A stretch of 63,676 nt of DNA, the filler included, from Folioceros fuciformis (taxonomy: Eukaryota): the NCBI GenBank assembly GCA_049999805.1. It is 9 parts of 9 records of this genome, joined end to end, with 100 filler letters (N's around TTAATTAATTAA, not from the genome) between each part and the next. Parts side by side here need not be neighbours in the genome. Positions count along the whole stretch, not along the records: positions 29,446 to 32,534 come from JBNGIO010003691.1; 8 more parts are not named here. One strand, written 5' to 3'. The number at the start of each line of letters is the position of its first letter. Position 1 is the stretch's first letter. Under the pieces are notes generated by a model. The model worked only from the letters and a program-made list of their open reading frames with translations, had not been told where the DNA came from and searched no databases. Below, one piece after another: positions 1 through 63,676 of the stretch. Both the position numbers and the translations under genes were made by a program.

Positions 1-118
1 ACAATCGGGAGCTCCAGATGTGGTCAGCAATCGGGAGCTCTCGCTAACGCAATTGGGAGCTCCTGCTTTGGTCCGCAATTGGGAGCTCCCGCTTTGGTCC
101 GCAATTGGGAGCTCCCGG
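1..118. repeat. 26-bp minisatellite (GCAATTGGGAGCTCCCGCTTTGGTCC), about 5 degenerate copies
   Basis: Copies start at about 1, 27, 49, 75 and 101; each carries the GGGAGCTC core, a perfect GGGAGCTCCC palindrome in the copies at 75 and 101. Confidence 0.85.
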
Positions 119-154
119 TCCCGATTCTAGAACTCCTGGGTGTTCCAGAGGGTA

Positions 155-798
155 CCTCATCGTGATCTGACGTCGGTTAGGGGTGTGCATGGAGGCGGTG
201 AACATTGAGGTCGGAAGGAAGGCTATGAATCGTGGATGCCTCATTGTGATCTGATGTCAGTTAGAGAGGTCGGAAGGAAGGCTCTGAATCGTGGGTGCCT
301 CATCGTGATCTAATGTCGGTTAGGGGTGTGCATGGAGGCGGGGAACATTGAGGTCGGAAGGAAGGCTATGAATCGTGGATGCCTCATTGTGATCTGATGT
401 CAGTTAGAGAGGTCGGAAGGAAGGCTCTGAATCGTGGGTGCCTCATCGTGATCTAATGTCGGTTAGGGGTGTGCATGGAGGCGGGGAACATTGAGGTCGG
501 AAGGAAGGCTATGAATCGTGGATGCCTCATTGNNNNNNNNNNNNNNNNNNNNNNNNNNNNNNNNNNNNNNNNNNNNNNNNNNNNNNNNNNNNNNNNNNNN
601 NNNNNNNNNNNNNNNNNNNNNNNNNNNNNNNNTCATCGTGATCTAATGTCGGTTAGGGGTGTGCATGGAGGCGGTGAACGTTGAGGTCTGAAGGAAGGCT
701 CTGAATCGTGGGTGCCTCATCGTGATCTGATGTCGGTTAGGGGTGTGCATGGAGGCGGTGAACGTTGAGGTCCGAAGGAAGGCGCTGAATCGTGGATA
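155..798. repeat. Tandem satellite with alternating 84-bp and 59-bp units (143-bp higher-order repeat), spanning an N gap
   Basis: Anchor CCTCAT recurs at 155, 239, 298, 382, 441, 525 and, after the gap, at 715. The 59-bp unit is an internally deleted form of the 84-bp unit. Confidence 0.92.
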
Positions 799-1576
799 TG
801 GCCCTAACCCTAACTTACTAAAAAAAGGAATGAGTGTGAGTAGAGAAGATGCCCTGGATGCGAGGGATAAAACAAAGTAGGTGTCCAGATCCGGATACCT
901 ACTTTGACCGAAGCGAGCACAAAGGTTATGTGAAAGAACCCTTGTCCGTATCGATATTCCATACTCTACAACTAAATAGACCGCTAAAGTTGGGAATCTC
1001 GCACACACCTTTTTGTAAAATACTAGTAGTTGTTATAATTTTATTTTAAGTTATTTTTTAACAAAATATTAATAATTACTACAACTCTATTCCAGCAACC
1101 TTTTTATAAAATGTTAGTGGTTGCTAGAACTACCTTTTGTCGAATATGTAACACAAGCTCCTGCCATAAGTAAGCTCTAGATTAATTTTCATTCCTCCTA
1201 TTTTTAACTTCTTATTTTTATTTTACTTACACATACTATTTTAATATCTAGATTTTAAAATATTATAATAGGTAGAAATTCGGGTGTTTATCCCGAATTT
1301 GTCTCCCAGTCTAACTATACCTACGAGAAAAGAAAGTACTCTGTAATCTCGATCTATCCAGGAGGCCAGCCGAGGCCTGGTCCGGCGCATCGCCTATATA
1401 TATGGTATAGCGGCTATACTTGTAAATCAGTTCATTTCCGGTGGTCTCTCTTCCGCTCTTCTGCTCTTCCGCGTGCCGAGGGTTTGCGGAAACCACTTCC
1501 GGCCTTTGCGTCATTGCCTCCGGCCGTCCACGCCTCTCCCCTTTGCTTCTGCTTATCGCTTGTGGGCGCTTCCCTG

Positions 1577-3793
1577 ATGGCTTTCACGACCTTCACTGCA
1601 CCTGCAAGCATGGATTTCCAGATGGGATCCACAGAGAAGAAGATGGACATGACCCTAGGTGAGTCCCTTACTCTTCCTTGTTTGCGCACTTCTTGGCAAA
1701 CGCGAAGCAGGGAGACTCTGTTGCTGCTTTGTTCCTTTGGTTAGTGATGATGGTGTACGCTTTTGACGGGCTCTCCACCGGCTTGCAGATGATATCATAA
1801 AGCTTACGAAGAAGAACCCGAAGAAACCCCGGGTTCCGGTGAGTCTCTTGTCCAACTCCTTCGGTGCTCGTTCTTCGCTCTTAACAGCGATGTGGTGCGA
1901 TTTCTATCTGCTACACGTTCGCTAATCTGATTCGGTGGCTTGTGATGTGCGAAGATTCGCAATCGGAACAGGAACCCTAACAACGACGTCGCTGCTAAGG
2001 CCGCTTTTCAGAGATCCGTGTCTGCGCGAGCCTCCTCCATGCGACAGGTAAATGTCTTTGGGGTTTGCTGTCTTTGTTGCATGACGTACTGCGGGTTCGT
2101 GTTATGGTGTCCGTTTCTGCCTGTTTGATTCTTATCCGCGGCGTCGTGTGGGTTAGGGCAAGCTTGCCGAGGCGAGAACCGTGAACGGGACTGGATCATT
2201 TCCTGCCACTCAGGCGGCCAGTCGGAGGGCTTATACTGCTCCTGTGGCTAGTAGGACCAAACAGTGGATAAGGAAAAGGTATGAGCTCGGAGTTTCTGCG
2301 CCGCTGTATCAGTGTAACTTGACCGTTCAAGCTGGAGTATCTGTTGCTAGCGTCGGTTGTGTATCTGCGTCTAACTTCGTGAAGAGTTTCTTGTTATAGT
2401 GATGTTCCGAGGAACAGTAATATTGGCATCAGGCGCACCGGACCTGGGTTTAAGAAGGGACCCAACACTTTTGCTGTTGCCCCAGGCAACATGAGGATAT
2501 CTGTCGTCAATGACAGTAGCAAGTGAGTGGCTGGTGCAAACGTGGCTGTGCATATGATACATCTTTCGGCCCTTCCAAGTTTATGACTTATGGCATGTGA
2601 TTGGTTTGGTCTTCATGGAGTTCCCCCCTATGATCGTGGCTGCTCACAAGGGGAGAAATCATACAGGGTTTGAATTCAAAATCTCTTGCAAAGCCAGCCT
2701 AATTTTCTGTTCTATCATCTCACGAGAAAACAAACTAGAACAGAGCTAGATATCTCAATCGCTGTGAAAGGTCTGCTGTCATTGAGGATGTGAAAGCCTT
2801 GGCATTTGATTATCTGGAAGAGTTACAATTCTCTGGTGATTGTTGAAATTGGCTCTTCACGGTGAGCTGCATATGGGGGCGAGAGCGGTTGGTATTGTGC
2901 CTTACCCACGATAGATGGCCACACTGGAGAGTTTCTACGGCCAAGAAGGAGGAAACAGGAAACTTGTGGGAGACAGCTTAGTTGGTGCTGTTACTCCTTC
3001 CAAGCTCTTGGTGCGGCGATCAGTCTTTTATTGAGCATAGTTTGGTCAAGCTCTCATATGTCAACGGCTGCATTCTGGGATGGACATGCTTCAGCTCTCA
3101 CCCTCTACTAGTTGATCTCGAAGTTCCACTCTCTTTTAGTCATCTACTGTATTTAATTTATGTTGGCGTGCCTGCGTATGAGGTAGGGGGCTTCATGCAC
3201 TAGCAGAGGTAGGGATACGCTTTTGCAGGTGTGGCAAAAGTGGTCTCGTCTCTTCCACCCCCGGGGAGCTGATGATTTGAGGAGTAGTCGCCCTGAATGG
3301 GTCATGGATGTGATGCGGTGTAGCTGGAGGGTGGCCCTTTTTTATTCTGTTTCTGTGATGCAGGAATTTGCGTAGGCCAGCTCCGACTTACCGGAGGCGC
3401 AATGGAGCACGTCAAGTTGAGCAGGCTGGATGGGCAGCCAACAACGCTGTAAATACCGCAGCCACCTAGTGACATGAATTTAAATTTCTGGCTTATGCAA
3501 CAAACCAGCTTTCTGACGGAGGAGTCTCTCCTCAGAGCGGAGGACAGAGGCCTCCAGGAGCTGGGCAGCTTTGTCTACAAGCACAGTTCAAATGTTGACT
3601 CCCATGTGTGGGCATGATTTCACAGATGGAAGTAGAATATGTTGAACCTGTTCCTCAGAAGCCAAGGACCATGGACTCATTGTTTTCGAGCCTGAGGCGC
3701 TCCGGTGGATCCCAGGTCACTTTCAATGCTGCTGAGCAAAACCGCAGGAGGAATGTGTCTACCGTTGGAGGTCGTAGGAGGCCGTCGGCGTGA
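1577..3793 (+). CDS. UIEF1: UAP56-interacting mRNA export factor (UIEF1/At4g10970-like), multi-exon
   Basis: GT-AG splicing of 1577-1658, 1789-1838, 1955-2047 and 2157-2278 gives TEKKMDMTLDDIIKLTK (UAP56-binding motif) ... SSMRQGKLAEAR ... FPATQAASRRA. The last exon, 3626-3793, has QKPRTMDSLF, matching the C-terminal PxTLDSxF motif. Middle exons are uncertain. Confidence 0.8.
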
Positions 3794-5875
3794 ATGTACC
3801 TCGACTGTGCCCTGGACGGACCCACAAGTGGCGGTGGCTTGAAGTGTGCACTTCCCAGTCTGGAAAAGCTTTCCACTCACGGAACCGCAGATGGAGGGCT
3901 GGGTGGAGTTGTTTGTCTGACCTGTAACATAATGTTCATGAGCAGCAAGAGATTGGACACTTCGTAGTATCGCTGATAGTTACATTAGGTACTGGAGGAG
4001 AATTATTCCACGGGGGAAGTGGTTTGACGACTGTTATAGTGGGTAGTGCCAACAGATTTCATATGTAGATCGCAGATGATATGGAGCTAAGGGGTGTCTC
4101 TATTCGGAGCTTTCCACAAAGTCTATGTGAAGTCGGTTTCCAGCACCCCTTCCGGGTGACTTTCTGTAAAGAAGCTTTGAAAACTGAGCAGCATACCGCC
4201 ACTTATTACGACAGACGCTCTTACTCAAAACTTCACCAGATGCTGCTTGTGGTCTACCTCATCTGATGAACATCATGCACATTCGAGTGTTGATAGATTG
4301 CAGAGTGAGCACAAGGAATACGCAATGCCTTTGGCAATGATGGGGACGTCGGACGAAGGTGCCTTCTGCATCTCCTAGAGGAGTGCTAGCTGAGATTGCC
4401 CGATAAAGAAATTCTCGTCGTCTAAACAGGACAGAAGGGACTACGGTAGGGGAAATTGCTCAAAAGTCACTTAAACCAAGGGAAGCCTGGAGACGTTCCT
4501 TCATCACAAGCGGTCGATGATGATTTGCAGATTAGTGTGAATGAGGCACTTAAGAGCTAGTAGTGTGTGTACTGGTAAGGTAGAAGACCCACTACCTACA
4601 CATGATGGCGACTCTCCGTGGGTGTTACCGATCGTTAACTCTGGTGCGTTGCCTGTCCATGAAGAGGTTTTTCTGAAGAGGTCTCTCTCTCCACTCTAAC
4701 ATCTTGGACTGCCTGCACAAGTCAAATTGATGGTCCAACAGTAAACTGTACCAGGCTCTTGACCATCCGCCAAGTACTCGAAAACACATTTTGAGGTCTG
4801 AATACCGTGTACAGCAACTCATGCAACTTCAAGCGGAGGCTCTCTTGTGTGTAGAGCGCATCCGTGATTCACTATCACACTAAAATCTCCTTCCCCAGAG
4901 CCAAGTAGGGAGCCTTGGGCAAGGTTTCTTAAGACTCGTTCCCCGTTGCCACAGCGATGTAGGGAGTCTTGAGCAAGGTTTCCAGCACGTCCCAGCAAAG
5001 GTTTCCAGGTGATGAAATAGGTGAGGAATTGTACTTACGTGGTGTGAAATAGGTTTCAGGAAAAGTAAGGTTTCCATTTGTGTTGTATTTCTATGGTGGA
5101 GGAAGTGAGATGTGAGGTTACAATATCTGGTCATGTGTGTTTCCATTGCATGCCCACGGTCCTACAAAGGCCTTTAGTGTTCATCGCTTTGGAACGAGCT
5201 GTATGTGTCCAATTGCCAAGTTGTTCTGCAAAGGGTGTTGTAGAGGGTGAAGGGCAAGCATAGGAGAGGAGAGTGTTTTCCTTTCCAACATGTCTTTTGT
5301 GCCACGTGCAAGAGTCCATCCCTTCAAAGCGAGCTAGCCAATGGTCAGAGGAGGGTGTTTTCAATACTAGCAGCAGGTAGACTCTTTCACATTCCCCACA
5401 ACATTAAGGTGTTTTCAATGCCACTACAGATTAGTTCCACTTGCCACCCCAGAATCAGTTTTAAGGAGCTTAGTCTCCTTTGTCTTGGGATGCATGAATT
5501 GCACTCACAGCAACATCAACACAACTTCTATATAAAATCAGGCTTTTATGACAAGTTGTCCTTCATGGAATTTTAAAGAATTATTTTATTATTTGACATG
5601 TATGTATATAACTATATTAAAAGGAGAAGCAAGATGAATGTATATAAGGATTATAAAATATTACTTATATATATATATGAGTACTCTGGGAAGTCGTGGG
5701 CTATTGACTTTCTATCGTCCTTCGGCCCTTGGCCTGCCTTGTGCCGAACGGCTAACGGGAAATCCGGAGTGTCTTACCCTTTTATCTTGAACACCTTTAA
5801 AAGCAAGGAGCTTATTTAAAGCTAAAGAAAGAGGTAAAGCACGCGGAGAAACGGAACAGCATTGGTCCTTGAGCC

Positions 5876-7402
5876 ATGGTCTCCATGATGGAGAGCAGGG
5901 GTAGCGGTGAGCGTTCCGTCCGGCCTTGTGATCTTGATGTGCGAGAGGAAGCGGAGGTGGCTTCACCGCCGGATCAAAGCACAGTGGAGCATGCTCCACA
6001 CGCGAATGCAAAGGTTACAGATTGCAGGCTTGTGGTCGGCAACGAGGGTGCAGTGCCGTCCATCGGGCAGTGTAGTACATTATGTGAGCATTCCCCACAG
6101 TCGAAGTCACCGGGAGGCGGCTGCAGGAATTCTGATCATGACAAGGGCATCCAGCTCGAAGAAGCTCTGGCTCTCAAGGCCTTGGCATGCATGCGCAAGG
6201 CGCGTGCGGATCCGGAGAACCGTGTCAACGAGAACGTCCTTGCGGAGGATTCCGATTCTTCACAGAACGTTTTGACCGTCGATGATTACCCCCACCGGAA
6301 GGAGTTCGTCTTACATGTCGATGAAGCTAACTCGGAGAAGTTCGTCGTTTATGTCGATGGAATCACTGTTAATCTGGATCCGGATGCTTTGGTGGAGGAG
6401 GATGGGACGGCCCCGGTGGAGGATTCTAGTCTTACGAAGATTGATGGAGGGGGTTTGCACAGCTCAGAGGGAAGGAGCTCGGTATTTGCAGGAGATAGAC
6501 CCCGGCCCGCAATGATTCTCGGAGACAAGGGTTTGCATTCCGCCGAGGATGGAAGAATTGACGAAAATCATGCCGAGCAAAATCCTCATCCGGAGTTACC
6601 ACCGCTGGCTGCAAACACGGAGCGGGAGTTCGAGACACCGATTTATAATGACGAGGTTGTAATGCCACAATTCGGCTTCGATTTCTCAGCACTTTATGGA
6701 GGTGGAAATCAGTTTGAAGATGTAGATCCAGCAGAACTGGACGCCTCAGATCTAATTATGTTTTCGCCTCTGCCAGTCTCTCCAGAACAAAGGGATGTCC
6801 ATGGATTATTAAGCAATTGGGATCCGAATGCCTTGGTGGAGGAGGATCAGAGCACCTCCGTGGAGAATGCCACTCTTTCGGAGTTGAATGGAGAGGTTTG
6901 GCATCACATAGATAAAAAGGATTTGCATGGCGTAGAGGATGCAGGGACGGACGGCGGGTACAGTAGCGATTTGCTGGATGCAAGCACATTAGAACAATAT
7001 ATGATGGAGATGCTGGCCGATGACTCGACTTTCATAGATGATGAGGGTTTGCATTGCCCGAAAGACGTAGGAATTGACGGCAACAGCCGCATGTAATATC
7101 ATCCGGAGCTGCCAGAGCTGGCTGGAAACATAGAGTGTGAGTTCGAGGAACCAAATTCTGGTGATGAGCTTGCCGCGTCGCATTCTACAGCCAGATTTGA
7201 AGAAAATCGATCTTTGAGGAATCTGCAGGGAGATGAGAAGGGTGTGGACCCTTCTCTGCCTCAGGTGACGTCGTCGCAGTCTGCAGCCAACTTGGAAGAA
7301 ATCTTGGCTCCATTTCAGGGAGGAACGAGGAGATGGAAAGAGTGTGGATCCATCTCTGCGTCTGGAGGTGCGGGCCCCTGCAGAAGTGGAGCGGAAACTT
7401 GA
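5876..7402 (+). pseudogene. Acidic, repeat-built orphan ORF A: 406 aa to the TAA at 7094-7096, homologous frame continues to 7402
   Basis: Intronless D/E-rich ORF with an internal duplication (DPDALVEEDGTAPVE / DPNALVEEDQSTSVE). After the stop the frame reads HPELPELAGNIECEFEEP, matching HPELPPLAANTEREFETP upstream, so the stop looks premature. Paralog of 10903-12543. Confidence 0.55.
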
Positions 7403-8639
7403 GGCAATACCTGTTTGGTTCGGCTCCGAATTCTCGGCACTTGAGTAACCCCTGGCCCTGGCCCCTATACAAATAGAGCGGAAACCTGAGGTACTGCAAG
7501 GTCACAATCCGGATACCAATTCACGGCACTCAAGGAGGATCGACATCGACATCGATATCGAAGAGGACTTGAACTCAGTAGTGCAATCCTAGTCTTAGGG
7601 CACGACTAGTCCAAGTAACTCCAAGAACAGGCCGACCAAGGATCCGATTAGCAAATTCCCCGGAAGCGAGAAGACCTGGTGAGGCACGGCCATAGCATTT
7701 ACTATGGAAGCTTTGTCGAGAATTTGACGATCCTCCTCCAGATCGCGGAAGCCCCAGTGGCTTGGAGAGCGAGGCCAGGGCCGAGGGTCAGGCCTGCGTC
7801 ACTACTGCCACAACCAACAGTCACTCCTGCTTCCACAAGCCACAATCCACCACTACCAAATAGGCCCTGTAGATCATCCTGCGGGGATTACACATCCTTC
7901 AATCTTAGAAGGATCCAATTCATTGTGAAACGCAGGGTACGCGTGCACTCCTTGTGTATCCAAGTAGGGGGATCAACCAAGAGGAACGATATCCTAAAGT
8001 TGAGAGCAGTGAAATATATTTCACTGCAGCTTTTAGTGTGTAGTTCATCAACTTTCGGGACCTACTATGCGGTTCTGGTATAATATATTAAAGGAACCTC
8101 ATTGGTTTCCAAAAGCTAGAGGAGAGTAAGTTCATTAAATATAATTGATATTTATTTATTTTAGAAAACTAATATAAAAAATCTATCTACCCTTAACGAG
8201 GACATAAATGATTGATTGACATATTAGGGATTAATCCTTGAAGCCTGATTATCAATATCACCTAAAATATCATTAGGAAAGAAAATGGGTCTACCTACTA
8301 CCACCGAGTTGAGTTGCTAACATCACTCTCCTACCATACTAAGTTCTATAGAAAGAGAGTTCCACCCACTTTGCAACAACTTGCCTTATTAACAAAGAGT
8401 AGGTAGTAGGATAGGAAGGCATTAACCTAGAGTTAGCATTCATGTTGAGGTTTAAAGCAATGTTTTAAAGCAATTTAACTAGAAGACAAATGAAGGTTGT
8501 TGCTGGTGCACTAGGACATTAGTTAATAGAGTTGCATTAATCTTATAAGTCAGAAACCAAGACGTGAAATATGTTGTATGATGCAGAGAACAATAATGAA
8601 GAATGTGATAAGAAGTTGTATATCGAATATAGGGTTTAG

Positions 8640-9420
8640 GTTTTGAAAAAACTCTCTTGAGGCTAAAAGGTACTTATAATTTTTTGGAGGTCCAACAACT
8701 TTTACCACTGCAATGAGATTTCCCTTAGATTTGGTCCTACCCTTTGGCTTTTTCTCTCTCTACATGTAGTTGTGGGGTTGTCATTGTAGATACAAGGTCG
8801 CATCTGGCACGTTGTCCTTTTGGGAAGCATAACATTGTTACCCATGATGCAATTTGAGATGTCATATTCTCAATGGCTAGCGAATGTGGGTTTTTTCCGT
8901 ATAGGAAGTGTCCATGTACTTTGCGCAATAGGGTTTCACTTAGAGCAGATGTTTTTTTCATTAGAGGGGAATAGGTTTGTGTTGTTGATTCATTTGTTAT
9001 GGATCCCTTAAGATTCGATCTCCGAGCACATAATCATCAACCCCCTCAAATGGGCGGCGGAGGGTTGTACGAGCACCAAAGTCTATAAGTATTCTCCACT
9101 ACAAGACAGGCATGCTTTCATCCCCTTTGCTCTTGAGACTCATAGGGTTATGGGCAAGGACTTTTGAAGGTTCATCAAGAAGTGCACCAAGGTTTATGAA
9201 AGTCACATGAATGATATTCTCCCTCTTGAGACTCATAGGGCTATGGGCAAGGACTTTTCAAGGTTCATCAAGAAGTGCACCAAGGTTTATGAAAGTCACA
9301 TGAATGATATTCTCCTTCTTTCGAAACTCTATGGTAGCCTTATTTTGACAATGCGAATCTATTACTTTGCAAAGAGCATTTGCGAGCACAATTTTTAGAA
9401 CAGCAATAAGCGTAGGTCAA
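8640..9420 (+). mobile_element. Degenerate 3' end of a CRE-like (restriction-like endonuclease) non-LTR retrotransposon
   Basis: Across frameshifts and stops: FTTAMRF.L, CSCG..H...C, ITHD-like IVTHDAI, RADV....VVD..V.DP, K..KY......FIPFALETH, and SITLQRA. This is the CCHC plus PD..D-type REL endonuclease C-terminus. Confidence 0.75.
9130..9315. repeat. 93-bp tandem duplication inside the CRE-like element
   Basis: CTCTTGAGACTCATAGGG... starts at 9130 and 9223. Confidence 0.9.
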
Positions 9421-10309
9421 ATGGCTTCTTGGGCATCGGTGGTAGGTAAGCTTTTTGTTATTCCGCGTTATGACATTTTAGGAGTAAAAAGTAGTTTTTG
9501 AGAATGATGTTCTAAAGGACTAATATTTTTTTTGTAGTGATAGCTAGGGGTTTTGTTATTCCGCATCATGGACATTTTAGGAGAAGAAAGTAGTTTTTGA
9601 GAATGATGTTCCGAAGGGCTAATACTTTTTTTGCCGTGCTAGGGTTGGTCCCAATCTTTGGAGTAGATGGGACTTTCCGTATCTTTTTCAATAATAGGAA
9701 ATCCTCGTATAAGGTCAAAATGTATTTCCATCTTTTGAGTATATGGCACCTTCTACACTGTAATTTCAATAAAATACATATCGCCTTCGTATAGAGTTGC
9801 ATAAGATAATGCAATGCATCCTTTAAGGAATCCAATTAAAAATTGTAATAGAGTTAAATATAATATCTAAATATTATTAATATATAATATAAATTATATG
9901 ATGTATTATTATACTAATAAAATTATAGTTTCTATTGTATGTTAATTTATATATGAGATATAAAATCATCTATAATAGTATAACAAGATAGAGTAATAAA
10001 ATCTAGTAGTTGAATTATTGCTATTAAATATTTTATAAATATATATTATTAAATGGTATGTATATATATATATACAATAATGTAAAAAATTGTTTCTTGT
10101 TATGTATATTACAAGGAAAAACTCCTTTCCATACTAACATAAATGCATGTAATTTATTCAGAAAATCGTTTATGGTTCAAGATTGATCCTAGGTTTTGAT
10201 GGGCATAAGGGCACCATGCCCAAGATTGAACGACGGTCAGACCTCGCAGCACTAAGACTACAAGTGAGCGCCTGTTCAACTCTTAGTCTCATATGTTGTT
10301 TAGAACAAA

Positions 10310-10430
10310 CTCTACGCACCATGCTTGGGTCAAATCTGCCAATTGTACACAGAATGCTTGGTTCCAATTTGCCAGCTCTCTACACACCATGCTTGGTTCG
10401 AATCTGCCAGCTCTCTACACACCATGCCGA
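10310..10430. repeat. About 35-bp minisatellite (ACCATGCTTGGTTCxAATCTGCCAGCTCTCTACAC), about 3.5 copies
   Basis: Direct inspection. Confidence 0.75.
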
Positions 10431-10902
10431 AGTAGAATATGTATAGCTGACTAGATTTAAGGTTGAAAGATACAACCCTACTATTGATTTCAGGCATGAT
10501 AACGAGCCGGGACAAAAGTTGATTTCTAAGGAATCGATTCAATGAGGAATTGCAAGGAAGAAGCGATCGCGAGAAGCTAAGCAATAGATAGCATGAGGAT
10601 ATTAGTTCTAATCGTAGGAAGCTAAGCAACAGATAGCATGAGGATATGGGTTTTGATCTAAATTTGGTAAATTGTTGTACAAGATGTACATGAATCTTAC
10701 TTAAGATAGTATGGACTGTCTACAATATCTTCCCTTCATGTTGGTTGTGTGAGTCTTGTCCAGTTGGCAAGAGCATTGGAGTTGTGAAGTTGCTTTGAAT
10801 GCAGTATAGTGAGATATTTTGAACTGACCTTCTGAAGTTGTGTAATGTGCAGTAGAGTGAGATCACTTTTCCTTCCATTGTGAGCTAAGTTATTCGAACG
10901 GT

Positions 10903-12543
10903 ATGTCACTTATAAGTCAATTGAATTGGTTGGTGTGGATGACCACAGGGCCAAAGCGAGAGGCATGCACCCCGAGAAACAGGAGCGGACGCTGCAGTTG
11001 CTGGTGCGGCATGGCTTCCTGGGAGGAACGCGCCGGGCCTAATGCAGCGGCGGAGGATCGCGCGATTTCGAGTTTCGACGAGGCTCCACTGCCGTCTATT
11101 GAGCACTATTCTATCTCAGATGTGCTTTCATCTGAATCCAAGTCACCAGACTGCGACAGGCATCCCTGGCAGGACGAGGGCCTCTCGCTCGACTTTCTTG
11201 ATGGAGCTCCTAGCCCCGAAGGATTGGCAAGGAATGTGCAGAAGGACGTGGAATTGGTTCCGGAGAACGTCTATATCTTGGCGGAGGATGGAAACAATCC
11301 TGAGAACGTGTTGACGCTGGATGAATATCCGCTGCCGGAGGTCTTAGACGTCAAGGACAGCAATTCGCATGCAAGTCCCTTGGTGGAGGAGAATAGAAAT
11401 GATGTGTATCAGGAGGCCGCCTCGGTGGAGCACGCCACTCTTCTGGAGTTTTTGCATCGCAGTGAGTATGCCGAAATGGACGGTTCTGCAGAGCTAGAGC
11501 CCGATGAGGACCTGCTGGATGCAAACATAGAGAGGCAAATGATGGCGCTTGAGGCACTAGCTTACGCTGATGAGGTTACAGCGCCACACTCCGGCTTCGG
11601 GTTCTTGACAACTCTAGGGGAACATGATGTATCAGAGCGGAAAGTGGAGGCAGCACGACGAGGTGAGGAGGACCTGCTGGATGCAAACATAGAGCAGCAA
11701 ATGATGGAGCTCGAGGCACTCATGTACTGTGATGAGGTTGCAACGCGACACTCCGGATGTGAGATTGCAATGCAACGGTCTGGCTTCGGATTCCTGACTC
11801 CTCGAAAGAAACATATACCAGAGCGGGAAGTCGAGGCACCACGTCACGGTGATGAGGTTGCAAGGTCAAAATCGGGACGTGAATCCTCGGCACCTCAGGA
11901 GGAACGTGGAGATGGAACGGGCTTGGAGCTATCACTTCGTCATTGGATGGAGGGCAGTGTAGGAGGAGCGCCGGCACCCGAGGCGCCGCTACCTGGAGGT
12001 GATAACGCTGGAACGTCACAGTCCGGCTTTGAATTTCCAGCACCTCTGGAGGAACATGGAGATGGAGAGGGCTTGGATCTAGTTCTGGATCGAGAACTGG
12101 AATGGGAACTGGACACAATATCTGACGCGGAGGTGGCAGGGTTCACGTTCGGCCCCGAACTCTTGGCATTTCTGGAGGGACATGAAGATAGAGAGGACTT
12201 GGATTCTGTGCCAGAATCGCCTAACAGGAAGAGAAATCCGGATAACTCCGAGGACAAGCCCTCTAACAACAGACCTTCGAACAATCCTACGAAAGCTGCG
12301 CACGCTACATGTCCTGGTTCAAGTGCGGCCAGACCAGTAGCAGTGGAAGGATCAAGAAGTGAAAATCCTTCTTGCGACCGCGATAGTCCGAGGGGTTTGA
12401 AGAGCAAGGCAGCTAGGACTGGTATTCGGGACTCCGCAAAACCGTCTCCAAAGCTCGAGAGGGCACAGTCTAGATGGAAACGATGTCTGTCAAGATGTTT
12501 AGGAAGAGAGAGAACCCGACGAACAGGGGCAGCAAAAGGTTGA
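10903..12543 (+). CDS. Acidic, probably disordered orphan ORF B (546 aa; alternative start ATG 11011) with a basic C-terminal tail
   Basis: Long intact intronless ORF with internal repeats EEDLLDANIExQMMxLEAL (x2) and EExGDGxGL (x2). Homologous to ORF A (ENVYILAEDGNNPENVLTLDEYP vs ENVLAEDSDSSQNVLTVDDYP). No recognisable domain. Confidence 0.55.
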   Translation: MSLISQLNWLVWMTTGPKREACTPRNRSGRCSCWCGMASWEERAGPNAAAEDRAISSFDEAPLPSIEHYSISDVLSSESKSPDCDRHPWQDEGLSLDFLDGAPSPEGLARNVQKDVELVPENVYILAEDGNNPENVLTLDEYPLPEVLDVKDSNSHASPLVEENRNDVYQEAASVEHATLLEFLHRSEYAEMDGSAELEPDEDLLDANIERQMMALEALAYADEVTAPHSGFGFLTTLGEHDVSERKVEAARRGEEDLLDANIEQQMMELEALMYCDEVATRHSGCEIAMQRSGFGFLTPRKKHIPEREVEAPRHGDEVARSKSGRESSAPQEERGDGTGLELSLRHWMEGSVGGAPAPEAPLPGGDNAGTSQSGFEFPAPLEEHGDGEGLDLVLDRELEWELDTISDAEVAGFTFGPELLAFLEGHEDREDLDSVPESPNRKRNPDNSEDKPSNNRPSNNPTKAAHATCPGSSAARPVAVEGSRSENPSCDRDSPRGLKSKAARTGIRDSAKPSPKLERAQSRWKRCLSRCLGRERTRRTGAAKG

Positions 12544-12699
12544 ACCGGAGCAATCTAAGCAGATACGCTGTCTGATGGGCAGGTTGAAGCCCTCAAATAT
12601 GGTTTCCGGCCCGACCGCATTAGCGTGAGCAAATTGATTCAGGCCTGGATCCGGTAACGGTGGCGAATGCGAAGGTGTAGACATTGCTGCAGCCACAGA

Positions 12700-13235
12700 C
12701 AGCGTGTCTCAAGTACATGGGCTTCTTTGATCTGTCTATCCTCGACGACAACAAGCACTCATCTAGCAGATCTTGGAGAACTAGCCTGCTCTCCCAGTGG
12801 TGAAGGCGGACTTACAAGCCAGAGAAGGCAACAAGAATTTCTGAAATCTGTGTGTGACCTAGGGTACTTGAATGTGCGTAGTGAGATCTCCCAGACCATA
12901 CAGACCATCAGCGATACATGTTTGGTGCTGGCTTCATTAACCGAGAGCCTTTTGGATCGAGCAGTATCATCTGCTTCTCGTGCCTCTTATTCCTGTCTTC
13001 ATTTTATTTCTGGATTTATAGACTTCAGCTCCCAGTGCAGTCCAAGACATCAGATCTCGAGCTCCTGCGACTCCAAAAGCACTCATTAGGATAGAAGATG
13101 AAGGATGGTCGACTGCAAGACAACAGAAAGCACAAGGATCTACTAGATTAGAGCCGAGATAACAACAAAGCAAAGCTGTCAACTATGACACCTACGCTAT
13201 GTGAATCAAGAGATAGATTTGTCAACTTTGACACT
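12700..13235 (-). pseudogene. Decayed partial duplicate of serine racemase (parts of the last two exons plus introns)
   Basis: Nucleotide similarity to about 14130-14650, including intron sequence (ACAACAGAAAG..CACAAGG..TACTAGATTAGAG.CGA.ATAACAACAAA), with indels breaking the frame. Confidence 0.8.
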
Positions 13236-13938
13236 TTGGTCTGCATGGTAGGCCCTTACATGTAGCAAGAACTTCAGATGGAGCTTCAGCGGTCTATACC
13301 AAAGAGTGGGAGGAAATTCAACCGGGAGCAGGGGGGAAGGCGGTGACTGCCTGCTAGTGCGAGTGGCTGTTGGGAGACCAGGCGGTGGAGAGGGACTTCG
13401 GAAGACAAAGTTGGGGGGCATAGGGCCGCGTGCATGGAGCAGAGCGAATGGGAAGTTGCCGTACAGACGTATCCGTTGATCTGAGAGACAGGATCCTACG
13501 TAAGCGGCAGGGGGGGCAACCCGTGAAGTCTGAACTCCGCCGCGTACAAGTATGGAACATGTCGGGGACTGAAAGATGCCCACCAGGGGTTTTGGAAGCA
13601 TAGCTAAAAGGATGTGGTGACGAGAACAAGAGAAGACTGCCGTCGCCCACTAGGAAGAGAAGTCCAGGTGACTGCAACTTGACAATTGGAATCGGAACGA
13701 TCCAAACGCTATGGAAGCGAGGATAAGGAGTCACGCTCGGCCAATCCAGGTCGATATCAATTCCATATTATCACATGATAAGTATTGTGTGACTATGAGT
13801 CGATATTGTCCAGACATCGGGGGCCGGTTCGAGTCACAATTTTCGGTTGTGAAGTTGTGAACCGAGTTCGATAAAGTGGATCATGTTGAACTAACAGAAA
13901 TTCTTCAAATTGAGTGCGCTACCTACATGTGTACTTCC

Positions 13939-15631
13939 CTACATCTTGGGTGTGAAAGCCTGAGAACATAATACCTTCCACAACGGTTCCATATCGATGT
14001 TACCTCCGGTGACAACAATGCCCACCTTTTTACAGTCTGCCCACTTCCATGACGTCCTGAATCCCTCAGACAAAACAGCTGCCAGGCCAACAGCTCCACT
14101 TGGTTCCACGACTATTTTCAATCTCTCGAAGCACATGCGCGTTGCTTCCACGATCTCACTATCCTCGACAACCAGCACATCATCTACCAGATCTCGGAGA
14201 GCTGGCCTGCACTCACAATGAAGAAGAAGAAGGCAAACTTCAAGCCAGAGCAGACGACGATAGCTTTTGGAATGTAAGTATTTAAAGGCCAAATGTCCTC
14301 GAACGTACCAAGTGAGATCTCCCAACCATGCACGCAGACCATCAGCGATAGTGTTTGGTGGTGATTTTATCACCCTACCAGTGGCCTTGGATTGAGCAGC
14401 ATCATCCGCCCCTTGGGGCTCAGCAGCCACAACTTTTATTTCTGGCTTTATAGACTTCGCCCCCAGGGCAATCCCAGAAATCAGACCTCCTCCTGCGGTT
14501 CCAGGATGGCAGATACAGGGTCAACTGTACGACAACAGAAAGAAAGCACACAAGGGTGTACTAGATTAGAGTCGAAATAACAACAAAACAAATCTGTCCA
14601 GTATGTCACTACATCTGTACCGAAACAGCCTTGTCAAGTTTGAAACTACAAGCTAGCATTCTGTCACTAAGCCAGCAGTTCCTGAGTTTAACAGTTCCTT
14701 ACCACTCACGGGCACAATTATTGCGTCCAGTTCAGGAACTTGCTCCAGAAATTCAAGGGCTATAGTGCCTTGGCCACTGAGAGGGCGGAGAACGTAGTAA
14801 GGATTGGATCCATCAGCCAGTGCAGAGCACAGAGCAGAACAAAATTTTTTGTCTATCTTTTCAAGAGAAGCAGCGTGTCTGAAGTGACTTGCCAGCAGAC
14901 AACTTTCAGCAGACCCAAAGGGACATGCAACTCACCTGATAACCTTTCCATCGTTGAAAGGATGGATCAGGGTAGCGCCTGTTTCCTTCTGTATCCGAGA
15001 AGCTTCAACCTCTCTGGCTTGAACGTTGGGTTCGCAGAAGCTAACATGCCCGCCGTATCTCCTCACATTCTCAATCTTGCAAGCGGGTGCATCCTTCGGT
15101 ACCACAATATGAGCAGGAATTCCCCGCAACTGCGCAGCTAGTGCCAGTGCTGCGGCATGATTCCCACTGCCACATCCAAGCAGACTGCGGGCCATCAGGA
15201 ACCCATTGATTGTGACACAACGCTCCCACTCACTCTCGCACCAACTCGCACCTGCTGTGCGTCACCACGCCCTTCCTCGCAGTCTTCTCGTCGAGGGAAA
15301 ACACTGCATTGCAAGCTCCACGGAACTTGAAGGCGCCCCTGCATTGTCATCAGGATCTGCAAATTGCTGCAAAAACCTGATCAGGATAACCTGATTGCAG
15401 CCAATAAGGCATCCAGCACGCCACTCACCCCTTCTGGAATATCTCGCACTTGAAGAAGAGATTCCGACCCGCAAGGTTGTTCAGTGAAGATGAAGCGAGC
15501 ACGGGAGTCGTGTGCGAATAAGCCTGGATCCGCATCCTTGCCTCCCGGATCGAGCTCAGATCCGCTGCGTACTGCCCAATGTGCGCTGGTTTGAGCTCCT
15601 CGCAGTCGTCTTGGATGTTGGGAGCTTCCAT
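13939..15631 (-). CDS. SR: Serine racemase (fold-type II PLP enzyme), 6 exons
   Basis: Spliced product has FFKCEIFQKGGAFKFRGA (PLP lysine), VVTHSSGNHAAAL, HPFNDGKVISGQGT, VPVSGGGLISG, TIADGLRA, VVEPSGAVGLAA and TGGNID. Canonical GT-AG introns. Confidence 0.95.
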
Positions 15632-17713
15632 CCCTGAGAAAATGACTCGGACCGTTACTCTAAGCACCACAGTCTTGAACCCTGGTCCCAGAGAGCCGAG
15701 GTTGCAGCCGACCAGATTCTATCCCCATACAGCAACAGGACATAAAAAGGCATCAACCGTGCCTGCCCGCATTCGTACACGTCTCGTTCAAGAACGATTT
15801 CTGGATCTTGTGGCATGGGCGCAGGATTCCCAACGAGCGAAGCGTTGTTGTGGCATGCAAGGTCGGTAATCGCACAGAAAAATATAAATGCCTTCAGTTG
15901 TGACCAGAACTCACCTGGAGCGTCAGCTGTCACTCGCTTTTGTAGCTGTGAAGTGAACTGATGGGACTGCGTCCCTCTATTGCAGAAGGGGTCTTGCCAC
16001 AATACGAGCTTGCGCCCTTGGCCCCCGGGGATTGAGTAAGCACGAGCTAACGGGAAAGCTTCCGTTTAAGTTGAAGGGCCTTCACACTGTAAACGACCCG
16101 GTGGAAAGCGCCGTCCCCGTCTTCATAAATGTACTTAAAACTGCATAAATAAGCCCAGCGCTTAAACCTCACCCGCAGTTCTCGTTCTCGAGGGGCGTGC
16201 GGGATTCGTCGTTACGCGCCCGGCCACCGGCTCCACTGACCGGCTAAGTCTTTCTTACGAGCGTCATGGTTCTCGAGGCTCTTCAGCAACCCTATCTCAA
16301 GTTCGCAGCTTCAACGATTACTGCAAGGCTTTGAAAATTCCATGTGCAACAGGTTTAATACACTTTCAATATTTCCTGCCAACTATTCTTGACATCTACT
16401 TCAAACGGGCTTGTCACCAATGTGCACCTATGAACATGTCTTGGGTCTTGTCCACAGCCATTGTCTATTCTTCACATCTACTTCAAATGGGCTTCTCACC
16501 ATACCTATGAACATATCTCGGGGTGTGAAAACTTGCAATATCCTACCTCGGGTACGTTTTGTAAAGAGGACTAGGTTCGTTGTGTGAAGAGGACTTGAAC
16601 TAAATAGTAGCATTGAGAGGGAAGTACTCTAAACAATAGGTAAGATTGGCCTAGATCCTTTGGCATAGGCTACTTGATTTTGTAGCAAGTGAGGGAGTCT
16701 GACACGTAGTTTCCCATCAAAATGGTTAGGATGCACACTTGAAAAAAAGGCAAAAACTCCACATCCACGTGTGCCCATAATGTAGGCTTGTGAATCTATT
16801 ACTTATCACTGTTCTTATGGACTAGAGGACACGCAGCAAGGTGCAAACAAGCCCTTTGTGGGTCCAAGTTTGATTCCTAAGCAAGGTCCTGGGAGTAGGT
16901 GCAAGAAGACATCCAAAAAAACATAGGTGCAAATTTCAATTCATAGCTTTCCACCCACAGAAATGGTCTATAATATGTCAACTTTGTTTACATAAAAGCC
17001 ATCACATAGATGTGCAAGAAGGGATTTGTCAAAAGAAGTGGATAGTTGGTGCTTGTAACTACCTACAAGAATAGCTAGATTTCTTTTTGTTGCGAAACGG
17101 CATTAGGTTTCACACAAGCTATTAAGCCGAGTAAGTAGCCAGAGGCGCAGATAGAAGTTGATGCAGCAGCATGACGCGAAACAGGACAGAAAGCGAAACA
17201 GGTTTTGGAGAGATGAAGACTCACCTTCTCAAACACTGTACAATTACTGCAGCCGCTATAATTGCTACTATGTTCAAAGCGTAGAAGAGTAGCCTTTGCC
17301 TCGCTGTCCATTACCTACACAACACAACACATCTTAGCAAGACCACATAGCAATTAGACATCTAACCTTCACAGTAGGAATCCTTAAAGACCAAACACAT
17401 CTAGCACATCAAAACTATAGAAAGGACTAGATCAAACTACAAAAACAAATAGGTGTTTTGAACAAATAATTATCACATGTCTTTTTGCAGTCAGATCGAC
17501 TTGAAAATCACCCCTTAGTATCCCATTTCTTAGGCAGCCCTGCTATACCTAGTTCAGACATCTCTCGCTACGACCCATCTTTTTGATTGATACAACTACC
17601 TGAACCAACAGAACAGATCTTAGGGTCTTTAGCAAGAATGTTAGGTAAGGACTCTGAGTCCTCTATACTCTAGGGTAAAATGGAAGGTTTTACAGCACCT
17701 ATACAATAGCTGT

Positions 17714-20700
17714 ATGTGGTCACCTCCAAATAGGTATCCTAGATTATCTCGGCATAGTCCTACCTCCCTCAAACATCCACTTATAGCAAATAATCCACCC
17801 AATCCTCCTAATTTGCCAACAATTATAAACAACAATACAAACAACATTTTCAAGTTGGACTTGAAAGACAAGGACAAATTTCATGGGTCGGATTACCCAA
17901 TATGGGAGCTTCGAATAGAGGTAATTTTCGAAGAGCAAGACCTCATGGATGTTGTGATAGGAAAAACTACAAATCCTGCATTAGCAAACTCTAGAGGGTC
18001 AGATCCAGACATTCAAGCTTGGGTAAAGCTGGACAAGAGAGCACGCAGCATAATCCTATCTGCTCTCGACAGGAATATGGTTCGACATACTCAAAGGCGG
18101 ACCACGTCTGCAGAAGTATGGAAATTGTTGAAGGACATGTTCCCAGCAAAAGATGGAATGTCGCTTATCAATGTTACCAGACAACTCTATGGCCTTCGCA
18201 TGAAGGATAGTGATAGTGTGGAGAATCGCTTACTCAAGTTTCGCAGTTTATGTGCCAAGCTTGCTTCCTACGATAACGTTTTGAAAGAGGCGAAGGCTAT
18301 CACTCTCCTTCTCACATCCCTGCCACATAGTTACAAAGCATTTGTCACTGCACAAACCAACTTTGCAAACCAAGCAGGTGCAAAAATTACTTTCTCACAA
18401 GTAGTTGGTGCACTGTTGGAGGAGGAATCAAGCAGAGTTGCTACTGGACAAGGACAGCAGCAACATAATTCACAAGTCCTCTACACCCAACGTGGATGTG
18501 GAAGAGGACGAGGTAGAGGAAGGGGACCACCCTATCCTACACAAACCTCCTTTACACCTAGACAAAAAAAGAAGGGCACTTGTCATTGATGTCGCATACC
18601 TGGACACTTCAAACTTGAATGTCGTAAGAAGCAGGTCGAAGAGCCACGCCAAGAGGCACCACTTGGTGCTGAAACCCATGTAATGACAAGAGGACAAATC
18701 AGTCCTACACAAACAGCACACAAGCCGCCAACCATCCGTGCGTTATGTCTCTCTCTTTTGCAAGCTGATACTAATATGTGGTTCTTGGACTCAGGGGCTA
18801 CACATCATATCTGCCTATCGAGAGACAAATTTGTCACTTATAAACTAGCACCAACTAGTCAGTTTGCGCTACTTGGAGATGACAGTGGATTGGCAATTGC
18901 TGGATATAGTGATGTCTCGTTCCCTGTGAAAGGAGGGAACCACATCACACGGTTGGGTGTCTTACATATACCTAACATGAAGAAGAATCTTTTGTCAGTC
19001 AAGAAACTTGTCCTAGACCACGATCTGCGAGTGTGTTTCACACCTAGTGGCTGTATAGTAACATCAGCTAACAACCACTCAATCATTTTAGGAGAAGGAG
19101 TCACTTACAATGATCTCTACCATTTTGACATTATAGTCAATTATGCATATGGAATGGTTACTAATGCCAAGAGTGATGTAGACAAGACTTCCCTTTGGCA
19201 TAATCGCCTCCGTCATCCTAGTATAATGTACATACGTCAAGTCGTTAGTAAGCCAGAATTATCCAAGGATCCCATTACTTTTAAACTTGAAGATCACTTT
19301 TTTTACGAAGACTACCAAGTCGGAAAAATAGCACAGAAGCCATATAATGATCCGAAGCCTACCAAAGCAACAGCACTGCTTAATATCGTGCACTCAAATA
19401 TATGCGGCTTGATGTCAATAGCTTCTTTCGGTGGTTCAATATATCCTGATGTTTATCAATGAATGGAGCCATTATTGCTGCCTGTATTTTCTGCATCATC
19501 GTCATCAAACTCATGAGAAGTTTCTAGACTATGTTCAGAGGGCAGAAACACAAACTGGCTGCAAAGGTTAAAAAGCTCAAAAGTGACAATGCTATGGAAT
19601 ACCTTAGCAATGATTTCTAGTCATTTTGTAAATAGAAAGGTATACTTCATAAGCTGACAGTCCCATATCATCTTCTATAGAATTCATATGCTGAGATGTA
19701 TAACCAAACGTTGCAAGAGCGTTGTTGGGCTACCCTCTTATCAGCAAGACTTACCCGCGGTTATTGGGCTGAGGCAGTAGCACCACTAAATTATGTACAG
19801 AACAGGCATCCGGTTAAGCCATTGTTCTCCCACACCCCTTTTGAGCGCTAGTGTGGTCACAAACCTAGAATTTTGGTGCAGCTGCCTACGCCTACACCCC
19901 AGCAAAGAAACGGGGTAAGATGGATAACTGAGCAACCAAGCATGTATTTACTCAGAACAATCAAAAGGCTACAAATTATATAATCCACAGACTCGACAAC
20001 GTACATTGGCAAGAAGTGTAAGTTTCAATGAGAGTTTCATACTCATCTCACATGGAGAGTTTGTCACAAGCCACAAGCCATTGTCAGAGCCTTCCATATA
20101 TGGTCGTACTCCACAGCAATTTTCAAGTGATAACGAGTTAGAGCTTGACATTTCAATCTTTTCCACAGAGTTTATGGACAACACAGTCATACCAACAATT
20201 CTTTTAGGCATACCTCAGCCTCCTTTACCTGTTTAGTAGCCAATCATACCTCCAGACCCTAATCCTGTAAACATAGATGCAGATTTATTAGACCTGGATG
20301 ATGATCCAGCTGCTGATCAGACTTTACTGCAGGCTAACCTAGACCTAGACGTATCTGAAGTTGTTGTTTCAAATGTACTTGTCTTTCCTCGTCAATCTGC
20401 ATGAATTCATCGTCCTAGGTCTGAGTAGTTAGATCCACCATATAAACCGGGTGATAGCTTGGTTTCTCGTGCAGGCCAGAATAACAATCCACAGCATCAT
20501 GTGAGTCTTACTTCTTTAGCCAACACCATAGCATCATATATACTTGATCCACTAAACACACCCTTAACTTACTAGGAAGCATTGTCTGGGCCCCAAAAGG
20601 ATGAATGGAAAAAGACAATAGACTCTGAATACAATAGTCAGATTGTTAACAACACATGGAAAATGGTAACCTTACCCTCTAATCGGAAGCCAATAGCCTC

Positions 20701-21553
20701 GAAGTGGGTATTTAAGCTTAAGCTTCACCTACATGGTACTGTGGCATACTATAAAGCGTGGTTGGTGGCAAGAGGCTACACCCAGGTACAAGGCCTTGAC
20801 TACACGGATACCTTTAGCCCTGTGGTCAAGCTCACCTTGATGCGCATCCTCTTATGTTACGCTGTAAGAAACAAACTACTTGTCCATCAAATGGACGTTA
20901 AAACAACATTTTTGAATAGGGATCTCATAGAAACTATCTACATGAATGACGAGGGATATATTACCACTCCAACCAAAGTATGTCATCTGCGTAAATCTAT
21001 CTATGGTTTGAAACGGCTAGCACATATGTGGCATGCAAGCATAGATAAGAAACTTTGCAAGCTAGGGTTTGTCCCTCTTGCTGCGATTGCAGCGTATATG
21101 TGCTACAAAAGACCCACAAGATTTGTATCATCACACTCTACGTGGATGATAATTTTATTTTTGCCAATGATCAAGAGATACTCACCTATATTAAAAAGGA
21201 GTTATCGCATGAATGGGACATGATACACATTGGCCCATTGAAATTTGCCCTAGGAATCCAATTCCTATTCGATCCTGCAATGACCAGTGTATGTTCAGAT
21301 CAATCTCATTTCATTCGACAGTTGCTAACCAAGTTTAACTTACGGGCAATGAATCTAGTCTTCACCCTCGTGTCAACTAGTGACAAGCTGTCAATTGAGG
21401 ATTGCCCATCTACAGACGTTGAAAAGGCAGCCATGTTGACAATCCAATACTGAGAGGAAGTAGGAAGCCTGCTTTATCTCGCTGGTTGGACACGACCTGA
21501 CATTTCCCTGGCAATAGGCATTGTATCCAGATTTTTACACAACCCAGGACAAG
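17714..21553 (+). mobile_element. Decayed Ty1/Copia internal region (gag, protease, integrase, RT), truncated before RNase H
   Basis: Gag DKFHGSDYPIWELRI, protease WFLDSGATHH, GAG-pre-integrase LWHNRLRHP, RT KWVFKLK...HQMDVKTTFL...LYVDD; many stops and frameshifts. Confidence 0.92.
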
Positions 21554-23079
21554 GTTTGGGCATCCATGCGAGGCACACCTCCTATGTGCAACGCACAATT
21601 CATGCTCTACCATTGGTGCCAGACCTGCTTCACACACGCACACACAGAGATTAGTCCTGGATGAAGCATAAAGGTAATCAAGTCAGGATTCTCACAACTT
21701 CATTTCCACCATACCCATACCACTACTGCAAGTTTGAGAAGAGTCGTCGGAAAGGGGCAGTTTGCACGCCGCCCTGAAGACAGCAAGTTTAACCTCCCTC
21801 GCCACTTTCAAAGTAGTGCGTGTAAAGTTATTAGGTTTTAAAAACAGTCACACTCACTTTTCTTTATTGTTTCATTACACCCTAAATGCAGTTATCTTTT
21901 TTGCCTATTGGTGCTCATTTGTGCTCTTGTTGTGTTGCTTCTCAAGGACCAGCATGATGATGTCTTAATCCACTTTATCCTGCACGATTGAGAGGCGGTA
22001 ACGAATGTGTGAGGTGAGGGCGCTTACATAAAAATGAGAATTTGGAGGTAAAGGCCGCTAGCAGCCCGCAGGTCACAAAAAGTTGCTATTAGCAAACGAA
22101 AGAGGGGTCTTGTTTTTACTTTTTGACATTCAACTTCCATAGTTCGTCCTCAATAGTTTGCTTGAGTTTGTAATGTTTGTGCACATGATGTTTGCTCTGA
22201 TCATTTTTTGGTTTTGTTGGAGAAATTATGCTAATGTTGATTGAGACTTCTTGGTCTTTGGACTGTCTTGCTCTAACTTGGGTTTTGACTATGTAATAGA
22301 ACACTATTTATCACCAGCTCCAATTGCAAAAAATATATTCCTTTTAAAATAGTGTCTCCAAATTCAATGTTTGTGTGTCGTTTTACCTTTCACAAGCATA
22401 CCACTAAAGCTCCATGTGACCGTTGAAATAATTGCACTGACATATCCAATTCTTCTTGCTAGGTTAGGCAAAGCATGTAAATGTGATGGAGGCGTCGCTT
22501 ACTATATTCCAGCAAAAGTGAAAGAAGGAGAGGGGCAAGTAAAACAATAAGCTTGTATGCTATAGGTCTTAACTCAAAGGATGAGAGCTTCATGTTTGAG
22601 GATCTTAATGTTGTGGTCGACATTGATGTGAAGAATTCATTCATGACAAGGGAGCAGTAAGCTTTGAAAGACATCTATGATGCATTCCTAGAGTTGGGCA
22701 TGCTTGACAAAGAGTGGTACGTGCAACGAGGAAGGAAGTGACTACACTCTTCTAAATTTTGATTCAAAGTTTGTCTTATAGGTAAATGGCTACCTTCATG
22801 CTAACAAAGCAAAGAAGACAATGGTAGGGTATATTTTATGGATTTGGAAGTACACGGTGAAATCCCAAGTCAGGTTTATGATGCTAATCTATTTATCAAA
22901 GGGCAAGTTCTTCATGCGCAATTCCAGTGTACACACTTTGCTTACTCTTTTTGCTACAAAACTCGTTGCTAAACGCTACAACACCTTGAACCTATAAAAC
23001 AGCTTTGAAAACACAATATCCTCTAACCTAGTGAGTTCTCATTTCCCCGCAATATGATTATTAGAGTAGTTGTAAGTTT

Positions 23080-23595
23080 GGTACCAGGCCTAGAGAAGTT
23101 TAGCTTTCGTATCGCACCATAGGGTTGGGAAGGTTCGAATTTGGGTTTGGTCTTTAGCTTGGTAATAATGTTAAATATAATGAACTTAAGTATTTAAGAT
23201 AATATTAAATAATAATTTTAACGTTGCCTAGGAGCGGGAATTTGGTTTGGATGTGGTAGGCCAATTGTGTTTGGTAATGTCTAGCACCTAGATGCATTAT
23301 TGGGAGCAAGCAATAGAAAGATGTCAATATGCAGGCTAAGGCATAACATCGCAGGCAATAGGGAGATTAGTAGTTTGGAAATGGAGCTCAAGCTGGTGGT
23401 TGTTGGATTGAATGAAGAGCAGGAGCTAAGTTTGTGAATCAAGACTAGAAGTTGAAGGAGACTCATCGTGGCACTGGTGACGAACCTATGAGCAAGAACC
23501 GGGACATTGCAAGGCCAAGGGTGCTAAAGATCAGAGCTGGAGGGGGCGTGCTGAGCAAGATCACACCCCCGCACCGAGCTGTCTCCTCCCCTTCT
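23080..23595. mobile_element. LTR fragment related to 31745-32534
   Basis: Shared CCATAGGGTTGGGAA.GTT.GA block followed by the same AT-rich ATAATATTAAATAAT block. Confidence 0.6.
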
Positions 23596-23695
23596 NNNNN
23601 NNNNNNNNNNNNNNNNNNNNNNNNNNNNNNNNNNNNNNNTTAATTAATTAANNNNNNNNNNNNNNNNNNNNNNNNNNNNNNNNNNNNNNNNNNNN
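23596..23695. other. Artificial scaffold linker N44-TTAATTAATTAA-N44 (also at 29346, 32535, 35733, 43428, 52021, 60267, 62174)
   Basis: Identical 100-bp spacer with stop codons in all six frames, occurring eight times. Confidence 0.97.
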
Positions 23696-26600
23696 ATTCC
23701 ATAGAGAAACATACCACAATTGTAAGTACTAGTCCTTAAAACTTTACTTAACTTGAATGAAAAATCAGCACACATTTTAGTAAATTTATGTGTAATGGAA
23801 GTAAGCCATAAGCATCTTTGAGGATCACTTTTAAATGACATAATGCTTTGTTGGCAAAAACAGCTGCAACTTGGGGATTATACTCTACGCTTTTCTTGTA
23901 GCATTCTAATGCTATAGTCAGATGCCCCTTCCTGAAAAAATCATTTCCTTTCAATCTTTCTTCTTCAGCCTTGTCTTTTGCATTTATATGTTGTTGTGTA
24001 TCGCTNNNNNNNNNNNNNNNNNNNNNNNNNNNNNNNNNNNNNNNNNNNNNNNNNNNNNNNNNNNNNNNNNNNNNNNNNNNNNNNNNNNNNNNNNNNNNNN
24101 NNNNNGCTGGGTTGATTGTGAGAGATAGTTGTTGTCTTCTTCTGTGAATCTTCTTCAAAGGTTGTCGTTTTCATTGTCCCTTGTTCAAAACCTGTTTCTT
24201 CAATACTCCCTTGATTCAAACAATTCTCAAACAAAGTGTTACTCGATAACACATTGTCCAGGCTAGCCACAGGATCATTCATCACCTTCTTCTCTTCCAT
24301 TTTATTATGACCTTCTTGGGTAGCAAGGTCTGCTTGCCCATAAGTGGATGTCTTGTTGAGAGAATTCAAACCCTGAGACCAGAAACATGAATAGCTAACA
24401 AGGTTAAAACCATTATTGTGTATATTATGTGTTTTAGTACACTTTTAATGCATTGAATAACCCATGACTTATAATGTATTGAACAACCTGTGACTTCTCC
24501 CGTGGTACACATGTCCATATTCTTTTGCTTGTGCTAAAGCGTGCATCTTGAGTGAGAGGCACACTACTATGAGGAAATTCAATTTCTTCAAACACCATTG
24601 GACCAACACGCATAGGTAGGTATGATTTTTCTTCTTCTTTCGTTACCTCTATCTTTGCCTCATACACCTTACTTATATCTTGTGAGAGTTCAACATGGAT
24701 TCCTTTCCGAGTAGTTTCCATCTCCAATTCTAGAGCTTCCAAGTCCTTTTGTACTTGCTTGTCTTCTGGAACAACATTCAGTACTTTCTATCTAAATGTT
24801 AAGTTAAGAATTGTGAAATGTAAATAAGAGCCATTAAGAGTAGGCATGTCCTCCTGATCTAGCAACATACCATGAAGTCTTGTCGCGCTTCCTCGAATCT
24901 TCCAAGAGTTTTTCGTAAACACCCACGACGATAATATCCTCTCACAAATGTTGGATCAATATCAATTACTTTTGAGACAAGATCTTCTGCTTCTTCGTAC
25001 CTTTCTAGTCTTCGATAACATTCAGCGCGATTGGATAACGTTGCAATATTGTTGGAATCATATTTGAGGCTCGTTGCATAACATTCTTCAGCTCGCCTTA
25101 CATCCCCAATGGACAAAGACTTGTTTCCCTTAATTCGCCATTCATTTGCTAATAAACCTCCCACACCCTCTGATACATTGCAACACTCCACTACATCATC
25201 ATTAGTTACATCTAATACAATCTGAATGTTGTCTTCCATCATTTTATTTTCATCTTCATAAACACATTTGCTTTTGGGTTGTTGGGTCCCTTTCAAAAGT
25301 TCAACAATCAAGGGACTACAAGTTGTGTTTGGAGTAACTTTTCCTTTCTTACAATCCGTGGATAAAGCATGTTGTGGCACAACAATGTCATTGAGCTCTG
25401 TAGTTGCATCTGCAGTGTTATGACTTTTGATAACTTCTTCAAACAAACTTCTATTCCCAGGAAGCTCTTCTACTTCTTCAATCACCAAACGCTTTTTCTT
25501 TACAATGGGAGCATTGGATTTGGGTACGTCTTCACTACTATTAGATGCGATGATTAAATTTCCTTGAACCTTGTCAATAGCTTTTTTTGCATCATCCCTT
25601 AGATGTATGAGGTCAGAGTTGGAAGCATCAAGTAGTAGTGCGGACTCAAAATCTACAGATACAAAGAAGATTTAGGTTAGAAAAAAACATGCACAACAAC
25701 ATTCAAAGGCTATTCACATGCAACACTACCTTCAAGTGCTTGCTTAGGGTGGTCTAATTGCAAACTTGCCACTCCACGGCGCATGAGAGCCTAAAATAAT
25801 GAGCCTTGATTTTCAGACATTAGATGCATATTGATCATGTATACCATTCAAATTGCCAAACACTAATTCATATTGTGAGTTACCTTTAAATAAGAAGGGT
25901 CAATCTCAAGGGCTTTGCAACAATCCTTATAAGCCTCATCCCATCTGTTTACCTGATCGACATACATAATTTTAAAAATAAAAACAATAAATCACTATAT
26001 TTTATCCTTATAAGATACAATACACTTAATACTTTCTTTCATGCTTTTAAAAGATGACATCCCATGTGAAAAAAATCTAGAGTTCACCTTCAGGAAGGCA
26101 GCTGCACGATTTGAATAAGATGATGCAGAATTCGGAAATAAATCAATTGCAAATGTATATGCATCTATGCTGGCAATGTATTCTTTTGCCTGTATCATAC
26201 AAACTTATTTTCTTTATCAAATTAAGAAAGACACATTTGATGTATTCAAAGAAGACTATTTTACAGTGAAGAAAAAAAAAATGACAACCTTGAAGAGATC
26301 ATTTCCCTTTTCACGTTCTCTTGCCCCAAACCATTCTCTTTCTACAGCCGATCTTGTTTGAGCAAATTTCAATAATCTAAAATATACCACAAACATTAAT
26401 TTTAAAATGAATAAAAAAAATCAATGAGGTGTCTTTTATTTAGAATAAAGAGTGATGATCTATTAATATTTGCAATCAATAAATGATGCTATGAGTTTTT
26501 TTTTTTCTTGTCCTAACAAAGAATCAACTCTAACAAAGCTACATCAAAAGAGTGATTGATCAACATACTTTGTGTGTTTAGTCTCAATATTTTGGCCATT

Positions 26601-27682
26601 ATTTAATGCATTATTATTATCTTGTGTTTTGGTTGCATGTTCCTCGACTTCCTACACACACATCATAGTTAGTTCAATTGTAATGTTGCATTAGTATAGT
26701 ATCCATTTTATTGAAACTGTGGCTAACCTTTTCACACTCTCTCACATATTTGTCCCATTGTTCATAGTATTCCTTTCCACTACGAACATCTCTTTTGTTT
26801 TGTTTTGTGATGTTTCCATCTTGTTGTGACAAACTTGTTTTGGATTGTTTGGATCTATTCTTGGACTTGCGCACCAAAGGAATGAGAGGATTTTCTTCCT
26901 TGGGAAGATTTTGTAACTGCTCTGGTAGAATACATTTCATCAATCACATTTGGTGTATGCAATGTAGTAGTACAGACAACGGTATAGTCCATGATGAAAG
27001 CCTTACCATTATGTTGAGGGGAATGAACATCCTTCAAGCCTTGTAGTTTTTGATCTGAGCTTTTGATTGAGCTCTGTGATAACATTCCACCTAAGTATTC
27101 TGTATCCTGGAGAAACTAACATATAGTGCATAGAATGGTATATAATAGATTTGTGGGCAATCCTACCTGCCATGTATAAATGTTGCTAAGAAATGCATCG
27201 AAATTTGCATCAAGAGTTTCATAGCTGCATGCCGACATGAATAGGCTGAAATGAGTCTCACAACAATATATTGATTGCAATGAGGAAAGCTCGCTCACTT
27301 ACCAAGATTCATTATCCTTGGGCTGAAATGAGTCTCACAACAATATATTGATTGCAATGAGGAAAGCTCACTCACTTACCAAGATTCATTATCCTTGGGT
27401 TGATCCACTTTGCCGCCTCTTTCTATGATAACTTGTCTCGCCATGTCTGCTGTTTGTGGAAATCCCTCATCTCTGTGGAGAGGGAGAGAATGAAGAAGAA
27501 GATATGAAGATAGTATTGTTTTATAGATTAGGTAGGGGATTGAAGGGTTGCTCTCTCCAATGTCAGTAATCATCACGTTGCAACCCAACCCAATCTTAGC
27601 ACCTCATGTATTTCTCGAGACGCTTGAGTTTTGAGATGTTTGTCATAGCCTTGATTTTCTCGTAGCTGGAAGAGACAACCAT
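23696..27682 (-). CDS. SPAG1/RPAP3-like TPR co-chaperone (R2TP type, dynein arm assembly); 3' end cut off by scaffold edge
   Basis: Spliced N-terminus MVVSSSYEKIKAMTNISKLKRLEKYMR-DEGFPQTADMARQVI resembles the SPAG1 N-terminal module; EYYEQWDKY motif; three carboxylate-clamp TPR clusters (RERGNDLFK..YSNRAAAFLK; RIKGNKSL..LSNRAECY; RLKGNDFFR..FANKALCHLK). Confidence 0.78.
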
Positions 27683-29445
27683 GGTAGTCGAGGAGGTTGG
27701 TTGGTGGATGACTTCTCATGACATCAAATCAAAGCTCGATATGAGGTGAAATCTTACGTGACTTGATTGAACTCATCGATCTCGGCATCCGAGAGACCCG
27801 TTGCTGCCGGCATCGCGAAAACTTCTGGTCCGAACACAGCTAGCTACACTTGGAGGAAGAGGTGAATAATGGGGGGGGAATCAAGAGTTTACTTCCACCT
27901 CGAGGATGCCGAGGTCGGGAAAAACCTCCTCCGGTTGCAATATGGGTACCCACACCTGAATGAGAGATAAAGAAAACCCACCGACTAATGGGCTTGTGGG
28001 TTTCCTTCCGGTGCCCAGCTTTCAATGAGAGGCTGAGCTTAGCAATGTAGCTTGGCAAACACGAAAGAGAGTTGAATGAAGGCCGGGAAAGGAGGATCCC
28101 GGAAGGAGCTTTAGTGATTGTGTTAATAGAATTGCTGGCTGGATGTGGAGGTGCAACGAACTCGGCGGTGAGCCTTGAAGAAGGAAGAGTAAGTGCACTT
28201 CAATTTGAGCCCGGTTTTACGCAGCATTCAGTAGGTGAGGTTGGTGGAGGAGGGCCTGCTACATGTGTCAACCCAGAAAGCAACATGGCGAGAGGAGAAA
28301 AGATGGACGACAAGACGTCCATAAATGGAGCCGGAGATGGGAACGGGGAAAAGGATAAGCGGGAATGATGAAAAAGGGGAAGCCATGAGCATGCCAGGAG
28401 GTGAAAAGGGGTGTTAATGCCGGAAGAGCAGAAGGTGAATCCGGGGAGCAATGAATGCCAATGCCGAGGCCCGCCCTGTGTTTGCACAGTACGTGAGACC
28501 GTATGCTATACGGTTCGGGAGGGAGGAGACGTAAAATTGAAAAATGTGCCGCCAGCAACGTGCCAAGGCAGGCAGGCCCGGAGGGGAAGGGAAGGCCAGG
28601 CCGGACCTGGGCAGGCAGCAGCCAGGCAACCGAGACGCGGTGGTAAAAACGTTTCTTCCGACGGAAGTTGGGCTGTGACTGGCAGGGCACGGCCAGGCGG
28701 AAGCTCCAAGACAGGCCAGGCCAGGCCAGGCCAGGCCAGGTCAGGCAGGTGTCGCTTGACTCGAGGAACTGTGAGACTTCCAAGTGCTGCCTGCGGCTGT
28801 GTTCACATTGTGGGAATTTGCATTAATGGCATTGACGTCAGGCCCGCGCCAGGTTGGAAGGAGGAGAAAAAAATTTCACTCCTGAAGACCGGGTCACTCT
28901 GGCTCGTACTGTACATCGGGGATGGTCAGCTCGGGCTCGACTCGAGAGGCTGGGGGGTTCTGGACAGGTGCGTGGTGTGGTTTATGGTAGTGGTGGTGTG
29001 TGTTGTCGTAGGAAGGGAGGCTCGCCCACCGTTTTAAGATCGCCCTGCTCCTACTCCTTGGTTCCGACTTGGAAGCGACTTGCCGTGCTCGCCTTCCTTT
29101 CTCTCCGGAACCCGTGCTAGAGGCTTGGCTCGTGTTGGGTTGGGTTGGATAGGGGTGCGCTTGCTTGCGAGCTCGCGGCGGGAAGGAAACTCTCATGTGC
29201 CGGGGCTGTCATGTGCTTCTTCCGTCAACCGGATTGCGCGACTTCCTTGCCTTGCATAGAGTAGCACGCCCTCCGGTACCGGGGCAGAGAGAGCTTGTTG
29301 GGCGCTACAGCGGTTGCTGGGCGGGAGAGATTTTTGTGGGCGGTTNNNNNNNNNNNNNNNNNNNNNNNNNNNNNNNNNNNNNNNNNNNNTTAATTAATTA
29401 ANNNNNNNNNNNNNNNNNNNNNNNNNNNNNNNNNNNNNNNNNNNN

Positions 29446-29837
29446 TTGGGAGCCGCCATGTTCCCCTAGTGGCATGGGGAATCAAGGCCGAGATGCATTT
29501 GCACAATGGATTAACCCTCTAACCCAGCAGCTTGCACACAAGGTCAAGGGAGCTCTCACCAAAAAAACCTCCCCCCTTAATAACAGGCCTGGCCTCTTAT
29601 ACTCCCTTGGCCCGGAACCCCTGTCACTGCCTAACCAAGTTAGCACACCTTAGACAGAACCCTCCACTCGTCAAAACCCTAAACCTAAGTCCGACCTAAT
29701 CCTAACCCTAACTCTTATCTAACTCTAATCTAACCAAATCTTCTAACCTTTCCTCTACAACACTCACTCACAGATCCAAAAAAAAAAAAAGAGAACCCAT
29801 CATTTCCCACGGGTCTGTTCAGCATGTGGAGTCCACA
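29446..29837. mobile_element. Probable LTR fragment ending ...GTCCACA, abutting the DNMT-Gypsy element
   Basis: C/A-rich with telobox-like AAACCCTAA motifs and a CA terminus at an abrupt composition change. Confidence 0.45.
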
Positions 29838-29953
29838 ATGAGGTTAGACGTTGCTAGAGGGTTAGCTGCAATTTTTAGTAAACTTGAAAGGAGGCAAGCT
29901 GAATTTCAATTGGATGATAAGATTCAGCTTGTACGAAGCAGGCAATTTGTAAA

Positions 29954-31056
29954 TTGGAACCTGTGTGTAATAAACTTCTGAGTTTGAGTTTGTCTGCATG
30001 TGGACTGGTTGTAGTTGAGTTGTTTGCTCGAATTACATATGGTTTGGAAGCGGTGTTGGCTGTTGGTTATGCAGTTAAACGTTATATTTATTGTGACCCA
30101 GATGAAGTTTGTCAGGCAATTGCAAAGGCTAGATTGTATAATTTGTGTAAAAAGTATCCAATGCAATTGAAGATTGAGGTTATCACGTAGGCGTTTTCCA
30201 CTTGGCCGCAGGATGTCAGGCTTATTGGATTGACGCAATTTTAGATGGTGGAAGAAATTGATCTTGTAGTGGCGGGTTGGGNNNNNNNNNNNNNNNNNNN
30301 NNNNNNNNNNNNNNNNNNNNNNNNNNNNNNNNNNNNNNNNNNNNNNNNNNNNNNNNNNNNNNNNNNNNNNNNNNNNNNNNNTGTTAGGGACACTCAATGG
30401 CAGGAAGAGGAAAAGGGCTAATGAATTATAGGTCTGAATTATTTTATGAGTTGGTAAGGATTCTCAATTTGATACAAGAGCGTCAAAAGAAAGAATGTGG
30501 GTATTTAGTTGAGAATGTGGACTCTCATATGGATAGGAGGGTGTTGCTGAGATAGGATTTTGAGGAGATTAAGTATTACCTAGGGGAGCCTATAAAGTTT
30601 GATAAGGTGCAATTTGGATCAAGAGATCACAGACTTTGTTGTTTTTGGAACAATATGATGCCTAAGCATTTGTTGCAGAGACATGCAGATCAATGGCAAA
30701 GGAGTGAGGAGTTCATAGTAGATCATATTTTGGAAGAAGGACGTGTAAGTAGGCGGGTGGTTTCAGATGATAGACATCCCTTTTATTGTGTCAACAAAAA
30801 GGGTGAGCCTAGAAGGCGTTACCAACATTTGTCAGTTTTGAAAACGCTAATGCATTCAAAGGAGACAGACCTGGAATGGTATTTGATAGCAAGAAGGATA
30901 TGTGGAATGTTCCATCACCCAAGGAGAGAGAAAGGGCAATGGGCTTTTGATACGGATTCTACTTATGTGGAGGGTATAATAAGTGAACAAAGAAATAAAA
31001 AGCTTGGGCAAGCTATGAATTTGAATACTGTTAAGTGGCTTATGATGTCAATATAG
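29954..31056 (+). pseudogene. C5 cytosine DNA methyltransferase domain within a Ty3/Gypsy pol (decayed)
   Basis: Motif I VVELFARI..GLEA, II YCDPD, IV IDLVVAGW-g[N gap]-C*GHSMAGRGKGL..RSELF, VI YLVENV (30511), VIII QFGSRDHRL..FWNN, IX SPKERERAMGF, X LGQAMN, all in canonical order. Confidence 0.88.
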
Positions 31057-31299
31057 GTTTATCAGGAGTGGAAGCAAAAATGGAAAGTTATTATGAGTGC
31101 AAGATTTAAAAAGGGATGTTCAAGCGAGAGCATTAAACTAGAAATAGGGGAGGAGGTCAAAAGGATTAGGGAAGCTGGTGGCATGGTTGATGATAGTCAT
31201 AAAGAAAATAAACAAATGAGGACTAGTAAAGAGGCTGGGGAAGTCAGAGGTGCGACCAAGAGTTGCGTTGGGTTGGTTGATGATGTAAGTGTTTGTGGG

Positions 31300-31744
31300 A
31301 AGTAGGAGCATGTGGAATTTCAATGGGATATTTCGGAGGAGATGAGTGTTAAGGATAGGAAGATTTTGCAAAGATTTTAGATGATAGGAGAAACTTTAAG
31401 GTGTTTGCTTTTTCCAATAAAAAATTGGGTAGACAACGACGTTTAAGTTTAAAAATTGTCTAAAAACTGAAGAGCCAGTTTTAAGAAGACCGTATTGTTT
31501 GAGTAAAGTAGAAAATGAGATTGTGGATAAGAAGTGTCAGGAGTTGTTAGAGGTAGGATTGATTAGATCCTCAAAGTCAAAATATGCAGTAGCTACAGTA
31601 TTTCCACTGAAAAAGGATGTACATGGTAATTGGATGGAGGAGAGGATGTATGGCGATTATAGGTCATTGAATGAGGTGACACCCATGGATAGATATCCAA
31701 TGCCTACGCCAAAAGAAATTTTTGATGCAATTGGAGATTATAAC
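31300..31744 (+). mobile_element. Ty3/Gypsy reverse transcriptase N-terminal half, interrupted by an LTR insertion at 31745
   Basis: RRPYCLSKVE...LLEVGLIRSSKSKYAVATVFPLKKDVHGNWMEERMYGDYRSLNEVTPMDRYPMPTPKEIFDAIG. Confidence 0.9.
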
Positions 31745-32534
31745 TGTGAACCTCCAAAGTTTGGGGTAGTAGTTTGTTTTGGTTGAAAAAGGGTTAATAG
31801 TGGTATGGTATGGTTTTCTTTTTCTACTTCTTTTCCCTAATTTTTCTTTATTTTCTGGTCATTTTTCCTATTTTTCTTTGTGCTAATTAGATTAATTAAC
31901 TAGGAAAAAGTTGGTTTGGTTATTAGAGTGGGTACAGGTCTAGTTCTAGACCTGGGAAAGTTTAGATCCAGTACCGGGCCATAGGGTTGGGAAAGTTTGA
32001 GTCTAGGTCTGGTGATTAGTTTAATATTAATTAAAGATATATAATATTAAATAATTGAATAATAATTAACATAATATTAAATAATAAAAATAATGGTATG
32101 AACATAGGAACGAGAATATGTGGGGTATGTCAGTGTCAGGGATCAAGGTCTGATGTCAGGCTGGCTGATTGCTTGGCTGGCCTGAATGGTCATGAAGGCC
32201 GTGCCCTAGCTAGAGCTAGAGGCAGGGGTTGCGGCCGCCCCCATCCCCCTCCCCCTTTCTCCCTTCCTCCTCCATTCCCTTCTTGTCCCGCTTCCTCTTC
32301 TTCCCCTTCTCTCTCCATCTCTTTGTCCTGCTTCTTCTTTTGGATCCACATTACACGTAGACCGGGTGATGGGACTGAGGGCAAGCAAAGAAGGAGCATG
32401 AGGCGAGCTGGAGGATTCGGTTGATGCAGGGCCAGGCTTGCCTCCGTCTTCTCCCTGATTTCTTTCCCGTTCCCCTTCTACCCTGTCCCGATTTCCTCCC
32501 CAATCTACAGCCCCAATGTTAGATCTGCCTTGCT
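31745..32534 (+). mobile_element. LTR 5' part inserted into the Gypsy RT
   Basis: Begins TGTGAACCTCCAAAGTTTGGGGTAGTAG exactly where RT homology stops. The same terminus is found inverted at 35833-35877. Confidence 0.75.
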
Positions 32535-32634
32535 NNNNNNNNNNNNNNNNNNNNNNNNNNNNNNNNNNNNNNNNNNNNTTAATTAATTAANNNNNNNNNN
32601 NNNNNNNNNNNNNNNNNNNNNNNNNNNNNNNNNN

Positions 32635-32730
32635 CCTATATCATAGCGTTTTTGCATCAAAGGGTTTCCATTGCTCTATAACGAACTTTGGTTAATACCA
32701 TATACAGAACAATAGCGTTGGTAAGAGAGA
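32635..32730 (+). mobile_element. Extreme C-terminus of a second CRE-like RLE non-LTR element
   Basis: AFLHQRVSIAL*RTLVNTIYRT matches the terminal QRxSxxLQR motif and the copy at about 9335-9400. Confidence 0.55.
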
Positions 32731-32907
32731 CGGTGTCAGCAACTCTAGTGGTAAGTAGACCCTTTGTCCACTTAGCCTATGAAATTTTAGGTGCTATTGG
32801 TAGTTATTAGGCTTCAAAGGACTAGCCCCTAGTGTCCCTATCATGGTTTACCTCCCTCTCTAAGAGGCTTCATCTTGTTTTTCTTACATAAATAAGTGAC
32901 ACTCCAC

Positions 32908-33017
32908 TGTTGTGGATGATCCCCTTTCCTTGTTATTGTTTTGGATACATCTTTTATTTGTGTGTTGTGGATGATCCCCTTTCCTTGTTATTGTTTTGGA
33001 TACATCTTTTATTTGTG
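32908..33017. repeat. 55-bp tandem repeat running into an N gap
   Basis: TGTTGTGGATGATCCCC... at 32908 and 32963. Confidence 0.9.
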
Positions 33018-35832
33018 NNNNNNNNNNNNNNNNNNNNNNNNNNNNNNNNNNNNNNNNNNNNNNNNNNNNNNNNNNNNNNNNNNNNNNNNNNNNNNNNNNN
33101 NNNNNNNNNNNNNNNNNGTAGTATATATTGGCACATTCCTCTTCCATTGGCTCTATGAGTGATCTTCATTGGCTCCAAGAGTGGAATCATGGCAAGGGGA
33201 ATAAAGGTATGCCTAGCTTACATGGCTGTGTATATTTGTCGATCTTGTCCAATGCACAACTTTTCGCTACTCAAAAACATGCTCACAAAAACGAAGCTAT
33301 GTTTGGGGAGTCATCCGAATCACACTAACCACAACAAACTTGGTCCATTGCAATGATCAAGAAGTGGGCAGCCCAAGAGAACCTCTGGCAAGCATGATAT
33401 AGGGTGACTCTTTGTAGAGCAAGAAACCATTATCCTTGGCCACAGAAATTAAATGATAGCCCATTGCATTGTGGGTGGCAATACAAAACCTCCCAGAAGC
33501 CATCAAGCTAGAGATATCCTTGAGTTGTCTAGGATCGCCCCCACAACTTAATGGTAAAAGAGAGTAGGCTTGAGGTGGGGTGAAACCAAGTCTTAGAGAA
33601 GACTTGAGTTGTCGTGGATCTGGAAAATGTTGGTGGTACGACTAGAAGAGCCTTGATGTATGGCCCGAATGAAGGGCCAAATGCTAGCATGCTTTTCTAG
33701 TGAGCTCAACCTCCGAATGAGCTATATGTGTCGAAGGGACAAGAAAGGCTTGGAGAAGATTCAGCTGAGTGATCTGATTAAGTAGATACTTAAATTAATT
33801 TATCATTAACCTATAAAAGATAAAAGATATATAATATTATGGAGTTTATTTTTTGTGTATACATATATATTACTATCCTAAATATCATATGAAGATGGTT
33901 CATGTGATGATGTTCCACCTATCAATATTATACATAGTATACAAAAAAGAAGGGTAAGATATTTGCACGGTGAGAAATCAATGGTTGGGAGGTATGGGTA
34001 TGATTATGAGTTACTACTCTTGTACATCCTTGGTATTTAGAGAGATGTACGCTTTTATGGAATTTCTTAAAAAACCGCATGCTGGTACTATGCACTCCGC
34101 AATACTGTATCGGGCTCAGGATTTTTCTCTCCTTTCTCCCTTTTTACTTTTCTCTTTGTCCAGTTGAATTTGCAGAATTGATGTACGAGCAGGGAAATGC
34201 GCTGACGGAGGGCCACTCGCACTGGCTTGGCAGCATGCATGGCAAAACGTGTCCTTCAAAATTGGCGAGGGGGGGGGGGGGGGCGATAAGAGGGAGGCAG
34301 TACCTGGAGGCTGGCAGGAAGGCAGGGGCATGGTTGATGGGTGATGAAGAAGGCAATGAGGGGAGGAGGACGTACATGGAGTCCGAGCGGCCAGGCCAGG
34401 TCCAAGTACTTCCCAGATTCTGCACACTTGACTTGGGTCTCCTGGACGGGTGCCGAAGGGGATTTCCAGCCGCATGGAGCATTTGCCTTGCTTGGCCTTT
34501 GGAGGCCTTGCCTTCAAAGGCCATTTGCCTTTGCCTTCGAGGTTTGTTCCTGCGAGGAGACCAACATGGAAGGAACCTGGAAATGAGAATTCGGGGTTTC
34601 GTCTCGGGACAAGAGCTTTCCACCTGATGAAGCCTTGAATGTCCTTTGCGGTATCGCAGGGTCGATGCCGAGAAGAGAAAGTAGATGCGCGTAAACCGGG
34701 TCGGAGGTTGGGAAGGCGACACGTACTATATGTATTAGTAGCTCAGCTGCAACGCGGCCCGGACCGGGAGGTGCGGATGCGTGTGGAGCCAACAGTGGTA
34801 GTCTTGGCATACTGGACTGGACTAGTAGTGTCTGTGTGGATGTAGCTGGAGTTGGAGCTGGAGCTGGAGCTGGGCGACAATGTTAACCTAGAGCCGAGAA
34901 ATGTAGATCCTTGGAGGACGGAGGAATGTAGTAGCCGGCACGGTAGAGACATCGGACAACTATTGCATCGTATTGTAATGTAGATGCGTTGTGAACAGGA
35001 TGATCCGGATGCCGATTGCCGATTGCAGAAACACTAGTATAACATGAGACTTGAGAGCCACGTTCCCCGAGACTAGTCGTTGGGCAAATAGCGCCGGCAA
35101 CAGCTCGCCAGGCAGTGACTGCATTGATCACCTGCGAGCGAGCTTGCGAGCCTGCGAGCCTGCAATCCAAAGCCTGGGGCTGCATGCATGATGAGAGAGG
35201 CATGGGAGGGAAAACCGAGGGAAACCGTCTGACTCAGCCTACGCAGCTGTCGCCACTGACAGCGGCAGCGTCTGTGTGGCTGCCCCGCGCTGCATCCTGG
35301 TCTCCGGAAAATGAGAAAAAGGCAGAAAACAAACCAAACCAAACCAAACCTTGATGGTCTGACTCCAGAGATGCCTGGCATGGAGGTGCCGGGTGTCCTC
35401 GTGTCCAGGGCGCCGCCCGCGATCGGAGGCTGCACCCACGAATCAGCCAACACCACGGTGCGCACAGCGCAAAGGAAGGGCGTGCTATGCGCTGCGCCCT
35501 GCAGGCCTGCCCGATCCGTAAAAATGGAAACACCTTCTTCCCCCAACCCCAGACGTGCGCCTAATGAAAGCACATATGAGCTGGCCCGATGAGCCCCGCC
35601 TCCGCCTCCGTCCCCGTTCCCGTGCCTTTCGCCACCCCCTCCCTACCTGATGGGGCCGGGCCCGGGTCCAGCCGGGTCCCATTGACGCCCGGTCAATTCG
35701 CCTCGTCTCCAACTCCACTCTGCGTGTGTACANNNNNNNNNNNNNNNNNNNNNNNNNNNNNNNNNNNNNNNNNNNNTTAATTAATTAANNNNNNNNNNNN
35801 NNNNNNNNNNNNNNNNNNNNNNNNNNNNNNNN

Positions 35833-35877
35833 TTTTCAACCAAAACAAACTACTACCCCAAACTTTGGAGGTTTACA
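35833..35877 (-). mobile_element. LTR terminus (same family as 31745) inserted into a Copia gag
   Basis: Reverse complement TGTAAACCTCCAAAGTTTGGGGTAGTAGTTTGTTTTGGTTGAAAA differs at 1 of 45 positions from 31745-31789. Confidence 0.8.
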
Positions 35878-37433
35878 ATTCGTTTTGCAAGATCAGGAAG
35901 GGAGCCATCTACATACTCATAGACATGGCGAGCATTGAGGATAGCTTTTATTCGAGCTCTCCAGCTCTCGAAATGTGATTGCTTCCCATCAAAACGATCC
36001 TTCTCCTTAAACTCCCCTGAGTAACTATACCCAATTGCAGGTGAAGGATTAGCCACCATAGTTTTAATGTTACTCACAATTGGTATGGGAGGGTTAGAGT
36101 ACAATTAGGAGAAGACACCTTCCTTCGAATCACTGTCACTGTCAGTAGGAAACTTCAGCATAGCCTAGACTACAAATGAGGACCAGAACTGTATACATGA
36201 GAGGGGACCAACCCAGAATTGAAGCAGTAAATGAAAGTGGAAGTTAGGTCAAGAAGGAATGTAAAGACGAAATTAACCCTAAAAATTGTGTCCCATGATA
36301 ATAACTGACATACCTACTTATGCCTAAAGGTGGATGTGGAGGGGACAGACCTATAGACTGTAGACACCTGGAGCTCTATAGGTCTGTTGGCTAACAACCG
36401 TGCTCTCATGAATGTTGGTCAGAATCTGCTGAACAGGGAAATTCATAGATAGGCGCAAAAGATCTGTGAATTCCACCCATGCAAGAATCAGGAATGCATT
36501 GGTCCACCATTCTCCTGAGATGGAGCCTTGGGTGGGGTCATTGTAGGCACATATAGGGCAGCAACAGGTGGGCAAACTGAGTAAACATGTGCTCTTTCTC
36601 CAGAATCGCCATGAACTCCGAGATGAGTTGTAATTATCGACGAAAGCTGNNNNNNNNNNNNNNNNNNNNNNNNNNNNNNNNNNNNNNNNNNNNNNNNNNN
36701 NNNNNNNNNNNNNNNNNNNNNNNNNNNNNNNNNNNNNNNNNNNNNNNNNAGCCTAATTTGTGTGTTGGAAGAGACTCGCTGCAGAAGAGCCTCTATTTCC
36801 TTTAGTCACTCATTTAATTTCCTATCAAAATCGATGCTTAGCTCCCTGTTATAACATTGACATCTTTTGTGGTGGTCGCAGGTGTTATTATTTCTACTCG
36901 ACTCACCACAACTACAAGACTGTCTTACAGGATAGGAAGGACTACGACATGACGAACCCTGAAGCCTAGAAGAGCCTAGAAAGGGGATAGATTCCCCAAC
37001 ATAGGTTACATGGTACCTATTTCTATTTTTTCAAGGCATTTCAAAGTGGTTGGCAGTTTAGGAATAGGCTGCTCACGTCCGTTTGGACACAGGAATTGTG
37101 AACACTAAAAGTGCTATGTGCAGGCTGGCAAAGAAGAGCTTTCAACTAATCTCTACCTTCATACTGCATGAAGGTGGAGGTGGGCTGAAGGCGCGTTCTT
37201 CACTCATTGTGCCTAGCACATTGTGTCTAAATAGGTAGATTACAGCGGAAGACTCAGAGCATCAAACTCTGCTATGATACCATGATAAAGTATAGAGAAG
37301 ACACAAAACACAAAAGATGAAGGTAAAAATGTTCAATAATAAACAATAGTCTTATATCTTGAGTAAATCCTAGGTGAAGCAAACTAACCTAACCTATGAG
37401 GTTAACTAACTAGGGTTAACATAAACCCTAACA
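35878..37433 (-). mobile_element. 5' part of a Ty1/Copia element: 5' LTR (37283-37433), Met-tRNA PBS, start of gag
   Basis: GCTATGATACCA (PBS, one mismatch) at 37271-37282 next to TG...CA; gag EKDRFDGKQSHFESWRARIKAIL. Confidence 0.75.
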
Positions 37434-37605
37434 ATGCTCATGGCAATGGCTAATCTGCACATTGTCCAGCATAGGGATACTCTTCGCTATGCTCACACCA
37501 GGGGAGGCAGTTTTAGACCCAAGCTCAAGAAGTTCCATGTGGGAGATTTTGTTTATTTCCAAAGGTAGACCGTAGATACTTTAAACACTTCTAGCAGTAG
37601 GCATG
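37434..37605 (+). mobile_element. Ty3/Gypsy integrase C-terminal region, left half (split by Copia)
   Basis: MAMANLHIVQHRDTLRYAHTRGGSFRPKLKKFHVGDFVYF; continues in frame after the Copia at 43228. Confidence 0.8.
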
Positions 37606-40600
37606 TGACAAGTACGCACGGAAGCTGGTAGGCGTAGGAAAGAAGAATAGATTCGAGATGAGATGTCGGTGTCTTCTACACGCGAGAGTTGTTTACTGAC
37701 GGTTAGGGGTTTTAAGCTAACTTACGACCTATATACCTAGCATATACTAACACTCCCACTCAGGTCTAGAGTTAGGACGTGTATAATTTGTCATATTTAT
37801 ATATAATTAAATGATAAATGCTATGAAACGTAAGACCTAACAAGAAACCCGACAACCCGCAAAGAAACTCGTCAGCCCAGAGCGGGTGTCGGCGTCGCGT
37901 CAATCTTCATGTTCCCAGCTTACTCTTTGATTCACAACTGTGCTCCACTTCAAAGGATTACCCTGACCTCAGGCCCATGGCAGCTGCATGCTCGTAATGC
38001 TTGATGCGTCCTAGAGCCTTCGTCAAGATATCTGCTACCATCACTTCCGTAGGACAGTAGGAAATCCTTACCACACCTTGAGCTATAGTCTCGCGAATGT
38101 AATGATGTTCGATTCCAATATGTTTGGTTCTCGTGTGGAAGCGAGGATTCAGTGTTAACGCAATTGCACTTTGATTGTCGCATAGCAGGTCTATCGGAAG
38201 CTCTTGTGGTATGCCTAGCTCCCTCAGTGCTCCCACTGACCAGGTGATTTCCTTGCATGCCTCTGTCAGACTCTTGTATTCCGCTTCTGTAGATGACAGT
38301 GCAATTGTAGATTGCTTTTTACTACTCCAAGAAATTGCACCACCAGCTAAGAGGGTCACATAGCTACTAATGCTCTTGCGGCTGTCTGGGTCTCCTCCTC
38401 AGTCAGCGTCACTGTAGACTATTAAATGCAGTGCCTTCTTTGCCTTTGAGTTGCACAGAATTCCCCACTCAGCTGTTCCAGAAATGTACCTATAGACCCT
38501 TGTCATAAGGTCCTCGTGAGTTTTGTTGGGGTTTGAGACAAAACGTGAAGTCAGTCCAGAAGTAAAGGCAAGATTAGGCCTGCTTCCTATCATCAAGTGC
38601 ATTAGGCTTCCATTCTTTGAAGGATACAGTTCAACATATTTAACATCCTCTTCAGGTATATCTCCCACTTGCTGTGTATACTTGACATTTTGCTCTACTG
38701 GCGTTGCCACAGGCTTGCAGCCGGTCATGCCCTATCGCTCTAAAATCTGCAAAGCATATTTATGTTGATGCAAGAAAATAGTTCCTGCATCTCGATTTCA
38801 AAGTAGCTGCATGCCCAAACAGTAGGCAAGTGCACTAGCCTCTGTAGTCTTGAAGGCTCTTCCTAGGTGCTCCTTTAATTCAAATATCATGCGTAGGGAG
38901 TTGCTAAGGATGATTATATCGTCCACATAAATAGCAAGTGCCAAGAAATCTGTACTTTCTCCTTTTACATAGACATTGCTGTCAGCATGTAAACTTTCAT
39001 ATCCAAGCTCTGTCAGGTACGTGTGGATTCTTTCATACCATGCTCGGGGGCTTTGTTTAAGCGCATACAATGTTTTCTGGAGCTTACATACTGGATGAGG
39101 CACATTTGCAGGCACTGTGACGCCTGCAGGAACTTGCATGAAGATCTCCTCCTACAGGTTCCCATACAAAAATGTTGTAGTAACGTCCAGCTGCTCCAGC
39201 TCAAGATTATTAACTAGAGCAAGTGCCACAAACATGCGTAGAGTGTTGAGCTTCACTATAGGGCTGAAGGTATCATCGTAGTCCACTCCAGGTATTTGCA
39301 AATACCCTTTCGCAGCCAATCTTGCCTTATATCGTGCAATACTTCCGTCTGCCTTAAGCTTAATCTTAAACACCCACTTGCTGCCAACTTGTTTCCTATC
39401 TGCAAGAAGGCTGACTATTGTCCAAGTGTGGTTTTCATAAAGAGAGGCCAACTCGGACTGAATGGCCTTGTACCAATGCTCAGCATCAGGACAGCTGAGG
39501 GCTGCTTCATAAGTTGGAGGTTTGTACAGCACAGTGTTGGCAGCTAAACAGTAAGTCAGATGTGACTTGGGATACCGGAAATCCTCTGAGGCATACCTTG
39601 TTGGTGGTCTACGCGACCTCTGTGACTGCTGAGGCTCAAGATGAGCATGTTTAGCCTTCCTTCTGTGCAGTCCATCTGGTGAGGCGGACGGGATCAAAGT
39701 CTCTGCCTCCTCAAACTCAAAGATCCAGCTGAAGGTGAATCTTGTAAATTTCTGCTACTAAGGGTGTGTCTAGGTGTTCGCATTGGTGTCTGCACAAGAG
39801 GTGACTGTGGTGCTGGAGGGATTACTGGTGCCACTTGTGCTACAGGGGGTACGGGTGCGGCAGGAAGAGGAACTTGGATTTCTCCGACCATCATCTCCTC
39901 CTCCTCTTCTGTAGAGCCATCGTTGGAGCTTGAATAATCAGGCAATGGCGCTCCCACTGACTGTTGAGACTCCACACCTTCGACGAACACCACATCCCAA
40001 GAATGGGTAATGACCTTTGTTCTTCTATTCAGTACCTTGTACCCCTTAATTCCTTCTGTGAACCCAATAAAAATACAGTGAGTTGACTTGGGGTCGAACT
40101 TCTTGCGCAGGTCCTTGTGTATTTGAATAAACATAGACGAGCCAAACACACGGAGATGCGAGAGATTTGGCTTTCTGCCTGTCCACAGTTCATAAGGAGT
40201 CTTTCCCTTAACTGTTTTATGTGATATCATGTTTTGAATATAGGTAGCATAACCTACTGCCTCTGCCCAGTATGCTTTTGGCAGGTTGGCATAATGAAGC
40301 ATACTGTAGGATGATGTCTCCAAAGACTGATTTTTATTCTCGCAAACCCCATTCTGTTGTGGGGTAGGAGCATTCGTCAACTGTCTACCTATGCCATGTT
40401 GTACGCAGAATGCATCAAACTCCTTTGAGGTATACTCTCCGGCATTATCAAATCGCAAGTTTTTCAAACGACGACCAGTTTGGGTCTCTGCCCATGTCTT
40501 GTACTCTACAAAACATGCAAAAGTGTCTGATTTATGCTTCAGAAAATACACTACGCAAAAACGTGTGTAATCGTCAATAAAGGTGGTAAAGTACTCCTTC

Positions 40601-43227
40601 CCTCCAAGAGAAACCGACAATTTTCCACATACATCATTGTGGACGAGTCCTAAGATTTCCGTTGCTCGTGTTGCTTGTCCCACAGGGAAGGACGTACGCT
40701 TGTGTTTGCCCAGTATACAAGCTTTGCATACTCCAAAATTCTGTAGATTGTCAAGGGTGATGCCTTCCACCAGCTTATCCTTGTACATAGTCATGAGCTT
40801 CTGAAAATTGATGTGACCCAGGCGAAGATGCCATAGGTTGGTAAGAGAGGGCTTGGCATAGTGTGTGAAGTCAGCGGCTGAGAGTGCTTTCTCTTCCTTC
40901 ATGTCCAAATGATAAAGATCATCCTTCTGAAGGTGTCCAGTGGCTAAAAGGGTGCCATCCTTCGTCTCGACGAGACACTTGCCGTCTCCAAAACACACAT
41001 AACAGCCCAACTGATCTATTTTCCGAACTGAAACGAGGTTCTTTGCCAGTCCAGGTACGTAAAGCAAGTCTGAAATTTCTAGGTGTTGATCAGGTTTCAA
41101 GTCAAGCTGAACGGTCCCCTGTCCAGCAATTTCATGCTGTGAATTGTCTCCTAAGCACACAAATTTTGCAGGTGTGCTCTCGTTCAACTCTGTAAAATAT
41201 GCAACATGCGGGGTCATATGCTGCGAGGCTCCACTGTCTATGTACCAAGTGTGTTCAGGGTGGCTGGCAAAGCAAGTGACCACATTGCAATGATGGAAAT
41301 TGTGATCTCGAGGTGAGTTCACTGTGGTGTCGTAGATGACACTTGTACAGAATGCCTTGCTGTATTTTTGCATGGTCACTGCTAGGTGCCCTGAGGGTCC
41401 ACCTTTTCTAGCCAGTCTCTTGCGGCAGACTTCCCAGGTATGATTTGTCATGCCGCAATGCCCACATGGGAGCTTGCCTCTGCCACCACCAAAGCTAAGA
41501 GGCCTAGAGTTATTACCTCGGCCACGGTCTCGGCCTCTGCTGGATGGACGTCCTCGTCCACGACCTCTTCCAGGTTTGCCCGTCCAAAGGGCCTTGTCTC
41601 CTCCTAGAGAAAGAGAGGTGTTCGCTATTTTCCTTCTAGACTCTTTTTTGTTAATATTGCTGTTATCACTCGATAAACTGTGATGGATGGTACATCCTGC
41701 AGGCCTTGTACCACACTTGACCAGGTTTCTGGCAGTGTAGTGAGAAGAATTACTGCAAGGAGCTCCTCCTCCAATGCGAAACTTGCAGAAACTAACTTGG
41801 CTCGCGAGTTGCGAAACTCAAGTACGTGTTTATCCACGGAATCTGTCCCTTTCATCTTGAGGCCCATGAATTGTTTTAACATAAACGTTTGCAGCATGAG
41901 GTCCCTCAAGTCGTACAAGTTTTTTTACTTGCTTCCACCAAGCATCAACATTTTCTTCAGCTCCCTGAAACACGCCAGTGTGGGTGCTCTTAACACTAAA
42001 GTGAAGCAGTGTCCAAGCCTGCTGGTCATTTTCCTCCCATCGAGCCAACTCTTCCGGTGGAGCAGCAGCACCAGGTTTGGGTGTAGGCATGGGAGGTGTG
42101 CCTACACCATGGACATGTGCCCATAATTTTCTAGATTTCAGTATTTCTTGCATACTCTTCTGCCATACATGATAATTTTCACCATTGAACTTGTCTTCCT
42201 TGGGTATTTTAATGGCAGGAACTTGTGAAATGGTCTGCTGCTGAGCCATTCTGTAGAGTACCCCTTAGGGATTGAATGGAAACCAGGTCGCCTCCAAAGG
42301 TTCTGGCTTTCTAGGTTCTCTGCAGATATACAAGGTTACCTCCAATGCATAGGAGGCCGTTAGCGAATGTTCAGCACAAATGTTATGTAAAATGTGCGAA
42401 GCAAACTCCTTGATGATGTACAAAGGTTGATAAATCTGTGATTTATTGAACAGATTGGTGACATGATAATGTAGATGTGCGGATGCTTCCGCTGCTGAGA
42501 CTAGTAAAAGCAAGCACAGGATTTCCTGGCTAGGAGGGAGCAACATCGTGCTCAAAGAAGATCAGAGACATCAATGTTGCTCCAGTCATAACCGTCCAGT
42601 GCAGGATACCCCTATACAACATTTGTGGCCATTAGTTCACAAATTATGCAGATTGTGATCCAAACCTGCTGCCAGCTCGTGGGGGCAAGAGAACGTAAGT
42701 ATGCTTCCTCCCGCTCAATTTTCCACACATGGAACTCTTGGAGTCTTCTGGCTCTTCTTGCTAAGCGTTCTCGTTTCCTCAGGCCAGGCATAGGTGCTAA
42801 CCCTCGTGTGGTGCTGTTGACATTATCCAGAACCAAAGTCCAAGAAGCATTTGTAACAACATCACGGCAGGGCCGCACCGCTCAACCTAGAAGAAAAGAA
42901 GTGCCATGCACCACTGTCACTGGAAAATGTGACCATGGCGTAGAGCCAAAAACTATCTCAAGAGAACACCACCGCGCCCTAGAAATTCATCGTAAAATTA
43001 AGAGACTCCAGGCGCCATGATGCATACGCTGACACAAGCATTTCAGATCAGGAATCGAGAAGACTCTTGCTCTGATACCATGAAAAGTACGCACGGAAGC
43101 TGGTAGGCGTAGGAAAGAAGAATAGATTCGAGATGAGACGTCGGTGTCTTCTACATGCGAGAGTTGTTTACTGACAGTTAGGGTTTCTAAGCTAACTTAC
43201 GACCTGTATACCTAGCATATACTGACA
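37606..43227 (-). mobile_element. Full-length Ty1/Copia (5.6 kb): 147-bp LTRs at 37606-37752 and 43081-43227, GCATG TSD, PBS and PPT
   Basis: LTRs TG...CA differ at 8 of 147 sites by manual count; TGGTATCAGAGC PBS at 43069-43080; PPT at 37753; gag, CCHC knuckle, WYIDSGAS protease, integrase, YVDD RT and RNase H present with frameshifts and stops. Confidence 0.96.
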
Positions 43228-43427
43228 GCATGTGCTAAGGATCCAAGAGGTCAAGCCTAATGGCATCTTGGTCTTGCAAGGCTCAGATGGTCAGGTCACC
43301 ATCGATCACACCAAGAATTGTGCACCCTGCCACCTGCCCACCCTTGATCCCACAATTGTCACAGCAGATTGGACTCCACCAATGGACTACCCATGCCAGG
43401 TATGTCAACGTACAAATGATGCTGACC
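43228..43427 (+). mobile_element. Ty3/Gypsy integrase tail, right half, entering a PHD finger
   Basis: HVLRIQEVKPNGILVLQGSDG...NCAPCHLP...DYPCQVCQRTNDAD, then the scaffold ends. Confidence 0.72.
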
Positions 43428-43527
43428 NNNNNNNNNNNNNNNNNNNNNNNNNNNNNNNNNNNNNNNNNNNNTTAATTAATTAANNNNNNNNNNNNNNNNN
43501 NNNNNNNNNNNNNNNNNNNNNNNNNNN

Positions 43528-44694
43528 CAGCCACCAAGGGTGAACAGTTGCAGGGGAAGACTTAGCGGGCGACCGTCCAGCAAGGAAGAGGCGGCGTCCG
43601 CAGATCTTTCAAGATCAGACATCCTCTGAAGTCTCAGGATAGTCTAAGAGGTGGTAGATCCTTGTGGTGGTAGGGCCAGCTCATTGGTGGCAGGTTGTGC
43701 TAGAAGTCTAAATAAGTGGCTAGTGACAGCCGGCTAGGCTATTAAAATAATATTTCTCAAGTTAGAGAGAGGTGAAGTCAGAGAGAGAGAGATAGGCTCC
43801 TATAAGATCAGGTGAGCCTGTAGGAGGAGGGAGTCATTCACTTTTGGGAGTCAGTCTATCTCTTTGTGAGCTCTTGGAGGTCCTCTCTTCATGAGCTCTT
43901 GTGGTCTGTCCCTGCTTGGTCTAGGACCTGCAATGTGTTGCCGGCTGTGCAACGTCTGGTAGGATCGCAAGCCGTGTGTTNNNNNNNNNNNNNNNNNNNN
44001 NNNNNNNNNNNNNNNNNNNNNNNNNNNNNNNNNNNNNNNNNNNNNNNNNNNNNNNNNNNNNNNNNNNNNNNNNNNNNNNNTAATGACCAGGGTGAAGGGG
44101 CTTGCCCCTAGCTCTTGATTGTAAAGGGTGTGTCTTTCTCTCGACCTGTCCACTCTTGTTCCTTGCTTGGTCAAGTGTTGTAGGCCGGCCATGTCTCAGG
44201 GCGTCTGGTAAGGTTGTGGGGAGGAGATACCCAAGAGGGGAGTGTGTTCCCTTCGTCCTTTTGTTTGGAGTTAGTCTAGTGACTCTTGCCGGGTAGGAGG
44301 AGTCAGTAGGGAAGTGTACAAGGTAGTGGTGTCGTTGCTGGTTGCTGGTAGTTGCTGGTGTTGGTGCTGGAGTGAGAGAGTGAGTGAGGTGTGTGAGGGA
44401 AGACGCAGATCTGAGAGGTTAGAGTCGTTGTAGTGACTGGAGTGAGTTTGTGGGCACCGAGATAGGTGCAGCTGACCGCCGGACAGCGAGGCCTGTCCTA
44501 CGCCCGATCGGCGCTGGAGGGGAGCCCTCGAATCCATCATCGAGTTGATCAAGTCCGACCCTCCATCCACAGCAGCAAGGAACCCCATCGCTCCTTCGTG
44601 GGAACGAAACCCAATGTCTCAACGACAGTGGGATAAGTGTGGCCACTAAAGGTGCAACCCGTTGGCAATCGGTGCCCGGGGTTTTGCCTCCACA
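43528..44694. mobile_element. Long LTR ending ...GGGGTTTTGCCTCCACA (same family at 60367-60487 and 62274-62669)
   Basis: Near-identical terminal 120 bp in three scaffolds, each ending in CA against a different target. Confidence 0.8.
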
Positions 44695-45445
44695 AACAGG
44701 TACAAAGTTCACTCGCTCTTAGTGCCCTCAGACCAAGGAAGAAATCAAGGATATTCAAGACGTGCCCTGTAGGCATGCCATTGGCAGTCTCCTATTCATT
44801 GCGAATTGGACTCGTCCAGATATTCAGTACGCAGTCAGCACAACCTCCCAGTTTCTTGAGAATCTTGGAAGAACCCACTGGACTACTGTTAAAAGACTAT
44901 TTTGCTATCTAAAGGGCACGATGAAATATGGACTTATGTACAAACGCAGTGGTGAAGCCAAGCTAACCCTTACCGGTTTTACAGATGCAGACTGAGGTTC
45001 GGACTCAGACTCAAGGAGGAGTCTCTCCACGTATTGTTTTCTTCTTGCCTTGGCTGCAATGACATGGAGTAGCAAAAAACAGACTATCATAGCCTTGAGC
45101 TCCACTGAGGTAGAATACAAGTCCATGACAGAAGCTGCCAAGGAGGCGGAATGGGAACGTAGCTTCTTGGCTGACCTAGGATGGGTGCAGACTCACCCCA
45201 CCTTGATCCTCTGTGACAACACAGGTGCTTTGGAGTTAGTAGCAAAACCTACCTTCCATGCTCGTACTAAGCACGTCAAAGTGCAGCACCACTACATACG
45301 AGATGTGGTAGCACGTGGTGTGATCAAGGTGGATTATGTCAACATATATGATAACACGGCAGATATCTTGACCAAGGGCCTTCCTAAATACAAACATTAT
45401 CCTCACATGGAGGGCCTAGGGCTGACTTGCAAGTGTTTGATGTGA
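44695..45445 (+). mobile_element. Ty1/Copia RT C-terminus and RNase H fragment
   Basis: AIGSLLFIANWTRPDI, GFTDAD*, WSSKKQ..IALSSTEVEY, CDN, HARTKHV, ADILTK. Confidence 0.92.
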
Positions 45446-45894
45446 AAGGAATCTAAATACATGACGTCTAGGGATCTGATTAGCAGGGCGCATGCGTGCA
45501 TGCTCTTCATACAAATTGGCCATGTGCCTAATCAAGAAATTGTTTTCTATAAGTGCAAAAGTTTTGCATCTTATGTTTTCTTTTGTATTATTCTATATAA
45601 AAATTCTGCCAATTGGGCAGCTGTTCTAGTGTATCTCCAATGAATTGCTAAGATAGAAATTCATTAGATGTACACTAGAATCACTACCTAACTTTGCACA
45701 AATTTAAAAATAAAATTCTTAAAAAAAAACAACAAAAAAAAACACATTTCTTGATTTTCTCTTACGTTCTTGAAATATAAATCACTTTCATTTCAAAAAA
45801 CAACAAAAGAAAACAATCTTTGCAGCATATTTTTTATATAGTACAAAATATGCGCACACATAATGCAATCTATATCATCTACATCCAATACATA

Positions 45895-46114
45895 GCTCTG
45901 ATACCATGATAGTTTATATAGAAACTGAATGATCAATGAGTATGTATGTACATTAGGAGTAAAGTGTATCTATATATGTTTGAAAAGAAAACCCTAAACT
46001 TATGACTAAAATGCGTGTCTATTCATCCTAGGGACACAACCTTAACAAATGGGTATTAGTTGGATAATTAATAATGATTAACTATACCCACTAAATCCTA
46101 ATCATGACTCAACA
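45895..46114 (-). mobile_element. Copia-type PBS plus 5' LTR remnant (LTR 45907-46114)
   Basis: GCTCTGATACCA at 45895-45906 followed by TGATAG...CTCAACA. Confidence 0.6.
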
Positions 46115-46162
46115 CTCTAATTTCATCACTTTGAGAGTCCGTAGTGGAGATGATGGCTGAAG

Positions 46163-46566
46163 TGTTGAGATGTCACCCCCGCCATGCTCAAAGGAGGTTA
46201 AAACAAGTTAGTTGAAGCAAGATGCAGAATCCCAAAACTAAGAGCACTATAACAAGGCTCTTAAACTCAAATAAAAAGGAGAATTACAAAAACAACACAA
46301 TACAAGTGAAGAGGGAGTTAGATTACATATACTAAGTGGGTTCATCCCTTCTTTTATGGACCTATGGGTGGCACTCTCATTTCGTGCCCAATATGGGATA
46401 AATGACCCCAACCAAACCCTACAATACTTCTTTTGCCCAACATAGCAAAGTCTAATAAGCTATATATATATATTAATCATAACCTTAATCACTCTTACCA
46501 CTAATTAGTACAAACTCAATAAGCTGGATTAGCACTAATTAATATCAACATTAATCATGCTTAACA
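46163..46566. mobile_element. Solo LTR (404 bp) with TGAAG target-site duplication
   Basis: TGTTGA...TTAACA termini flanked by TGAAG at 46158-46162 and 46567-46571. Confidence 0.8.
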
Positions 46567-47325
46567 TGAAGAAGTCCCAACGGCTCCCTCCCTAGGCCAA
46601 CGGGCTGCCCTCACCAATTCGGCGGACTCGGTTTGGAGTCGCCCCTCCCCCACCATCAAAAGCCCAACTCCTGTCTATTCCGTCACAAGAGGGTCTGCCG
46701 CTCTCCCCATTGCGATAGGAGGGGAAGAATCTCCACCTTGGCCCACCTCATTGATGGTTGCCGCCCCACCATCAGCCCACTTTGCTCCCGTCACCTTTGC
46801 TGGGCCGCCTACCCATTAAGGCAACCTCGCTGGACGGTGCTCCAACAACTAACAACACCAGAATACTGGGAATTTAGAATAGAGTAGGCCCTACATTGCC
46901 TTAATGGCCGTTATCCGGACACTAGGTCCGCAAAATATATAGGACCCAATCTTGCAATGAAAATGGGGCCTTGGACCTTGATTTTGCTCGAGAGCGCTCC
47001 AGCTTTGGATGAACGTGTTCCTATCCCCTTAGCTTCCTTTCAGAGTGTCCTTGCTTGCAAAGGACCACCCTCCAACTCTGTGCGTTCTGGCTCTCCCCTT
47101 TGGCTAGTTCTAGCTAGCACTCGATCAAGACCAGAAGCAACCAAGCCCTACAACGCTCATGGGAAGTACTTGGCGGATCCCTTGGTTACAGTTGCAATGA
47201 CTCAAGACGACGGACTCCCCATTGTGGGGACTGGCGCCTCCCTACCGTGCTCCCTCCATTTCCGCCAGTGTTGCCTCGCTCTTAACACGACTCATTCTTC
47301 CCTCCATTGCAGTTCTGATAGATTT

Positions 47326-50300
47326 TGTGGAGATTGACCAAGAAATCGGACACACGCGGCTAGGCTCACAAGAACAAACTGAACTGATTACATTGCAACA
47401 AGGGTGGACAAGGATATCTGATCCAAGCCCCATGAACGGTTACAACTGTTACTTAACTGTCGTTTAGGGTTTCTCATAAACAACTAACCCTAGGTATATA
47501 ACAATGACTAACTAAATAACACTTATTTCTCAACACCCCCCCTCATTGTACAATATCTACAGTCTATTAGCAAAATGGATAAATCAACAAAATGTTAAAA
47601 ACGAAACCGCTTAAGGTATGAAGGCCTTAGCTTTGGCGGTTAGCCTCCAGTCAGTCTCTCTATTGCTAGCTTAGTCGCCGCCAGCTCCAAGGATTGTTCA
47701 CAGCACATCTTCAAGCTACTTGATGGCCGGCTCTAGGGGGGCTCCCATAGATCTTACAGCTTCTGAAGATGAGGCGCAAACATAGGAAACAAAGGACTCC
47801 CTTGATGTGGCTGTTCCTTAGTTTAGTGGTAAGGAGTCTCCCGGTACGGCGGCGCTTAGGCACATGTTTTGCAAGTGTCCTAAGAATGCTCCTTCTTGCC
47901 CTATTCATCCTAAGGAAAACATTCGCAAGATGTCTAACCGGGGAGCTGTGAGGCACTGGCAAAGATGTCTTCAGGAGGCGAACAATAGAGAGGTAAAGCT
48001 GATACAGGAAATTGCTTCACTCAAGTTGACTCCTGGAGCAACCTCCAGACAGCCTGCTTCCATCAAGTCCTGCAACGTTAAGACAAACTGTGGAGCTAAC
48101 AGATGGACTGGATAGGGTGGTGCTTTCGAAAGACTATCAGCCTTGAGCATTCAACTTGCCCTTAGGACACCTGTCCAAGATGAGGCGACTGGTGACAGAC
48201 GGGGATGGTGCCAACGACCCTATGACACCAGAAGTCTTCATCTGTCCTACATCAAACATAACCATGTTTAGGCTAAATTGGTGTAGATGGGGAGGACAGG
48301 ACGGGAACTTTGTGTCACACTATGGTAAGTCTGCAGCACGTCTGATGTATACCCACCGTTATTGTGGATCGACCTACTGCTAACACACATCTTGGCTGAT
48401 TTGCAGTGTCCAGGGAGAGGATGGCTGAAGAGTCTGGAGTAGAGTGGATGGACGAGGATGAAGACACATCTGAAGAAGACAATCCTAACACTGACTCGAA
48501 TTTTGTTGGCTCTAACTCTTATGGCTCTTAGGATGTCTAACCATCCTTTGAAATGCTCAGTTAGCTAGGATTCAGTAGTAGGTGAACTTCTACATGACCA
48601 CCTGTTGACTTCTGAGACACTTTGTCTTATACTCTGTTGGACACATTTGATGTGTGGAGTGGTCCTAAGACACCCAAGGCTTCTTTGAATTGATGATGCT
48701 TCAACCTAGGTAAGGCCTTGGTTAATAAGTCTGTTGCATTAGCTTCTGTTGGTACGTATTCTAACTTGACCTCTCCAATTTCCACTACATGCCTGTTAAA
48801 ATGATGATGTACTTCTATATGCTTTGTACGAGCATGGAATATTGGGTTCTAGCTAGTGCTAGTGCTAGTGCTGATTGATTGTCGCAGAATATCACTGTCG
48901 AGTCCTTCTGTGGTTGACCCATGTCTGCCAATAGCCTTCGTAACCATATGGCCTCCTTAGATCTTATGTGAGTGCTGAATACTCTATCTCTGTTGAATAG
49001 AGAGAGACAGTAGTCTGCTTTTTGGACGACCAGGTAACAGCTCCACCTACAAGTAAGAAAGCATAGGCAGACACTGACCTCCTTGTGTCTGGGTTTGCAG
49101 CCCAGTCAGCATCACAGTACCCAACAAGGGTAAGTTCCTCTCTTTCGGACCTCTGTTTATTAAAGTGTATGCCATGATCACTTGCACCTTTGAGGTATCT
49201 CAGAACCCTCTTAGTTGCTCACCAGTGTGCCCTTCTTGGGTTCTTCAAATGTTGTGAGACCATGCTCACTGGCAGGGATACATCATGTCGACTATTATTG
49301 GAGTAGTAAATGAGGGAACCAACTGCTTGAGCATACAAGACTGTAGCCATCTCGAGCTTGTTAGAATCAGACACTATGGACTGTGTTGTCATCAACTTGC
49401 ATCCAGTCTCAAGAGGTGTAGTAGCAGTCTTTGCGTCCTCAAGCTTGTACTTGAAAAGCATATCCAATATATACTTTTGCTGATGTATAACGAGTGTGCC
49501 ACTTGTAGGGTCTCTCTCTATACAACTGTGTGCCAAGATAGTAGGACAACTCCCCAACGTCTACCATCTCAAAACAACCTAACAACAAGGCTTTCACACA
49601 GGTAATCCCATCTAAATCTGTCCCTAACAGTATGCAATCGTCTACATATAGAACTAATATGACAAGGCCTGCTGCTCTTGTAGAAGATAGACATTAGTAT
49701 CAGCTATGCTCTTTGAGAAAGCCTAGACCTAAGAGAAACTCATCAATGCACTCATACTGTGCACGAGGACTTTGTTTTAAGCCATAGATAGTTTTTAGCA
49801 ATTGACAAACCCAGTGCTCTTTCCGTGCTACCTCAAATCCCTAAGGCTATTGCATGAAAATATCTTCCTCTAACTTACCATAACGGAAGGCGGTCTTGAC
49901 ATCCATCTGATGGATGTACAAGCCCAAGAATGCAGACATGGAGAATAAAACCCTAAGAGACTGAGATTTAACAACAGGGCTAAATGTGTCATGATAGTCT
50001 AAGCCAAGAACCTGTGAGAAACCACGAGCGACTAACCTAGCCTTATATCTGGAGATAATGTGTCATGATAGTCTAAGCCAAGAACCTGTGAGAAACCACG
50101 AGTGACTAACCTGGCCTTATATCTAGAGATAATGTGTCATAATAGTCTAAGCAAAGAACTTGTGAGAAACCACGAGCGACTAACCTGGCCTTATATCTGG
50201 AGATAGAGCCGTCTGCCTTATATTTCAGCTTAAATACCCATTTAGAGGTGACAATCTTTCTCCCCTCAGGCGGAGGAACTAGCTTCCAGGTATGATTTTG

Positions 50301-52020
50301 TATTAATGAGTTGTATTTGGAATGAATAGCTGCTTGCCAATGCTTAGAATCTGGACCACTAACTGCCTCTCAATATGTCTGTGGTTCGTAGCCAGGTTTA
50401 AAGACCATATTGAGGTCTAGTGCTGAGCCATGAGGTTGAGAAGCCTTCCTGAAGTTGTCATTGCGATAAGGTGATTCTATTTAGTTTTCACGACTTCTAT
50501 GCACTCAAGAAGATCTCCTGAGTGGGACAGGCTGAGAATTAGGCAGCACATACTCCATAGGATCATCTACAGACGGATTTGTGTTCTATGCAATGTTAGG
50601 TTGAGGAACTGCGGGTGCAAAGTCTTATGGTGCTTCATCATCGGATGGAACATGATCTATTGGAAGATTAGAATCATCATCATCTGACACAAGATTAGGC
50701 TGATTGCCAAAATCAGATAGGTCAGATAGTGCTTCTAACACTGCTGGCTGTGAAGGCTGTAGGATTGGAACAACTGACAAGGGGTCTACAAATGATGGAT
50801 CACTAGCAGGAAATGTAACAAAATCGTTATCACTGACCTCTATCTCTGTCTCTACAGAATGGTCTACTACTTTAGCACTGTCTGTATCAAAGAGAACACC
50901 TGGAGGATGAACCAGAGACTCAAGGACAGAACTTTCATCGAAGGCAACTGTCCTAGCATGAGACACTCGATGGGTAGCAGGATTAAATAGCTTATATCCA
51001 TGTATCCCTGCTGTGTATCCTATGAAAATGTGACGCTTAGACTTGAATGCAAACTTATGATGAAGCTTATCAGGTATGTGTGCATAAGCTGTGCTGCCAA
51101 AAACTCTGAGGTGAGATAGGTCTGGTTTGCTACCCGTCCAGACTTCAAAGGGTGTATTGCCACGAAGAGAAGATATAGCTGAACGATTTTGAAGGTATGT
51201 TGCAACTTGCACTGCTTCTGTTCAGAATTTTACTGAAAGTCTCCCCTGATAGAGGAGAGCTATGGCAGCATCCTGAATTATTCTATGTCTTCTCTCAGCT
51301 CGACCATTCATATTAGAGTGATAAGGAATGGTGAGTTGTCTGGCTATCCCCCTTTCCTGTTAATACTCCTGAAAAGCTGTGGATAGATACTCTTTTCCAT
51401 TGTCTGAACGAATGCACTTTAATTTATAGCCGGTTTGTCTCTCTGCATATGCGAGGTACCGCTTGAAGCTCCCAAACACCTCACTCTTATGGCGAAGAAG
51501 CTCTGTTACTGTGAAGTGTGACTTGTCGTCTTCAAACATGACAAAATAGCGAGCTCCTCCCCAAGAGTTCACAAACATCGGCCCACAGATATCAGTGTGA
51601 ACCAGGTCCAGCAATTCTGTGGCTTTCCTGGGCTTTCCACTGCCAAAGTGTGATTTAAATTGCTTACCATGTACACAGGCCACACACAAGTCAAGACTAG
51701 GGAGCTCCTACACACTGAAACCAGTGACCATCTTCTCTTTAAGAAGTTGCCTCATAGCCTGTATGTTGGGATGTCCTAAGTGGCAATGCCACTTAAATGC
51801 ATTGCTAGCGCTACCAGGCTTTGGACTAACATCAATAACGTTGGCTGATTCAGGTGGAACATCAGAAGCAAAGTCCAACAAATAAAGATCAAACAGAGGA
51901 GTCCCTCGAGCAATTATGATTGATGGTGCAGATAGTCTGTAAACATGCCATTCAAAGCCCTCTATAGTAATTCTGTACAGGCCAGTTTTTCCCAGAGCCA
52001 TAGTGCTGACCAAATTCTTT
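47326..52020 (-). mobile_element. Decayed Ty1/Copia (integrase, RT, RNase H, long 3' region, PPT, 3' LTR about 47326-47535)
   Basis: LVHTDICGP, IRSDNGKEY, HQMDVKTAF, YVDD, GYCDADWA; GAGGGGGG PPT next to TGTTGAG; a 74-bp unit triplicated at 49983-50204 breaks the RT. Confidence 0.9.
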
Positions 52021-52543
52021 NNNNNNNNNNNNNNNNNNNNNNNNNNNNNNNNNNNNNNNNNNNNTTAATTAATTAANNNNNNNNNNNNNNNNNNNNNNNN
52101 NNNNNNNNNNNNNNNNNNNNCTTTTATACTGATTTCTTTCTCATGGTGTATGAGATTTTATACAACTTTTATGATAATTGTTTTTAAAGTATGCATTAAA
52201 TATAAAAAATAATAATTAAATTTTCTTTAATGTTTAATAAAATTAATAATAATAAATTTAGAGTTTAGGGTTCATGAATGTTAGTTGTGAATTCTAATAA
52301 ATATACTTTTAAACTTTTTCTGGTCTTTGACTCAAAGACATACAATCTATAGTGATTTTTTTAATGAAAATATTATATATATATANNNNNNNNNNNNNNN
52401 NNNNNNNNNNNNNNNNNNNNNNNNNNNNNNNNNNNNNNNNNNNNNNNNNNNNNNNNNNNNNNNNNNNNNNNNNNNNNNNNNNNNNTGGAGAAATATAGTC
52501 TGAATTGGAGATGTCTTGATAGCATTTGCAACACAAGGAAACC

Positions 52544-53977
52544 ATGTCCGTTACTGTGACATCTACTGCACATAGGAAAAGATCAACACCTCCAACCAGT
52601 CAGAAGCAAATTCGTCAACATGGAGCTCGGACAAGAAGTCTGACCAAAGCAGCTTTAGGCTCTCAAATTGAGATCCAAAATGGCTTGAATCATGTGCAAA
52701 CAAGAGGAAGAGTGAGACGAAAGAAAGATGGCTTGCTTTGTGGATGTGTAGATTTGCTACACTGCACACATCAAAATGTGCGAAAAACTTCCTCAAAGAA
52801 GGGTGAATTGCAACAACCGCAAAGGAGTGACAAAGAAACAGAGTTATTGAAGATGAGACCCTTGAAGTCTTGTCTGATTCAAAGGAGCAATCAAATACGA
52901 AAAATATGGGATTTTTCGACTCAACCCCCTGCTCGGACAGTTTTCCTGTTTCTCATAGGCCTCTTTTTTGGAATGACAGCTTTGAGTTGGAGGTGGTTAT
53001 ACTCCTCACATGTACTACAATCGCTAGAAGATTTGGAAGTTTCAGATGAATCAATCAAAAAAATAGCTAAATGGATGCAAGTACAGGTAGAGTTGATTGA
53101 CAACAAAATTGAAACCGAGATAACAACCTTGAAAAATAGATTGGAAGAAAAGATAGCCAAAGAAGCAATGCATGTTGAGAACGAACTGCAAGATAATTTT
53201 CACAGGGTGGATAGAGTGGGATCCTCTATGGAAACACTTATGGAGGAAGGTCGAATTCCGACCAAGACGGAATTGTCGAAAATGATTCAATCAGAGATAG
53301 AGAATAGAGTTGAAAAGAATGGTGGGCGCGCACTCAGCTTTGAGGATTTAAGCACGATTGCTAGAAAGGTTATCAAGAGTGAGTTAGAGAAGTATCGGGC
53401 AGATGGATTGGCACGAATTGATTTTGCCATTGAAAGTGGAGGAGGTCATGTAGTTGATCATTCTGAAGGATACTTCCTTCGTAGAGGTCAATGGTCCTTC
53501 TCATTTTTCAATTTGTTTCCAGCTCAACATACCCTTCACCCATATGCTAGCAAAGTTTTACAACCTAGTTTAGGAGAACCAGGGCAATGTCTTCCTTTGA
53601 AGGGAAGCAATGTTTGGGTAGATATTGCATTGAGAACCCCTATTCTAGCTGAAGCAATTACTTTAGAACATGTTGCAAGAAGCATTGCTTTCGACCTTTC
53701 CAGTGCTCCAAAAGATTTCCAAATCTTTGGATGGCATGAAGTGAAAGGGAGCAATAAGGGTTCCATAAAACATAGACTTCTTGGCGAATTTAGGTATGAT
53801 TTAATGGCTCCTGCCATCCAAACATTTGACTTGTCAATAGAAGAGTCTGCTAGTGGTTTTATTAATATGGTAAGGTTGCATGTCTTATCAAATTATGGGA
53901 GCCCTACTCATACATGCATTTACAGACTAAGAGTTCATGGAACTGATCCTTGGATGCCTGCAGTTCCTATCTACTAA
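52544..53977 (+). CDS. SUN1: C-terminal SUN-domain inner nuclear membrane protein (SUN1/2 type), single exon
   Basis: MSVTVTST..TP start, TM helix (TVFLFLIGLFFGMTAL), coiled coil KWMQVQVEL, ADGLARIDFAIESGG, GEPGQCLPLKG, AITLEHV, SSAPKDF, SNYGSPTHTCIYRLRVHG. Confidence 0.93.
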   Translation: MSVTVTSTAHRKRSTPPTSQKQIRQHGARTRSLTKAALGSQIEIQNGLNHVQTRGRVRRKKDGLLCGCVDLLHCTHQNVRKTSSKKGELQQPQRSDKETELLKMRPLKSCLIQRSNQIRKIWDFSTQPPARTVFLFLIGLFFGMTALSWRWLYSSHVLQSLEDLEVSDESIKKIAKWMQVQVELIDNKIETEITTLKNRLEEKIAKEAMHVENELQDNFHRVDRVGSSMETLMEEGRIPTKTELSKMIQSEIENRVEKNGGRALSFEDLSTIARKVIKSELEKYRADGLARIDFAIESGGGHVVDHSEGYFLRRGQWSFSFFNLFPAQHTLHPYASKVLQPSLGEPGQCLPLKGSNVWVDIALRTPILAEAITLEHVARSIAFDLSSAPKDFQIFGWHEVKGSNKGSIKHRLLGEFRYDLMAPAIQTFDLSIEESASGFINMVRLHVLSNYGSPTHTCIYRLRVHGTDPWMPAVPIY

Positions 53978-54121
53978 ACCTTTGTGCCACTGCACCCACA
54001 TCCTCAAAACTTAACTTGTCCCAATATATGTATAGCTAAACATTCTTTCTTGTTGATTGTAAAGTCATCTAATACAATAAAAAGAATATCGATCTAAGGA
54101 GTTACACTTGTCAGTTTTCAA

Positions 54122-55165
54122 ATGGATGACGCGATTGATATCTTTGAGCCACCCGTTGAAGAGATTTGCTCACCAATCCCAAGCATTCGGATTCCCATTG
54201 TTGGAGGAGAAGCAAGTTGTGCTAAACTATCTGTGGATGACGTCTGGTTAGCTGTAGGAACCAGTAAGGGAGGGGTTGAGGTTTATGAGGCAAGTCGAAA
54301 AAGACTTGCATTCTCCTTACAAAGAAAAACAGGTGACTACGGTAAATGGGCATGCACAGCTTTAGATTTTCGTCCTTTTTCACATTTGGATCTTACATCC
54401 AATGTACTCTTTTCCTGCGATGTTGCTGGGCATATCCATCGGTGGCATGCTACCACGGGGAAACATCTCAATACAATCAAAGAAGCTAATCAAATTTATA
54501 CTATTGATTTTCAACCATCTGGGCTACAATATGCAACAGCAGGGCAAGACTGTAAAGTAAGAGTGTACAATGGAACCACTTGGCAATTTTTGCATCTCCT
54601 TCAAGAAGGTGATGGAGAGACAACTGCAGGACATACTAATAGAATTTTTGCAGTGAAGTGGCATCCTCTTGATTCTCAAGTGCTCCTAAGTGGAGGGTGG
54701 GATAACACAGTACAGATTTGGGACGTGAGAGTTGAGAAGTCAGTGAGAAGCATCTTTGGGCCCAGGTTATCAGGACAGGCATTAGACATTAGTAGTAGCA
54801 ACCAAGAGATATTGACGGGCTCTTGGAGATCTTCTGAACAACTTCAAGAATGGGACTATGGAAGTGGTAAATTGATAAGAAATTGGGATCTTGAAAGTCA
54901 AGCGCTTGAAAACTTAGAACCATGTAGGCTATATGCTGCTAGATATGGCAAGGTGGTATCCCAAGATGTGATTGTTGCTGGTGGAAGTGGATCAAATGAA
55001 ATCTTCTTCATAAATTCAAAAAATGGAAAGCTTGTTGGAAGAACCTCACCTGCAAATCGTGCTATCCATTCTCTTTCTCTATCGTCTGATGGATCTATGC
55101 TTGTAGTGGCTATAGCTGACAACATAGAAATCTACAATTTGAAAACCTTAAAGTTTTCTACTTGA
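54122..55165 (+). CDS. WD40 beta-propeller protein, single exon
   Basis: 347-aa ORF with about 7 WD repeats, e.g. GHTNRIFAVKWHP...LSGGWDNTVQIWD. Confidence 0.88.
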   Translation: MDDAIDIFEPPVEEICSPIPSIRIPIVGGEASCAKLSVDDVWLAVGTSKGGVEVYEASRKRLAFSLQRKTGDYGKWACTALDFRPFSHLDLTSNVLFSCDVAGHIHRWHATTGKHLNTIKEANQIYTIDFQPSGLQYATAGQDCKVRVYNGTTWQFLHLLQEGDGETTAGHTNRIFAVKWHPLDSQVLLSGGWDNTVQIWDVRVEKSVRSIFGPRLSGQALDISSSNQEILTGSWRSSEQLQEWDYGSGKLIRNWDLESQALENLEPCRLYAARYGKVVSQDVIVAGGSGSNEIFFINSKNGKLVGRTSPANRAIHSLSLSSDGSMLVVAIADNIEIYNLKTLKFST

Positions 55166-55536
55166 TATGGTGTATAATAAGTGCCTTCTTTTTTCGATCA
55201 TATATGTACTAAAGTATATATATATATATATATTTGTAATAGTAATGGTCTTACATTATGACCTATTTTTATTTGGCTAAAAGAATTGGTAGTGGAATTA
55301 TACCTCCTCCATCATTCGCCAATGTTGTTTCTCATTGTGAAAAAAGAGCGTCAGACGGCGGCGTTGGGAATTGAGAAAATGCAAGTGTCAATCTTTGATG
55401 AGAATGTTGGACCCAAGCTTGACCTTCACAACAAGAGCAGTGAAACTGCTTGCGGATTCGGTGCACAAAGAGCTAGCGGATTTGCAATGCGTGATGGCAC
55501 AGGAATTGTGCTCTCTCCGTCATCAGGTACTCGAGA

Positions 55537-56950
55537 ATGTCTTGTGAAAGGTGCAAATGTCGTCTTGGCGCCTGTGAGCCTCGACATCTGGATGAAGAGC
55601 ATTCTTTGTCGTTCTGACCTGTCACTGCAGCCTAAGTTTGCAAGAATCTGAGACGACTTTGAGGTGTAATGTCCTGCGGTCGGTCGGTTATGATGTAATG
55701 AGTTTCTTCCATCCTCGTTGTTGTTTGTTGGAGGAGATTAGTACAAAACGGCAACCGGTCAGGGGAAAGGATGCTACAAGAGCACCAGCGCGCCAACGTG
55801 TAGGTTCCCCTACTGCGGACCTTCTTCGGCGGCAGCGGATCAAGCGCAAAGAGGCGAATGCGCGAAGAAGACCTTACATTCCCTTCTGCAGACATGCAGA
55901 AACCTCACACAATCTCTGGCCCAAGCCCGGGAAAATGTCATGCACCAGGCTGAGGCAGTCCGCAGGGGTTGCAAGACGAGAATCACGCTGGACGCGGATT
56001 TTGCCGGACGAGAATCGGCGGACGACTGCCATGTGGCTGGATGCAATGTAGCCGTGGAATCTTGCCGAGTTCCGGGATGCAGAGTGCGAAAGGCGCGGGA
56101 GAAACCTTGCCAGACGGCGGCGCAATGTTTGGAGAGAAATTATGACGCGCGCGAGGGAGACTGCAAGGTCCCGGGATGCAGTGTTAGAGAGGGAGATTGC
56201 AAGGTGCCGGGATGCGATGTCAGAGAGGGAGATTGCAAGGTCCCGGGACGCAATGTCAGAGAGGGAGATTGCAAGGTCCCGGGATGCAATGTCAGAGAGG
56301 GAGATTGCAAAGTCCCGGGATGCAGAGTTCGAGAGGGAGATTGCGTGGTGCCGGGATGCAGTGTGAAAGAAGGAGATTGCAAGGTGCCTGGATGCGGCGT
56401 GCGAGAGGTAGATTGCAAGGTGCCGGGATGCGGCGTAAGAGAAGGCGATCTCGCAGTGCAAGAATACGGCGGTGAAGAAGGGGATTGCCCGGTCCCAGGC
56501 TGCACACTACATGAAGAATTTTGCGAGGTGCCGGCGTGCAACTACCATGAGGAAACCGGGCAATGCAAGGTGCGCCGTAGAGAAGATGAGTGTCAGGCCC
56601 CGGAATGCTTCATCAGCCATCCGCACCCTTACGCCGGCTGCGAGACAGGGAGATTGAGCCCCCGCTGCAACGACCTGCTGGTGAGGCGAATCCCTTGCGC
56701 CAATGGCCCTGTGACGCTCAAACCAGGCCGACCCCTACACAACGGGAAGATCTGCGCCCTGGAGCGGAGGTGCTGCATGGGAGCGCAGTACGTGGCGATG
56801 CTCACAGCCGAGATCCACCGGCAACGGGAACGCAGGGACGCGGCCGAGGATCTCATCGACCCTTACCTGGAGAGAGCGGCTTGCACCAGGAAACCAGCGT
56901 GGCATTGCGGGCGTCGCAGGCGGTATTGTAAGGTTGCGGAGTATCGATGA
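55537..56950 (+). CDS. Unrecognised Cys-rich protein with 12-aa (R)EGDCKVPGCxV tandem repeats between helical ends
   Basis: Frame is open from 55742 to 56950. Tentative upstream exons 55537-55550 and 55631-55663 splice in frame to an acceptor at 55803. The 36-bp repeat units keep frame and vary mostly at synonymous or variable positions. Confidence 0.65.
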
Positions 56951-57108
56951 GCCATGCTACAACATTTTCACTATTTGTAAATACTTATTTGATTAATTAG
57001 CTGGGGTCAGGAAATGAGGTTTCCTTCGTGCCCCTCTCCGTGTCCGAGCTCCAGTGTGCGCAGTCTGTAGATCTGTTCTGTGAGAGTTGCATTGCGCCGG
57101 CAGAAGCG

Positions 57109-58005
57109 ATGGAGTTCGATTTCGACAATTGGGGGAATACCACGACTGCCGGAATTTTTGCAGGCATGATCTATGGTGGCACGAAGGAGGCGCTGGCTAC
57201 GTCGGTGTGTGCCAAGCTTTCCCTGCAAGGTCTGTTGGTTGTTGCTGCGATCCGATTGCTGGGTCGAGGCTAAGGGAACAGTTGGGTGCAGGAAACGGGG
57301 ATGCACACGGTGTTACCCTTCTTACAATCTGGGACCGATGATCACAGGGAGAAGCGGAGGCTGTGGCGGGAGGCCATGGAGCAGCGGTTCCTGCGCTTGG
57401 CCAGAGGCACTCTCGTGGGCGGTGTGAAGCTGGGTTTGTTTGCTGCCACTTTCTCTGGGATCCAGAATGGGCTTGCCACCACCCGAGGGCGGCATGACAC
57501 CGTCAATGTGGTAACTGCTGGCGCAGTATCGGCTGGACTGTTCGGCTTAGCATGTAAGGAGCTCAACCAAAAGCATATCTGCTGCGGTTCAGGGTTTAAG
57601 GACATGCGTCCCTCTGGATTGACCCTCCCTCCTCTTGTCTGGCAGCTCCGGGAAGCGTGATATCGCGTTTGCAAATGTCAGTAATAGGAACCGTTCTGGG
57701 CGCCGTCGTTTGCCTTCCGCTAGGTGAGGGTCTGCTGGTCGGAGCATGGTTTTCCTGCCAAGGGTTTCATTTCCGCCCCTGTGACTGACGCTGTGTAGTC
57801 ATTTTGTCGTCCAGGCTATGCGGAAACAGAGTTGAGGCAGAGGTATGCGCAAGGGCTCCAGGAAAAAGAACCCGGGAACAGCTCTCCTCCGGAGGGTGTT
57901 GAGAGAGTTATACGGCGGTTGGAGGGCATGGCGCAAGACGAAATTGCCACAGGAGTAGACAGGAATGTCGCTACTTCTGGAAGTGCTAGCTCTTCTGCGG
58001 ACTAA
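57109..58005 (+). CDS. Tim17/Tim22/Tim23-family membrane protein (At5g63000/TIMMDC1-like), 4 exons
   Basis: WGNTTTAGIFAGMIYGG.KEA; WREAMEQRFLRLARGTLVGGVKLGLF; RGRHDTVNVVTAGAVSAGLFGL; PG....R....GTVLGA..CLPLG; GT-AG introns in phase. Confidence 0.85.
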
Positions 58006-58077
58006 TGCATGGAGGTAACTCTCCAGGTGTTTTGCGAGGCAATAGGCAAGTTTTGTCGGGAATGTGTAACCAACAAT

Positions 58078-60266
58078 CTACAGACAAGTGTTGAGCGAGT
58101 CCCTGAGTCGCTGTGTGGCCACCATGACATCTGGCTGGTCGAACAGCTCGGACACCACTGCCACTCCTCCTAGGGAAGGAATACGATCCTTCATCACCTC
58201 CAAGGCGTTGTGGGCTTTGATTCCTCCTATGGCAACCACTGGAACAGGACTGTGTCTACACACCTCCCTCAGACCATCAAGGCCGATGGTGAGGTTTCCC
58301 TTCTTGGTGTTAGTGGGGTAGACACCACCAGAGCCCACGTAATCGGCCCCTTCCTCCCAAGCTCGCCTTGCTTGCTCGGGAGTTTTGCAGGACACACCGA
58401 TTATCTTACTGACGCCCAATAAAGACCGAGCACGGGAAGCAGGCATATCAGACTGCCCGAGATGAACACCATCCGCGTCACAGGCCAGAGCTATGTCAAC
58501 ACGATCGTTGATGACCAAGGGCACGCCATGCTCTCGAGCCACCTTAACACATGCTTCTGCATCCTGCATTTAGAGTTACCACAACCCAAGTCAGTTTCTT
58601 TATCGATGTGATCAAACTGGAGGAAATGCTTCTGACGCACTCAGAATGAGAAGTGTACTCACTGCAAGAAACTGCCCTGTGTCTGACTCCTTTTCTCTGC
58701 ACGAAAGAATTTTCAAACCGACGTCAGCTGCTGCCATTTCCAGCCGGTCGACACGAATGCAAGGACTGAGTCATATGGGAGGCAGCTGACCTGATCTGAA
58801 GGAATGTGGCTCCCCCCTTGATAGCGGCTAGAACTGCTTCTGGAGTGGAACGGTCCCAGCGTTTGTTCATGCCAGGATCTGTGATGGCATAGAGGAGAAG
58901 ATCCTCACCCTTGAACCTCTCCCTTGGAGAACTCTCTTGCCATGTGGATAGCATAAAAAGATGATTCATAGGCCCTTGCACACCCTGGCCGATCTGTAGC
59001 TTTGCACTATGCTGAAGTGCCTGGCCAACATACTGCTTTGCATCCTGCAAGTCCACAAATCCTTGTTGGCGTGTGCAAATTGCTCGTCACTTGCTCTCCC
59101 ACATGTTGGCAAGGTCACATATACTTGCATGACGAAGTTTGTTGTAGATTCACCTTCACAGCTTTCAGCATAGGAGACCCTTTAGCAATCTCAGCAGCGA
59201 TGGAAGACGCCAACGTGCAACCAGTGCCATGTGTGTTGCGAGTTACAATTCGTGGCCCGTGAAGCTCGTGCCATTCATGTCCTGCAGAGAAGGGAGTGGT
59301 CATTGAACAAATACGAGTCCTACACGGTGATCGAGAGAACCGTGCTTCCGAATAGGGAGAGTTGTTACCATCAAAGAGGATATCCACCACATCGCCGGAA
59401 CCAGGCAGATGTCCACCTTTGATAAGCACACAACTGCAGTGAAAGGCAGCCATATTATTCGAGTGTGGAGCAGCCTACATGACACGAACGCTGGGGATGA
59501 GGCTAGCACATCGCGTCATGGGGAATGAGATTCCAACTTCGACTGTATTGCTCACTCACCGTGGTCCCATCTGGTGGATTGACACAGCTGCTTCCCGCAT
59601 ATCATCTAAGGTGGTAATTGCTTTGCCATTCAGAAGACTTGAAGCCTCTACTACATTCGGTGTCACCAGATCTGCTATGGGAAACAGTACATCTCTGCAA
59701 CATAATGAAAATTAAGGATTTAGATGAGTCTTGAAGAAGGCATGCGTTAGGTGGACTAGCTTCAAGAATCTCAAAAACCAACTCAGATCTGCCCTTGAGG
59801 ACTGGGTACCGAAACGATTGCAGAACATCAGACTCTGCCAGTGAGTCGCCACTGGTTGCAACCAGAACTGGATCCACTACGAGAGCTGCCCAATAGCAAC
59901 AACCCAAGCCACAGAGGATACGGTGAGTCAACTACTACACATCCAGTGTCATCACTTCAAAACCCGAGCCATTCCACTACGCATACCTCCGAAATGACTC
60001 GCCTTCAACCCGGCAACAACGCCCCGAATCACACTAGCTGACGCCAACATGCCAGTTTTCACCTGCACAGGAAGACAAAAAGGCGAACCACAACGTCGAT
60101 CTCCCTCCCCCTGCTCCTCCAGTACAAAAAAATAAACAGCAGTTTCCCACGCACAAGCTCTCCGAGGTAAGTTCCGTTACCACGTCCGCACCAATGTCCG
60201 ACAGAACCGACTTGATCTGCGCCTCCACAAATTCTGCAGGAACAGCATGAATTCCCTGCACGGCGT
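58078..60266 (-). CDS. TH1: Bifunctional HMP-P kinase / thiamine-phosphate synthase (ThiD-ThiE); 5' end cut by scaffold edge
   Basis: [41 protein letters not shown] (ThiD); [39 protein letters not shown] (ThiE); multiple short introns. Confidence 0.95.
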
Positions 60267-60366
60267 NNNNNNNNNNNNNNNNNNNNNNNNNNNNNNNNNN
60301 NNNNNNNNNNTTAATTAATTAANNNNNNNNNNNNNNNNNNNNNNNNNNNNNNNNNNNNNNNNNNNN

Positions 60367-60487
60367 AGCAAGGAACCCCATCGCTCCTTCGTGGGAACGA
60401 AACCCAATGTCTCAACGACAGTGGGATAAGTGTGGCCACTAAAGGTGGAACCCGTTGGCAATCAATGCCTGGGGTTTTGCCTCCACA
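60367..60487. mobile_element. LTR terminus (family of 43528-44694)
   Basis: Near-identical to 44575-44694. Confidence 0.85.
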
Positions 60488-60847
60488 TGAGGTGAGCAAT
60501 TCCTTCCATTTCTTGCTTACTGAGCAAAGTCAAGCCTGCGCCCATTGTTTAAAACTGGCATGTGAGGTGAGCAAGTCCTTCCATTTCTTGCTTACTGAGC
60601 AAAGTCAAGCCTGCGCCCATTGNNNNNNNNNNNNNNNNNNNNNNNNNNNNNNNNNNNNNNNNNNNNNNNNNNNNNNNNNNNNNNNNNNNNNNNNNNNNNN
60701 NNNNNNNNNNNNNNNNNNNNNNTGAGGTGAGCAATTCCTTCCATTTCTTGCTTACTGAGCAAAGTCAAGCCTGCGCCCATTGTTTAAAACTGGCATGTGA
60801 GGTGAGCAATTCCTTCCATTTCTTGCTTACTGAGCAAAGTCAAGCCC
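60488..60847. repeat. 75-bp tandem repeat, at least 4 copies across an N gap
   Basis: TGAGGTGAGCAA.TCCTTCC at 60488, 60563, 60723 and 60798. Confidence 0.92.
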
Positions 60848-61910
60848 TATTGGCAATCGATGTGCGTGGAAAAATCTCGCACTCCAAAAGCCTAAATCTT
60901 GAGGTGTTCAGTCTACCCCACACCTTAGGGTCCATGGTAGGATAAGCCTCCACCACAGGGACCTCCATGAGAAAAAAGAAAAAACACAACTCTTGTGAGC
61001 AACTATCACAATGGGCATATGATGGGGCTTGAGGCTGATTGGGCCCAATGACGAAAGTGAATTGTGATACCTCATTCCAAGATGCTGCCCCAGTTGACCT
61101 CAACTCATCCTCCATGTTCATGCACCTTAGGTTGTAGTCACAATGTGTACATGCATGAAGGGTACTTTTACATGAATTTTGTTGCTTAAATCAAAGGGAG
61201 AAGATATCTCTTGAATTGAAGGAACAAGATGATCTCTCAAATCAAAGGGATCTCTTAATGTTGATACACACAATGCACATGTATAGTTAGTTCATGTGAA
61301 AGATCTTGGTAGGATAATATTCATATTATAAATTTATTACTTCTTCAGTTCTACCACATAAATTATTTTTTATATGGGTTTAACAGGAAAAAAATGATAT
61401 TATTTCAAAATGGTATTAATCCACACCAAAATTTGTGCCAAAAAATAAGCGTTTATAAATTTAACACCAAGAGAATAATCTAAAGATTTGTTAGTGATAC
61501 ATGTATATTATGCAAGATACATGTATATTGCATGTTACTCTCGAGCAAACTCTACAAAGGTTTTAAGTTTAGTCCATATTTTAATATATTGTTGATGTAA
61601 AATACCTTATAATGGTCTTTAGATTTTTTGTTTCTCGATATAAGGTTTTATAGAAGTGATATGGAGTAAACTTAAGTAATCTAGTAAAATACTTACCTAA
61701 GAAGTACCTAAAGAACTTTGTCTAGGCTCGTTCACAAATGTGTCTTTACAAGCCCTATCTCCATCACTATGTGAAAAATGGGCACCCTATCCTTTTATGA
61801 CCTCATTACTATGCACTTCAATTGATGTGGAAGTGGAAACCAATCAATGGCTTCAAGGAGGAGCCTTATCCAAAGGGCTTGAACAAATGAACCCAAATAG
61901 GTCCACAAGA

Positions 61911-62014
61911 CATGAAGTATTTCATTTGCTCTATATTTTGAAGGCACACAAGCTTAAAATCCATGAAGTATTTCATTTGCTATATATTTTGAAGGCACAC
62001 AAGCTTAAAATCCA
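61911..62014. repeat. 51-bp tandem duplication
   Basis: CATGAAGTATTTCATTTGCT at 61911 and 61962. Confidence 0.9.
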
Positions 62015-62273
62015 TTAATCAAAGTAGAAGCATTTGTTTAATGCCAAAGATCTTAGGTACTATAACTAAGTACCTACTACCCTTCATTTAGTTGTTCTTC
62101 ATTGGATTGAGATGGATGGTTTTTTCATCCTGTTTGCTAAAATACAGTCTCTTTTACATATTTCTCTTTTGAANNNNNNNNNNNNNNNNNNNNNNNNNNN
62201 NNNNNNNNNNNNNNNNNTTAATTAATTAANNNNNNNNNNNNNNNNNNNNNNNNNNNNNNNNNNNNNNNNNNNN

Positions 62274-62669
62274 GGAAGTGTAGAAGGTAGTGGTGTTGTT
62301 GTTGGTTGCTGGTGTTGGTGTTGGAGCGAGAGAGTGAGTGAGTGAGTGAGGGAAGTCGCAGATCTAAGAGGTCAGGGTCATTGTAGTGACTGGAGTGAGT
62401 TTGTAGGCACTAAGAGAGGTGCAGTTGACCGCTGGACAGCGAGACCTGTCCTATGCCTGATTGGAGCTAGAGGGGAGCCCTCGAATCCATCATCGAGTCA
62501 ATTGAGTCCGACCCTCCATCCACAGCAGNNNNNNNNNNNNNNNNNNNNNNNNNNNNNNNNNNNNNNNNNNNNNNNNNNNNNNNNNNNNNNNNNNNNNNNN
62601 NNNNNNNNNNNNNNNNNNNNNNNNNNNNGGAACCCGTCGGCAATCAGTGCCCGGGGTTTTGCCTCCACA
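62274..62669. mobile_element. LTR 3' part (family of 43528-44694) inserted into a Copia integrase
   Basis: Aligns to about 44310-44694 and ends GCCTCCACA. Confidence 0.85.
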
Positions 62670-63500
62670 ATAGGGGAAGCTACATTGTTTAGCATATATA
62701 CAAGGTTCACATAACTGTGGAGTCTGTGAAAAGTGTGGTAGCTTATCCCTAAATAAATCCTGCCTAGACATCTCTAAAAGCTTATTATGATTAATATGTC
62801 CAAGTTGAGAATGCCATAATAGGGAGTCACCTTTGCAAGAACTCCCTCTAACGACCGCAATGGCCATTGCGGGAGCTGTGGTCGAGGAGTCTGTGATCAC
62901 TGGTACGGTGAAGAAGACATAGAGGTCATGCCGCGAACGACGTCTAGCAACCACACGACCAGGAGCAACAAATCTTGCGAGGAGACAATCGCCTCTGTTG
63001 AACTCTAGCCTGAAAGTACCATCCTTCACCAAGTGTCGGACGGAGATGAGATTCTTCGCCATTTGCGGAACATGGAGCACATCACTTAAAAGAAGGACAA
63101 AACCATCTTCAAGAGTAAAAGTAATAGTGCCAGTGCTCGCAATAGTAAGGCCGGAGTCATCGCTGAGAAGAACAAAACGTTGATCTTCGGTAGGGAGATA
63201 ATCAAAGAACATATGGTGATGACAGTAGATATGTGCTGAGGCAGCTGAGTCCAATGGCTAAGAGGTCTTATATTCGAAAGCTACCAAGCAGGCTGTGAGA
63301 GCAATGTTGGCCTGCTTATGCTTGGAGGTAGAGGCCATATTGGCAGACTTGGAAGGGCGTCGAGGCTCACCAGCTTTCCTCTTGCGGCAGTCAGGCTCCA
63401 AGTGGCCTGGAATCTGGCACTAGTTGCAAGTACCAAGCTTGCGGCTAGAACCACCAGGCTTGGAGAAGGAAGGGCCACGAGAAGGAGCCAAAGAAGTGAA
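62670..63500 (-). mobile_element. Ty1/Copia fragment (gag zinc knuckle, protease, GAG-pre-integrase)
   Basis: C..CQIPGHLEPDC, DSAASAHI, VLHVPQMAKNLISV, LWHSQLGHIN, CEPCIYAKQ. Confidence 0.85.
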
Positions 63501-63676
63501 AGGATCATTAGAGGAGCATGGTGAAGGAGAGGAGAGAAGAAGGGAGGAGGAGAGGAGAGGAGAAAGAGAGGTCTCACAGTGTCTCTCACAGCTCTATTGC
63601 AAAGGGAGCTCAAGAGGGTATTTATACCCTCTAGAAAAGCTCCCAAGGAAGCTTCACAAGAAGCTCACAGGAAGCT

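What the first reader, a model, noticed from the sequence alone, without database searches (positions are those of the whole stretch)
29954..31744. Ty3/Gypsy retrotransposon carrying its own C5 cytosine DNA methyltransferase, in an apparent land-plant genome
Seen: DNMT motifs I, II, IV, VI (ENV), VIII, IX and X lie in order on the + strand with no introns. About 400 bp downstream, on the same strand, come the usual pre-RT linker (W.IS...FAFS...LG) and a Gypsy RT (KKDVHGNW..RMYGDYR.LN). The N gap falls inside catalytic motif IV (GW-g|C*GHS); the Cys is kept but the next Gln codon has become TAG. Known: DNMT-bearing retrotransposons were reported in dinoflagellates and charophyte algae (de Mendoza et al. 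2018), with self-methylation proposed; I am not aware of them being an established feature of land plants. Inference: this lineage persisted in, or entered, an embryophyte, and intact copies may exist elsewhere in the genome.
Basis: partly seen in the sequence, partly recalled or inferred. Interest (0 to 1): 0.9.

Follow-up and report, generated by a model that had tools for sequence, protein, structure and literature searches.

The report
Dead DNMT-carrying Gypsy retrotransposon fragment
A decayed 1.9-kb piece of a jumping gene that once carried its own DNA-methylating enzyme lies between high-copy repeats in a plant-lineage genome; this kind of element is already known from green algae, so the piece mainly extends where such elements are found.

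Summary
Window 29954-31053 encodes a C5-DNA-methyltransferase domain. About 380 bp downstream, 31433-31741 encodes the first ~100 residues of a Ty3/Gypsy reverse transcriptase. All three pieces (DNMT N-half, DNMT C-half, RT start) are collinear with full-length gag-PR-DNMT-RT-RNaseH-INT polyproteins. The 100-N gap hides exactly one codon of motif IV.

The copy is dead. It has five in-frame stops, all TAG, and at least two frameshifts. It is cut at 29838 and 31745 by the ends of high-copy repeats.

The DNMT family is closest to DNMT3A/3B among solved structures. The only organism-named relatives are from the algae Closterium and Monoraphidium.

It therefore belongs to the known kind "Gypsy element with a Dnmt3-like domain in Pol" (de Mendoza 2018, Klebsormidium).

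The land-plant claim is not shown. The window is nine small scaffolds joined artificially. A SUN gene on another scaffold places the assembly in Streptophyta, outside ferns and seed plants, but cannot separate bryophyte or lycophyte from alga. Residence in the host genome is likely. A bisulfite-like run suggests CG and CHG methylation of the relic.

The parts
29446..29838 (.). Left flank: high-copy repeat whose end (..GGAGTCCACAA) abuts the element
   Evidence: Summed contig depth is 900-3,400 against about 9-90 inside the element. An X2 unitig (29812-30127, 0 differences) crosses the boundary. GC skew is -0.37 against +0.45 in the element.
29839..29953 (+). Pol sequence upstream of the DNMT domain, open in the frame of 29802; no detectable homology
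   Evidence: Translation. The tblastn hits of relatives start at 29954 or later.
29954..30280 (+). DNMT N-half: ELFARITYG (30017-30043, degenerate AdoMet motif) to DLVVAGW (30260-30280); in-frame TAG at 30188 and 30242
   Evidence: tblastn hit in 8 of 10 relatives, 26-41% identity, always ending one residue before the C-half hit. BLASTP to P0004 974-1062, E=7e-9. Coordinates.
30281..30381 (+). One base (g) plus a 100-N scaffold gap that hides one codon of motif IV (relatives have Pro or Glu there)
   Evidence: n / n+2 rule in 8 of 8 relatives. Relatives read AGW[P/E]CQ. No listed contig bridges the gap.
30382..30810 (+). DNMT C-half, first frame: catalytic Cys then TAG (30385), YLVENV (30502-30519), QFGSRDHRLCCFWNN (30610-30654); second TAG at 30553
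30813..30947 (+). DNMT segment in a shifted frame: ALPTFV (30816-30833) to ERERAMGF (30924-30947); frameshifts near 30811 and 30948
   Evidence: Translation fits the family consensus printed. An X1 unitig (30498-31769, 0 differences) carries the same shifts.
30949..31056 (+). End of the DNMT domain: LGQAMNLN (31003-31026); TAG at 31054
31057..31432 (+). DNMT-RT linker, degenerate. Homology to P0004 runs to 31155. There are stops in every frame, and at least one further frameshift before the RT.
31433..31741 (+). N-terminal ~100 residues of a Ty3/Gypsy RT (KKDVHGNW 31610-31633, RMYGDYRSLN 31643-31672, EIFDAIGD 31715-31738). It has no stops and is cut off at 31744.
   Evidence: 46-52% identity to 6 of 10 relatives, downstream of their DNMT. 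E=9e-21 to P0004 1364-1456, where Pfam RVT_1 starts at 1421.
31745..32534 (.). Right flank: very high-copy repeat starting TGTGAACCTCC, LTR-like and roughly the inverted form of the left flank's end
   Evidence: Summed depth is 1e3-1.3e5. There are 24 loose ends before 31745 in each of X1 and X2. Pieces are present in X6, a run of another study with the same species label. Its first 45 nt recur at 35877-35833 at 97.8%.

Best explanation
Window 29839-31744 is a dead internal fragment of a Ty3/Gypsy LTR retrotransposon. Its Pol polyprotein carried a Dnmt3-like C5 cytosine methyltransferase between protease and reverse transcriptase (gag-PR-DNMT-RT-RNaseH-INT).

Only the DNMT domain, the DNMT-RT linker and the first ~100 residues of RT survive. 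Everything else was separated by two insertions of high-copy repeats, whose termini now bound the fragment.

The copy cannot make protein. It is low-copy and resident in a streptophyte genome (probably, but not demonstrably, a non-seed land plant). It appears to be CG- and CHG-methylated by the host. The fact that all its in-frame stops are TAG fits deamination of methylated CAG codons.

In intact relatives the DNMT is translated as part of Gag-Pol. By inference from de Mendoza 2018, not shown here, it would methylate the element's cDNA or insertion site.
For: Homology:
- 373 hits at E<=1e-3, best 4.7e-26.
- PF00145 in 6 of 6 hits scanned. P0004 reads zf-CCHC, Asp protease, DNA_methylase 978-1226, RVT_1 1421-1575, RNase H, integrase.

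Collinearity:
- N-half, C-half and RT start match in order, with a one-residue gap.
- In a DNMT tree of 51 rows, a branch with SH-aLRT 100 puts the window with all 17 DNMT>RT rows, which include Closterium, and away from all 19 sampled RT>DNMT rows.

Dnmt3 affinity:
- The best solved-structure matches are DNMT3A/3B (1.5e-8 for P0001; 3.3e-15 for the family profile). HhaI/HaeIII and DRM follow. DNMT1 does not appear at E<=1e-3.

Decay:
- 5 in-frame stops and at least 2 frameshifts within the DNMT.
- The frameshifts are present in a raw-data unitig with 0 differences.

Boundaries and residence:
- Depth is about 9-90 inside against 1e3-1e5 outside.
- Unitigs cross both junctions by about 25 nt.
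- The right repeat is also held by X6, from another study with the same species label.

Methylation:
- In X3, C>T changes number 66 against 1 G>A.
- All 33 listed C>T sites in the element are CHH.
- The differences per contig equal the number of CHH cytosines in 4 of 5 contigs.

Stops:
- In frame there are 5 TAG, 0 TAA and 0 TGA in 518 codons. Out of frame there are 24 TAG, 30 TAA and 42 TGA.
Against: - The window's own translation does not reach Pfam significance.
- No LTR, PBS, PPT, gag, PR, RNase H or integrase of this element is on the scaffold, so 'LTR retrotransposon' rests on relatives.
- No DNA of any relative could be fetched, so LTRs of the family were not seen.
- X1-X3 are one sample and may be the data the assembly was made from, so they are not independent support.
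- X3's library type is not on record, so bisulfite conversion is inferred.
- Substitutions at conserved columns show no strand bias (C>T 7, G>A 6). The strong C depletion of the coding strand is therefore not explained by this account.
- The host's single-copy depth was not measured, so low-level contamination is not excluded by depth.
Confidence: 0.82

Rival explanations
1. The element is as described, but the assembly is from a streptophyte alga, not a land plant. The finding would then add nothing to the known host range (charophytes).
For: - The only organism-named relatives of the DNMT are algal. Closterium accounts for all 6 clusters with an organism name among 30 looked up. Closterium and Monoraphidium account for the 4 organism-named proteins among 81.
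- The SUN protein has a long stem branch. It lies in an unresolved group with bryophytes, lycophytes and Mesotaenium, and is about as far from Marchantia (path 2.12) as Mesotaenium is.
- The best named match of a Copia ORF is only 34-42% identical.
Against: - The best named SUN matches are liverworts, Selaginella, moss and Ginkgo (E 1e-91 to 1e-85). Mesotaenium scores 4e-62.
- No Closterium, Chara or Klebsormidium protein is among the 120 listed.
Confidence: 0.3
2. The 3.1-kb scaffold comes from a contaminating alga, or is an assembly chimera joining algal DNA to host repeats.
For: - The scaffold carries no host gene.
- The element has no other copy in the window.
- All holders of the element belong to one sample and study.
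- The named relatives are algal.
Against: - Both ends of the fragment run into repeats that are 100 to 10,000 times deeper in the same runs.
- Unitigs with 0 differences cross both junctions (X2 29812-30127; X1 30498-31769).
- The right repeat is held by X6, from another study.
- The retained CG and CHG cytosines match a plant-type methylation pattern.
Confidence: 0.08
3. A host DNMT3 or DRM pseudogene happens to lie next to an unrelated Gypsy RT fragment (chance nesting, or a mis-join across the N gap).
For: The direct Pfam evidence is weak. The scaffold has a gap inside the DNMT.
Against: - DNMT C-half, linker and RT are on one gap-free contig and one raw unitig.
- Order and spacing match those of full-length polyproteins.
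- The gap corresponds to exactly one residue in 8 of 8 relatives.
- The DNMT groups with TE-borne DNMTs of the same layout.
Confidence: 0.03
4. TAG is a sense codon (Gln) in the organism where this element lived, so the copy is less broken than it looks.
For: - All 5 in-frame stops are TAG, against 25% TAG among out-of-frame stops.
- One TAG lies at a 91%-Gln column. Three lie at columns with 10-12% Gln.
Against: - Frameshifts remain whatever the code.
- Long host and Copia ORFs in the window are free of TAG under the standard code.
- CAG>TAG is what deamination at CHG-methylated sites would give, and CHG cytosines appear methylated here.
Confidence: 0.02

Closest known systems
KnitGypsy-Dnmt3 of Klebsormidium nitens (de Mendoza et al. 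2018, PMC5890265; passages and the whole Discussion read)
   Same: A Dnmt3-related, non-rearranged DNMT domain without introns, inside the Pol ORF of an LTR Gypsy element, in a streptophyte. In that paper the copies are silenced and carry CHG and CHH methylation.
   Different: No K. nitens sequence was returned by any search, so direct homology and a single origin are untested. The domain order of KnitGypsy-Dnmt3 is given in a figure and supplements that I could not see. The window's copy is decayed, whereas the K. nitens copies show purifying selection.
Closterium polyproteins annotated 'unnamed protein product' or 'hypothetical protein' (NIES-53, -54, -65, -68; for example P0297, P0003)
   Same: Same layout: gag zinc knuckle, protease, DNMT, RT, RNase H, integrase. 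Same DNMT clade as the window. RT start 50.5% identical and DNMT 32-39% identical.
   Different: They are intact or longer ORFs in a zygnematophyte alga. Identity is low, so they are not the same family in the narrow sense.
RT-RNaseH-DNMT-INT-PHD Gypsy elements (for example P0016, P0007, Monoraphidium neglectum P0326)
   Same: A homologous DNMT domain (E 1e-19 to 1e-12 to the window) inside a Gypsy Pol.
   Different: The DNMT sits after RNase H rather than before RT, and there is a C-terminal PHD finger. They form a separate DNMT clade (SH-aLRT 100).
SymbioDIRS-Dnmt3 of Symbiodinium (de Mendoza 2018)
   Same: A Dnmt3-type domain inside a retrotransposon Pol. De novo CG methylation was shown in yeast for these.
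   Different: DIRS class with a tyrosine recombinase, in dinoflagellate hosts. The paper describes it as an independent acquisition.
Host DNMT3 and DRM of plants (Yaari et al. 2019, PMC6453930; passages read)
   Same: Same enzyme superfamily. DNMT3A/3B are the best solved-structure matches of the family.
   Different: Host genes are multi-exonic and are not fused to PR or RT. The motif order here is not rearranged as it is in DRM.

Membership tests
C5 cytosine DNA methyltransferase (Pfam PF00145) | Match to the family model above the gathering score | tested here: not met
   The window's own translation gives E=0.13 and 12 bits against a cut-off of 22 for the C-half, and nothing for the N-half.
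C5 cytosine DNA methyltransferase (Pfam PF00145) | Significant homology to proteins that pass the model | tested here: met
   Best E is 4.7e-26. 6 of 6 scanned hits pass PF00145, with E from 2.6e-17 to 4.5e-4.
C5 cytosine DNA methyltransferase (Pfam PF00145) | Catalytic Pro-Cys of motif IV and Glu-Asn-Val of motif VI (motif names recalled) | tested here: inconclusive
   The Cys codon is present at 30382 and ENV at 30508-30516. The residue before Cys is hidden in the N gap, and the codon after Cys is TAG.
C5 cytosine DNA methyltransferase (Pfam PF00145) | AdoMet-binding motif I (F-x-G-x-G, recalled) and an open reading frame | tested here: not met
   The window reads ELFARITYG where relatives read LF[GS]G[IL]... 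There are five in-frame stops and at least two frameshifts.
Ty3/Gypsy LTR retrotransposon | Pol order PR-RT-RNaseH-INT with a Gypsy-type RT | tested here: inconclusive
   Only the first ~100 RT residues are present (46-52% identity to relatives). Full order is seen in relative P0004, among others. RNase H and INT of this copy lie beyond the cut at 31744.
Ty3/Gypsy LTR retrotransposon | Long terminal repeats, PBS/PPT, target-site duplication | tested here: not met
   There are no long direct repeats on the scaffold. The fragment is internal and bounded by other repeats. No DNA of relatives could be obtained.
DNMT-bearing Gypsy elements (KnitGypsy-Dnmt3 type) | DNMT domain in the same reading unit as RT, without introns | tested here: met
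   Collinear with 6 of 10 polyproteins, and on one gap-free contig from the DNMT C-half to the RT.
DNMT-bearing Gypsy elements (KnitGypsy-Dnmt3 type) | DNMT of Dnmt3 affinity | tested here: inconclusive
   DNMT3A/3B are the best solved-structure hits. No tree with DNMT3, DRM, DNMT1 and bacterial references could be built, because no reference sequences were available to the scripts.
DNMT-bearing Gypsy elements (KnitGypsy-Dnmt3 type) | Direct homology or shared origin with the K. nitens elements | not tested
   No Klebsormidium protein appeared among the named hits. The paper's supplements are closed.

The most novel reading that the evidence does not exclude
Dnmt3-bearing Gypsy elements of the PR-DNMT-RT type were inherited from the common ancestor shared with zygnematophyte algae into land plants. 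This genome, or close relatives of it, would still hold intact and possibly active copies. That would give a land plant, with its own RdDM and CMT machinery, a transposon-encoded de novo methyltransferase.
Probability: 0.1. Interest if true: 0.75.

Novelty: new member of a known kind. Interest (0 to 1): 0.4.

Why it matters
Retrotransposons that encode their own cytosine methyltransferase invert the usual picture of methylation as a host weapon. In the papers I could read, they are documented only in dinoflagellates and the charophyte Klebsormidium.

If the host here proves to be an embryophyte, this relic would be evidence that the lineage reached land plants, and it would justify a systematic search of bryophyte and lycophyte genomes.

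Whatever the host, the searches show two things. The DNMT-Gypsy family is much larger than the one published case: 373 representatives at 50% clustering. It also comes in two layouts whose DNMT trees are congruent with the layout. The locus itself is non-functional.

Tried and rejected
- Whole-genome search of the window's own assembly: no genome is held.
- Rfam on the whole window: no family reached its gathering score, so there is no rRNA or miRNA marker for the host.
- ESM Atlas on the WD40 ORF: only generic WD40 clusters, with no useful taxon.
- Earlier-findings look-ups by place and by sequence: nothing.
- Fetching DNA of relatives, to see LTRs and to test whether the C-poor coding strand is a family trait. 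P0006 and P0002 in metagenome contigs and P0004 in viral contigs found nothing.
- Expression: no RNA holder listed.
- Bridging the N gap with contigs: no listed contig spans it.
- A joint 29838>31745 with 32 other letters between, seen in X1 and X2: only 25 letters on the shorter side, and both sides are high-copy repeat ends. I draw nothing from it.
- Strand-specific editing as the cause of the decay: substitutions at conserved columns were C>T 7 against G>A 6, so it is not supported.
- Flanks as this element's own LTRs: rejected. The reading frame is cut mid-domain at both ends with no PBS or PPT, and the flanks are 100 to 10,000 times deeper than the interior.
- A Copia ORF as a taxon marker: the best match is an unnamed 60% hit, and the named hits (34-42% identity) are scattered over angiosperms, an arachnid and a fungus, so it is uninformative.
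- Literature: four searches listed no paper reporting a DNMT-bearing retrotransposon in a land plant. The library covers open-access papers only, and supplements were closed.
Full report
**What the window is**

The 63,676-base window is not one locus. Eight spacers of 44 N + TTAATTAATTAA + 44 N divide it into nine pieces of 1.4-23.6 kb, each with one 100-N gap. The finding lies on the piece 29446-32534 (3,089 bp; gap at 30282-30381). Sequence beyond those limits belongs to other scaffolds of the same assembly and is not its neighbourhood.

**The observation**

Translated directly, the region gives only a sub-threshold Pfam match (PF00145 E=0.13, 12 bits, cut-off 22) and nothing for the N-half or the RT.

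An exhaustive HMMER search with 30382-31056 (stops as X) against 1.84 billion representatives found 373 proteins at E<=1e-3. Of these, 153 were at E<=1e-10 and the best was 4.7e-26, at 33-36% identity. Many hits are 1,000-3,000 residues long.

All 6 hits that I scanned pass PF00145. P0004 (2,188 aa) reads:
- zinc knuckle 530
- aspartyl protease 796-888
- DNA_methylase 978-1226
- RVT_1 1421-1575
- RNase H 1638-1766
- integrase 1895-2061

P0007 and P0016 instead have RT-RNaseH-DNMT-INT-PHD.

I ran tblastn of 10 relatives against the scaffold.
- The C-half was hit in 10 of 10 and the N-half (29954 or 30002 to 30280) in 8 of 10.
- In all 8, the N hit ends at residue n and the C hit begins at n+2.
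- The RT start (31433-31741) was hit in 6 of 10 at 46-52% identity, always downstream of the DNMT. The four without an RT hit showed no RT match either to the scaffold or to P0004's RT, as far as the retrieved proteins go.

The scaffold join across the gap is therefore correct, and the gap stands for a single codon of GW-x-CQ, where relatives have Pro or Glu.

The TAG at 30385 lies where 191 of 210 aligned relatives have Gln.
- The ERERAMGF block is in another frame.
- The 'FAFS..LG' linker is in a third frame and has no significant match.

**State of the copy**

Along the homologous path there are in-frame stops at 30188, 30242, 30385, 30553 and 31054. There are frameshifts near 30811 and 30948 and at least one more between 31056 and 31433. 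The AdoMet motif is degenerate (ELFARITYG).

An X1 unitig (30498-31769, 0 differences) carries the two DNMT frameshifts, so they are not scaffolding errors. The RT reading frame stops abruptly at 31744 (..EIFDAIGD), and homology to relatives begins only at 29954.

**Boundaries and residence**

Logan contigs of four coded runs were laid on the scaffold.
- Inside 29858-31711 the summed depth in X1 is 9-88, and the scaffold's own unitigs are at 8-9.
- Depth in X1 is 900-3,400 in 29446-29857 and 1,100-129,000 in 31712-32534.
- Twenty-four contigs in each of X1 and X2 have loose ends just before 31745, where a repeat starting TGTGAACCTCC begins.
- The left repeat ends ..GGAGTCCACAA at 29838, roughly the inverted form of that start.
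- Unitigs with 0 differences cross both junctions by about 25 nt.
- X6, a small run of another study with the same species label, holds pieces of the right repeat (31747-31915 and 32222-32534).
- The first 45 nt of the right repeat recur at the end of another scaffold of the window.

I read this as an old element broken by two insertions of the host's own high-copy LTR-like repeats. That argues for residence in the sequenced organism rather than contamination. The caveats are that X1-X3 are one sample and may be the assembly's own data, and that I could not measure the host's single-copy depth.

A 196-204-nt contig about 90% identical to 30590-30791, plus extra depth in some bins, shows at least one more diverged copy of the DNMT region.

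**What family it is**

The family profile and the DNMT-only relative P0001 match DNMT3A/3B best among solved structures (3.3e-15 and 1.5e-8). HhaI/HaeIII and DRM follow, and DNMT1 does not appear at E<=1e-3.

Of 150 fetched relatives with a near-full domain, 17 have the DNMT before RT, 71 have it after RT, and 62 have no RT in the protein.

I built a tree of 51 rows: the window, all 17 DNMT>RT rows, 19 of the 71 RT>DNMT rows (every fourth one, plus Monoraphidium), and 14 of the 62 without RT (ids up to P0045). One branch (SH-aLRT 100) separates the window, all 17 DNMT>RT rows and 6 rows without RT from all 19 RT>DNMT rows and 8 without RT. Within its side the window sits next to P0292 and P0001 (SH-aLRT 91; 40% identity at best). 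The Closterium copies are on the same side and Monoraphidium is on the other (quick method, unrooted).

Organism names were available for few relatives.
- Of 30 clusters looked up, 6 carry an organism name, all Closterium (NIES-53, -54, -65, -68).
- Of 81 proteins, 4 carry one (three Closterium, one Monoraphidium neglectum).
- No land plant and no Klebsormidium appeared.

**Comparison with print**

De Mendoza et al. 2018 (PMC5890265; passages and the whole Discussion read) describe intronless Dnmt3-related domains in the Pol ORF of an LTR Gypsy element of Klebsormidium nitens. The copies are under purifying selection and are silenced with CHG and CHH methylation. Their yeast assay for that domain was inconclusive.

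A 2025 paper (PMC12344493; passages) still cites only streptophytes and dinoflagellates for DNMT3 inside retrotransposons. My four searches listed no land-plant case. Supplements, which may hold the K. nitens sequences and domain order, were closed.

The window's fragment is therefore a new, dead member of a known kind. Whether it shares one origin with the K. nitens elements is untested.

**The host**

A 484-codon SUN-domain ORF on another scaffold (52523-53977) has 318 matches.
- Best is an unnamed Logan protein (52%).
- Best named are Marchantia paleacea (43%, 1.3e-91), Calypogeia, Selaginella, Physcomitrium and Ginkgo.
- Mesotaenium is at 4.1e-62.

In a 27-row tree the window's protein lies outside the fern and seed-plant clade (99/98). 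It sits in an unresolved group with liverworts, moss, lycophytes and Mesotaenium, on a long stem.

Other host-like domains in the window are WD40, TPR, PALP and TMP-TENI. A Copia ORF has no named relative above about 41%.

I conclude that the assembly is streptophyte. I put an embryophyte of the bryophyte or lycophyte grade at about 0.65 and a streptophyte alga at about 0.3. The land-plant claim is not established.

**Methylation and mode of decay (inference)**

Run X3, from the same sample as X1 and X2, differs from the scaffold by 66 C>T against 1 G>A. X1 and X2 show 8 and 7 C>T.
- All 33 C>T places listed inside the element are CHH cytosines, although CHH make up only 84 of the 131 cytosines in the five contig ranges.
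- The number of differences per X3 contig equals the number of CHH cytosines in 4 of 5 contigs (18/18, 11/11, 15/15, 17/17; the fifth 18/23).

The simplest reading is that X3 is a bisulfite or enzymatic conversion library, and that CG and CHG cytosines of the + strand are methylated in most molecules while CHH are not. The library type is not on record.

In line with this, all 5 in-frame stops are TAG (0 TAA, 0 TGA in 518 codons), whereas out-of-frame stops are 24 TAG, 30 TAA and 42 TGA. Relatives have Gln at 91% of one of these columns and at 10-12% of three others. A C lost from CAG, a CHG site, fits deamination of 5-methylcytosine. CAA, a CHH site, is still present 11 times.

**How it works**

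This copy does nothing. It is a silenced relic.

For intact relatives the anatomy shows that the DNMT is made as part of Gag-Pol between protease and RT. Their alignment keeps [P/E]CQ, ENV and the FGS.AHR.R.YW.N block.

That the enzyme methylates the element's own cDNA or insertion site, as de Mendoza 2018 proposed for Pol-borne Dnmt3 domains, is inference and was not tested here.

**Unexplained**

The coding strand is very poor in C (10.6%; GC skew 0.45). At third codon positions there are 24 C against 135 G among 435 codons (binomial p=6e-20). The host SUN and Copia ORFs do not show this.

Symmetric CG and CHG deamination cannot produce such a skew, and substitutions at conserved columns show no strand bias (C>T 7, G>A 6). 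It may be a trait of the lineage's replication, but I could not obtain DNA of relatives to test this.

Noticed in passing
window 1-63676: The window is nine small scaffolds joined by 44 N + TTAATTAATTAA + 44 N. Each scaffold has one 100-N gap within its first 255-836 bases. Neighbouring pieces are not physically linked.
   Followed up: yes
window 29812-31679 (run X3): X3 behaves like a bisulfite or enzymatic-conversion library. C>T occurs at CHH cytosines only, and CG and CHG are retained. The relic therefore appears CG- and CHG-methylated but not CHH-methylated on the + strand.
   Followed up: partly
window 30188, 30242, 30385, 30553, 31054 (also 31303, 31378 in the same frame): Every in-frame stop is TAG, none TAA or TGA, while out-of-frame stops are only 25% TAG. 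This fits loss of C from CHG-context CAG codons. A TAG-sense code is a remote alternative.
   Followed up: partly
window 29954-31741: C is almost absent at third codon positions (24 of 435, against 135 G), giving a GC skew of 0.45. This is not seen in the SUN or Copia ORFs of the window. The cause is unknown.
   Followed up: partly
window 31745-32534 and 35833-35877: An LTR-like repeat starting TGTGAACCTCC has a summed depth up to about 1.3e5, against about 9 for unique sequence. Its first 45 nt recur inverted at the start of the next-but-one scaffold. It is probably one of the most abundant repeats of this genome.
   Followed up: partly
window 52523-55165: An uninterrupted 484-codon SUN-domain ORF is followed 120 bp later, on the same strand, by a 355-codon WD40 ORF. 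The SUN protein sits on a long branch with an unnamed 52%-identical relative. This could be a retrogene or an unusually compact locus.
   Followed up: no
relatives P0001-P0353 (not in the window): The DNMT-Gypsy family has two layouts, PR-DNMT-RT-RH-INT and RT-RH-DNMT-INT-PHD. Their DNMT domains form separate clades. Most members come from unnamed environmental contigs.
   Followed up: partly
window 29676-29745: Degenerate CCCTAAA/CCTAA-like (plant-type telomere-like) repeats lie inside the left high-copy flank.
   Followed up: no
window 29838/31745 (runs X1, X2): A single-copy-depth contig joins sequence like the left repeat's end to sequence like the right repeat's start, with 32 purine-rich letters between. 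Only 25 letters match on the shorter side, so its meaning is open.
   Followed up: no
window 17645-21223, 39152-41817, 50625-51221, 62490-63257: Several Copia-type fragments are present (gag, Pol_BBD, gag_pre-integrs, rve, SH3_retrovirus, RVT_2). One has a 707-codon open frame whose best database match is only 60% identical.
   Followed up: partly
window 13939-14520 (-) and 58078-58569 (-): These are host-like exons. One is a PLP-dependent enzyme (PALP, E=6e-21) and the other a thiamine-monophosphate synthase domain (TMP-TENI, E=1e-49). Both could serve for a taxon check.
   Followed up: no
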